Below are positions 1 to 37,830 of a stretch of 37,830 nt of DNA, piece after piece (position 1 is the first letter of the stretch; each line of letters opens with the position of its first letter). This DNA is from Chloroflexota bacterium. Lineage in GTDB: Bacteria; Chloroflexota; Anaerolineae; B4-G1. Location: assembly GCA_011046405.1 (NCBI GenBank), contig DSAR01000164.1, positions 1 through 37,830 of the forward strand, written 5' to 3'. Below the pieces are notes generated by a model. It did not search any database and had not been told where the DNA came from. It saw nothing but the letters and a program-made list of their open reading frames with translations. The position numbers and the translations under genes are program-made.

Positions 1-1
1 G

Positions 2-1612
2 AGCGTGGAGATCTGTGTAGACGATGGGCCAACGCCTACACCCATCACGCCGACGCCGGTCACACCGACGCCGGTCACACCGACGCCGGTCACGCCGACG
101 CCGGTCACGCCGACGCCTACACCGCCCTCATCCGGCGAATTGAAAGTCACCTACACCACGGAGAGTGAGGACGCGAACACATATGCCGGCAAACTGATTT
201 TGGAGAATCCGAACACCAGTTACGCCTGGAACGGCGCCTACTTTGCTATCTGGTCGGAGGAATTCGAGACCACGTCGCAGATCACACAGATGGCGTACAC
301 GGATGGCGGCAGCCCGAACTACACTGTCGATGGCAATCGGGTGACCCTGGACCTGGGGTGGCGCAGCCTGTTCCCCTATGGAGAAAGGGTCGAGATCGAG
401 ATCGAGGCCATCAAGAGCGGGAACCAGGTGTATCCCCAGAACTTCAAGACCAACTATGTCCGCGGGGAGGACATCGTCTACCCCGATACGCCAGGTCTGC
501 CCCCCAGTTGGGAGCCGCAGAAGCCTGATCTGAGCGCGCAGGATCTGATCTTCGACCAGAACGCCTACTACGACGCCAACGTCGCGCCCATCACCGACGA
601 CATCATCGTCTACGACCCGCCCAACGTTACGCAGGTTCAGATCGGGCTGGCCCGCAATATCGGCTACCCGGTGAATGGAGCGGAGGATGCCCGGGCCTGG
701 ATTCCTACAAAGCTCATGGCGATGGGGATGGGCTTCGCCCTGGAGGAGTTCGGTATGAATCCCAACTACCTGGCTGCCCTGAGTATGAAGGAGAACTGGG
801 GGGCAGGCGTCACGCAGGACCCTTCCTTCAACGGAATCGAGCTAATCATCGACGGTGAAACGTGGATCTGGCCCATCGTGATCGACCATCCCGACGGGCC
901 GTACCAGGTGGAGGCGGGCAACTTCAACGATCTGGCCAAGTTCTTCCCCGACTACTTCCCGCCCGACGCCTTCCACGACGATTACACCCAGGTCTCGGCG
1001 GACATGAACGATCCCAACTGGGTCAGCTCTGCCATCGTGGCTGCCCTGAGCCTGACGGCGTCGCGGGAGCAACTGAACGCCGTGCCTGACATCGGTTACA
1101 ATGCGTTTATGGCCAACGCCCAGGATCCGTGGGCCGAGCTGGAGATTCTATCCTTTGCCTACAACCGGGGGATGGGTTCTCTGGCCAGCAAGAAGCTCTT
1201 CTCCGATAACCGGGAGCAAGCGCTGAACGTCCCGGACATCGTCGAAGCCTTCGAGATGGGCGGATTCGCCTCGCACGTCCCCACGGTGCGGGCGGTGACC
1301 GGCGCGATGAACGCCGAGACGAACGACATCTACGACGCTGAGATCACTTGGGCTGACATGGAACACTTCCTGTCGAAGTTGCGGACCTTCTTCGCCAACG
1401 GCGAGCCCTCGGACGCCGAATGGAACCAGATGACGCAGGACGTCCACCGGGCGTTCGACGTGCTGGCGGCCCACTGGGGTGGTTCCCACGTCTCTTTCCG
1501 CTACGATTTCCTGACCCTTCTACGGGTGATGAAACAATATCGACCGCTGCCTTATCACCCGCGACCGACCGGACAGGATTGGTACTATCAGGTGCAGAAC
1601 CTATCGCCATAA
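2..1612 (+). CDS. secreted multidomain protein, 5' end outside window: Pro/Thr linker, beta-rich module, C-terminal lysozyme / lytic-transglycosylase-like (GH23-like) domain
   Basis: The frame is open from the window edge and begins SVEIC, the motif that ends the P-domain of the next gene. A (V/I)TPTP linker spans nt ~29-128; stop TAA 1610-1612. The C-terminal part has KENWG, GPYQVE and FAYNRGMG in the order ES / GLMQ / AYNxG typical of GH23/SLT folds. Function is by motif recall only. Confidence 0.7.
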   Translation, partial: SVEICVDDGPTPTPITPTPVTPTPVTPTPVTPTPVTPTPTPPSSGELKVTYTTESEDANTYAGKLILENPNTSYAWNGAYFAIWSEEFETTSQITQMAYTDGGSPNYTVDGNRVTLDLGWRSLFPYGERVEIEIEAIKSGNQVYPQNFKTNYVRGEDIVYPDTPGLPPSWEPQKPDLSAQDLIFDQNAYYDANVAPITDDIIVYDPPNVTQVQIGLARNIGYPVNGAEDARAWIPTKLMAMGMGFALEEFGMNPNYLAALSMKENWGAGVTQDPSFNGIELIIDGETWIWPIVIDHPDGPYQVEAGNFNDLAKFFPDYFPPDAFHDDYTQVSADMNDPNWVSSAIVAALSLTASREQLNAVPDIGYNAFMANAQDPWAELEILSFAYNRGMGSLASKKLFSDNREQALNVPDIVEAFEMGGFASHVPTVRAVTGAMNAETNDIYDAEITWADMEHFLSKLRTFFANGEPSDAEWNQMTQDVHRAFDVLAAHWGGSHVSFRYDFLTLLRVMKQYRPLPYHPRPTGQDWYYQVQNLSP

Positions 1613-1855
1613 ACTTAGACGATCCAGACTTTGGAAGTCTCGAACGCTTATAGTGTCTAGGTAAGCGTTCAGGTGATTGAACTGTGGGACACGGACCGAC
1701 ACAGATTGCACGGATTTTTTCCCTTGAGTGCCAAGTAAGGCCTGCTTGATGGCCTCGATCTGTGTGAATCCGTGGAAATCTGTGTCCAATGTTCACCTGG
1801 CCTGAACGGTTACGTGTCTAGCAAACGACCATCAAGGTTTTTAAGGAGAAAAAAA

Positions 1856-4000
1856 GTGAATAGAAAAAAATTACTCGTTATCGCGACAGCGCTTCTGATC
1901 GGCGCTATGCTCCTGGTCAATATGGTCAGCGTGGCTGCTGATCCCATCCCGGAGTGGGCGCCCTACACCAACTACACCACTGGCGATCTGGTTACCTACG
2001 GCGGCGCGACTTACCAATGTATCCAGTCCCACATGTCGTTGCCGGGCTGGGAGCCGGCCAACGTGCCGGCGCTGTGGAAACTGGTGGGGGATGTGACGCC
2101 GACGCCAACCGACGAACCAACCGTGACGCCGGTCACGCCGACGCCGGTCACGCCGACGCCGGTCACGCCGACGCCGGTCACGCCGACGCCGGTCACGCCG
2201 ACGCCGCCGCCAGACTGTCAGACCTACACCAGCACCGACGCCCCGAAGGATCTGCCCGTCGGCGCGACCTCGGTCAGTTCGGTGCTATACGTGGGCGAGG
2301 GCGGCGAGATTACGGACGTCAACGTCAGCGTGGACGTGAGCCATGGTTACGTGGGCGACTTGATCCTGACACTCTCTCACCAGGAGACCGGTCAGAGCGT
2401 CAGGATCGTGGATCGACCCGGTTTACCTGAACTCTGTGAACAATGGGGCTGCCGGGGCAACGACATTGTCGCAACCCTGGACGACGCAGCGAGTGAGTCG
2501 GTGGAGAATCAATGTGCAATCACCAGACCAACCATCAACGGCACCTTCAAGCCCAATGAGGCCCTGAGTAAGTTCAACGGCGAGGATCAGGCGGGTACCT
2601 GGGTGTTGCACGTGGAGGATGCCTATCCGCCAGATGACGGGGGCACGTTAAACGGTTGGAGCGTGGAGATCTGCACCGGCGCCGGGCCAACGCCCACGCC
2701 GGTCACACCGACGCCTATCACACCGACGCCCATCACGCCTACACCAGTCACGCCGACGCCGGTCACGCCGACGCCGCCTCCCGGTGACTATCGCGTCATC
2801 GGCTACTACCCCCAGTGGGGTATCTACGCCCGCAACTTCTTCATCAAGAACATCGATACCAGCGGTTCGGCTGAGAAATTGACCCACATCAACTACGCCT
2901 TCGGCAACATCGTCGATGGCGAGTGCATCATGGTCACCCAACAGGGGGTGATGGACGCATGGGCCGACTATCAGAAAGGTTTCACCGCCGACATCAGTGT
3001 CAGCGGTGTGGCCGATACGTGGGATCAACCTTTGAGGGGCAACTTCAATCAGTTGAGGCAGCTCAAGGAAAAACATCCACATCTCAAGGTGTTGATCTCT
3101 CTCGGCGGCTGGACCTGGTCGGGCGGCTTCTCCGACGCGGCTATGACGGCGGCCTCTCGTCAGCGGGTGGCCCAATCCTGCATCGATCTGTACATCAAGG
3201 GCAACTTGCCCAAAGCGGGTGAACAGGGAGGCCCTGGCGTCGCCGCGGGTATCTTCGACGGCATCGACATCGACTGGGAATACCCGGTCGTCTGCACCAG
3301 CGCAAATCCCAACTGCGACCCGGCCGATAAAGAGAACTTCACACTGCTGCTGGCCGAGTTCCGCCGCCAGCTCGACGAAATCGACCCCAACTTGTTGCTG
3401 ACCATCGCTGGCCCGGCTGGTGAGGACAAGTTCCAGGAGACGGAATTGGACAAGATTCACCATTACCTGGACTTCATCAACCTGATGACCTACGATTTCC
3501 ACGGGGCATGGGATAGCACCGGTCCGACCAATTTCCACTCGCCGTTATATGCTTCGCCTAACGACCCTTCCACGGGCATCGTCAGAAAGTATTACGCCGA
3601 CTACGCCATAGGCGCCCACCTGGACGCCGGCATCCCGGCCCATAAGCTGGTTATGGGCGTACCCTTCTACGGGCGGGGTTGGAGAGGGGTGACGAACCAG
3701 AACAACGGACTCTACCAATCGGCCACCGGCCCGGCCCCGGGGACTTACGATAACGGCGTGGAGGATTACAAAGTATTGAGGAACCTGAACTATCCTGAAT
3801 ACCGGGACGAGCAATACACCCAGGCCTACTGGATCTTCAACGGCGATATCTTCTGGAGTTTCGACGATCCGGTTTCGATGGCCAACAAGATGAACTACAT
3901 CAAGGCGAAAGGTCTGGGCGGCGCGATGATCTGGGCGCTGGATGGGGATACGCCCAACGGTGAATTGATCAACGTCGTGCACAACGGGCTCAACAACTGA
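1856..4000 (+). CDS. secreted GH18 chitinase with CBM5/12 chitin-binding domain and an inserted proprotein-convertase-type P-domain
   Basis: GTG 1856 follows AAGGAG (1843-1848). Signal-like N-terminus KKLLVIATALLIGAMLLVNMVSVAA. CBM5/12 motif YTTGDLVTYGGATYQCIQSH...VPALW. P-domain-like DLILTLSH...GTWVLHVED...NGWSVEIC. GH18 catalytic DGIDIDWEYP. Two PT linkers. The ORF-track start at 1772 is an upstream extension lying inside a repeat. Confidence 0.93.
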   Translation: MNRKKLLVIATALLIGAMLLVNMVSVAADPIPEWAPYTNYTTGDLVTYGGATYQCIQSHMSLPGWEPANVPALWKLVGDVTPTPTDEPTVTPVTPTPVTPTPVTPTPVTPTPVTPTPPPDCQTYTSTDAPKDLPVGATSVSSVLYVGEGGEITDVNVSVDVSHGYVGDLILTLSHQETGQSVRIVDRPGLPELCEQWGCRGNDIVATLDDAASESVENQCAITRPTINGTFKPNEALSKFNGEDQAGTWVLHVEDAYPPDDGGTLNGWSVEICTGAGPTPTPVTPTPITPTPITPTPVTPTPVTPTPPPGDYRVIGYYPQWGIYARNFFIKNIDTSGSAEKLTHINYAFGNIVDGECIMVTQQGVMDAWADYQKGFTADISVSGVADTWDQPLRGNFNQLRQLKEKHPHLKVLISLGGWTWSGGFSDAAMTAASRQRVAQSCIDLYIKGNLPKAGEQGGPGVAAGIFDGIDIDWEYPVVCTSANPNCDPADKENFTLLLAEFRRQLDEIDPNLLLTIAGPAGEDKFQETELDKIHHYLDFINLMTYDFHGAWDSTGPTNFHSPLYASPNDPSTGIVRKYYADYAIGAHLDAGIPAHKLVMGVPFYGRGWRGVTNQNNGLYQSATGPAPGTYDNGVEDYKVLRNLNYPEYRDEQYTQAYWIFNGDIFWSFDDPVSMANKMNYIKAKGLGGAMIWALDGDTPNGELINVVHNGLNN

Positions 4001-4050
4001 GGCGTAAGGGGTAGCGATTCAATAACGCGGCTTTCGACGACAGAAACCTG

Positions 4051-4090
4051 AGCGGGGCGAACGATTGACGATTCGCCCCGCTCTGTTTGC
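4051..4090 (+). terminator. rho-independent-type terminator after the chitinase gene
   Basis: Perfect 11-bp stem AGCGGGGCGAA / TTCGCCCCGCT (4051-4082) with a 10-nt loop, followed by a CTGTTTGC tail. The T-tract is weak. Confidence 0.55.
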
Positions 4091-4265
4091 CCCTCACCAG
4101 GCGAGAAAGCGGGTTTAGGGCAATACGGTTTAGATAAGCTGGGGGTATCTACTCACCTTGCGCCCGCCGGATCACAATCCGGAAGCCGGATCGTAATCCG
4201 CTCTGCACATATATACTGAGCAGCAGTTACGTATTCTGTTCCTGCTTCATGAGGCTGATGCCGTT

Positions 4266-6023
4266 CTAACGGCCAAATTCTTGAGCCAAGCGCTCGACGG
4301 TCAGGTGAATCATAGTGGGACGCCCATGAGGACACGTGAGCGGGTTCTCACACTGCTCCAGGGCGCGTATCAGTTCCTCCATCTCGGCCCGAGACATCAC
4401 CTGACCGGCCTTGATCGCGGCCCGCTTGCACACGTGCCGCGCAACCTTTTCCTCCAGCGTCTCCACCAGGGGCGCGTCCCCCGCGTCCAACGCCGCCGCG
4501 ACGTCCTCCAGCACGTTGCCAGGGCTGGCCTGGGCGACGATGGCGGGCACAGCCCGCACCAGCATCGTATTTCCGCCAAAGGGCTCCACTTGAAATCCCA
4601 AACTATCCAAAACCTCCAGGTGCTCCTCCAGCAGGCCCGCGGCCTCGGCCCCCAATTCGACGCTTTGAGGTTCCAGCAGGACCTGCGAGGCGACCCGGGC
4701 CTGTTCACGCTGAGACAACAACTGCTCGAACAGCACCCGTTCGTGAGCGGCGTGTTGATCGATCAGGTACATCCCCGCCGGCCCCTCGGCGACGACGTAG
4801 GTGGCGCCCACCTGCCCAATGACGCGCAGCGGGGGGATCCGGTCGGTCGCTGGCGCCAGCACGCTCTCCTCCGCATCGCTCCTGTCGGACGCCCTTTCTT
4901 CGAAGCGAAGCTGTCTCCCGGTCGCTGATGATTCCAGGTGGGATAAGCGGTCGAGACGCTCCTCCCGGCGGCGGTCAAACGATGTGGGCCAGGCCATGGC
5001 CGTCCGGGTCGCGACCGGCGTCGGCGACCGTTGGAGCAGCGTCTGGCGCACCGCTTTCTGGACGGCCCGGAAGACGACGTCGCCATCCCGGAAGCGCACC
5101 TCCGATTTGGCCGGGTGTACGTTCACGTCCACGTCGGCCGGCGGCAAGTCGACCATCACCACCGCCAGGGGATAGCGTCCGTGGGGGATCAGGGAATGAT
5201 ATGCCTGGATGACGGCGTAGCTCAAACTGGCGTCCTGTACCCACCGCCCGTTGACGAAGAGCGTGATGTAGGTCCGATTGGCCCGGTGCAGAGAGGGCGG
5301 GCTGACGAAACCGGTCACGCGAATATCAGGAGCCGGCTGCGCATCTGCCGGGGTGATTTCCAGGAGAGCGGCCCCAATCTCCAGGTTGTAGACCGCTATC
5401 AGGACGTCGCGCAGGCCGCCGCTGCCTGGAGACTGAAAAGTTACCTTGTCGTCGTGAGCGAGGGTAAAGCGAATTTGGGGATAGGCCATCGCGTAGCGGG
5501 TGAGCCAGGCGTCGATGTGCCGGCGCTCGGTTCGGTTCGTGCGCAGGAACTTGCGGCGAGCGGGGACGTTGAAGAACAAATTCTCGACAGACACCCCCGT
5601 GCCGGGGGGACGCCCGCTTTCCTGGCGGGTGATGATGCGTCCGCCTTCGATTCGCAGCAACACGCCGATGCTTTCGTCGGCTGCTCGTGTCACGAACGTC
5701 ACATGGCTGACGGCAGCGATAGAGGCCAAGGCCTCACCCCGGAACCCCAATGTGGTGATGCGATCCAGATCGTCCGCCGAGTTCAGTTTGCTGGTCGAAT
5801 GGCGCTCGAAAGCGATCTCGACCTCGTCGGCCGGGACGCCGAGGCCATCGTCAGCCACGCGAATGAGCTTTTTCCCACCATCGCGGGTTTCCACACGAAC
5901 GTCCCGTGCGCCAGCGTCTATGCTATTTTCGACCAATTCTTTGACGACAGACGCCGGCCGCTCGACCACTTCACCGGCGGCAATCTGCGACGCGACGTCC
6001 CTGGACAACACCCGAATTGGCAT
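4266..6023 (-). CDS. mutL: DNA mismatch repair protein MutL
   Basis: N-terminus MPIRVLSRDVASQIAAGEVVERPASVVKELVENSIDAGA is the GHKL ATPase signature. C-terminal CPHGRP motif. ATG 6023 is preceded by AAGGAGG with a 5-nt spacer; the ORF-track start 6044 has no RBS. Confidence 0.95.
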   Translation of the reverse strand: MPIRVLSRDVASQIAAGEVVERPASVVKELVENSIDAGARDVRVETRDGGKKLIRVADDGLGVPADEVEIAFERHSTSKLNSADDLDRITTLGFRGEALASIAAVSHVTFVTRAADESIGVLLRIEGGRIITRQESGRPPGTGVSVENLFFNVPARRKFLRTNRTERRHIDAWLTRYAMAYPQIRFTLAHDDKVTFQSPGSGGLRDVLIAVYNLEIGAALLEITPADAQPAPDIRVTGFVSPPSLHRANRTYITLFVNGRWVQDASLSYAVIQAYHSLIPHGRYPLAVVMVDLPPADVDVNVHPAKSEVRFRDGDVVFRAVQKAVRQTLLQRSPTPVATRTAMAWPTSFDRRREERLDRLSHLESSATGRQLRFEERASDRSDAEESVLAPATDRIPPLRVIGQVGATYVVAEGPAGMYLIDQHAAHERVLFEQLLSQREQARVASQVLLEPQSVELGAEAAGLLEEHLEVLDSLGFQVEPFGGNTMLVRAVPAIVAQASPGNVLEDVAAALDAGDAPLVETLEEKVARHVCKRAAIKAGQVMSRAEMEELIRALEQCENPLTCPHGRPTMIHLTVERLAQEFGR

Positions 6024-6219
6024 AAAGCCCTCCTTTGAGTCCATTTAGGAGTTACGCAGTTAGCTCATCAACAACCGGAATTAGCCACGAATTTTGCTTT
6101 TCTATTCGTGGCTGCACTGAAATAAGCCTAGATTTCACCACAGAGACACAGAGAGCACAGAGAATTTAACATTTTACTCAAAAAAATTCACGGTTTGGCA
6201 CGATTTACGTAAAAATTTT

Positions 6220-6369
6220 GGCTCTCTGGTAGTTCGCCTGGTTGGCTTAGCAAGTGGTCAGCTTTTCGCCACGAATTACACGAATTGTCACTAATTTTGG
6301 GTTTTTCGTGTTAATTCGTGCAATTCGTGGCTAATCTCTGACCGCGGCCATGCGAAATCCCAAAGAATC
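6220..6369. repeat. dispersed ~150-bp CACGAAT-palindrome repeat, family A copy 1
   Basis: Nearly identical to 36936-37086 and related to 9533-9705. The core hairpin GCCACGAATTACACGAAT...ATTCGTGCAATTCGTGGC has arms that are reverse complements except for one mismatch (A/G). Flanked by AATTTT on both sides. Confidence 0.85.
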
Positions 6370-6467
6370 AATTTTTCTCCTTGTTCTCGGTGGCTTTGTG
6401 CTAAGATGACCTTTTTTCAGTAGAGTCATTCGTGAAATTCATGGCAGAGAAAGCCTCAACTGCGTAA

Positions 6468-6638
6468 TTTGACAATGGCACATTACAGCGCACAGCGGTT
6501 AAAACCGCGTGGCTACAGCGCGTAAAAATCACGCATTGCAAAACCTGCTTTCGCAGGTTAGTTTATAGTCGGCGTAGGCCGACTTTGCAGTTGTGGCCCG
6601 CGAATTTATTCGCCGGGGACAAATGTGCCATTGTCAAG
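6468..6638. mobile_element. palindromic MITE-like element inserted into the right TIR of the outer element
   Basis: 16-bp perfect inverted termini TTGACAATGGCACATT (6469-6484) / AATGTGCCATTGTCAA (6622-6637). Flanked by a 4-bp direct repeat GTAA (6464-6467 and 6639-6642). Removing the element and one GTAA restores the outer TIR exactly. Confidence 0.75.
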
Positions 6639-6719
6639 GTAACTCCTACCATTATCAAGGGGATTTTATCACACAAACTGACCCAGGCAAAGCGCACAAA
6701 GGGCTGAAATTGTGAACGT

Positions 6720-6748
6720 TTGACTTTTTAGCGCCCTTGGGGTAGCAT
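6720..6748 (+). promoter_or_regulatory. sigma70-type promoter of the SRP RNA gene
   Basis: TTGACT (6720-6725), 17-nt spacer, TAGCAT (6743-6748). The predicted start ~7 nt downstream coincides with the 5' end of the SRP RNA closing helix. Confidence 0.6.
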
Positions 6749-6754
6749 GTTTGT

Positions 6755-7025
6755 GGTCGTGCTAGACGGGGAGCTGGCGGTGCCTTGTACCCGCAATCCG
6801 CCATAGCGGGGTTGAATTCCCTCCCCGAGGAATGTCCTGCTTGATACTGCCCTGGTTATCTGGTGTCGAAGACTGGGTCCTGCGCGGCAGAAATCTCCGA
6901 ACCCCGTCAGGTCCGGAAGGAAGCAGCGGTAAGGAGTATCTCTCTGGGCGCCGCAGGGGTGCCTGGTCGGAGCCGGGTAGCCCGGGTAAGGCGAGTAGTC
7001 CGTTTCGACGGGAGGGTGCACGACC
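6755..7025 (+). ncRNA. ffs: signal recognition particle RNA, long (Bacillus-type, Alu-domain-containing) form
   Basis: Universal helix-8 motif GTCAGGTCCGGAAGGAAGCAGC at 6906-6927. The 5' part GTGCTAGACGGGGAGCTGGCGGTGCCTTGTACCCGCAATCCGCC closely parallels the B. subtilis scRNA Alu domain as I recall it. 5' GGTCGTGC pairs with 3' GCACGACC. Ends are +/- a few nt. Confidence 0.9.
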
Positions 7026-7101
7026 AAAAACAAGACGTCGCCGGATCAAAAGATCGGGGGCGTCCTGGTATTTGGAAAGACCAGATTGATGAATACGCCA
7101 G

Positions 7102-7129
7102 GCGGCGGTCATACCGCCGCTTCTGTGTT
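7102..7129 (+). terminator. hairpin plus T-rich tail downstream of the SRP RNA
   Basis: GCGGCGGT cat ACCGCCGC (7102-7120) followed by TTCTGTGTT. It lies ~75 nt beyond the mature 3' end, which would imply processing of a longer precursor. Confidence 0.45.
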
Positions 7130-7134
7130 ATAAT
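7126..7134 (+). promoter_or_regulatory. possible extended -10 promoter for the YabE-like gene
   Basis: TGT-TATAAT (7126-7134), 33 nt before ATG 7167. No clear -35 and no clear SD. Confidence 0.3.
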
Positions 7135-7166
7135 CTCGTAAACATTTATCCCTTTCGGGTATATCC

Positions 7167-8564
7167 ATGAATTACATTCAAATTCCACGCGGGCTGAAGG
7201 TGCTCGTGGCCTTGATCTTCATCTTCGGCGCCATGGCCGCGGGTTATCAGAACAGTATGACCCCCATCACCCTGGTCGTTGATGGGCAGGAATATGCATT
7301 GCACACGCATCAGAAGACCCTGGGCGCGTTTTTGATGGACATCGGTCTGACCCTTCACCCCAAAGACATCATCTACCCACGACGAATGGATACTCCCCTG
7401 CAATCCAATATGCACGTCGACGTGCAGCGGGCTCAACTCGTCCACATCAACGCCGACGGTCATCACGCATCTCACTATACCCATTCTGGATCAATCGATC
7501 TGATCTTGCAAGAAGCGCGTCTGTCGGTCAATCCCTACGACGAGATAAGGGTCGAAGGCCAGATTCACCCACTCGACGCCGGACTGGATGATCTGAAACC
7601 GGCCCAGATCACGATTCGTCGCGCCACCCCCTTTACGTTGCACGATGGCGAAAATACCTCGACGCACCACAGCATAGCCAATACCGTGGGAGAGGCCCTG
7701 CGCCACGCCGGATTGACGCTTTACCTGGCCGACGGCGTCGAGCCGGCGCTGGGGGAACGGCTATCGGCGGGTATGCACATCCACGTCAATCGCTCGAAAC
7801 CAGTCACGGTTCAAGTGGATGGTCGCACGATGCGCGCCCGCACACACCGGGAGCACGTGGGAGAGGTGCTGGCCGATCTCGGCGTGATATTGACCGGTCA
7901 GGATTATGCCGAACCGCCGCTCGACGATGAATTGGGGGAGCAAACCTCGATTCGAGTGGTCCGGGTCAGCGAGCGATTCTTGATCGAACAGGAGCCTATC
8001 CCCTTCGAGATCCTCTGGCAACCCGATCACGATCTGGAGATCGATCACGAACGGGTGATGCAAGAAGGCGCCCGGGGTGTACGCGAACGGCGCATCCGGG
8101 TACGCTACGAGGACGGACACGAGATAGCGCGGGAGGTTGATAGCCAATACGTCGCCGTCCCACCGACCAACAAGGTATTTGGGTATGGGACCAAAGTCGT
8201 CGTCCGGACTCTCGACACCCCCTCGGGGCCGGTCGAGTATTGGCGCAAGCTGCGCGCGTTGGCGACCTCCTACTCGGCTGGGACGGCGGGGACACCGAGA
8301 TCGAGCCCCTGGTATGGCCGCACGGCCACCGGTATGCAGATGAGACACGGTATCGTGGCTGTCGATCCCCGGGTGATCAAACTGCACAGTCATGTGTATG
8401 TGCCCGGATATGGCGTTGGCATCGCCGGCGATACGGGCGGCGCCATCAAGGGACGGCGAATCGACCTGGGATACGACGACGACAACCTGGTGCTCTGGTA
8501 CCGGTGGGTGGACGTCTACCTCCTCACGCCTGTGCCCGATCAGATTCGGTACGTTCTGGATTAG
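7167..8564 (+). CDS. YabE-like cell-wall protein: N-terminal TM anchor, 3x DUF348, G5 domain, C-terminal 3D (MltA/RlpA-like) domain
   Basis: TM segment LKVLVALIFIFGAMAAG. Three repeats of the pattern VxVDG...H....TVGE.L...G..L...D, consistent with DUF348. G5-like ...EQEPIPFE...RVMQEGARGVRERRIRVRYEDG. 3D-like tail GRTATGMQMRHGIVAVDPRVI...VYVPGYGVGIAGDTGGAIKGRRIDL. It sits directly upstream of rsmA, as yabE does upstream of ksgA in Bacillus. Confidence 0.85.
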   Translation: MNYIQIPRGLKVLVALIFIFGAMAAGYQNSMTPITLVVDGQEYALHTHQKTLGAFLMDIGLTLHPKDIIYPRRMDTPLQSNMHVDVQRAQLVHINADGHHASHYTHSGSIDLILQEARLSVNPYDEIRVEGQIHPLDAGLDDLKPAQITIRRATPFTLHDGENTSTHHSIANTVGEALRHAGLTLYLADGVEPALGERLSAGMHIHVNRSKPVTVQVDGRTMRARTHREHVGEVLADLGVILTGQDYAEPPLDDELGEQTSIRVVRVSERFLIEQEPIPFEILWQPDHDLEIDHERVMQEGARGVRERRIRVRYEDGHEIAREVDSQYVAVPPTNKVFGYGTKVVVRTLDTPSGPVEYWRKLRALATSYSAGTAGTPRSSPWYGRTATGMQMRHGIVAVDPRVIKLHSHVYVPGYGVGIAGDTGGAIKGRRIDLGYDDDNLVLWYRWVDVYLLTPVPDQIRYVLD

Positions 8565-8572
8565 ACGTTTCA

Positions 8573-9400
8573 ATGGACGTATTGGAAGTACTGAGGCGAT
8601 GGGACGTTCAACCCAGCAAAGGCGCTGGGCAGAACTTCCTCGTCGATCCGGTCGTTTTGCAGAAAATCGTCGCTGCCGCCGACTTGACTTCCGACGACGT
8701 CGTCCTGGAAGTGGGGGCAGGGGTCGGGAACTTGACCGAGCGTCTGGCCCTGGCGGCCGCTCACGTCGTGGCCGTCGAGATGGATCGCGACCTGATCCCG
8801 GTGCTCCGGAGCACACTGGCTCGTTTCGACAACGTCACGCTGGTCGAAGGGGATATCCTGGACCTCAACCCGGCTGACCTGCTCGGTGATTTTATCCCCC
8901 CCCTGCGTTACAAGGTCGTCGCTAACCTGCCCTACTACATCACGTCGGCCATCCTCAGGCATCTGTTAGAGACGACTTATAAGCCCTGCCAGATGGTACT
9001 GACGATGCAGTGGGAGGTGGCGAAGCGCATCGTGGCCAGACCAGGGGATATGAGTCTGCTGGCCGTCAGCGTTCAATTTTACGGACAACCCCAGAAGCTC
9101 TTTCGCATCAAGGCCGGCAGCTTTTACCCCGCCCCGCAGGTAGATTCGGCCGTCGTGCGGATCGATCTGTACGACACTCCCCCGATACCGGCCGATGATC
9201 AGGCTGACTTCTTTCGCGTCGTGAAGGCCGGATTTTCGCAGCGGCGCAAGCAACTCCGCAACACGTTGGCCGCCGGCCTCCGAATGCTGCCCGACGAAGT
9301 GGAGACGAAACTCCACGCCATCGGCGTCGATCCCCAGCGGCGCGCCCAGGCGCTGACCATTGACGAGTGGGTCAAGATCACCGAGGTGTTAAACCCCTGA
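8573..9400 (+). CDS. rsmA: 16S rRNA (adenine1518/1519-N6)-dimethyltransferase RsmA/KsgA
   Basis: MDVLEVLRRWDVQPSKGAGQNFLVD...VLEVGAGVGNLTERL...ANLPYYITS is the classical KsgA signature. ATG 8573 lies 8 nt after the preceding stop. The ORF-track 5' extension from 8240 overlaps the previous gene out of frame. Confidence 0.93.
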   Translation: MDVLEVLRRWDVQPSKGAGQNFLVDPVVLQKIVAAADLTSDDVVLEVGAGVGNLTERLALAAAHVVAVEMDRDLIPVLRSTLARFDNVTLVEGDILDLNPADLLGDFIPPLRYKVVANLPYYITSAILRHLLETTYKPCQMVLTMQWEVAKRIVARPGDMSLLAVSVQFYGQPQKLFRIKAGSFYPAPQVDSAVVRIDLYDTPPIPADDQADFFRVVKAGFSQRRKQLRNTLAAGLRMLPDEVETKLHAIGVDPQRRAQALTIDEWVKITEVLNP

Positions 9401-9532
9401 TCGATCTGTTTGTGTTTTCTCCTCCTTTCCCCTAATTCTTTCTCCTTCCTCATGCAAAGCCATGCAACGAAATCGAAACGAAATTGTAACGTCTTTCCTG
9501 TCCCGTTTATGCTATATTACAAGTAGTTTCGA

Positions 9533-9705
9533 GGCTCTCTGCTAGTTCGCGTGCTCGGCTTAGCAAGCGGTCAATTTTTCGCCACGAATGACACGAATTG
9601 TCACTAATCTTTGGGTTTTTCGTGTTGATTCGTGCAAACCTGTCCTGAGCGTAGTCGAAGGATGCGTGGCCAATCTCTCACCGTGACCAAGCGAAATTCT
9701 GAAGG
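9533..9705. repeat. family A CACGAAT-palindrome repeat, copy 2 (diverged, with an internal replacement)
   Basis: GGCTCTCTGCTAGTTCGC...GCCACGAATGACACGAATTGTCACTAAT...TTCGTGTTGATTCGTGCAA...GCGAAATTCTGAAGG aligns to copies 1 and 3. It lies in the 5' region of the bactofilin gene. Confidence 0.8.
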
Positions 9706-9769
9706 CCCGCAAGACTTCGCTATCGGTAATTCCTTTTTGTTCTGGCTTGTCCCAGTTCAGGAAACTCTG

Positions 9770-12700
9770 ATGGATAAGGATAAAAAACCCCAAGAGACCA
9801 CCATTGGCTCCCAAGTCACATTGATCGGTCAGATGGATACCGATCGACCTATGCATATCCGGGGAATTTACGAGGGGGATCTGTCAGTCGCCAACTTGGT
9901 CTTCGTCGAAAAATGTGGCATGTCCAGTGGCAATATCGTGGCGGAACACGTCGTGGTGCATGGCGTCGTTGTTGGCAGCGTGCGAGCCACGCGGGTCGAA
10001 ATTCGGAGCAGCGGCAAGGTATGGGGCAATGTGTGTGCCTATACTTTTTACATTGAGCCAGGGGGATTTGTCCGGGGCCAGATTATCACGCCTGCCCGGC
10101 CTGGTGATACGAATTGGGATGTGGAACTTCCCGTCAATCTCGCGACCCTGCCTTTGCAACCGATGCGGGAAGATGCGCTGGATCATCTGCTAGAAGAGTT
10201 GGAGACGGTCGCTCAAAAGACCTTCATGCCCGACGACGTGCTGTTGCGGCCCCAACCTTTGCAAGTTAAACGGGCGCTGGCGCGAGTCGCCGACGCCAAA
10301 AACTGGATGATCCTGCAGCTTCAATTGGAATACCGCGCATTACAGGAGGCGTTCGAAGAACGAGAGGCCCTGATCGCGCTTTTCCAAGACGAAACTGAGC
10401 AGATGGGCAACGGACGCGAAGCCTCTCTGGTCCGGCAAACTATCGTTCTGGGCAATCAATTGCAACGCCTGCGCAAGGCGGCTGTGCAAAGACAACAGAG
10501 CCTATCCCGGCTGCAGCTCGAATTGATCGAGACACGCCTGTCGTTGCAGGCCGCGCAAAACGAGGTCGAAAACCTGCGCGACGACTTGAACAGACAGAAA
10601 GTCGAGCAAGAAGTGGGGCCAAGCGCTGGAGTTGGACACGATCAGCGCTATGATGATGAAGATGCTGCTGCTGAAAACAGATTGACCACGCACGCCGGGC
10701 CATCCACCGTCGATCTCGCCGCCATCGTTGCAGAGCGAGATCAAGCAACGGTCGAATTGGAAGAGGCGCGAGATCAAATAGAGACCCTGAAGCAGCGACT
10801 CGCCCACCTCCAGGAAGAAAAAGCAACTGCGACGAAAACCGTGGCCCAACTTCAAGACACATTGGAAAAAGCCCAGGGACAAAAGGTGGATTTGGCGGTC
10901 CGATTGTCGCGTGCCAGGAGAACCGTAGAACGCGAAGATATACTGACGGCCAAAGTGGCGGCATTGCGGGATGCCCTGGAGACGAGCCAACGACAGAAGT
11001 CTGATCTGGAACAGACTGTGGAACGGTTGACGAACGAACGAGATGTGATCCGAGAGACACAGAAACAGAAAATGGTCAATCTGGCCAGCGCCATGGCCCG
11101 GAGCGAGCGTTTGGTGTCTGAGCAGGACGACCTGCGGGAGCAAATAGATCATCTCCAGGATACGTTAGCGCATAGTCGTTTGAAGACGGTCGATTTGGAG
11201 CAAACAATCGCCCACTTGACCCAGGAACGGGATGAAGCGCGCGCGATCCAAGCACAAGAACAGACAAAAGAAGAGACGTCTCGCCAGCAAAGCGTTTTGA
11301 TGCAGACCATCGAGCGCCTGGAGAGCGAACGGGACGCCGCCTATGAAGAACGAGAAAAGCAGGAGACCGTGATGGCCGGTTTACAACTGGATTTGAATAC
11401 CGCCCTGGAGAGTGTCGAGCAATTAATGGCCAAACGGGACGAGCTTCGCAACGCACTGGCCACGGCGGAGCGGGAAAAAGAAAGGTTGGCGGAGAAGAGC
11501 AAACAGATAACCAACGAGCGCGATATGGCCCGGGCGGCGCGGGAGCGAGGACAGGCCTCGCTGGCCAACCTGCGCCAGGAGCTGGACGCCGCCGCGGCCC
11601 GCGTCCAGCAGTTGGCGTCCGAGCGAGACACACTGCGGGAAGAGATCGCCCACCTGCGCGAGACCGCCCAGACTGCCGAGGCCCTTCAGGCCGACCTTTC
11701 GGTGCTGCGCGAGGCGCTGGCGGCGGCGGAACGGGAGCGAGACGCGCTGCGCGAGGAGCAGGAAAAGGAGCTGGAAGCGCTGGCCGAGGCGCGAGATGCA
11801 GCCCAGACCGCCCAGGAGCAGGAACTGGAGGCCGCCGCGGCCCGCGTCCAGCAGTTGGCGTCCGAGCGAGACACACTGCGGGAAGAGATCGCCCACCTGC
11901 GCGAGACCGCCCAGACCGCCGAGGCCCTTCAGGCCGACCTTTCGGTGCTGCGCGAGGCGCTGGCGGCGGCGGAACGGGAGCGGGACGCGCTGCGCGAGGA
12001 GCAGGAAAAGGAGCAGGAAGCGCTGGCCGAGGCGCAAGATGCAGCCCGGGCACTGCAGGAACAAAGACAGGCGTCACTGATCGAGTTGCAAGCCGATTTG
12101 AGCGCGGCGCTGGAATGCATCGAGGCTTTACAATCGGAACGGGATCACTTGCAGGAGGAGGCCATCCAACTCAGGAAATCCCTGGGGGCCAATGAGGCCC
12201 GTCGGGTCGAAATGGCCAAACAACTGGCCCTCATAGCCGCCAACCAGGAACGAGAGAGCCCATTGCCGGCGGATGTGACGGCGCTGCACGAAGCGCTGGC
12301 GATCTCTGAGCACAAGCGGAAAGCACTGACCGAAGAACTGAAACAAGTCCAGCAGACCAGTCAAGCCCTCGTTGAGGAACAGCGCCAATCGGACCTGCGG
12401 GATCTGGACGAGCGCTCGGATGACACCAAGGCAGAGATTGAACAGATCGTTGGGGAGCGGGATCGCGCCCAGGCCAAATGGGAGCAGGCACAGGCGAGTA
12501 TCGCACAACTCAACGCCGATTTGAAAGCGGCTCGGCGGCGCATCGTCCGGCTGAAAGATCGGCTGACCGAGCAGGAAGCCGGCGTGGAGCACGGCGTGGA
12601 GCACGGCGTCAGTCTGAAGGAAAAGATCTTGCACGAGTCCAACGTGCACGTGGCCTATTGTCTCCGGTGCCGTGCGCAACGTCTCGTCTCAGAAGTGCGA

Positions 12701-12826
12701 GAGATCGAGATGCCCAATGGTCAACGAGCCGTCAAGGGTCGCTGCGCCGTGTGCGGTGCGGGATTATTCAGCCAGATCCCAGAAGGCCATCAGGTGACCC
12801 AAGATCTGTTGGCGTTCTTGCGTTAG
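9770..12826 (+). CDS. giant bactofilin-domain protein fused to a ~800 aa coiled coil and a C-terminal 4-Cys zinc ribbon (DUF5679-like)
   Basis: From ATG 9770 (MDKDKK). Bactofilin-like beta-helix repeats IGSQVTLIGQM..IRGIYEGDL..VFVEKCGMSSGNIVAEHVVVHGVVVGSVRATRVEIRSSGKVWGNVCAYTFYIEPGGFVRGQI. A long E/R/Q/A/L-rich heptad region follows. C-terminus YCLRCRAQR...MPNGQRAVKGRCAVCGAGLF (Cys codons 12659-12671 and 12743-12754). The ORF-track start 9632 lies inside repeat A2. No strong SD. Confidence 0.8.
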   Translation: MDKDKKPQETTIGSQVTLIGQMDTDRPMHIRGIYEGDLSVANLVFVEKCGMSSGNIVAEHVVVHGVVVGSVRATRVEIRSSGKVWGNVCAYTFYIEPGGFVRGQIITPARPGDTNWDVELPVNLATLPLQPMREDALDHLLEELETVAQKTFMPDDVLLRPQPLQVKRALARVADAKNWMILQLQLEYRALQEAFEEREALIALFQDETEQMGNGREASLVRQTIVLGNQLQRLRKAAVQRQQSLSRLQLELIETRLSLQAAQNEVENLRDDLNRQKVEQEVGPSAGVGHDQRYDDEDAAAENRLTTHAGPSTVDLAAIVAERDQATVELEEARDQIETLKQRLAHLQEEKATATKTVAQLQDTLEKAQGQKVDLAVRLSRARRTVEREDILTAKVAALRDALETSQRQKSDLEQTVERLTNERDVIRETQKQKMVNLASAMARSERLVSEQDDLREQIDHLQDTLAHSRLKTVDLEQTIAHLTQERDEARAIQAQEQTKEETSRQQSVLMQTIERLESERDAAYEEREKQETVMAGLQLDLNTALESVEQLMAKRDELRNALATAEREKERLAEKSKQITNERDMARAARERGQASLANLRQELDAAAARVQQLASERDTLREEIAHLRETAQTAEALQADLSVLREALAAAERERDALREEQEKELEALAEARDAAQTAQEQELEAAAARVQQLASERDTLREEIAHLRETAQTAEALQADLSVLREALAAAERERDALREEQEKEQEALAEAQDAARALQEQRQASLIELQADLSAALECIEALQSERDHLQEEAIQLRKSLGANEARRVEMAKQLALIAANQERESPLPADVTALHEALAISEHKRKALTEELKQVQQTSQALVEEQRQSDLRDLDERSDDTKAEIEQIVGERDRAQAKWEQAQASIAQLNADLKAARRRIVRLKDRLTEQEAGVEHGVEHGVSLKEKILHESNVHVAYCLRCRAQRLVSEVREIEMPNGQRAVKGRCAVCGAGLFSQIPEGHQVTQDLLAFLR
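11579..12064 (+). repeat. in-frame tandem duplication, 2 x 243 bp (81 aa) inside the coiled-coil gene
   Basis: Unit 1 is 11579-11821 and unit 2 is 11822-12064. The two differ at only a handful of positions (e.g. CAGACTGCC vs CAGACCGCC, GAGCTGGAAGCG vs GAGCAGGAAGCG). Confidence 0.95.
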
Positions 12827-12839
12827 AATCGAGGAGCAG

Positions 12840-14138
12840 ATGCGTCGAAGGAACAAGAGACGGATGAGGAGAAAGTACGTTTACCGGGGCATCGTGAGCC
12901 TCGCGTTGTTCGTCGTGATGCTGTGGGCCGGCGAGGCCAGGGCCGGGCGCTACTGGTTGGCCCCGGCGCCGGCCGCACCGGGCGATCCATTCCCTCTCGT
13001 CCAGGGGGCCGGCGATCTTTTTCGACCGGTTGTGGCGATGGACGGCAGCGTCGTCGTGTGGTACGCCTGGAGCGATGACGGGTTGGACGTGTTTGGGTTG
13101 GCGCTGGAGGCGGGTCAGCCACAGGGCGCCCCCTTCACTATAGGAGGCGGTCCCGGCGAGCAAGCGGCGCCCGCGATCTCGCCGGGGAGAGAGGGAGACG
13201 GCTACCTGGTGGTGTGGCACAGCCGGCGAGACGAGGCGGCCGATTTTGACGTCTATGCCCGCTATCTCGACGCCAGAGGGCGGCCGGTCGATGATCCATT
13301 CCCCGTGGCGGCTGGCCTGGGGGACCAACTCCGCCCCGCCGTCGCTTATGCCCCTGTCGTGGACCGGTTCGTCGTCGTCTGGCAGGGGCGGCGCGCCGGG
13401 GCTGAATTCGATCTGCACGCCCGGCTGATACCATCCTTGCCTCGATTGCGAGAGCAGGACGGCGAGATAAGCGGCGGAACCTTCACCGTCAGTTCAGCCC
13501 CTGGCGATCAACTCACGCCGGCCGTGGCCTGCGAGATCGAAGCGCCCCGCTGCCTGGTCGCGTGGATGGATACCCGGAACGCCAACACGCTGGACACCGA
13601 CATCTTCGGGCGCATGATCGACGCCAACGCCGGGACTGTCCTGGGCGACGAGATCGACGTGGCGGTGGAGAGATGGTACCAGGACTCGCCAGCCGTCATC
13701 TACAACCCCGTCAGCCGGGCTTACATGCTCGTTTGGAACGACGACATCGAAAGCCAGCTTGTGAGCAGCGACGGGCGTTCTATTGGCGGGCGGATAAACG
13801 TCTCTCGAGAAAGCCCATTCCAATACAAGCCGGCCATCGCCGTCAACGCTGCGGGCAATTACCTCATCGTATGGGAAGATGGACGCCGTCAGGCAATCCG
13901 AGGCATGGACATCTACGGCCAACGGCTCTCGCCCGACGGCGCGCCGCTGGGACGCAACTTTGCCCTATCGACCGAAGCGCACAATCAATACGCCCCAACA
14001 GTGGCGTTCGACCCTCGCCTGGGAGCATTTTTCGCTGTATGGGAAGATGATCGAGAAAGTGATGACGATGGAAACAGCTACCTCGTCCTGTACGGACAAA
14101 TCCTATCCGACGATGCCGATGACGAGAAGACGCATTAG
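12840..14138 (+). CDS. exported protein built from seven ~55-aa repeats (beta-propeller-like), family unknown
   Basis: GAGGAG RBS (12831-12836). N-terminus is Arg-rich plus hydrophobic with AGEARA-G. Seven copies of the pattern F.V....GDQ..PAVA......(Y/F)LVVW.D.R......DIYG..L...G...G. Confidence 0.8.
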   Translation: MRRRNKRRMRRKYVYRGIVSLALFVVMLWAGEARAGRYWLAPAPAAPGDPFPLVQGAGDLFRPVVAMDGSVVVWYAWSDDGLDVFGLALEAGQPQGAPFTIGGGPGEQAAPAISPGREGDGYLVVWHSRRDEAADFDVYARYLDARGRPVDDPFPVAAGLGDQLRPAVAYAPVVDRFVVVWQGRRAGAEFDLHARLIPSLPRLREQDGEISGGTFTVSSAPGDQLTPAVACEIEAPRCLVAWMDTRNANTLDTDIFGRMIDANAGTVLGDEIDVAVERWYQDSPAVIYNPVSRAYMLVWNDDIESQLVSSDGRSIGGRINVSRESPFQYKPAIAVNAAGNYLIVWEDGRRQAIRGMDIYGQRLSPDGAPLGRNFALSTEAHNQYAPTVAFDPRLGAFFAVWEDDRESDDDGNSYLVLYGQILSDDADDEKTH

Positions 14139-16605
14139 CTCGATAAAGGCACATCGTCGCTGGAGGCCCCTGGCCTTCGTCGCCCTGTGGTTGCCGTTCG
14201 TCGTGGCGTCCTTGCTCTACTCGCCGTTGCCGAAATTGGAACGAACAGCCGTCGATGCCGTTGATGCCGACGAACAGCGGTTGCTGGGGGCTTTTGACCT
14301 GCCCGCCGAACCGATCATGCTCGTGTTCCATCGCGCTGGGGGCCTCGCGCCACAGGACCGGGCCTACTTCAGACGTATCGGACAGGACGTGGGCAAGCAC
14401 ACAGCTTACGGAGAGGCAGAAGGTGAGACCTATGCCCTCGCCCTGGCTTCCAGCGCGCACGTCCAGGAGACGGCTGAACGCCGCGCGGCCCTCCAGGGTT
14501 CTCCCGATGGCCTGTCGACGTACGTCACCGGGAAGCGCGCCCTGGCCTACGATGCCGCCGTCGCGTGGCGGGAGAGCCGATGGCTGGTGCTGGTTGGCTG
14601 CGGGATCGTCGCCGCTTTGGCCGCGTTATTCAGCAAATTTGGCCTCTCCCGCGCCGTGCTCGTGGGGCTCAGCGCCAGCTGCGTGGGAGCGATGGCGAGT
14701 GTATTGGCCGCCCTGCTCGCCCCGCCATTGACCGTTGCCCTGAGCACCACTCTCTCCGCCGGGTTGGCCGGGACGTGGTCCATACGTCTGCTCTCGCCCC
14801 GTCGTCCAGACGATTCGCCTCCCGTCCCGGCGGTGAGACGCGGCGCACCGGCGCAGGCTGGCATGGCCTCTCTCACGTCACCCACCGTGTCCAGGTTGAC
14901 GCCGTTACAGCACGCCATCGTCCAGGCCGGTGAAGGAACGTTGCTCCAGGCCTTCATCGTCATCGCCGGGTTAGCCGGCTTTCTGTTCAACTTGAGAACG
15001 GGGATCGCGTTATTTCTGGGCGTACTCGTAGCCATTGCATTCAGTTTGAGCGGCGCGCCCGCGCTCATCGCCCTCCTGGCGCGTCCCCGCCATCCCCGCC
15101 CCCCGGGCGAGCCAAAACCGCATAAGGGATTTCGCCTGGGACTGGCGGTGCTTCTGGCAGCGGGCGTATTCTGGCTGACGCCCAGTGCCCATCCCATCGA
15201 CGCGGTCCCGTCGTCAGCGGCGTCGGCTGTGGGATACGACCTGTTGCGCGCCAGCGCCATCATCGGGCGCGCGATGCCTTTCCACCTGTTGGCGCAGGCG
15301 CCCACGGCCGGGCGCAGCGACACCAGTTTGGCCGCCCTGGACAACTTGATCGCCGACCTGGAAAATCGAGCGGAGATCGCCGCTGTAGAGGGGCAGGAAG
15401 CCCTACAAGCACGGCCCGGCCCGCCGGCGCCGGTAGAAGAGTGGCTGAGCGGGCGGGAGGGCGTCGCCGGCGCCCTGGCAAAGGACCTGGAAGTGCAAGC
15501 GGGCGCGCTGGCGACAGTGATCGACGTGCTGGAGCGCATACCCTCGGCGACCGCCAGCCCGGCGCCAATTTCAACCAGTCAATCCCTCACGACGTCGTTG
15601 AACGAGACCCGCGTCCGTCTCGACGAGGTCAGAGATACCTTGACGACGGCCAACGCGATGTTGGACAGCGTGCCCATCGAGTTCCCGGAGATCGCTCCCC
15701 GGATGCGCAACGTGCCGGCTCTGAAAGCGCTGCCCGACATTTTGGCCCATGCCGTCGCTGACCTGGCCGATATATCGGCCGATATATCGGCGGACCTATC
15801 AACCATCGTTACGAGCGCCTCTCCGCAGCGCAGCACGTCTGTATCCGTAAACGAACAACTTGCACCGGTGCAGGCTGAATTGACCCGTTCGCTGTCGGCG
15901 CTGGAGGACCTGGCGATCCGCACGTTCGCTCTGCAAGAGGATCTGAACGCCGCCGAGGCTCAATGGGCCAGCGCTGCCCTGGGAGATCCGGCGCCGGTCA
16001 CGCCCAGCCCGTATCTGGTCAGCCACGACCTGATCCGCTTGGCGCTCGTCCCGGCCGGCGACCCATACGCGCCGGCGACCCTGGAGAGCGCCTCGACCTT
16101 GTTGCAAATCATTCAGGACGCGCGGACCAAGGGGCCGTTATCAGACAGCGCCCTTTCATTGTATGGTACACCCGTGGCCGCTAACGCCCGGAAGGATCGA
16201 CACTTGCATAATCTGTGGTTCCCTGGTACCATTCTGGCGACTCTGACGACGATGCTTTGTGCCTGGGGCGCGCTATCACGAGCTGGTCCGGCGCTGCGCT
16301 TGGCGGCTGGCGCGTTGTTGAGCAGTCTGGCGGGCGTGGGGTTGGCCGCCGTGCTGGGACCTGTGGATGTTGGCGTCCTGGCCTCGGCCGGGGTAGTTGT
16401 AGTGGCTGTCGCGGGCGGCCGGATGGCCGCGGGATGGATATCCACGGCCGAGACGTTGGCCCTGGCGCTTCCTCCACTGTGCCTGGGATTGACCGGCATC
16501 CCTGCCCTGGCGACCATGGGCATCGTCACGAGTAGTGGGCTGCTGGCGGGGCGCCTGCTTGTCGCGCCGTCCTGTGGACATCGTCGGCCCGCCGAAATGG
16601 AGTGA
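14113..16605 (+). CDS. large polytopic membrane protein, MMPL/RND-superfamily-like topology
   Basis: Start is ATG 14113 or 14119 (MPMTRRRISS...), overlapping the previous stop (14136-14138). Topology reads TM1, soluble loop, a TM bundle (WLVLVGCGIVAALAALF...), a second TM bundle, a ~430 aa Ala/Leu-rich helical extracytoplasmic insert, then a C-terminal TM bundle. The family call is from topology and weak recall only. Confidence 0.6.
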   Translation: MPMTRRRISSIKAHRRWRPLAFVALWLPFVVASLLYSPLPKLERTAVDAVDADEQRLLGAFDLPAEPIMLVFHRAGGLAPQDRAYFRRIGQDVGKHTAYGEAEGETYALALASSAHVQETAERRAALQGSPDGLSTYVTGKRALAYDAAVAWRESRWLVLVGCGIVAALAALFSKFGLSRAVLVGLSASCVGAMASVLAALLAPPLTVALSTTLSAGLAGTWSIRLLSPRRPDDSPPVPAVRRGAPAQAGMASLTSPTVSRLTPLQHAIVQAGEGTLLQAFIVIAGLAGFLFNLRTGIALFLGVLVAIAFSLSGAPALIALLARPRHPRPPGEPKPHKGFRLGLAVLLAAGVFWLTPSAHPIDAVPSSAASAVGYDLLRASAIIGRAMPFHLLAQAPTAGRSDTSLAALDNLIADLENRAEIAAVEGQEALQARPGPPAPVEEWLSGREGVAGALAKDLEVQAGALATVIDVLERIPSATASPAPISTSQSLTTSLNETRVRLDEVRDTLTTANAMLDSVPIEFPEIAPRMRNVPALKALPDILAHAVADLADISADISADLSTIVTSASPQRSTSVSVNEQLAPVQAELTRSLSALEDLAIRTFALQEDLNAAEAQWASAALGDPAPVTPSPYLVSHDLIRLALVPAGDPYAPATLESASTLLQIIQDARTKGPLSDSALSLYGTPVAANARKDRHLHNLWFPGTILATLTTMLCAWGALSRAGPALRLAAGALLSSLAGVGLAAVLGPVDVGVLASAGVVVVAVAGGRMAAGWISTAETLALALPPLCLGLTGIPALATMGIVTSSGLLAGRLLVAPSCGHRRPAEME

Positions 16606-16609
16606 AAGT

Positions 16610-17200
16610 ATGGATGCTGAGTATATGAAATTGGTCGTGACCGGATCCTTCAACGCTGGCAAGACGACGTTCATTCAGACGGTCAACGAGATCGATGGCG
16701 TCAGCACCGAGGTCCAGACTATGGAGAAGCGCAATGTCAAACGTCAGACCACGGTCGCGATGGACTTTGGCCGGGTGACGTTATCCGGCGGTCTGCGATT
16801 GCACCTGGTGGGCACACCCGGCCAGCGTCGTTTCTCCTTTATGTGGGAGACGTTGATTCTGGAATGCAACGGCGTATTGATGTTGGTGGATAGCAGCGAA
16901 GCGGAAAGCCTGGATGAGACCAGCCGGATGTTCGATTTCTTCGCCGTGCGACTCGGCGACGCGCCGATGTTCGTCGTGGCAAACAAGCAGGATCATCCCC
17001 AGGCGCTTTCACCGACCAGGATCGAGCGATCCTTGAATCTGGTCACTGCGGGATGTGGCGGGAATGGGGGGCGAGAGGTGGCCCTGTTGCCAGCGCCGGG
17101 TTGCGTGGCCCACGATCGCGCTTGTGTGCTCGCCATACTGGAAAGCATCGCCCCGCACCTCGAGCAACGGGGCAATGGCGCAGGGGAATCAAGGCCTTGA
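16610..17200 (+). CDS. Ras-like small GTPase of the CvnD / MglA-related 'ATP/GTP-binding protein' type
   Basis: GGAG RBS, 7-nt spacer, ATG 16610, 4 nt after the previous stop. P-loop GSFNAGKT (16643-16666). TTVAMDFG switch region. G3 GTPGQ (16811-16825). G4 NKQD (16982-16993). Confidence 0.85.
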   Translation: MDAEYMKLVVTGSFNAGKTTFIQTVNEIDGVSTEVQTMEKRNVKRQTTVAMDFGRVTLSGGLRLHLVGTPGQRRFSFMWETLILECNGVLMLVDSSEAESLDETSRMFDFFAVRLGDAPMFVVANKQDHPQALSPTRIERSLNLVTAGCGGNGGREVALLPAPGCVAHDRACVLAILESIAPHLEQRGNGAGESRP

Positions 17201-17351
17201 AAGCTGACCCCATGTTCTGAAAAGTTGACCTTAAGAACAGGAATAGGACGCAGATCAACACAGATGAACGCTGTTTTTTGTCTGCGAAATTCTGCGTCCA
17301 AAAAGACTTGTCAGTCAAGCAGGCCCTGAAACAGAAAAATAATTGGGAGGC

Positions 17352-18197
17352 ATGATGAACGGATCGAATGCAGGAGGAAATGGCGCCTCGATGTCCTCGT
17401 TGGAAAATCGGCTGACCGAAGAGATTCAGGAGATCGCCGACATCGTCCGCCAGGTGCCGGCGGAGGATCCCCTGGGGCGGCTATTGATGCGCGTCATCCG
17501 GCGCCGGCCCTACATCCGGGCGTTAGCGATGATCAGTCCTGGCGGAAAGCTCTGGGCCTCGGCGTTGCCCCAGGACGTGGAGGCGGAAAGTATAGCCGCA
17601 ATGGCCGCTCCTGTCGCCTTGCTGGGGCGGCGGGTCGCCCTGGAACAATTGGGGTCCGATATGCGCCAGACGTACGTAGAGGGCGAGGGCGGGTACGCCA
17701 TCCTCCGGACGGTGGGGCAAGAGGCGGTGTTGCTCATCCTGGCCTCGACTGACGCGAACCTGGCCCTGGTCTTGCACGACGCGGATCTGTTAGAGCAGCA
17801 CGTTGCCCGCGTTCTCGGCGTATCCACCCCAGGCGCTGAAACGTGGACCGATGCCGCGCCGTCGATAGAGAAACTGCGCCGAATGCTCGGTGAAGGTCAA
17901 GGGCTGGAGGATCAGATCACTCACCTGAACGCCCTGCAGGCCAAACTGGAGTCGCTGGACCTGGGCTTGTTCCCAGAGCGGGTGCACGCTATTCGAAGCC
18001 GCCTGGAAGCGCCCACTTGCATCGAGGAAATTGAAGCCGATTTGATCGCTTTGGAACAGGACGTGATGGCTACGTTTGAACAGGATATGGCCTCGTCCGT
18101 CGCCGAACCGGGCGAGAGCGAGCAAGTCTATCGAGAGCATTCATATGTAAGGAGAGCGTTGAAATGGTTAGCATCGATGATCGAATCCGAAGATTAG
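17352..18197 (+). CDS. Roadblock/LC7 (MglB-like) domain protein with a ~140 aa helical C-terminal extension
   Basis: GGGAGG at 17345-17350; start is ATG 17352 or 17355. Roadblock pattern IRALAMISPGGKLWASALPQDVEAESIAAMAAPVALLGRRVA..L......TYVEGEGGYAILRTVGQEAVLLILASTDANLALVLHD. Confidence 0.75.
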   Translation: MMNGSNAGGNGASMSSLENRLTEEIQEIADIVRQVPAEDPLGRLLMRVIRRRPYIRALAMISPGGKLWASALPQDVEAESIAAMAAPVALLGRRVALEQLGSDMRQTYVEGEGGYAILRTVGQEAVLLILASTDANLALVLHDADLLEQHVARVLGVSTPGAETWTDAAPSIEKLRRMLGEGQGLEDQITHLNALQAKLESLDLGLFPERVHAIRSRLEAPTCIEEIEADLIALEQDVMATFEQDMASSVAEPGESEQVYREHSYVRRALKWLASMIESED

Positions 18198-18625
18198 GCG
18201 CGCTGCTGCGCCAGATGCAAGGATTGACGCCCAACATCGAGGCTTCAGCTATCGTCAGTCCTGATGGTCTCGTTCTGGCCTCGTCGCTGCCCGATGGCAC
18301 AGACGAAGAGGAGCTTGGCGCTATGTCGGCGGCGGTGCTCACGTTGGGCGAGCGTATTGCACGAGAACTGCTTTCGGGCCGGGTCAAACAGGTCTACGTC
18401 GAAGGAGAGGGAACCGGTTACGTCTTCTTGACATCTATTGGCAATGAGGCTATCCTAGTAACACTGGCCAACGTCGACGCCAAGTTGGCCCTGGTCTTCA
18501 TGGATATGGGACGTATCGCCGCGGAGGCGCGTCAGATCTTGCAAGAGGATTTATTGACCGAGGTGGAGGAGACGTCAGAGACTGTCCCAGCACTTGGTTT
18601 GCAAGACCCGTTGCAAGAGCAGTGA
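18164..18625 (+). CDS. Roadblock/LC7 (MglB-like) domain protein
   Basis: AAGGAGAG RBS (18149-18156), ATG 18164, 34-nt overlap with the upstream gene. IEASAIVSPDGLVLASSLPDGTDEEELGAMSAAVLTLGERIA..L..G...VYVEGEGTGYVFLTSIGNEAILVTLANVDAKLALVFMDM is a textbook Roadblock/LC7 pattern. Confidence 0.85.
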   Translation: MVSIDDRIRRLGALLRQMQGLTPNIEASAIVSPDGLVLASSLPDGTDEEELGAMSAAVLTLGERIARELLSGRVKQVYVEGEGTGYVFLTSIGNEAILVTLANVDAKLALVFMDMGRIAAEARQILQEDLLTEVEETSETVPALGLQDPLQEQ

Positions 18626-18667
18626 CCGATGATGTTAGACGCTAACGTCGCCTGAGCGCTGACTGAC

Positions 18668-18850
18668 GTATCATCTCAATCAACCGGGGCAAACTCGCTC
18701 GGGCCGGTCTCCTGACCGTGTCCGCTGTGGCTCGGTCGGGAGACCGGCCACAGCTGTCCCACGCACCCGCGCTCTCGTCGACCGCGCCGTGTGTCCGCTG
18801 TGGCTCGGTCGGGAGACCGGCCACAGCTCCCCAACTTATTGAGAAGATAC
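18668..18850 (+). mobile_element. MITE family B, copy 1 (carries an internal 38-bp duplication)
   Basis: Termini GTATCATCTCAAT... and ...TTATTGAGAAGATAC (inverted repeat GTATCWTCTCAATAA). Perfect 9-bp target-site duplication CTGACTGAC (18659-18667 and 18851-18859). Internal GGCCGGTCTCC / GGAGACCGGCC hairpin. Confidence 0.85.
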
Positions 18851-18867
18851 CTGACTGACTTCCGATA

Positions 18868-18972
18868 GTAACTGCTCAGGCTAGTCCCTGCTCAGGCTAG
18901 TCCCTTGCTGCGATGGAGAGTGGGGCCCCCGCCCATCCGCTGCAAACGGGCGCTAGGCTGAGCAGCAGTTAC
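18868..18972. mobile_element. small palindromic element (family C) flanked by an 8-bp direct repeat
   Basis: Inverted ends GTAACTGCTCAGGCTAG ... CTAGGCTGAGCAGCAGTTAC. Flanking TTCCGATA at 18860-18867 and 18973-18980. The internal unit TGCTCAGGCTAGTCCC occurs twice in tandem. A 15-bp fragment CTGAGCAGCAGTTAC recurs at 4216-4230. Confidence 0.6.
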
Positions 18973-18990
18973 TTCCGATAAATGGTGGAG

Positions 18991-19129
18991 GGGTGCGTTT
19001 CAAATGATTTGAACCTTGTTCGTAGTACGCGCGCTGGGTAGCGGCTTCAGCGCGTTTTTACGGCGATAAATCGCCTACTACAAACTTGGCCTCAAATCAA
19101 ATGAAACGCACCCAAATGAAACACGCCCT
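18991..19129. mobile_element. palindromic MITE-like element (family D) inserted at the ribosome-binding site of the next gene
   Basis: Inverted ends GGGTGCGTTTCAAATGATTTGA (18991-19012) and TCAAATCAAATGAAACGCACCC (19092-19113) plus a partial extra end copy. Flanked by a 7-bp direct repeat GGTGGAG (18984-18990 and 19130-19136). Confidence 0.65.
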
Positions 19130-19144
19130 GGTGGAGGTGATGAT

Positions 19145-20029
19145 ATGATGACCATACGACCCGCCTCATATATCACGAGCTTATGGGGGAAATCACGCTT
19201 TTTTACGCTGGTTATCGCTGTAGTCATGGGACACATCCTGTTACTCATCGGCTGCACACCGGCACCAAGGCAGCAGATCCCGGAACTGGGCCACGAGCAT
19301 CCCACAATGGCGCCATCGTCTGACGCCGGAGAAGTGATCGTCGCGCCCAGTGCTCAGAACTCGGGTGAGGCCGGTTGGGCCGGTGAAGATGGGCAGCAAT
19401 CTCTCATCCTGTGGATGAACCCATCAGTGGTGGACTTGACGGTCGGGGAATCCAGAATCATACAGGTACAGGTGGACAGACCGCAGGCCATGCACAACGT
19501 CGAGTTGCGCATTGAGTTCGATCCGAAATACGTCCGGGTGGAGGATAGCGACCCGAACACCGCCGGGGTGCAAATTCAGGCCGGAGATACCCCCGCAGCT
19601 TCCCAGGTGCAGCGCAATGAAGTCAGCAACGAGTCAGGCGTCATCATTTACCATGCCGCGCAGACGGCCAATAGCATCGAGAGTGTGAGCGGCATGGTGG
19701 CGAACTTCACGATACGGGCATTGATGGAAGGGGGCAGTCCTTTGCGCTTCGGTTTCGTCACGCTCCGGGATGAAAACGGCAATCCGCTCCCGACGCCTGA
19801 ATGGGTGAGCGGCCTGGCCATCATCAGCGTCGACGGCGTCGTGGATGCGCCGACAGCCCAAGCCGTATCGGAAGGGACCTTTCACGTGGTGCAGCCGGGG
19901 GATACGCTCGCTGTGATCGCTCAGCGTTACAATACGACGATCGAGAGTCTGTCTGCACTCAATGGGTTAGCGGAGCCAAACGGAATCTGGGTTGGACAGG
20001 TGTTGGTCCTGAAACACGCCGAGCCATGA
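19145..20029 (+). CDS. lipoprotein with cohesin-like domain and C-terminal LysM domain
   Basis: GGAGG, 7 nt, then ATG 19145. Lipobox LLLIGC. Cohesin-like VVDLTVGESRIIQVQV...VELRIEFDPKYVRV...GMVANFTIRALMEGGSPLRF. LysM FHVVQPGDTLAVIAQRYNTTIESLSALNGL..PNGIWVGQVLVL. Confidence 0.8.
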   Translation: MMTIRPASYITSLWGKSRFFTLVIAVVMGHILLLIGCTPAPRQQIPELGHEHPTMAPSSDAGEVIVAPSAQNSGEAGWAGEDGQQSLILWMNPSVVDLTVGESRIIQVQVDRPQAMHNVELRIEFDPKYVRVEDSDPNTAGVQIQAGDTPAASQVQRNEVSNESGVIIYHAAQTANSIESVSGMVANFTIRALMEGGSPLRFGFVTLRDENGNPLPTPEWVSGLAIISVDGVVDAPTAQAVSEGTFHVVQPGDTLAVIAQRYNTTIESLSALNGLAEPNGIWVGQVLVLKHAEP

Positions 20030-20051
20030 TTCAGTGACAGGCGCTTTTGCC

Positions 20052-20161
20052 GTATCATCTCAATAAACCGGGGCAAACTCGCTCGGGCCGGTCTCCCGAC
20101 CGAGCCACAGCGGGCACGGTCAGGAGACCGGCCACAGCTCCCCAACTTATTGAGAAGATAC
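20052..20161 (+). mobile_element. MITE family B, copy 2 (110 bp)
   Basis: Same arms as copies 1 and 3. Flanks CTTTTGCC / CTTTTTCC match 7 of 8. The central 26 bp is the exact reverse complement of that in copy 3 when the arms are aligned. Confidence 0.85.
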
Positions 20162-20319
20162 CTTTTTCCTCCTTTGCTCCCGCTGGATCACAATCCGGCG
20201 GTTTCGGGGCAGGAAAGCGCTTTTCTCGCTCCGCCGAGTGGTGGATTGTGATTCACTACGCACAGAAAGCAAGGCGGAACTCCGCCGCTATTAAAGCGTC
20301 CGGACTTACGCTTCTTCGA

Positions 20320-21291
20320 TTACACCAACCTCTCCGGCCATAGATCGATTTTTCCAAGGATTCTCTCTTCGTACCAGGTGACCGTCGTCCTCAAACCCTC
20401 TTCGACCGGCGTGCTGGGGTTGTATCCCAACACCCTCCGGGCTTTGTCGATCTTGGCGTGGGTCTTCAACTGATCGCCAGGCCGGCGCGGCCTGTGATCG
20501 ATCCTGGCCTGTCGCCCAATGATCTCCTCGACGGTTTGGATTCCCTCTCCCGTGGTGATGGCGGTGTCGGAACCGATGTTGAATATCTCGCCAATGCAGC
20601 GATCCAGGTTGTCCATCACGGCAACCAGCCCATCGACGATGTCGCCCACGTAGGTATAACTGCGCAAGTGGTGCTCGCTGCCCTCGAATAGCGGGAATGC
20701 TCGATCCTCCAAGATACAGCCAATCAGTTTGGGGTACAACTTCTCCGGTCGCTCGCGGGGGCCATAGACGGAGTAAAGGCGCGTTGAACAGGCGGGGAAT
20801 CCCTGATCACGATGGTGGGCCAGCGCCAATTGCTCCGCCGCCAGTTTGGTGACCCCATAGTAGGAAGCGGGCTTCGTCTCGGCCGTTTCGTCTTGCGTCG
20901 CCTCGAATCCGTAGACCGACGAGGTCGATATGTTGACCATGGCGCGGAGGGTATCAGAGGAGCGCAAAGCCTCGATGAGCCGGTAAGTGGCGGTGACGTT
21001 GTTCTCGACGTAGGTCTGGAAGGATACGCTGGCCGAGATGCCGGGTTGGGCGGCGGCGTGATAGACGATTTCGACCCCCTCCACTGCCGCGCTCAGATCG
21101 TCCGCCGACAGATCGAGAGGTAGGACGTCTACGCCCTTGTTCGCCAGATCATCGACGTTGAGCTTTTTGAGGGCTGTGGTGTAATTATCGTTGAGGCAAT
21201 CGAGGCCCACCACCGTGTGGCCCAGATCGGACAGGCGTTCGGACAGATGAGAACCGATGAATCCGGCCGCGCCTGTAACGAGAATCTTCAT
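20320..21291 (-). CDS. NAD-dependent sugar-nucleotide epimerase/dehydratase (SDR family)
   Basis: MKILVTGAAGFIGSHLSERL Rossmann motif; YGVTKLAAE (YxxxK). The ATG 21291 start is chosen because the upstream ORF extension runs into a repeat. Confidence 0.88.
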   Translation of the reverse strand: MKILVTGAAGFIGSHLSERLSDLGHTVVGLDCLNDNYTTALKKLNVDDLANKGVDVLPLDLSADDLSAAVEGVEIVYHAAAQPGISASVSFQTYVENNVTATYRLIEALRSSDTLRAMVNISTSSVYGFEATQDETAETKPASYYGVTKLAAEQLALAHHRDQGFPACSTRLYSVYGPRERPEKLYPKLIGCILEDRAFPLFEGSEHHLRSYTYVGDIVDGLVAVMDNLDRCIGEIFNIGSDTAITTGEGIQTVEEIIGRQARIDHRPRRPGDQLKTHAKIDKARRVLGYNPSTPVEEGLRTTVTWYEERILGKIDLWPERLV

Positions 21292-21408
21292 TGTGAATTG
21301 ATCCTTTCTTTTTACTGCCCGACATTCGTGGCCACAAGTCTGATTTTCTATCACGAATTACACGAATGGTCAAATTTCACGAATGCTTTTCCAAGTTAGC
21401 TTGCGCCG

Positions 21409-22629
21409 TTACTCGCCCGCAAAGATAGATTCGGCGCACTCAAGCAATCGCCCGGCTCGTTCTGGCTCGACGTCCCTGGTCTCCAGGTACTTGGCCAGGA
21501 GTGCGCGGTCGGTCATCTCTTCGGGGGATAGATGGCCCAGCCGGACGCGGTTTTCACGCTCGATCTGGCGATTGATCCCGCCGACGAAATAGGCGTCGGA
21601 GAGCAACGCGCGCACCTCCCGATCGCGCACCAATGGCTCTTGATCGGCTTTCATCCTGACGATCAGGCGAACGACGGCGCCCTTCAAGTCTTGAGCGGCG
21701 ATTGCCTGCTCCAGGGTCATCAGGGGGCTGGCACTTTCTCTCACGTCGACGCGCACGGTGACGAAAGGACGGGCTCGCGCCTCGACAAACGTCCACGATG
21801 CATCGCCCCGGATCAATTCAACCCAGCAGAAGCCCTTGGATTCCTTCTCCTCACCGAAGTCGATCCGCTCCAGGCTGCCGGCGTAGACCACGGGGGGATG
21901 CGCATCTTCGTTGATGCTCTGGTGACGGTGGACGTGACCCAGGGCGACGTAATCCCAGGCCGGATCGGCGAGCGCCGATTTGAAGATCACGGCGTCTCGG
22001 CCCACCATCACGCTCCGTTCGGACCCGTAGACCGCTCCAGAAACGCTCAGGTGGGCGGCCAACACCGCCGGTATGTCTGGATCGAGCGTTTCCTTCAGCG
22101 CCTGAATATTCTCGGTGACGATCTCACGCAGTGCCTGGTCCAACGCCTCGATGGACAGGCCGCGGTATTCGTCGTGGGCCAGGAGTCGTTGACGGACGGG
22201 ATAAGGAACCGTGGCGACCTGGATCGGCCCGTGCTTGGTCTCGATGGTGTGCATCCGTTCATCCCGGCCCACGATGACGTTGGGCACGTCGAGCGTGCTG
22301 AAAATATCGACGCTGGACGCCCGCTGGGTCATCGTCGGTAAGTCGTGGTTGCCCACCAGGAGGATGACGGGAACATCGGCGTCGGTCAGTCGTTTGACCC
22401 GCCGGGCGAAGGCTCGCTGGTAGGTAGGCGTGGGGTTACGGGTCTTGAAGGCGTCGCCGGTGAAGATCACCAGATCGACGTCCCGTTCCAGGCCGTAGTC
22501 GATCAGTTCGTCGAAGCGGCGCAGGAAATCGAGCACCCGCCCGTTGACGCCGGTGGCGGGATCTAGCCGTCCGTAGTTTTCCATGCCGACGTGAAGATCG
22601 GCGAAATGTATGAAGCGGATTTTGGTCAC
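21409..22629 (-). CDS. sbcD: SbcD/Mre11-family DNA repair exonuclease (calcineurin-like phosphoesterase)
   Basis: IRFIHFADLHVG, VIFTGDAF, LLVGNHD and GHVH metallophosphatase motifs in canonical order. 4-nt ATGA-type overlap with the upstream methyltransferase gene. Confidence 0.88.
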   Translation of the reverse strand: MTKIRFIHFADLHVGMENYGRLDPATGVNGRVLDFLRRFDELIDYGLERDVDLVIFTGDAFKTRNPTPTYQRAFARRVKRLTDADVPVILLVGNHDLPTMTQRASSVDIFSTLDVPNVIVGRDERMHTIETKHGPIQVATVPYPVRQRLLAHDEYRGLSIEALDQALREIVTENIQALKETLDPDIPAVLAAHLSVSGAVYGSERSVMVGRDAVIFKSALADPAWDYVALGHVHRHQSINEDAHPPVVYAGSLERIDFGEEKESKGFCWVELIRGDASWTFVEARARPFVTVRVDVRESASPLMTLEQAIAAQDLKGAVVRLIVRMKADQEPLVRDREVRALLSDAYFVGGINRQIERENRVRLGHLSPEEMTDRALLAKYLETRDVEPERAGRLLECAESIFAGE

Positions 22630-23903
22630 GAGTCTCCGGTGGGTGTGAAGAGCGCCACGCTCTCGACGTGGTAGGTCTGGGGGAACAAGTCGATCGGCTG
22701 CACCTCGACCAGGCGATACCCGGCGCGGGTCAGGCGCTGGGCGTCTCTTGCCAGGGTGGCGGGGTCGCAGGAGACGTAGACGAGGCGGGCGGGGCGACGC
22801 TCGACCAGGGCGTCGAGGGCGAAGCGGTCCAGGCCGGCGCGCGGCGGGTCCACGAGCGCGGCGTCTAGTCCAGCATCAAGCGGGACGTCCAAATCCGGCA
22901 GAACCGCCTCTACCGGCCCCTCGATCACGTCCACGTTCTCGAAGGGAGCGGTATTTTCCAGCAGATCGTCGACGGCGGCGGGCGCCTGCTCGACGCCGAT
23001 GACGAGTGCGGCCCGTTCGGCGATGTGGGTGGTGAAGAGGCCAACGCCGCAGTAAGCGTCGAGCACCGTCTCGGTTCCCTGCAGATCGAGGTAATCCAAC
23101 GCCTGCTCCACCAGCCGGGCCGCCTGGGCGGTGTTGACCTGGAAAAAAGAGGGGGCTGAGATGCGATACGTGTGCCCGGCGACGACCTCGGTGATGTGGT
23201 TGCGCCCGATCAGGTTGGCGTGGACGCCGTCAGAGAGCAGCATCACGCAGGAGACTGGCACATCGATCTCTAAACTGGGCGGCAAATCGTCTCGCATTTC
23301 GAAAATGAGCATGCGGTCGCCGGTGGCGACGCCGGCCCGTAACGAGAGCCGGACGAGTTCAGGGAGCTCGAACGCCGGGTCCAGGTGATCGTAGAGATCG
23401 GCGACCAGCGGGTGAAGGACCAGGCATGTCTCGATTGCAATCGTCCCCTGACCGCCGGCCCGCCGAAATCCTAGCCCCTCGCCCGACGCGGGATGAAATT
23501 GGGCGTGGTTGCGATACGCCCAGCCGGATTCGTCGGGAATTGTGGGTCGCACCAACGGCTCGGAAATGTCGCCGATGCGGGTCAGTTGATCGGCCACGAT
23601 CTCCGCCTTGAGACGCGCCTGGGCCGGGTAGTCGATGTGTTGCCACTGGCAGCCGCCGCATCCGCCCGGCCCGAAGTAGGGGCAGGGCGCTTCCACGCGC
23701 TCAGGAGAGGGCTCGACAATCTCAATGAGACGGGCAAACCCGTAGCGTCCCTTGTCGGCGGTGAGTTCCACACGCACGATTTCGCCGGGCAGGGTATAGG
23801 GGACGAAAATGGCGCGTCCGTCGTGCCGTCCCAGCGCATCACCGCCGTGGGCCATGCTCGTCACTTCCATGATAAAGGTCTGTTCGTTTTGTTTAGGTGG
23901 CAT
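22626..23903 (-). CDS. TRAM-domain RNA (uracil-5)-methyltransferase, RlmD/RumA family
   Basis: TRAM-like GGDALGRHDGRAIFVPYTLPGEIVRVEL. Cys cluster CPYFGPGGCGGCQWQH. SAM-MTase motifs DAYCGVGLF, VDPPRAGL, YVSCDPATLARD. Alternative starts at 23870 and 23855. Confidence 0.88.
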   Translation of the reverse strand: MPPKQNEQTFIMEVTSMAHGGDALGRHDGRAIFVPYTLPGEIVRVELTADKGRYGFARLIEIVEPSPERVEAPCPYFGPGGCGGCQWQHIDYPAQARLKAEIVADQLTRIGDISEPLVRPTIPDESGWAYRNHAQFHPASGEGLGFRRAGGQGTIAIETCLVLHPLVADLYDHLDPAFELPELVRLSLRAGVATGDRMLIFEMRDDLPPSLEIDVPVSCVMLLSDGVHANLIGRNHITEVVAGHTYRISAPSFFQVNTAQAARLVEQALDYLDLQGTETVLDAYCGVGLFTTHIAERAALVIGVEQAPAAVDDLLENTAPFENVDVIEGPVEAVLPDLDVPLDAGLDAALVDPPRAGLDRFALDALVERRPARLVYVSCDPATLARDAQRLTRAGYRLVEVQPIDLFPQTYHVESVALFTPTGDS

Positions 23904-24266
23904 GTGCTGCGCTTCTCCTTCTATTCCTGTCTGGATCGGGCGTTATTGTATCACTACCTATCGTATAAGGCAATCAAGCGCGCTCGTGGGAAAACGAAGC
24001 AAATCCAAGGGGGTTTAGACGCACAAGGTTGCCTCCTGAGCGGTTTGTCATGCGTATCAACCCCGGCTTCGTTTTCCTTGAGTTCATCTGCGGACGTTCT
24101 GAGCCATTTTAGCGATTTACGATTGCGGATTTTGTAAATTTATAACTTCCCCCACTTTATGCTCTAAGCCCCGTCCTCGGGGCGTTTGCGCGGGAGCTTA
24201 TTCTTTTATGAACCCTAAGCGGTTTGCGCTTGCGATTTGCTTCGAAAACCCCTCGTCACTTGCGAT

Positions 24267-24295
24267 TTGCAAGTATGGAGATATGCCAGTATACT
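24267..24295 (+). promoter_or_regulatory. sigma70-type promoter of the small LysM gene
   Basis: TTGCAA (24267-24272), 17-nt spacer, TATACT (24290-24295). Confidence 0.55.
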
Positions 24296-24355
24296 CGTGG
24301 CAGGCGCATTAGACGAGGGTGAATTATCATGTCTTTTGAGCAAGGAGGATAACAA

Positions 24356-24589
24356 ATGCCTATTAGAAAGGATGTCGATCGTATATCGGGGAAAAAAGCC
24401 CGCGACGATGAATTCTTGGCGAAACACACCGTGGGCTCTGGGGATAGTCTGAGCAAGATCGCCCAGACCTACTATGAATCCGGCGCGCGGGAAGCGTGGA
24501 TGCGCATCTACGAGGCGAACAAGGAGACAATTGGGGATGATCCGTCGCTGATCAAGCCGGGGATGGTGTTGAAAATTCCCAAAGTGTAG
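24356..24589 (+). CDS. small LysM peptidoglycan-binding domain protein (77 aa)
   Basis: AAGGAGG RBS then ATG 24356. HTVGSGDSLSKIAQTYYESG...YEANKETIGDDPSLIKPGMVLKIP is LysM of the YgaU C-terminal type. Confidence 0.85.
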   Translation: MPIRKDVDRISGKKARDDEFLAKHTVGSGDSLSKIAQTYYESGAREAWMRIYEANKETIGDDPSLIKPGMVLKIPKV

Positions 24590-24614
24590 CGTTAGACAAT
24601 GCGCCTGTTAGCTT

Positions 24615-24648
24615 AGAGATGATGCGAGAGCATCATCTCTGCTTTTTT
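24615..24648 (+). terminator. rho-independent terminator between convergent genes
   Basis: AGAGATGATGC gaga GCATCATCTCT (24615-24640) followed by GCTTTTTT (T-run 24643-24648). It abuts the kinase stop codon (24649-24651). Confidence 0.8.
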
Positions 24649-25503
24649 CTAGCCTCTGCCCCGTTCGATCAACGTCGATTCCAGCTTGAGCCCATCTTGA
24701 ACCAGCCGCATGCTGGGGATGCGCTTATCGCGATCTTTTTCCAGCATACAATAGATCAGGTCGACCAAGGCCTGCGGAATCTGGGGGCGAAATCGTTTGA
24801 GGTCTGGAATGGGCTGGGAAATAATGGCGACGGCTGTCGCGCCGACGCTCGTCCCCCTGAAGGGACGCGCCCCGGTCAACATCTCGTACAGGATAATGCC
24901 CAACCCCCACACGTCGGCGCGTCGATCCAGCATTTCGCCGTTACAAGCCTCTGGGCTGAAATAGTTGACGGTACCGACTCGCATGCCGGTCTGGGTCAGC
25001 CGGTCACTGCCGGCGATATAAGCGACACCGAAATCGGTCAGGTAAGGGACGCCCGCCTCGTTCAGCAAGACGTTGGACGGTTTCATATCCCGGTGAATGA
25101 TCCCCTGGCGGTGTGCGTGGGATAGGGCGTCGGCTAAATCAATCCCGATCTCGATGCTTCGCTCGACGGAAAAGACCCCGTTTTCCTTCAGACGATCACG
25201 TAAGGACACGCCAGACACGTATTCCATCACCAGGTAATGGCGTCCTTGATCCTCGACAGCGGCAATCATCTTGACGATGTTAGGGTGACTTAATTGCTGC
25301 AGGACCTCTCCCTCGCGAATGAGTCGATCGACGAGCTTGGCGTCTTCGGCGACAAGCGTGGGCTTCAGGGACTTGATGGCTACTTTCTGCTGGGTGTCCA
25401 AATCAATTCCCCAGTAGACGTTACCCATCCCACCTTTGTTGAGCAATTGTGTCTTCGGATCGGCAATTTTGAAACGTTTGGCAATGATTTGAAGAGCGCT
25501 CAT
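24649..25503 (-). CDS. Ser/Thr protein kinase, catalytic domain only
   Basis: GGMGNVY glycine loop, VAIKSL, HRDMKPSNVLL, DFGVA, SPE: Hanks-type motifs in order. No TM or sensor domain. Confidence 0.9.
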   Translation of the reverse strand: MSALQIIAKRFKIADPKTQLLNKGGMGNVYWGIDLDTQQKVAIKSLKPTLVAEDAKLVDRLIREGEVLQQLSHPNIVKMIAAVEDQGRHYLVMEYVSGVSLRDRLKENGVFSVERSIEIGIDLADALSHAHRQGIIHRDMKPSNVLLNEAGVPYLTDFGVAYIAGSDRLTQTGMRVGTVNYFSPEACNGEMLDRRADVWGLGIILYEMLTGARPFRGTSVGATAVAIISQPIPDLKRFRPQIPQALVDLIYCMLEKDRDKRIPSMRLVQDGLKLESTLIERGRG

Positions 25504-25689
25504 AATTATCCAGCCGTAGATGAATGTGACGATTAAGTCAAGCGCCCTTATTGTAACACCATTAACGCCTGGGAGCGTTAAATTAACGTTACAAAACCCT
25601 TTCTATTACATAGCGAGACGCCCGATGGTTATACATCGGGCGTCAATTTTGGGGTAGCAGGCCGAACCTGCCCAACAGTGATTGGGCTA

Positions 25690-25799
25690 GTATCTTCTCA
25701 ATAAGTTGGGGAGCTGTGGCCGGTCTCCCGACCGAGCCACAGCGGGCACGGTCAGGAGACCGGCCCGAGCGAGTTTGCCCCGGTTTATTGAGATGATAC
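25690..25799 (-). mobile_element. MITE family B, copy 3 (inverted relative to copies 1 and 2)
   Basis: Perfect 9-bp target-site duplication ATTGGGCTA (25681-25689 and 25800-25808). The reverse complement is identical to copy 2 in both arms. Confidence 0.9.
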
Positions 25800-25818
25800 A
25801 TTGGGCTACTACACTTAA

Positions 25819-26808
25819 CTAAACCTGATTGGGCTTAGGGCTCAAAACGTGCGCCAGATAGGCGTGATCAACCACGCGCGTCCGTTGGACCGCCCGTCGC
25901 TTGCGCCACATCCTGGGGATGCCCAGGAGCCCCGCCAACTGCCCGCGCAATCGCGCCCGGGCCGCCTCGCCGCGCCAGGCTCGCAGCGCCTCGCCCGTGA
26001 TCTGCAATTGCGTGCTTAGAATATCCCGCCAGTGGATGCGCCACAGATCCCCCGGATAGTCCTTGAGCAGGAGATAGATGAAGTTGCGTCCATCGTAGAA
26101 ACTGGCCGTCGCCCCGCCGCCGGTGGCGCTCAACTTGTGGTAGACGACGGCGCGCGGCGCGTAGATGCACCGGTAGCCCATCAACTGGGCTCGCCAGGCC
26201 AGATCCACGTCCTCGCAGGAGAAGAAGAAATCCTCGTCCAGCAGGCCCACCCGGTCCAACATCGCGCGCCGGTAGGCCGCACTCCCGCCGCAGGCGCTGA
26301 AGACGTACGACTCTTCGTCGTACTGCCCCCGGTCCTTCTCCCACACGCCTCGATTGCCGGGCACGCCATCCACGCGGTAGAAATCGCCCGCCGTGTGGAA
26401 AGTGTCGCGCCGGTCGAAGAGCAACATCTTGGAGGCGAGCAGCCCTGCCTCCGGGTGGCGCTCGAAGGCGGCGACGACCTCGGCCAGCCAGTGCACGTCG
26501 GCCTCGGTGTCGTTGTTCAGCAGGGCGACGAAGGCGCCTCGCGCCTCGCGTATCCCGGCGTTGCACGCGCCGGCAAAGCCCCGGTTCTCGCCCAGAGGCA
26601 GCACACGCACCCAAGGGTAATCGCGAGCCAGCAGTTCCAGGGAACCATCGGTCGACCCGTTGTCGGCGACGATCACCTCGACGCGGGGGTAGGTCTGGCG
26701 CTGCAGGCTCTCCAGGCAGGTCGGCAGGTGATGCGCCGCGTTCCAATGGGGAATGACGACGCTCACTAGATGTTGCGAGTCGGTAGACGACGATGAAGAT
26801 GACATCAT
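25819..26808 (-). CDS. family 2 glycosyltransferase (rhamnosyltransferase-like)
   Basis: VSVVIPHWNAAHHLPTCLESLQRQTYPRVEVIVADNGSTDGS, then NRGFAGACN and an ED motif. ATG 26808 shares one nucleotide with the rfbD stop (TGATG), indicating translational coupling. Confidence 0.88.
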   Translation of the reverse strand: MMSSSSSSTDSQHLVSVVIPHWNAAHHLPTCLESLQRQTYPRVEVIVADNGSTDGSLELLARDYPWVRVLPLGENRGFAGACNAGIREARGAFVALLNNDTEADVHWLAEVVAAFERHPEAGLLASKMLLFDRRDTFHTAGDFYRVDGVPGNRGVWEKDRGQYDEESYVFSACGGSAAYRRAMLDRVGLLDEDFFFSCEDVDLAWRAQLMGYRCIYAPRAVVYHKLSATGGGATASFYDGRNFIYLLLKDYPGDLWRIHWRDILSTQLQITGEALRAWRGEAARARLRGQLAGLLGIPRMWRKRRAVQRTRVVDHAYLAHVLSPKPNQV

Positions 26809-27644
26809 CAGGCTTCGAGATACGCCTCCAGGGCCGCCTGCCACGGGCGAAATTCGATCCCCAGGGCAGCGGCCGCGGTGTTGGCCAGCGGCGCAAAACG
26901 GGGCGGCGTCGAGGGACGGTCGAAATCAGCCAGCGAGATCGGCTCGACCGGCACGTCCTCACACCCGCCCAAGCGCAACACCTCGCGCACGTAGGCGTAG
27001 CGGGAGCAATGCCCCGCGTTGACCAGGTGATACACCCCATAGGCGCCGGTCTGGATGAGGGCGACGATGGCCTCGGCCAGGTCGAGGGCGTAGGTCGGAT
27101 TGCCGACTTCGTCTGTCACGACGCGCAACTTTCCCCGCTCCCGGGCCAACTGGATGATGCGGTGCGGATTGGAGAAGTTGCGCCCGCCAGGCGCGTAGAG
27201 CCAGGCGGTGCGGGCGATGTAGAAACAATTCAGCAGGTGGCGCGCGAACCACTCCCCAGCCGCCTTCGACCGGGCGTACGGGTTGATGGGGTGGGGCGGA
27301 TCCCACTCGCGGTAGGGCGCTGTCGTCGTGCCGTCGAAGACCTCGTTGGTGCTGACGTGGAGCAGCGCCGCGTCGTTCGCCGCGCAGGCCAGGGCCACGT
27401 TCTGGACGCCCAGCCCGTTGACCCGGTAGGCCCTGTCGGGGTCGCGGGCACAGCCATCGACGTCGGTCCAGGCGGCGGTATTGATGACCACGTCGGGCGC
27501 AAAATCGGCGATGGCTACTGTAATCGCCGCGCGGTCGGTGATGTCTGTTTCCGGCAGGTCGCAACCGGCGCACGTGTGTCCGGTCAACGCAGTGTAAAGC
27601 GCCTGCCCCAACTGTCCCTTGCAACCGGTGATGAAAACACGCAT
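26808..27644 (-). CDS. rfbD: dTDP-4-dehydrorhamnose reductase
   Basis: MRVFITGCKGQLGQAL, INTAAWTDVD, YARSKAAGE: RmlD signatures. GGGAGG with a 4-nt spacer before ATG 27644. Confidence 0.9.
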   Translation of the reverse strand: MRVFITGCKGQLGQALYTALTGHTCAGCDLPETDITDRAAITVAIADFAPDVVINTAAWTDVDGCARDPDRAYRVNGLGVQNVALACAANDAALLHVSTNEVFDGTTTAPYREWDPPHPINPYARSKAAGEWFARHLLNCFYIARTAWLYAPGGRNFSNPHRIIQLARERGKLRVVTDEVGNPTYALDLAEAIVALIQTGAYGVYHLVNAGHCSRYAYVREVLRLGGCEDVPVEPISLADFDRPSTPPRFAPLANTAAAALGIEFRPWQAALEAYLEA

Positions 27645-27704
27645 ATGGCCTCCCAATTACAAATAAAAGCTCGAGCAACTTACTAAATAAAAATTGGTAG
27701 GAAA

Positions 27705-27733
27705 TTGACTATTTCGCTTTACAATGGTATTAT
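27705..27733 (+). promoter_or_regulatory. sigma70-type promoter of the vapBC pair
   Basis: TTGACT (27705-27710), 17-nt spacer, TATTAT (27728-27733), then AAGGAG 27751-27756. Confidence 0.65.
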
Positions 27734-27763
27734 ATAACTAACGATAGATTAAGGAGTAAAGCG

Positions 27764-28000
27764 ATGCAGGCAATCACAGCTAAGGTCAGTACCAAATACC
27801 AGGTAGTCATTCCCAAGGAGATCCGCGAACCTCTGGATATCCAGCCCCACGACGAACTGCTATTTCTGCTGGATGGGGACACCATCGTCATTCGGCCCAA
27901 GCCTGCCAATTTTACCCAGGCGATCCGGGGGCTATACCAAGAACTCTGGCCAGATCCGGACGAATGGCTGGAAAGCGAGCGTTCAGCGTGGGAAAAATAG
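27764..28000 (+). CDS. vapB: AbrB/MazE/SpoVT-family antitoxin (VapB-like)
   Basis: AKVSTKYQVVIPKEIREPLDIQPHDELLFLLDGDTIVIRP is a swapped-hairpin AbrB-type motif. It lies directly upstream of, and overlaps, the PIN gene. Confidence 0.85.
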   Translation: MQAITAKVSTKYQVVIPKEIREPLDIQPHDELLFLLDGDTIVIRPKPANFTQAIRGLYQELWPDPDEWLESERSAWEK

Positions 28001-28446
28001 ATGAACTGCACCAAAAAATATCCGAGCACAGATTGCTCATGCTGGATACGATGGTTTTCTCCTATCATCTATCCAATCACCCTCGCTATGCCCCGCTATC
28101 AGCCACTGTCCTGGAAGCTATTGAATCGGGTGAGACGATGGGCCTGACTAGCACCATCACAATAGCCGAGTTATTGACCGTTCCAGCCCAAAGCGGCCTG
28201 CGGCGAGCCCTCCAAGAATACGAACTTTATCTTACACACTTTCCCAACTTGCGCATCGTGACACTGGACTTAGCCCTGGCACGAGAAGCCGCGCTGGTGC
28301 GAGCCGATACCCGGCTGCGAATGCCGGACGCCATCCAAATCGCTGCCGCGCAATTAGCCAACGCAGATGGCATTGTCACCAACGACAAACGCTGGGTTGG
28401 ACGAATCACACAGCCCACGATAGTTCTCCTGGACGATTACGCCTAA
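27964..28446 (+). CDS. vapC: PIN-domain toxin (VapC-like ribonuclease)
   Basis: LMLDTMVFSY..., ...ITIAELL..., ...MPDAIQIAAA..., ...IVTNDKRW acidic PIN motifs. The start is uncertain: ATG 27964, GTG 27988, or TTG/ATG 28033/28039. Confidence 0.8.
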   Translation: MAGKRAFSVGKIDELHQKISEHRLLMLDTMVFSYHLSNHPRYAPLSATVLEAIESGETMGLTSTITIAELLTVPAQSGLRRALQEYELYLTHFPNLRIVTLDLALAREAALVRADTRLRMPDAIQIAAAQLANADGIVTNDKRWVGRITQPTIVLLDDYA

Positions 28447-28533
28447 CACGAACGAGCCAGAACCAAAAGGAATCTTTGACCGTCAAATTCTTGCTCGCTG
28501 TGCAAGCATTCTATCGGTTAGGGCCTAATCACC

Positions 28534-29352
28534 TCAGACAAATAGATCTCTTTCTATTGATTCCCCCTGCTCGAACGGCGGTCGGGCCCGGAAAAATGTC
28601 TCGGTGGACTGCAAGCGACGCACGAGCCAATCGGGCAACCGCCCCCAGAACGATCCCGGGCCGGAAAGTTGGCTGGAGTGACATGCCGCCGCCCGTTGCT
28701 TGACGTCGTAGTAGTCACTGATGTCGATCTTGCTCGTCACCGGCAGCTCGTGGGCGACCGCTTCCCGGAGGTTGACGTCGTGGTTCTTGCCCACGGCGGT
28801 CGGGTCGACGCCGAAGAGGGGCATCAGGCGGACCATCCAGCGCAAGAGCGCCCGCGAAAAGGCGACGAAATAGAGCTTGCGGGGGCGCTCCGCCTCTGGC
28901 AGCATGTCGAACGCATCGACGGTCGCCCGGTGCATGGCGATATGATCGGGATGACCGTATCCCCCGTAGGGGTCGAAGGTCAGCACGACCTGGGGTTTCA
29001 ACCGGCGCATAAATTCAGCCACCTCCTCCGCCAGCGCCTCCGGGTCCGCCTGTGCCAGCGCCTGGGGATGTTGGTTGGCCGGGGAACCCGCCATGCCGGA
29101 ATCCCGGTAGCTGAGCAGGTGCAGTTCCGTCAATCCCAGGACGGAGACAGCGCAGCGCAATTCCTCCTCCCGCTGGCAGGCCAGGGCCTCGCACGCGCCC
29201 CAATCGTCGATGTCGCTCTCGCCCGATTCGCCCCGGGTCGCGCAGACCAGGTGCACGTTCGCACCCTCGGCGGCGTATTTGGCCAACGTCCCGCCCGGCC
29301 CGAAGCTCTCGTCGTCCGGGTGGGCGAATACGGCTAACAGGGTCTTGGTCAT
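28534..29352 (-). CDS. PIG-L / LmbE-family N-acetylglucosaminyl deacetylase (BshB/MshB-like)
   Basis: LLAVFAHPDDESFGPGGTLAKY and HPDH motifs. ATG 29352 is 5 nt after the upstream stop. Confidence 0.85.
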   Translation of the reverse strand: MTKTLLAVFAHPDDESFGPGGTLAKYAAEGANVHLVCATRGESGESDIDDWGACEALACQREEELRCAVSVLGLTELHLLSYRDSGMAGSPANQHPQALAQADPEALAEEVAEFMRRLKPQVVLTFDPYGGYGHPDHIAMHRATVDAFDMLPEAERPRKLYFVAFSRALLRWMVRLMPLFGVDPTAVGKNHDVNLREAVAHELPVTSKIDISDYYDVKQRAAACHSSQLSGPGSFWGRLPDWLVRRLQSTETFFRARPPFEQGESIERDLFV

Positions 29353-29357
29353 TTCTC

Positions 29358-29879
29358 CTATCTCCAGCCCAGGCGCTCGTCGCAATGCTCGGCGTAGCCA
29401 CAGGCCCGGCAGCGGTGCACCTCGTCGTGATCGCGGGGCGCGTCGCCGGCCGCCAAATCGGCTCGCATGTCGTCCAGCGTGTCCAGTAGCTCCTGTTCCA
29501 ATTGCCGGGTGTAATCCACCTCGAAGGCCCGGTCAGCGTACTTGACGATCCCGTACGGGGGGCGGCGCCCGTAACTTTCCTCTACCAGCAGGCAGTAGAC
29601 TGCCAGTTGCAGTAGATGAGAGCGATAAGGCTGCGCCGGGGCCGGGCTCGATTTGACCTCGACCGGGATCACGTCGGCGCCATCGTCGACCAGGTAGTCT
29701 GGCTTGCCAGTGAGCAGGTACGCCCGCGAGAAGAGCGGTCGCGCCAGGCGTTGCCACGCGCCGGTATCGGCGTAGATCACGCGTCCCTGGGGCAAGCCGC
29801 TGGACGCCCGCCCGCGTCGTGCCAGCCAGAGCATCAGGAGCCCCAGGACCAGCAAGCCGAAGAACCAGCGTCCCATCAT
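29358..29879 (-). CDS. Cas4-like PD-(D/E)XK nuclease, C-terminal half with N-terminal TM helix
   Basis: ATGATG start overlaps the upstream stop (ATGA). TM segment WFFGLLVLGLLMLWLA. GKPDYLV (motif I Asp), IPVEVKSS (ExK), HLLQLAVYCLL (QxxxY), CRACGYAEHC (C-x2-C-x5-C). The ORF-track extension to 30068 is Arg/Gly-rich out-of-frame overlap. Confidence 0.75.
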   Translation of the reverse strand: MMGRWFFGLLVLGLLMLWLARRGRASSGLPQGRVIYADTGAWQRLARPLFSRAYLLTGKPDYLVDDGADVIPVEVKSSPAPAQPYRSHLLQLAVYCLLVEESYGRRPPYGIVKYADRAFEVDYTRQLEQELLDTLDDMRADLAAGDAPRDHDEVHRCRACGYAEHCDERLGWR

Positions 29880-30124
29880 CGCCCCAGGAACCACAACAAC
29901 CCGGCGACGGCCGCCATCAGGAGCAGGCCATACGCCAGCCGCTTCAGCCACAGCGCGCCCCGCACGCCGGCCCCGTGCCGTCGATGGACGGTTTCTCCCG
30001 CCGTCAGCGCCTCTTGGTGGGCCGAGGGCACGCCCTCGACGCTGCCCAACCACCAGGCGTGGGCACAATAGGCGTACTGCCCGATCTCGCTGGCCCGGAT
30101 GACGCGCTCCCCCGACGTGCCCAA
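29876..30124 (-). CDS. Cas4-like nuclease, N-terminal fragment (first Fe-S cysteine) with C-terminal TM helix
   Basis: TTG start 30124, 8 nt after GGGAGG and 1 nt after the upstream stop. RASEIGQYAYCAHAWWL resembles the Cas4/AddB N-terminal Cys motif. TM segment LAYGLLLMAAVAGLLWFL. Confidence 0.6.
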   Translation of the reverse strand: MGTSGERVIRASEIGQYAYCAHAWWLGSVEGVPSAHQEALTAGETVHRRHGAGVRGALWLKRLAYGLLLMAAVAGLLWFLGR

Positions 30125-30125
30125 G

Positions 30126-30797
30126 CTAATCGCCTCCCACGCGGGATTCGAAATCGTTCAGGGCGCGGATCAGCCGGTCCTGTCGCAGGGTGTTGGTCAA
30201 ATCCCCCCGGGTGCGTTCCAGTACACCCCGCAGTTGGTCGACGCGCCGGCGCAAGCCGCCCGTGATCGCGTCGGGGAAATCGAAGGTCATCAGTACGTCG
30301 TAGATCCCGTCCATCACGCCCAGCAGTCGCTCCGCCTCGTCGGTGTCGCCCCGGCGCATCTCGTCCAGGCAACGACGCCGCATCTCACTGGCGGCCTCGC
30401 ACAGGCCATTGAGATAGGCCGGATAGGAAACGGTCAACGCTTCCGGCTCCGGCAGTGGATCGCCCTTGGTCAAAGCGATGGTCGCGTGGGCCTCCACCAG
30501 CTCCTTGAGGGCGTCCTGGGTATAACCGGCGTACAGCAGGTCCGGGTAATCGGCCACCGTCGCGCGCATATCGTCGGCCACGGCGTCGGCCTGGGCCAAT
30601 AGGGCCTGGGCATCGGTCCAATCGTTGCCGGTATCACCGTCAGCGATACCGGCTGTATCGTCGCGATGGCTGGCCCGGATGGCGGTGGCACACAGCCGGA
30701 TCAATTCCCGCGAGCGACGCAGGGCCTCGTCCCGCGCCTGGTTGCGGGCTTCGAAATCGGCCCGGATGCGCTCGGGTATGGCGTCCAGTTTTTCCAT
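30126..30797 (-). CDS. translin-family protein (nucleic-acid binding)
   Basis: ARDEALRRSRELIRLCATAIRASHR...QDALKELVEA...YLNGLCEAASEMRRRCLDEMRRGD..EAERLL..MDGIYDVLMTFDFPDAIT.GLRR follows the translin helix pattern as I recall it. AAGGAG RBS. Confidence 0.6.
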   Translation of the reverse strand: MEKLDAIPERIRADFEARNQARDEALRRSRELIRLCATAIRASHRDDTAGIADGDTGNDWTDAQALLAQADAVADDMRATVADYPDLLYAGYTQDALKELVEAHATIALTKGDPLPEPEALTVSYPAYLNGLCEAASEMRRRCLDEMRRGDTDEAERLLGVMDGIYDVLMTFDFPDAITGGLRRRVDQLRGVLERTRGDLTNTLRQDRLIRALNDFESRVGGD

Positions 30798-30826
30798 AGT
30801 GCTCCTTCTCGCTCAGTTCCCTCAGG

Positions 30827-31153
30827 CTATTCAGGCTTGTCGGGCGGGCGCACGCCGCCGAAGAATTGTTGGGCCAGGTTGGCGCCGGCATCGGGCATCT
30901 TGATCTCGCCGAACTGGGCCTCGTATTTCTCCAGGTTCTCGCCCAGGGCTCGCAACAGCAGTTTGGCGTGCAGAGGCGTGGTCAGGATGCGGGCGTAGAC
31001 TTTGGCCTTGGGGGTGTTGGGCAACACGCGGGCGAAGTCGATGATGATCTCCGAGGAGGAGTGGGTGATCAAGGCCAGGTTGGCGTAGGTGGCGTCCAGG
31101 TCTGGCGGCACCTCGATGTTGATTTGCATCTGACGTGGATTGGGTTTCGTCAT
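30827..31153 (-). CDS. DUF3467 family protein
   Basis: YANLALITHSSSEIIIDFARVLP....AKVYARILTTPLHAKLLLRALGENLEKYEAQFGEI matches my recollection of the DUF3467 consensus. GGAGA RBS. Confidence 0.65.
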   Translation of the reverse strand: MTKPNPRQMQINIEVPPDLDATYANLALITHSSSEIIIDFARVLPNTPKAKVYARILTTPLHAKLLLRALGENLEKYEAQFGEIKMPDAGANLAQQFFGGVRPPDKPE

Positions 31154-31264
31154 TCAAATCTCCTTGTCGCGTTAACAACAACACAGGCTCCTGACCGGGA
31201 GCCGTCAACTCCCTGGTCGTGGAACCTGTGTCGATTTTCTCAATATGTGCTTTCTCAAAATGAT

Positions 31265-31684
31265 CTAGAAGGGGATTTCGTCCTCAGGTTCTGGTGGTGG
31301 TTCATCGGGTATAGGCGGGCCAGAGGCAACCGTCTCGCCGGGTCGCCCCAAGAACTTCACGGCCTGAGCGGTGACCTCGTATGAGGCGCCGGACGAACCA
31401 TCGTTACGCTGGTAAACGCGTGGCCCGCCAGTCTCACGGTCTGGGGTCAACCGTCCCTCGACAAACACCTGGCTTCCCTTCTGCAAGTATTCATTGCAGA
31501 CCTCGGCCAGCCGACGCCACGCCGTGACGCGGAACCAGGTCGTCTCCTCTCCCTGGCTGCCGTCGGTGTTGGTCCATTTCCGGTTGACGGCCATGGAGAA
31601 ATTGGTTACCGGGGTCCCATCCGGGGTATATCTCATCTCCGGATCGCGACCAAGGTTGCCGACAATAATGAGTTTTTGATACAC
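31265..31684 (-). CDS. ssb: single-stranded DNA-binding protein
   Basis: KLIIVGNLGRDPEMRYTPDGTPVTNFSMAVNR...WFRVTAWRRLAE...YLQKGSQVFVEGRL OB-fold motifs and an acidic tail ending DEIPF. Confidence 0.95.
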   Translation of the reverse strand: MYQKLIIVGNLGRDPEMRYTPDGTPVTNFSMAVNRKWTNTDGSQGEETTWFRVTAWRRLAEVCNEYLQKGSQVFVEGRLTPDRETGGPRVYQRNDGSSGASYEVTAQAVKFLGRPGETVASGPPIPDEPPPEPEDEIPF

Positions 31685-31807
31685 AATGCCCTCCTTTTTT
31701 TATCTACTAGACGAAAGCATGACGTTATATTACCCTGAAAACGGGATAAAGTCAAAATTGATTTTCGATGCTGACCGCGCGCACCGAAAAAGCCCGGTGC
31801 GTGCACC

Positions 31808-31838
31808 GAAAAAGCCCCTGTCCGGGGGACAGGGGCTT
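31808..31838 (-). terminator. rho-independent terminator of gdhA (minus strand)
   Basis: On the minus strand, AAGCCCCTGTCC ccc GGACAGGGGCTT is followed by TTTTT (plus-strand A-run 31809-31813). It separates gdhA from ssb. Confidence 0.8.
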
Positions 31839-31865
31839 GGCTTGACATCAATCGAAGCAACCGCG

Positions 31866-31950
31866 GTATCTTCTCAATAACACGGAGATATGTAGGGCGG
31901 AATGGGTGCAAGCCTCCGCCTTACTTGTGCCCCGATTTTTTGAGAAGATA
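31866..31950. mobile_element. MITE family B-related short variant, copy 4
   Basis: Termini GTATCTTCTCAATAA ... TTGAGAAGATA with a different interior. Flanking 9-mers GCAACCGCG / GCAACAGCG match 8 of 9. It sits between the gdhA stop and its terminator. Confidence 0.7.
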
Positions 31951-31963
31951 GCAACAGCGCGCG

Positions 31964-33250
31964 TTAGACCCAACCACGGAGCTTGCAGGCCTCGGCCACG
32001 CGGGCCACGGCCACGATGTAGGCGCCCATCCGGTTGTGGACGTTGTGCTTCTGCGCCGTCTCGTGCACCCCGTGGAAGGCAGCCGTCATCTTCTTATCCA
32101 TACGCTCGTGCACGGTTTCTTCTTCCCAGTAGTAACCATAAGCGTTCTGGACCTGTTCGAAGTAGGAGACGGTCACGCCGCCGGCGTTACACAGGAAGTC
32201 GGGGATGACGTAGATATCGTGTCCGCGGAGATATTCATCCGCCTCTGGGGTCGTGGGGCCATTGGCGGCCTCTGCGAGGACTTTGACCTTGGGATGGATC
32301 CGTTTGACCGTCTCACCTGTGACGACGTTCTCGATAGCGGCGGGGATGAGCACATCTGCCTCTAATCCGATCCAGGCGTCTCCATCTAGAACCTCGTATC
32401 CGGCGTCCATCGCGGCTTCCTTATCGATTGTGCCATAGGCGTCGGTGATAGTCACGAGGAAGTGAGGGTCGATGCCGCCCTTCTTTGTATAGGTGTAGGA
32501 TGCGCGATCCTTGTGGTCCCAGCAGGAGACGCAAACTACCTGACCGCCCAGCATATCGATGTAGCCGATGGCGGCGGATTGCGCGACGTTGCCAAAGCCT
32601 TGAATGGCGGCGGTCGTCGTGCTGGCGTTGATGTCCAGGCGCTTGAGCGCTTCTCGGATGGTCACCACGGTGCCGATGCCCGTCGCTGGCCCTCTGCCGG
32701 CCGACCCACCCAGGGGCAGGGGTTTTCCTGTGATGACGCCGGGGCAGTGATAGCCTTTGATTGCTTCATATTCATCGAGCATCCACGACATAACCTGGGC
32801 ATTGGTAGCGACGTCCGGCGCGGGGATGTCTAGATCTGGCCCCAAGATGCGGCCAACTTGACGGATATAGGCACGGCTCAGACGTTCCTTTTCTCCCTCT
32901 GACATCTCCTTGGGGTTGCAGATGATGCCGCCTTTTCCACCGCCCAATGGCAGATCAGCCACGGCGGTTTTCCACGTCATCCAGGCGGCGAGGGCGCGGA
33001 CGGTATCGACCGTTTCATTGGGATGATAGCGGATGCCGCCTTTCGCTGGCCCACGAGCATCGTTGTATTGAACGCGGTAACCATGATAGACGTTGGTGGA
33101 GCCGTCGTCCATTCGCACGGGGAGCGTGACGTGCAGTTCACGCAGGGGCCAGCGCAGCAGCTCGTGCGTCGCTGAATCCAGGCCCATGATCTCCGCGGCC
33201 TGATCCAACTGCTTCTGTGCGATGGCAAAAGGATTGAGTTCTTCTAGCAT
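31964..33250 (-). CDS. gdhA: glutamate dehydrogenase (Glu/Leu/Phe/Val dehydrogenase family)
   Basis: GPAKGGIRYHP, PLGGGKGG and the GFGNV dinucleotide fold. GGAGG RBS before ATG 33250. Confidence 0.95.
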   Translation of the reverse strand: MLEELNPFAIAQKQLDQAAEIMGLDSATHELLRWPLRELHVTLPVRMDDGSTNVYHGYRVQYNDARGPAKGGIRYHPNETVDTVRALAAWMTWKTAVADLPLGGGKGGIICNPKEMSEGEKERLSRAYIRQVGRILGPDLDIPAPDVATNAQVMSWMLDEYEAIKGYHCPGVITGKPLPLGGSAGRGPATGIGTVVTIREALKRLDINASTTTAAIQGFGNVAQSAAIGYIDMLGGQVVCVSCWDHKDRASYTYTKKGGIDPHFLVTITDAYGTIDKEAAMDAGYEVLDGDAWIGLEADVLIPAAIENVVTGETVKRIHPKVKVLAEAANGPTTPEADEYLRGHDIYVIPDFLCNAGGVTVSYFEQVQNAYGYYWEEETVHERMDKKMTAAFHGVHETAQKHNVHNRMGAYIVAVARVAEACKLRGWV

Positions 33251-33424
33251 TCTGTTCCTCCGTTAAACTAGGATGCTTATAAAAAATCATCAACCGAGCT
33301 TCTGGTTGCGCCAAATCTCGCATAACCAATCTGTCTTAAGTATACATATTCTTTGTCAAACTATCCAGTGACACCCAACACTTCTTGTGTATGACAAATT
33401 TCGACGAAAGCGACGTGTTGCCCG

Positions 33425-34903
33425 TCATCCCTGGATCTGGGACAACTGGCGCTGGAGTAGTTCTCGCGCCACCTGTGGGTTCGCTTGCCCCCGCGTGACC
33501 CGCATCACCTGGCCCATCAGCCAGCCCAGGATCTGCTCCTTGCCCGCCAGGTATTCCGCTACTTCGTCGGGGTTGTCCGCCAAGATCCGGACGACGACGC
33601 TTTCCAACGCCGCCGTGTCCGATATTTGCGCCAGCCCCTTTTCCTCCACGACCTGCCGGGCCCGGCGGCCGCTGGCAAACATCTCGGCCAACACCTCCTT
33701 GGCCGTGTTCTGGTTGATGGTGTCATCCTCGACCAGCGCGATCAGTTCGGCCAACGCACCGGCCGGGACATGGGTCTCGCCCACGTCCTGCCCCGATTCC
33801 TTCATCAGCCGGAACAACTCGCCGGTCACCCAGTTGGCGACGACCTTGGGGGCGACGTGCACGGACTCGATGGCGGCGGTGTCTGCCATGTCTGCCGCGA
33901 CTGCCTCGAAGTAGTCGGCCACCGCCCGATCCTCCACCAGCAGGGCCGCGTCGTAATCGTCCAGGCCGTAATCGGCCACGAAGCGCGCTTGCTTGGCGTC
34001 GGGCAACTCCGGCAACTGCGCCCGTAATTCCTCCACCCAGGCCCGGTCGATCTCCAACGGCGGCAAGTCGGGCTCGGGGAAGTAGCGATAGTCGTGGGCC
34101 TCCTCCTTCCCCCGCTGGGGCACCGTCACGCCGGCCGCCTCGTCCCAGCCCACCGTCTGCTGGACGACGGTGCCACCGGCCTCCAGGGTCGCGATCTGGT
34201 TTTCGATCTCGTAGGCCACCGAGCGGGTCAGGGCGCGGAACGAGTTCAGGTTCTTGATCTCGTGGCGGGGGTTCATCACGTCGGCACCCACCGGGCGCAC
34301 GCTGACGTTGGCCTCGAAGCGTATCATGCCTTTTTCCATATCGCCGGCGTTGACGCCCAGGTAGACCAGGTAGGCGCGCAGTTTGTTGGCGTAGGCAGCG
34401 GCCTCCTCCACCGAGCGCATGTCCGGCTCGCTGACGATCTCCAGCAGCGGCACGCCGGCCCGGTTCAGATCGACGAGGCTGCCGCCGTCTCCCTGGTGGT
34501 AGAGCTTGCCGGCGTCCTCCTCCATGTGGGCGCGGGTGACGCCGATGCGCCTGGTCACGCCGTTTACCTCGATCTCCAGGTAACCGTCGACCGAGAGCGG
34601 CAGGGCGTACTGGGAGATCTGGTACCCCTTGGGCAGATCGGGGTAGAAGTAGGACTTGCGGGCGAAGCGACTGACCGGCGCGACGTCGCAGTGGAGCGCC
34701 AGGCCGGTCAGCATCCCGATCTCGATCGCGCGCCGGTTGATGACCGGCAGCGTGCCCGGCATGCCGGTGCACACCGGGCACACGTACGTGTTGGGCGCCA
34801 GATCCCCCGTATCCTCCACCACCGGGCAGGCGCAGAACATCTTGGAGGCGGTGTGAATCTGCGCGTGGACCTCCAGGCCGATGACGGGTTCGTACTTGGT
34901 CAT
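33425..34903 (-). CDS. gatB: Asp-tRNA(Asn)/Glu-tRNA(Gln) amidotransferase subunit B
   Basis: YEPVIGLEVHAQI...KMFC...C, SYFYPDLPKGYQISQ and the YqeY-like C-terminus. ATG 34903 (GAGG 5 nt upstream) is preferred over GTG 34918. Confidence 0.93.
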   Translation of the reverse strand: MTKYEPVIGLEVHAQIHTASKMFCACPVVEDTGDLAPNTYVCPVCTGMPGTLPVINRRAIEIGMLTGLALHCDVAPVSRFARKSYFYPDLPKGYQISQYALPLSVDGYLEIEVNGVTRRIGVTRAHMEEDAGKLYHQGDGGSLVDLNRAGVPLLEIVSEPDMRSVEEAAAYANKLRAYLVYLGVNAGDMEKGMIRFEANVSVRPVGADVMNPRHEIKNLNSFRALTRSVAYEIENQIATLEAGGTVVQQTVGWDEAAGVTVPQRGKEEAHDYRYFPEPDLPPLEIDRAWVEELRAQLPELPDAKQARFVADYGLDDYDAALLVEDRAVADYFEAVAADMADTAAIESVHVAPKVVANWVTGELFRLMKESGQDVGETHVPAGALAELIALVEDDTINQNTAKEVLAEMFASGRRARQVVEEKGLAQISDTAALESVVVRILADNPDEVAEYLAGKEQILGWLMGQVMRVTRGQANPQVARELLQRQLSQIQG

Positions 34904-34914
34904 ATTGTCCTCAC

Positions 34915-35283
34915 TCACTCTGTCGATGGTCCAGCAAGGCCCGCTATCCGCAACAACGTATCGGACATCTGCCGAGCACGCAACGCCAGAATCGACCGGG
35001 CTTGATCCACAGGCCAGCTTCTATGCCATGCCAGTATTTCTCGCTGCATTGAGGCCAAGTCCATCTGGAATGCAAGCCCCATCGCAGGCTCAATCGCAGG
35101 CCCAGTCGAAGAGGCGCTCCACTCGATTAGCAAGGCGGCTTCTCGTAGGAGATGATTGACAACGGCATCATGTTCTGGATGTATGCAGCGCGAGGATAAC
35201 CGCGCCAGGGTAGAGGCCAGATTTCCCATCTGTTGGGGCCAGGCCATGTGCTGATACCGCTCCCGAAACGGTTGTCTATTCAT
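34915..35283 (-). CDS. hypothetical helical protein (122 aa), no family recognised
   Basis: ATG 35283 overlaps the upstream stop (ATGA). It ends 11 nt before gatB. Composition is visibly less GC-rich than the flanking genes. Confidence 0.6.
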   Translation of the reverse strand: MNRQPFRERYQHMAWPQQMGNLASTLARLSSRCIHPEHDAVVNHLLREAALLIEWSASSTGPAIEPAMGLAFQMDLASMQREILAWHRSWPVDQARSILALRARQMSDTLLRIAGLAGPSTE

Positions 35284-35621
35284 ACCGCTATCTTCATAAG
35301 TTGCCTCACGATCATCTCAACCTGCTCTCGTGTATCGCTATCTTGAATCTCCATCCCATAGTTCTGCTGACGGGGTCTAATGTTGATCAGTGCCTCAAAG
35401 GTCACCTCTCGGGTATGCGGATACCAATCTGCTCCCCATATATTTTCTTGTTGGCTGCCATCTTCTAGAAGCAGCTGTTCACAATCAGCATGCAATTCCC
35501 CGCCACCGGCCAATACTTCTCTTTCTACATCGACAGCCAGCTTGATGAACAACCCGTCAAACATCTCAAGCATCTCAGCAACTTGCTTAGACGTCGCTCG
35601 CTCTCGGATTATGTGAATCAT
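35280..35621 (-). CDS. DUF5674 family protein
   Basis: KLAVDVEREVLAGGGELHADCEQLLLEDGSQQENIWGADWYP...INIRP matches my recollection of DUF5674. Clearly AT-richer than its neighbours by eye. Confidence 0.65.
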   Translation of the reverse strand: MIHIIRERATSKQVAEMLEMFDGLFIKLAVDVEREVLAGGGELHADCEQLLLEDGSQQENIWGADWYPHTREVTFEALINIRPRQQNYGMEIQDSDTREQVEMIVRQLMKIAV

Positions 35622-35640
35622 AATCTGACCAAATAACTCT

Positions 35641-36810
35641 CTATCCGTGCCGGCGCACGAAGCGCTGCAATCGCTCCAGGGCTTCCTCGATCTTCTCGTA
35701 GGCGGTGGCGTAGGAACAGCGCACGTGTCCCTTGCCGGCCTCGCCGAAGGCGCTGCCGGGCACCACGGCCACTCGCTCCTCGTGCAACAGCTTCTCGGCG
35801 AACTCGTTCTCGTCCATGCCCGTTATCTCGATGCACGGGAAGGCGTAGAACGCGCCCCGCGGCTCGAAGCAGTTGAGGCCGATCTCGTTCATCCCGCTGA
35901 TGATCAGGCGGCGACGGCGGTCGTACTCGGCCACCATCTCCTCGACGTAGGGCTCACCCTCTTTCAGCGCCGCCAGGGCCGCGTACTGGGAGACGGAGGG
36001 CGCGCACATGATCGTGTACTGGTGCACCCGCCGCATCATCCCCAGGATCTCGGCCGGGGCCGCGATGTAGCCGATGCGCCAACCGGTCATGGCGTAGGCC
36101 TTGGAAAAGCCCTGCAACAGCACGGTGCGGCTGTACATCCCCGGCAGGCTGGGGAAGCAGACGTGATCGACGCCGTAGACCAGGCGGTCGTAGATCTCGT
36201 CGGAGATGACCAGCAGGTCGTGCTGCTTGGCCACGGCCGCGATCTCGTTGAGCCGCTCGCGGCTCATCACCGCCCCCGTGGGGTTGTTGGGGTAGCCGAT
36301 CAATAGGGCCTTGGTGCGCGAATTGACCGCCGCCTCGATCTCGTCGGCGGTGACCTGGAAGTTGTGTTCCAGCTTGGTGGGCACCATCACCGGCTTGCCC
36401 CCGGCGAAGATGACCTCCGGGGCGTAGGAGACGAAACAGGGTTCCGGGATGATGACCTCGTCGCCGGGGTCCAGCGTGGCCGCCAGGGCCAGGTAGAGCG
36501 CCTCCGAAACGCCGACGGTGACCAGGATCTCGCTGGCCGGATTGTAGGTCTGGCCGTACATCCGGTCCAGGTGCTCGGCAATGGCCCGCCGCAGTTCCAG
36601 GAGCCCGGAGTTGGAGGAGTAGTGGGTCTCCCCCCGTTCCAGGGCCTCGATCCCGGCTCGGATGATGGGCTCCGGGGTTTCGAAGTCGGGCTCCCCGATG
36701 CCCAGGCTGATGACGTCGTCCATCGTGGCGGCGATGTCGAAAAAGCGCCGGATGCCCGAGGGCGGAACGGTCGACAGGCGTTCTGAGACGAAATTACGGA
36801 CGCGATGCAT
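35641..36810 (-). CDS. pyridoxal-phosphate-dependent aminotransferase, class I (aspartate aminotransferase-like)
   Basis: PSGIRRFFD, LGIGEPDF, NPTG and SFSKAYAMTGWRIGY (PLP lysine motif). Confidence 0.92.
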   Translation of the reverse strand: MHRVRNFVSERLSTVPPSGIRRFFDIAATMDDVISLGIGEPDFETPEPIIRAGIEALERGETHYSSNSGLLELRRAIAEHLDRMYGQTYNPASEILVTVGVSEALYLALAATLDPGDEVIIPEPCFVSYAPEVIFAGGKPVMVPTKLEHNFQVTADEIEAAVNSRTKALLIGYPNNPTGAVMSRERLNEIAAVAKQHDLLVISDEIYDRLVYGVDHVCFPSLPGMYSRTVLLQGFSKAYAMTGWRIGYIAAPAEILGMMRRVHQYTIMCAPSVSQYAALAALKEGEPYVEEMVAEYDRRRRLIISGMNEIGLNCFEPRGAFYAFPCIEITGMDENEFAEKLLHEERVAVVPGSAFGEAGKGHVRCSYATAYEKIEEALERLQRFVRRHG

Positions 36811-36935
36811 AACTAGATTACCTCCATTTCATGTGGTGAATAAGAAAACTGTGAGATTTACTGCCTGACACCGATCTGCTATCACGAATCGCACGAATAA
36901 ACGAATTTCACGAATGCTTTTTCACAATTCGAGGT

Positions 36936-37086
36936 GGCTCTCTGGTAGTTCGCCTGGTTGGCTTAGCAAATGGTCAATTTTTCGCCACGAATTACACGAA
37001 TTGTCACTAATCTTGGGGGGTTTCGTGTTAATTCGTGCAATTCGTGGCTAATCACTCAGCGCGGCCATGCGAAATCCCAAAGAACC
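36936..37086. repeat. family A CACGAAT-palindrome repeat, copy 3
   Basis: Near-identical to 6220-6369. Flanked by a perfect 8-bp direct repeat TTCGAGGT (36928-36935 and 37087-37094). Preceded by a related fragment at 36881-36925 that also occurs at 21346-21395. Confidence 0.85.
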
Positions 37087-37162
37087 TTCGAGGTCAAAAT
37101 TCGCGTCATTTGTCCATTCGTGTCATTCGTGATCCAGGAATTTTAGATACTGAAACTGGGAA

Positions 37163-37830
37163 TCAAGAACGCTGGCGGCGGGATAGCCACCACGCACCTA
37201 CGCCGAGTGCAGCGAGCAGGACACCCAGTCCGATGGCGGCCGCCTTGACCGTCTGAGGCTCCATACCGGGCATAACGGCGCCTTCCAGACCGGCTTCGGA
37301 TCCGTATTCGGAGAACAAGCGTCCCCACTTGGCCTCCAACGCCGACTCGACCCGTTTGCGTCCCACGAAGGGGTACCAGTAGACGTTGTGATAAAAATTG
37401 CTGGCGAAGTAGGACCAGGGCACGAGCGGCGTCTGCAACAACAGCGGCTCGAGTGGGTGGAGCGCGCCGTGGTAAATGGCCTTCTGTCCCCGGCTGGCGA
37501 ATGTGTCCTCCTGAACGAAGCCCCAATTCTGGGCCATGACCCAGTCTTGATCCTCGCCCACGATCTCGATCTGGCCGGGATCCCCCACTCCGAGCCCCAT
37601 CTCGTGGGCGATGCGGATGAAGGGGATCGACAGCGGGTCGAAGCCCTGCATATAAGCCGACATGGCGTCGATGGCGACCTGGTCGGCCGAGGCGAGGATG
37701 ACGTCTTTCTCGTGCCAGCGCATGGCCCGGGGGCCGGGGCCGTCGCCGGCGAAGGTGCCATCCATCACGGCGAACAGGCCCGGGTGGATGTCCTGCTGAA
37801 TCTGGAGCAGATCGACCAAGGTCTCGTGGA
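37163..37830 (-). CDS. DUF362 domain protein with C-terminal membrane anchor, 5' end outside window
   Basis: VMDGTFAGDGPGP...VILASADQVAIDAMSAYMQGFDP matches the DUF362 pattern. C-terminal AAAIGLGVLLAALGVGAWWL TM helix. The frame is open to the window edge. Confidence 0.75.
   Translation of the reverse strand, partial: HETLVDLLQIQQDIHPGLFAVMDGTFAGDGPGPRAMRWHEKDVILASADQVAIDAMSAYMQGFDPLSIPFIRIAHEMGLGVGDPGQIEIVGEDQDWVMAQNWGFVQEDTFASRGQKAIYHGALHPLEPLLLQTPLVPWSYFASNFYHNVYWYPFVGRKRVESALEAKWGRLFSEYGSEAGLEGAVMPGMEPQTVKAAAIGLGVLLAALGVGAWWLSRRQRS

Follow-up and report, generated by a model that had tools for sequence, protein, structure and literature searches.

Between positions 9770 and 18625 of the 37,830-nt stretch of DNA analysed here (the window), ORF calling recovered six plus-strand genes, g1 to g6 (Table 1). 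The original prediction described six coding sequences on one strand with characteristic short gaps and overlaps, and its coordinates and spacings agree with those re-derived here: g1 and g2 are separated by 13 nt, g2 and g3 overlap by 20-26 nt, g3 and g4 are 4 nt apart, g4 and g5 are separated by 151 nt, and g5 and g6 overlap by 34 nt. The proposed domain assignments were confirmed by profile-HMM searches, in which Pfam identified Bactofilin and DUF5679 in g1, a Ras-superfamily GTPase in g4 and Robl_LC7 in both g5 and g6.

The dispersed intergenic repeat located upstream of g1 is a boundary of the cluster and lies outside the system; the GC-rich hairpin repeats downstream of g6 form the other boundary. 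The g4-g5 spacer had been described as lacking an obvious terminator and as holding a heptad palindrome. The first point stands, since no canonical terminator was found when the 151 nt were searched for one, but the heptads are actually those placed upstream of g1. What the spacer does contain is a hairpin whose arms are GGACGCAGA (17246-17254) and TCTGCGTCC (17291-17299). In gene-called orthologous loci g4 and g5 overlap by up to 4 nt or lie up to 70 nt apart, the length of 151 nt being specific to the window.

Table 1. Positions in the window of the genes, domains and repeats of the cluster
Feature	Position	Strand	Basis or remarks
Dispersed intergenic repeat, CACGAAT heptads	9533-9637	.	Upstream of g1; further copies at 6220-6324 and 36936-37040
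g1, 1018 aa; N-terminal bactofilin domain and C-terminal four-Cys zinc ribbon (DUF5679) joined by a long coiled-coil rod	9770-12826	+	Pfam
g1 Bactofilin domain, aa 10-105	9797-10084	+	Pfam, E 2.6e-17
Near-perfect 243-bp (81-aa) tandem duplication in the g1 coiled coil	11576-12061	+	TRF, 1.9 copies, 97% matches
g1 DUF5679 zinc ribbon, aa 963-997, CxxC...CxxC	12656-12760	+	Pfam, E 9e-8; conserved in orthologues
g2, 432 aa; TM helix or signal anchor at the N-terminus, then a predicted extracytoplasmic beta-propeller	12840-14138	+	AF2, Foldseek
g3, divergent MMPL/RND-like polytopic membrane protein, about 830 aa	14113 or 14119-16605	+	Orthologue profile, hydropathy
g4, MglA-family group-5-like small GTPase, 196 aa	16610-17200	+	Pfam Arf, ATP_bind_1 and Ras; motifs
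Hairpin in the g4-g5 spacer	17246-17299	+	9-nt perfect inverted repeat; MFE z = -2.1
g5, long Roadblock/LC7 protein, 281 aa	17352-18197	+	Pfam Robl_LC7, 1e-9; orthologue alignment
g6, short Roadblock/LC7 protein, 153 aa	18164-18625	+	Pfam Robl_LC7, 7e-18
GC-rich hairpin repeats	18664-18852	.	Downstream of g6; further copies at 20048-20163 and 25713-25770

The bactofilin protein g1 and the g2-g3 pair

The Bactofilin match of g1 (PF04519) covers profile positions 1-97 of 98 and scores 63.3 bits, well above the gathering threshold of 27.9; the orthologues score between 53 and 74 bits. Both end domains are kept in all complete orthologues while the total length ranges from 264 to about 1100 aa, and conservation across lineages is confined to these two domains. 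A PDB relative of DUF5679 was sought by sequence and none was found. Direct reading of the g1 N-terminus, MDKDKKPQETT, revealed no obvious hydrophobic membrane-targeting peptide. The tandem duplication of the coiled coil was also recovered, as a repeat family at 95%, in a separate repeat search; in a syntenic locus (L001) the assembly is interrupted by a run of N at the corresponding place.

Protein g2 is confidently predicted to be a membrane-anchored beta-propeller. Its AF2 model, built from 66 sequences (pLDDT 92.7, pTM 0.89), has a helix at residues 2-30 and is all-beta in the remainder, and Foldseek retrieves generic propellers (sialidase, GH, TolB, WD40) with TM 0.5-0.55. PF22847 (Glyco_hydro_43_rel), faint or absent on g2, is recorded on many of its homologues, and some homologues are fused to SLH, PKD or FlgD-Ig domains.

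The window g3 has no Pfam match; Pfam MMPL (PF03176) is found in two of eight orthologues at 4.9e-5, and TIGR00833 gives on g3 an E value of 1.3e-3, with 17 bits versus a cut-off of 875. When a profile of the orthologues was compared with the PDB, it matched MmpL4 (9b43_A, E 2.6e-5, query 302-775) and, weakly, MmpL5 (E 0.017 and above). The hydropathy pattern, with a TM segment at 17-40, TMs at 154-362, a loop at 363-726 and TMs at 727-817, is compatible with a 12-TM layout with two large outer loops, and the outer loop of roughly 360 aa is helical/coiled-coil. By these comparisons g3 looks like a divergent RND protein of the MmpL4/5 type with a coiled coil in its loop. The labels propeller-like and MMPL-like, given at the outset to g2 and g3 and not recognisable by Pfam in the window proteins, find support in AF2 and Foldseek for g2 and in the orthologue profile against the PDB for g3.

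The GTPase and the two Roadblock/LC7 proteins

Alignment of 16 orthologues showed that the g4 motifs GSFNAGKT (aa 12-19), QTTVAMDFG, GTPGQ and ANKQD are invariant, which sets G1 at G12-T19, G2 at T47-T48, G3 at 68-72 (GTPGQ) and G4 at 125-128 (NKQD). The P-loop GxxxxGK[T/S] in G1 and the conserved Thr in G2 are those of the MglA family. In the classification of Wuichet and Sogaard-Andersen (2014, PMC4316618), MglA groups 2-5 have GTPGQ as G3 and Thr in the place of the intrinsic Arg finger, whereas G4 is [NT]KxD in groups 1, 4 and 5, is NxFD in group 2 and is without Lys in groups 2 and 3. Protein g4 carries a Thr at the Arg-finger position, beside the G2 Thr, and GTPGQ instead of TVPGQ, which sets it apart from group 1 (MglA/SofG sensu stricto), and its G4 is of the [NT]KxD form. 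Since TT and GTPGQ fit groups 2-5 and NKQD is a canonical G4, g4 is by its motifs an MglA-family, group-5-like GTPase, group 5 being preferred to group 4 on taxonomy only, as its range includes Chloroflexi. Genes g5 and g6, both PF03259, are placed directly downstream of g4 in all loci, within the four genes that define coupling to MglB. The g4 motifs being those of the MglA family, an MglA/MglB-type switch with a GTPase:Roadblock ratio of 1:2 is suggested.

The g4 subfamily is tight: its members are 54-69% identical, and beyond them the score falls from 191 to 133 bits. The nearest paralogues of the GTPase (43-45% identity) adjoin PATAN proteins and have neither g1 nor the Roadblock pair; therefore, the link to bactofilin and Roadblock genes is specific to the g4 subfamily.

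The two Roadblock proteins are different. No gene of the cluster is better conserved than g6 (79-86% identity), whose product matches the PDB entries 7f8m (E 1.4e-24) and 3leq, CvnB5 (E 3e-7). Protein g5 is composed of a Roadblock domain (about aa 50-131), a single helical repeat (about aa 185-248) that also occurs in multi-repeat proteins, a variable linker and a highly conserved terminal helix (SYVRRALKWLASMIESED in the window, SFLRRALKWLASMIESED in the orthologue consensus), the AF2 secondary structure being of low confidence (pLDDT 56). Among 1.84 billion representatives only three clusters match g5 below 1e-30. A conserved Asp-Gly pair has been reported for the MglBs coupled to groups 2-5 (PMC4316618). 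The acid-Gly of SP[D/E]G in g6 aligns with the DG of 7f8m while g5 has invariantly SPGG, the equivalence to the published MglB column being judged by eye. An SD-like GGGAGG lies upstream of g5, and nearly all gene-called loci preserve the 34-nt overlap between g5 and g6.

A conserved core with exchangeable neighbours

The cluster is rare and confined to Anaerolineae, having been found only in MAGs and metagenomes, and a search of the literature that could be searched found no published description of it, in line with the original view that it maps to no described system. In about 10 distinct Anaerolineae lineages the genes follow the order g1-g2-g3-g4-g5-g6 (type A). About five further lineages contain only the core, that is, the genes for bactofilin-DUF5679, the GTPase, the long Roadblock and the short Roadblock proteins, with g2-g3 replaced by a VWA gene (type B). 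PAS/GAF sensor proteins flank type B loci, and in three of the five lineages LCP, VWA, ParA/MinD-like and PAS-GAF-LCP genes are found nearby in differing order. Wherever the locus extends far enough (some 15 lineages), the bactofilin-DUF5679 gene precedes those for the GTPase and the two Roadblock proteins, the g4 identity descending to 57% across the loci that share this arrangement, and the reverse search from bactofilin-DUF5679 retrieved only proteins adjoining the same GTPase and Roadblock genes. The genes are neighbours in related genomes too, as the original reading required, and the arrangement is far beyond chance; no related locus of sufficient length departs from this order.

Type B loci have the core without g2-g3; therefore, the unit is not an indivisible six-gene system. 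The conserved unit is a four-gene core (g1, g4, g5 and g6) with an exchangeable envelope cargo. Of the six-gene module first proposed, the part that holds is that g1, g4, g5 and g6 stay together, whereas g2-g3 are separable, being absent in type B and apart in one genome. In that genome the cluster is split, g2-g3 lying away from g5-g6 and the GTPase missing near both halves, and there at least g2-g3 can exist without the switch. This separation, together with the structured 151-nt g4-g5 spacer of the window and the 106-180 nt that lie between g1 and g4 in part of the type B loci, would also be compatible with uncoupled genes that are neighbours by chance: g2-g3 as an operon for an MmpL/accessory-type exporter, g4-g6 as a generic GTPase/Roadblock trio and g1 as an independent cytoskeletal gene. 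However, g1 is upstream of g4-g6 in all of the roughly 15 lineages, with or without g2-g3 and with no exception among the long-enough loci, the gaps and overlaps elsewhere are of 3-13 nt, and the nearest GTPase paralogues occur without g1 and without the Roadblock pair. We consider this reading unlikely. Independent upkeep of the g1/g4-g6 core is very unlikely; the coupling of g2-g3 to the core is looser.

The neighbouring genes point to envelope assembly and to nothing specifically related to motility, although some of them (G5/3D protein, rsmA, LysM) may be merely syntenic housekeeping genes. We propose that the cluster probably encodes a switch that positions cell-envelope machinery. In this proposal, g1 would polymerise through its N-terminal bactofilin domain, presenting the DUF5679 head at the tip of a coiled-coil rod of variable length. 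The paralogues g5 and g6, presumably made 1:1 from translationally coupled overlapping genes, would form an asymmetric heterodimer in which g6, having retained the acid-Gly pair, would provide the GTPase-facing surface of GAP type, and g5, having lost the acid residue, would add the helical repeat and the terminal helix for tethering or for an allosteric (GEF-like) contact. Where or when the envelope proteins encoded next to the core act with respect to the bactofilin scaffold would then depend on the nucleotide state of g4. In type A the cargo would be the membrane-anchored beta-propeller (g2) together with g3, an RND transporter of the MmpL4/5 kind bearing a coiled-coil stalk; in type B it would be the VWA protein, three of the five lineages also having LytR-CpsA-Psr enzymes and a ParA/MinD-like ATPase close by. 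The model postulates that g4, g5 or g6 bind the bactofilin or the zinc ribbon and that the outcome is envelope positioning, and is built on the domain identities, motifs, gene order, conservation and exchangeability of cargo observed. To the explanation in its entirety, a bactofilin-tethered GTPase/Roadblock-heterodimer switch for envelope assembly, we give slightly better than even chances.

Comparison with known systems

The cluster resembles MglA-MglB of Myxococcus xanthus and Thermus thermophilus in the location of a Ras-superfamily GTPase gene beside Roadblock/LC7 gene(s), in the replacement of the G3 Asp (xTPGQ) and in the extra sequence between G1 and G2, and groups 1 and 3 already include systems with a 1:2 GTPase:MglB ratio (PMC4316618). 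It differs in having TT for the intrinsic Arg finger, GTPGQ for TVPGQ, two distinct Roadblock paralogues, one of them with a 150-aa helical extension, and an obligatory gene link to a bactofilin-zinc-ribbon protein, with no RomR/RomX, MglC or Frz genes. The neighbourhoods of group 5 are described as widely variable, PATAN being the only one mentioned (PMC4316618).

A strict MglA/MglB switch for motility or polarity, defining the leading and lagging poles or driving filament gliding, with g2-g3 taking part in an envelope-spanning motor or in a slime/adhesin exporter, would account for the MglA-family motifs of g4 and the presence of Roadblock partners; a coiled-coil-stalked RND protein and a propeller could span the envelope, and positioning of pilus motors by SofG-BacP would be a precedent (PMC4316618). 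We consider this unlikely, as the window and all related loci contain no pilus, Glt/Agl-like, Frz/Che or RomR/RomX-like genes, g4 has TT where group 1 MglA has its intrinsic arginine finger, and g2-g3 are dispensable in type B. Moreover, Anaerolineae are mostly described as non-motile filaments.

In the SofG-BacP system of M. xanthus a small GTPase and a bactofilin place PilB/PilT (Bulyha et al. 2013, as cited in PMC4316618), and SofG is a group 1 orphan without coupled MglB (PMC4316618). The likeness to the positioning switch proposed here, for which it serves as a precedent, resides in the combination of a bactofilin polymer with an MglA-family small GTPase for subcellular positioning. In that account the pairing was established by experiment, whereas the present link is a conserved genomic one in another phylum. 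BacP, unlike g1, has neither coiled-coil rod nor DUF5679. The genes sofG and bacP are not known to be operon partners.

The actinobacterial conservons CvnA-CvnB-CvnC-CvnD (MglA group 2) are also conserved multi-gene cassettes, and the cluster could be a signalling module of their kind, comparable to CvnA-D of Streptomyces or MfpB-MfpA of mycobacteria, with the bactofilin as output or anchor and a function in signalling instead of positioning. The GTPGQ G3 is common to g4 and group 2, g4 matches PF03029 (ATP_bind_1) and its relatives are named 'ATP/GTP-binding protein' by NCBI, as for CvnD, the Roadblock proteins match the CvnB5 structure 3leq, and PAS/GAF sensors are present beside type B loci. 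Nevertheless, no CvnA-type (HisKA/HATPase) sensor kinase and no DUF742 were found in the six proteins, in the other window ORFs of at least 200 aa that were scanned or in the type A loci, the sole kinase among the scanned large ORFs being an unrelated Ser/Thr kinase (24649-25503). In addition, the G4 of g4 is the canonical NKQD, whereas group 2 is defined by NxFD, the Roadblock genes are two in number and accompanied by bactofilin and envelope genes, and the invariant partner is a cytoskeletal protein. A conservon-like function is therefore unlikely. The original statement that the locus is neither an mglBA pair nor a conservon holds for the missing kinase and DUF742, but the GTPase does fall within the MglA family by its motifs.

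Regarding the cargo of type A, the match of g3 to the mycobacterial siderophore exporters MmpL4/MmpL5 runs from TM7 through the outer loop to the C-terminal TM bundle, and g3 has the same predicted layout of 1+5+1+about 5 TMs and a predicted long helical second outer loop. The similarity is very weak (profile E 2.6e-5), and g3 is adjoined by a beta-propeller gene instead of an MmpS-like partner. Finally, the eukaryotic Ragulator/Rag and other Roadblock-heterodimer platforms for small GTPases are comparable in that the cluster, too, encodes two different Roadblock-fold proteins with one small GTPase. Apart from the Roadblock fold, nothing in the sequences relates them to the cluster, whose g5-g6 heterodimer is a putative one; by analogy only, the parallel suggests a heterodimeric platform that would tether the GTPase to a larger scaffold.

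Organization of the cluster and its surroundings

The cluster comprises six genes (g1-g6) on the forward strand of the window, with spacings that bear out the original prediction: 13 nt separate g1 from g2, g2 and g3 overlap by 20-26 nt, g4 follows g3 after 4 nt, a spacer of 151 nt precedes g5, and g5 and g6 overlap by 34 nt. Pfam likewise agrees with the predicted bactofilin (g1), Ras-like GTPase (g4) and two Roadblock proteins (g5 and g6). Regarding the g4-g5 spacer, the proposed lack of a terminator stands, as no canonical terminator was found in its 151 nt, and the heptad repeat assigned to it does not, since the CACGAAT heptads sit upstream of g1. Within this spacer, a perfect 9-nt inverted repeat forms a long hairpin (z = -2.1), and GGGAGG precedes the ATG of g5. 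Promoter and terminator scans did not rise above shuffled expectation and are silent either way on internal transcription units; Rfam recognized no RNA family inside the cluster.

Coordinates of the cluster genes, of other features of the window and of related loci
Feature	Sequence	Position	Strand	Remark
g1, bactofilin/coiled-coil/DUF5679	window	9770-12826	+	1018 aa
g2, beta-propeller	window	12840-14138	+	432 aa
g3, MMPL/RND-like	window	14113 or 14119-16605	+	~830 aa
g4, GTPase	window	16610-17200	+	196 aa
g5, Roadblock/LC7	window	17352-18197	+	281 aa
g6, Roadblock/LC7	window	18164-18625	+	153 aa
Helical-repeat copy in g5	window	17904-18095		aa ~185-248
Bacterial large SRP RNA	window	6757-7023	+	181 bits
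CACGAAT/ATTCGTG heptad repeats	window	6220-6367, 9533-9637, 21342-21393, 36873-37084		dispersed, intergenic
GC-rich REP-like hairpin repeats	window	18664-18852, 20048-20163, 25713-25770		
ORF preceding the GH18 gene	window	5-1612	+	
GH18 chitinase-like protein	window	1772-4000	+	CBM5/12 and P-domain
Cas4/PD-(D/E)XK nuclease-like ORF	window	29358-30068	-	stand-alone
Split and decayed cluster	L018	9063-10810		GCA_041300525.1
Split and decayed cluster	L034	8521-13862		GCA_041300525.1
LCP, ParA/MinD-like, PAS/GAF neighbours	L007	4023-8851		
LCP, ParA/MinD-like, PAS/GAF neighbours	L031	3037-7869, 13338-16796		
LCP, ParA/MinD-like, PAS/GAF neighbours	L013	4905-6734, 13229-17441		

Upstream, the cluster is flanked by mutL, the SRP RNA (the sole Rfam match), a G5/3D protein and rsmA, and downstream by a LysM protein and, farther away, gatB. 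A mobile-element origin was rejected on account of the housekeeping flanks (mutL, rsmA, SRP RNA, gatB) and of their synteny with the related locus L001, and a defence island because PADLOC gave only coiled-coil noise to LmuB. Other elements of the window deserve mention. One CACGAAT element lies just 5' of g1, in its presumed promoter region, with copies at 6220 and 36936, and the REP-like hairpin repeats (GGCCGGTCTCCCGACCG...), found in several intergenic regions, also occur directly 3' of g6. The GH18 gene and the ORF preceding it, which had no Pfam match, have 15-nt-periodic repeats (family D1) in common. No CRISPR or cas context for the Cas4-like ORF was seen in the window.

Conservation of a four-gene core with exchangeable partners

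Conservation was surveyed on contigs encoding relatives of g4, and the GTDB species genomes and JGI metagenomes were scanned with a g6 alignment; all six window proteins were compared against every related locus. The relatives of g4 (P0002-P0034) form a tight set with 54-69% identity and 191-259 bits, after which scores fall abruptly to 133 bits, corresponding to generic Chloroflexota 'ATP/GTP-binding proteins'. Two arrangements were found. Type A loci (the window, L001, L004, L014, L015, L024, L010, L017, L022 and L025) have the order g1-g2-g3-g4-g5-g6, and in L001 synteny with the window extends into the flanks. In type B loci (L007, L008/L009, L013/L019, L031 and L033) g2 and g3 are absent, and the gene for a bactofilin-DUF5679 protein of only 264-430 aa precedes those for the GTPase, the long and then the short Roadblock protein, and a VWA protein, in this order. 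Hence, the expected co-occurrence of all six genes in relatives holds for type A and fails for g2-g3 in type B. Among loci with enough upstream sequence there is no exception to the presence of the bactofilin-DUF5679 gene; that of L001 escaped the gene caller only because of an assembly gap in its repetitive rod.

Identity to the window protein is highest for g6 (79-86%), followed by g4 (57-68%), g5 (52-65%), g2 (47-57%) and g3 (36-47%), and g1 is alignable at its two end domains only. The 34-nt g5/g6 overlap is kept in nearly all gene-called loci. The cluster is rare: scanning one genome per GTDB species yielded six loci, labelled Anaerolineales, Anaerolineae or Chloroflexia, the metagenome scan yielded twelve, and an exhaustive HMMER search of 1.84 billion cluster representatives gave only three clusters matching g5 at E <1e-30. 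In the 5.2-Mb Anaerolineae MAG GCA_041300525.1 the cluster is split and decayed. One site holds g2, g3 and a g1' that encodes DUF5679 without the bactofilin domain; the other, 2 Mb away, holds g5 and a g6 that breaks off after residue 113, beside a transposase-like ORF, and no GTPase gene is found near either site. Read-through of the truncated g6 translates the tRNA-like GGTTCGAATCC. The preserved unit under selection is g1 plus g4-g6; its cargo comes in at least two alternative sets, of which g2-g3 is one.

Properties of the encoded proteins

Pfam places g4 among the Arf, ATP_bind_1, Ras and Roc families, and its motifs G1 (GxFNAGKT), G2 (QTTVAMDFG), G3 (GTPGQ) and G4 (NKQD) are kept in 16 of 16 orthologues. 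In the classification of Wuichet and Sogaard-Andersen, group 1 MglA has an intrinsic arginine adjoining the G2 threonine together with TVPGQ, whereas groups 2-5 have threonine in place of the arginine and GTPGQ in common; [NT]KxD is kept by groups 1, 4 and 5, with groups 2 and 3 departing from it (NxFD in group 2) (PMC4316618). Group 4 is essentially confined to methanogens, and Chloroflexi are among the taxa of group 5. From the TT, GTPGQ and NKQD motifs and these taxonomic ranges, g4, judged by its sequence, is a group-5-like MglA-family GTPase. Group 5 gene neighbourhoods are widely variable, with occasional PATAN genes (PMC4316618), and the two nearest g4 paralogues looked up adjoin PatA_N proteins, with neither a Roadblock pair nor a bactofilin. 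The closest solved relatives by plain sequence are Sar1 and Arl2 (~1e-8).

In g1, about 850 aa of coiled coil separate the Bactofilin domain (aa 10-105, 63 bits) from DUF5679 (aa 963-997, 32.5 bits). All complete orthologues have the former at the N-terminus and the latter at the C-terminus, and their length varies from 264 to ~1100 aa. The rod of the window protein contains a 243-bp tandem duplication (81 aa) with copies 95-97% identical; rod length thus appears to be evolving actively. A word-indexed homologue search with the short bactofilin-DUF5679 protein returned 3 proteins, the two new ones lying in the same cluster, a number too small for the spread of this architecture outside the system to be read from that search. 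Comparison of the DUF5679 tail with PDB sequences gave no meaningful match.

Both Roadblock proteins match Robl_LC7, are paralogous (45-47% identity across the domain) and have 7f8m as closest solved relative (1.4e-24 for g6), with CvnB5 also matched. An acid-Gly pair, SP[D/E]G, is present in g6, and SPGG is invariant in g5; MglBs coupled to groups 2-5 conserve an Asp-Gly pair with the aspartate within reach of the GTPase (PMC4316618). The ~150-aa extension of g5 consists of several helices, a variable linker and a terminal helix that is nearly invariant, reading SFLRRALKWLASMIESED in most orthologues and SYVRR... in the window; the g6 overlap constrains only the last 11 codons of this helix. 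The AF2 model of g5 (6-sequence alignment, pLDDT 56) was used for secondary structure alone. An unnamed helical repeat of ~60-95 aa (KL.SLDL.GFE.E...IR.KLKDP....E.EL..LE.KI), covered by no Pfam family, is present once in the extension; it occurs in 3-7 tandem copies in the large unannotated proteins P0228, P0245, P0247, P0267, P0279 and P0289, which also bear MIT/TPR, zinc-ribbon or DnaA-type ATPase domains.

Envelope proteins make up both cargo sets. The AF2 model of g2 (66-sequence alignment, pLDDT 92.7, pTM 0.89) shows a helix at the N-terminus (aa 2-30) and an all-beta propeller after it. The fold comes from AF2 and Foldseek alone, a profile of the orthologues having matched nothing among PDB sequences, and as Foldseek returned only generic propellers (sialidases, GH families, TolB, WD40; TM ~0.5), enzymatic or binding function is not readable from them. 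PF22847 is frequent in g2 homologues, and the fusion of some to SLH, PKD or FlgD-Ig domains would fit a surface location. P0146, a distant paralogue of g2, lacks an MMPL-like neighbour, so the g2-g3 pairing is specific to orthologues. The window g3 has no Pfam match, and MMPL was matched by two of the eight orthologues (4.9e-5). Their joint profile matches MmpL4 from TM7 through the outer loop to the C-terminal TM bundle (E 2.6e-5) and MmpL5 weakly (E 0.017 and above), and hydropathy indicates an RND-like layout with a helical second loop of 360 aa. In three type B lineages the core is accompanied, in differing order, by the VWA protein, LytR-CpsA-Psr enzymes, PAS/GAF proteins including a 1150-aa PAS-GAF-LCP fusion, and a ParA/MinD-like ATPase, which echoes the bactofilin-ParA link of Myxococcus.

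A proposed bactofilin-tethered switch

Taking into account that the selected unit is g1 plus g4-g6 with exchangeable envelope cargo, we favour a bactofilin-tethered nucleotide switch, in which the GTPase g4 would position or gate envelope assembly. The g5 and g6 proteins would build an asymmetric Roadblock heterodimer, with g6 toward the GTPase and g5 acting as a tether or allosteric arm. Gene overlap, paralogy, motif asymmetry and analogy with MglB suggest the heterodimer, its GAP/GEF roles and its docking on g1; the MglB dimer binds one MglA asymmetrically (PMC11016934). Neither the window ORFs nor PADLOC gave any indication of motility, phosphorelay or phage defence.

A more ambitious model, which we regard as improbable as a whole, is a hitherto unrecognised bacterial cytoskeleton-GTPase system working as a nucleotide-gated molecular ruler. 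A bactofilin filament would bear coiled-coil arms of fast-evolving length (264 to ~1100 aa), and the zinc-ribbon head at the arm end would dock the MglA-like GTPase and the Roadblock heterodimer, setting the site of wall or envelope machines (the MMPL-like exporter and propeller, or LCP/VWA proteins) in multicellular Anaerolineae filaments. If true, the ruler would represent a prokaryotic equivalent of Ragulator-Rag and similar scaffold-tethered Roadblock/GTPase platforms.

Every component comes from known families, and the cluster is real and conserved; no description of it was found in the full-text literature searched on bactofilin with Roadblock/GTPase, on DUF5679 or on bactofilin in Chloroflexi. 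The partners and functions of group 5 MglA have been described as unknown and variable. For such a GTPase the cluster gives defined candidate interactors, namely a bactofilin with a zinc ribbon, a pair of non-equivalent Roadblock proteins and envelope cargo that is exchangeable, so that three questions become testable with purified proteins: (i) how group 2-5 GTPases are activated without an arginine finger; (ii) whether bacterial Roadblock heterodimers serve as asymmetric GAP/GEF platforms, and (iii) how bactofilins recruit clients. It also supplies a context for DUF5679 and for the g5 helical repeat.

The partnership of a bactofilin with a small GTPase has a precedent in SofG-BacP of Myxococcus, to our knowledge the only such case studied. 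Here the pairing is hard-wired in a putative operon, in a phylum unrelated to that of SofG-BacP, barely studied and mostly uncultivated.
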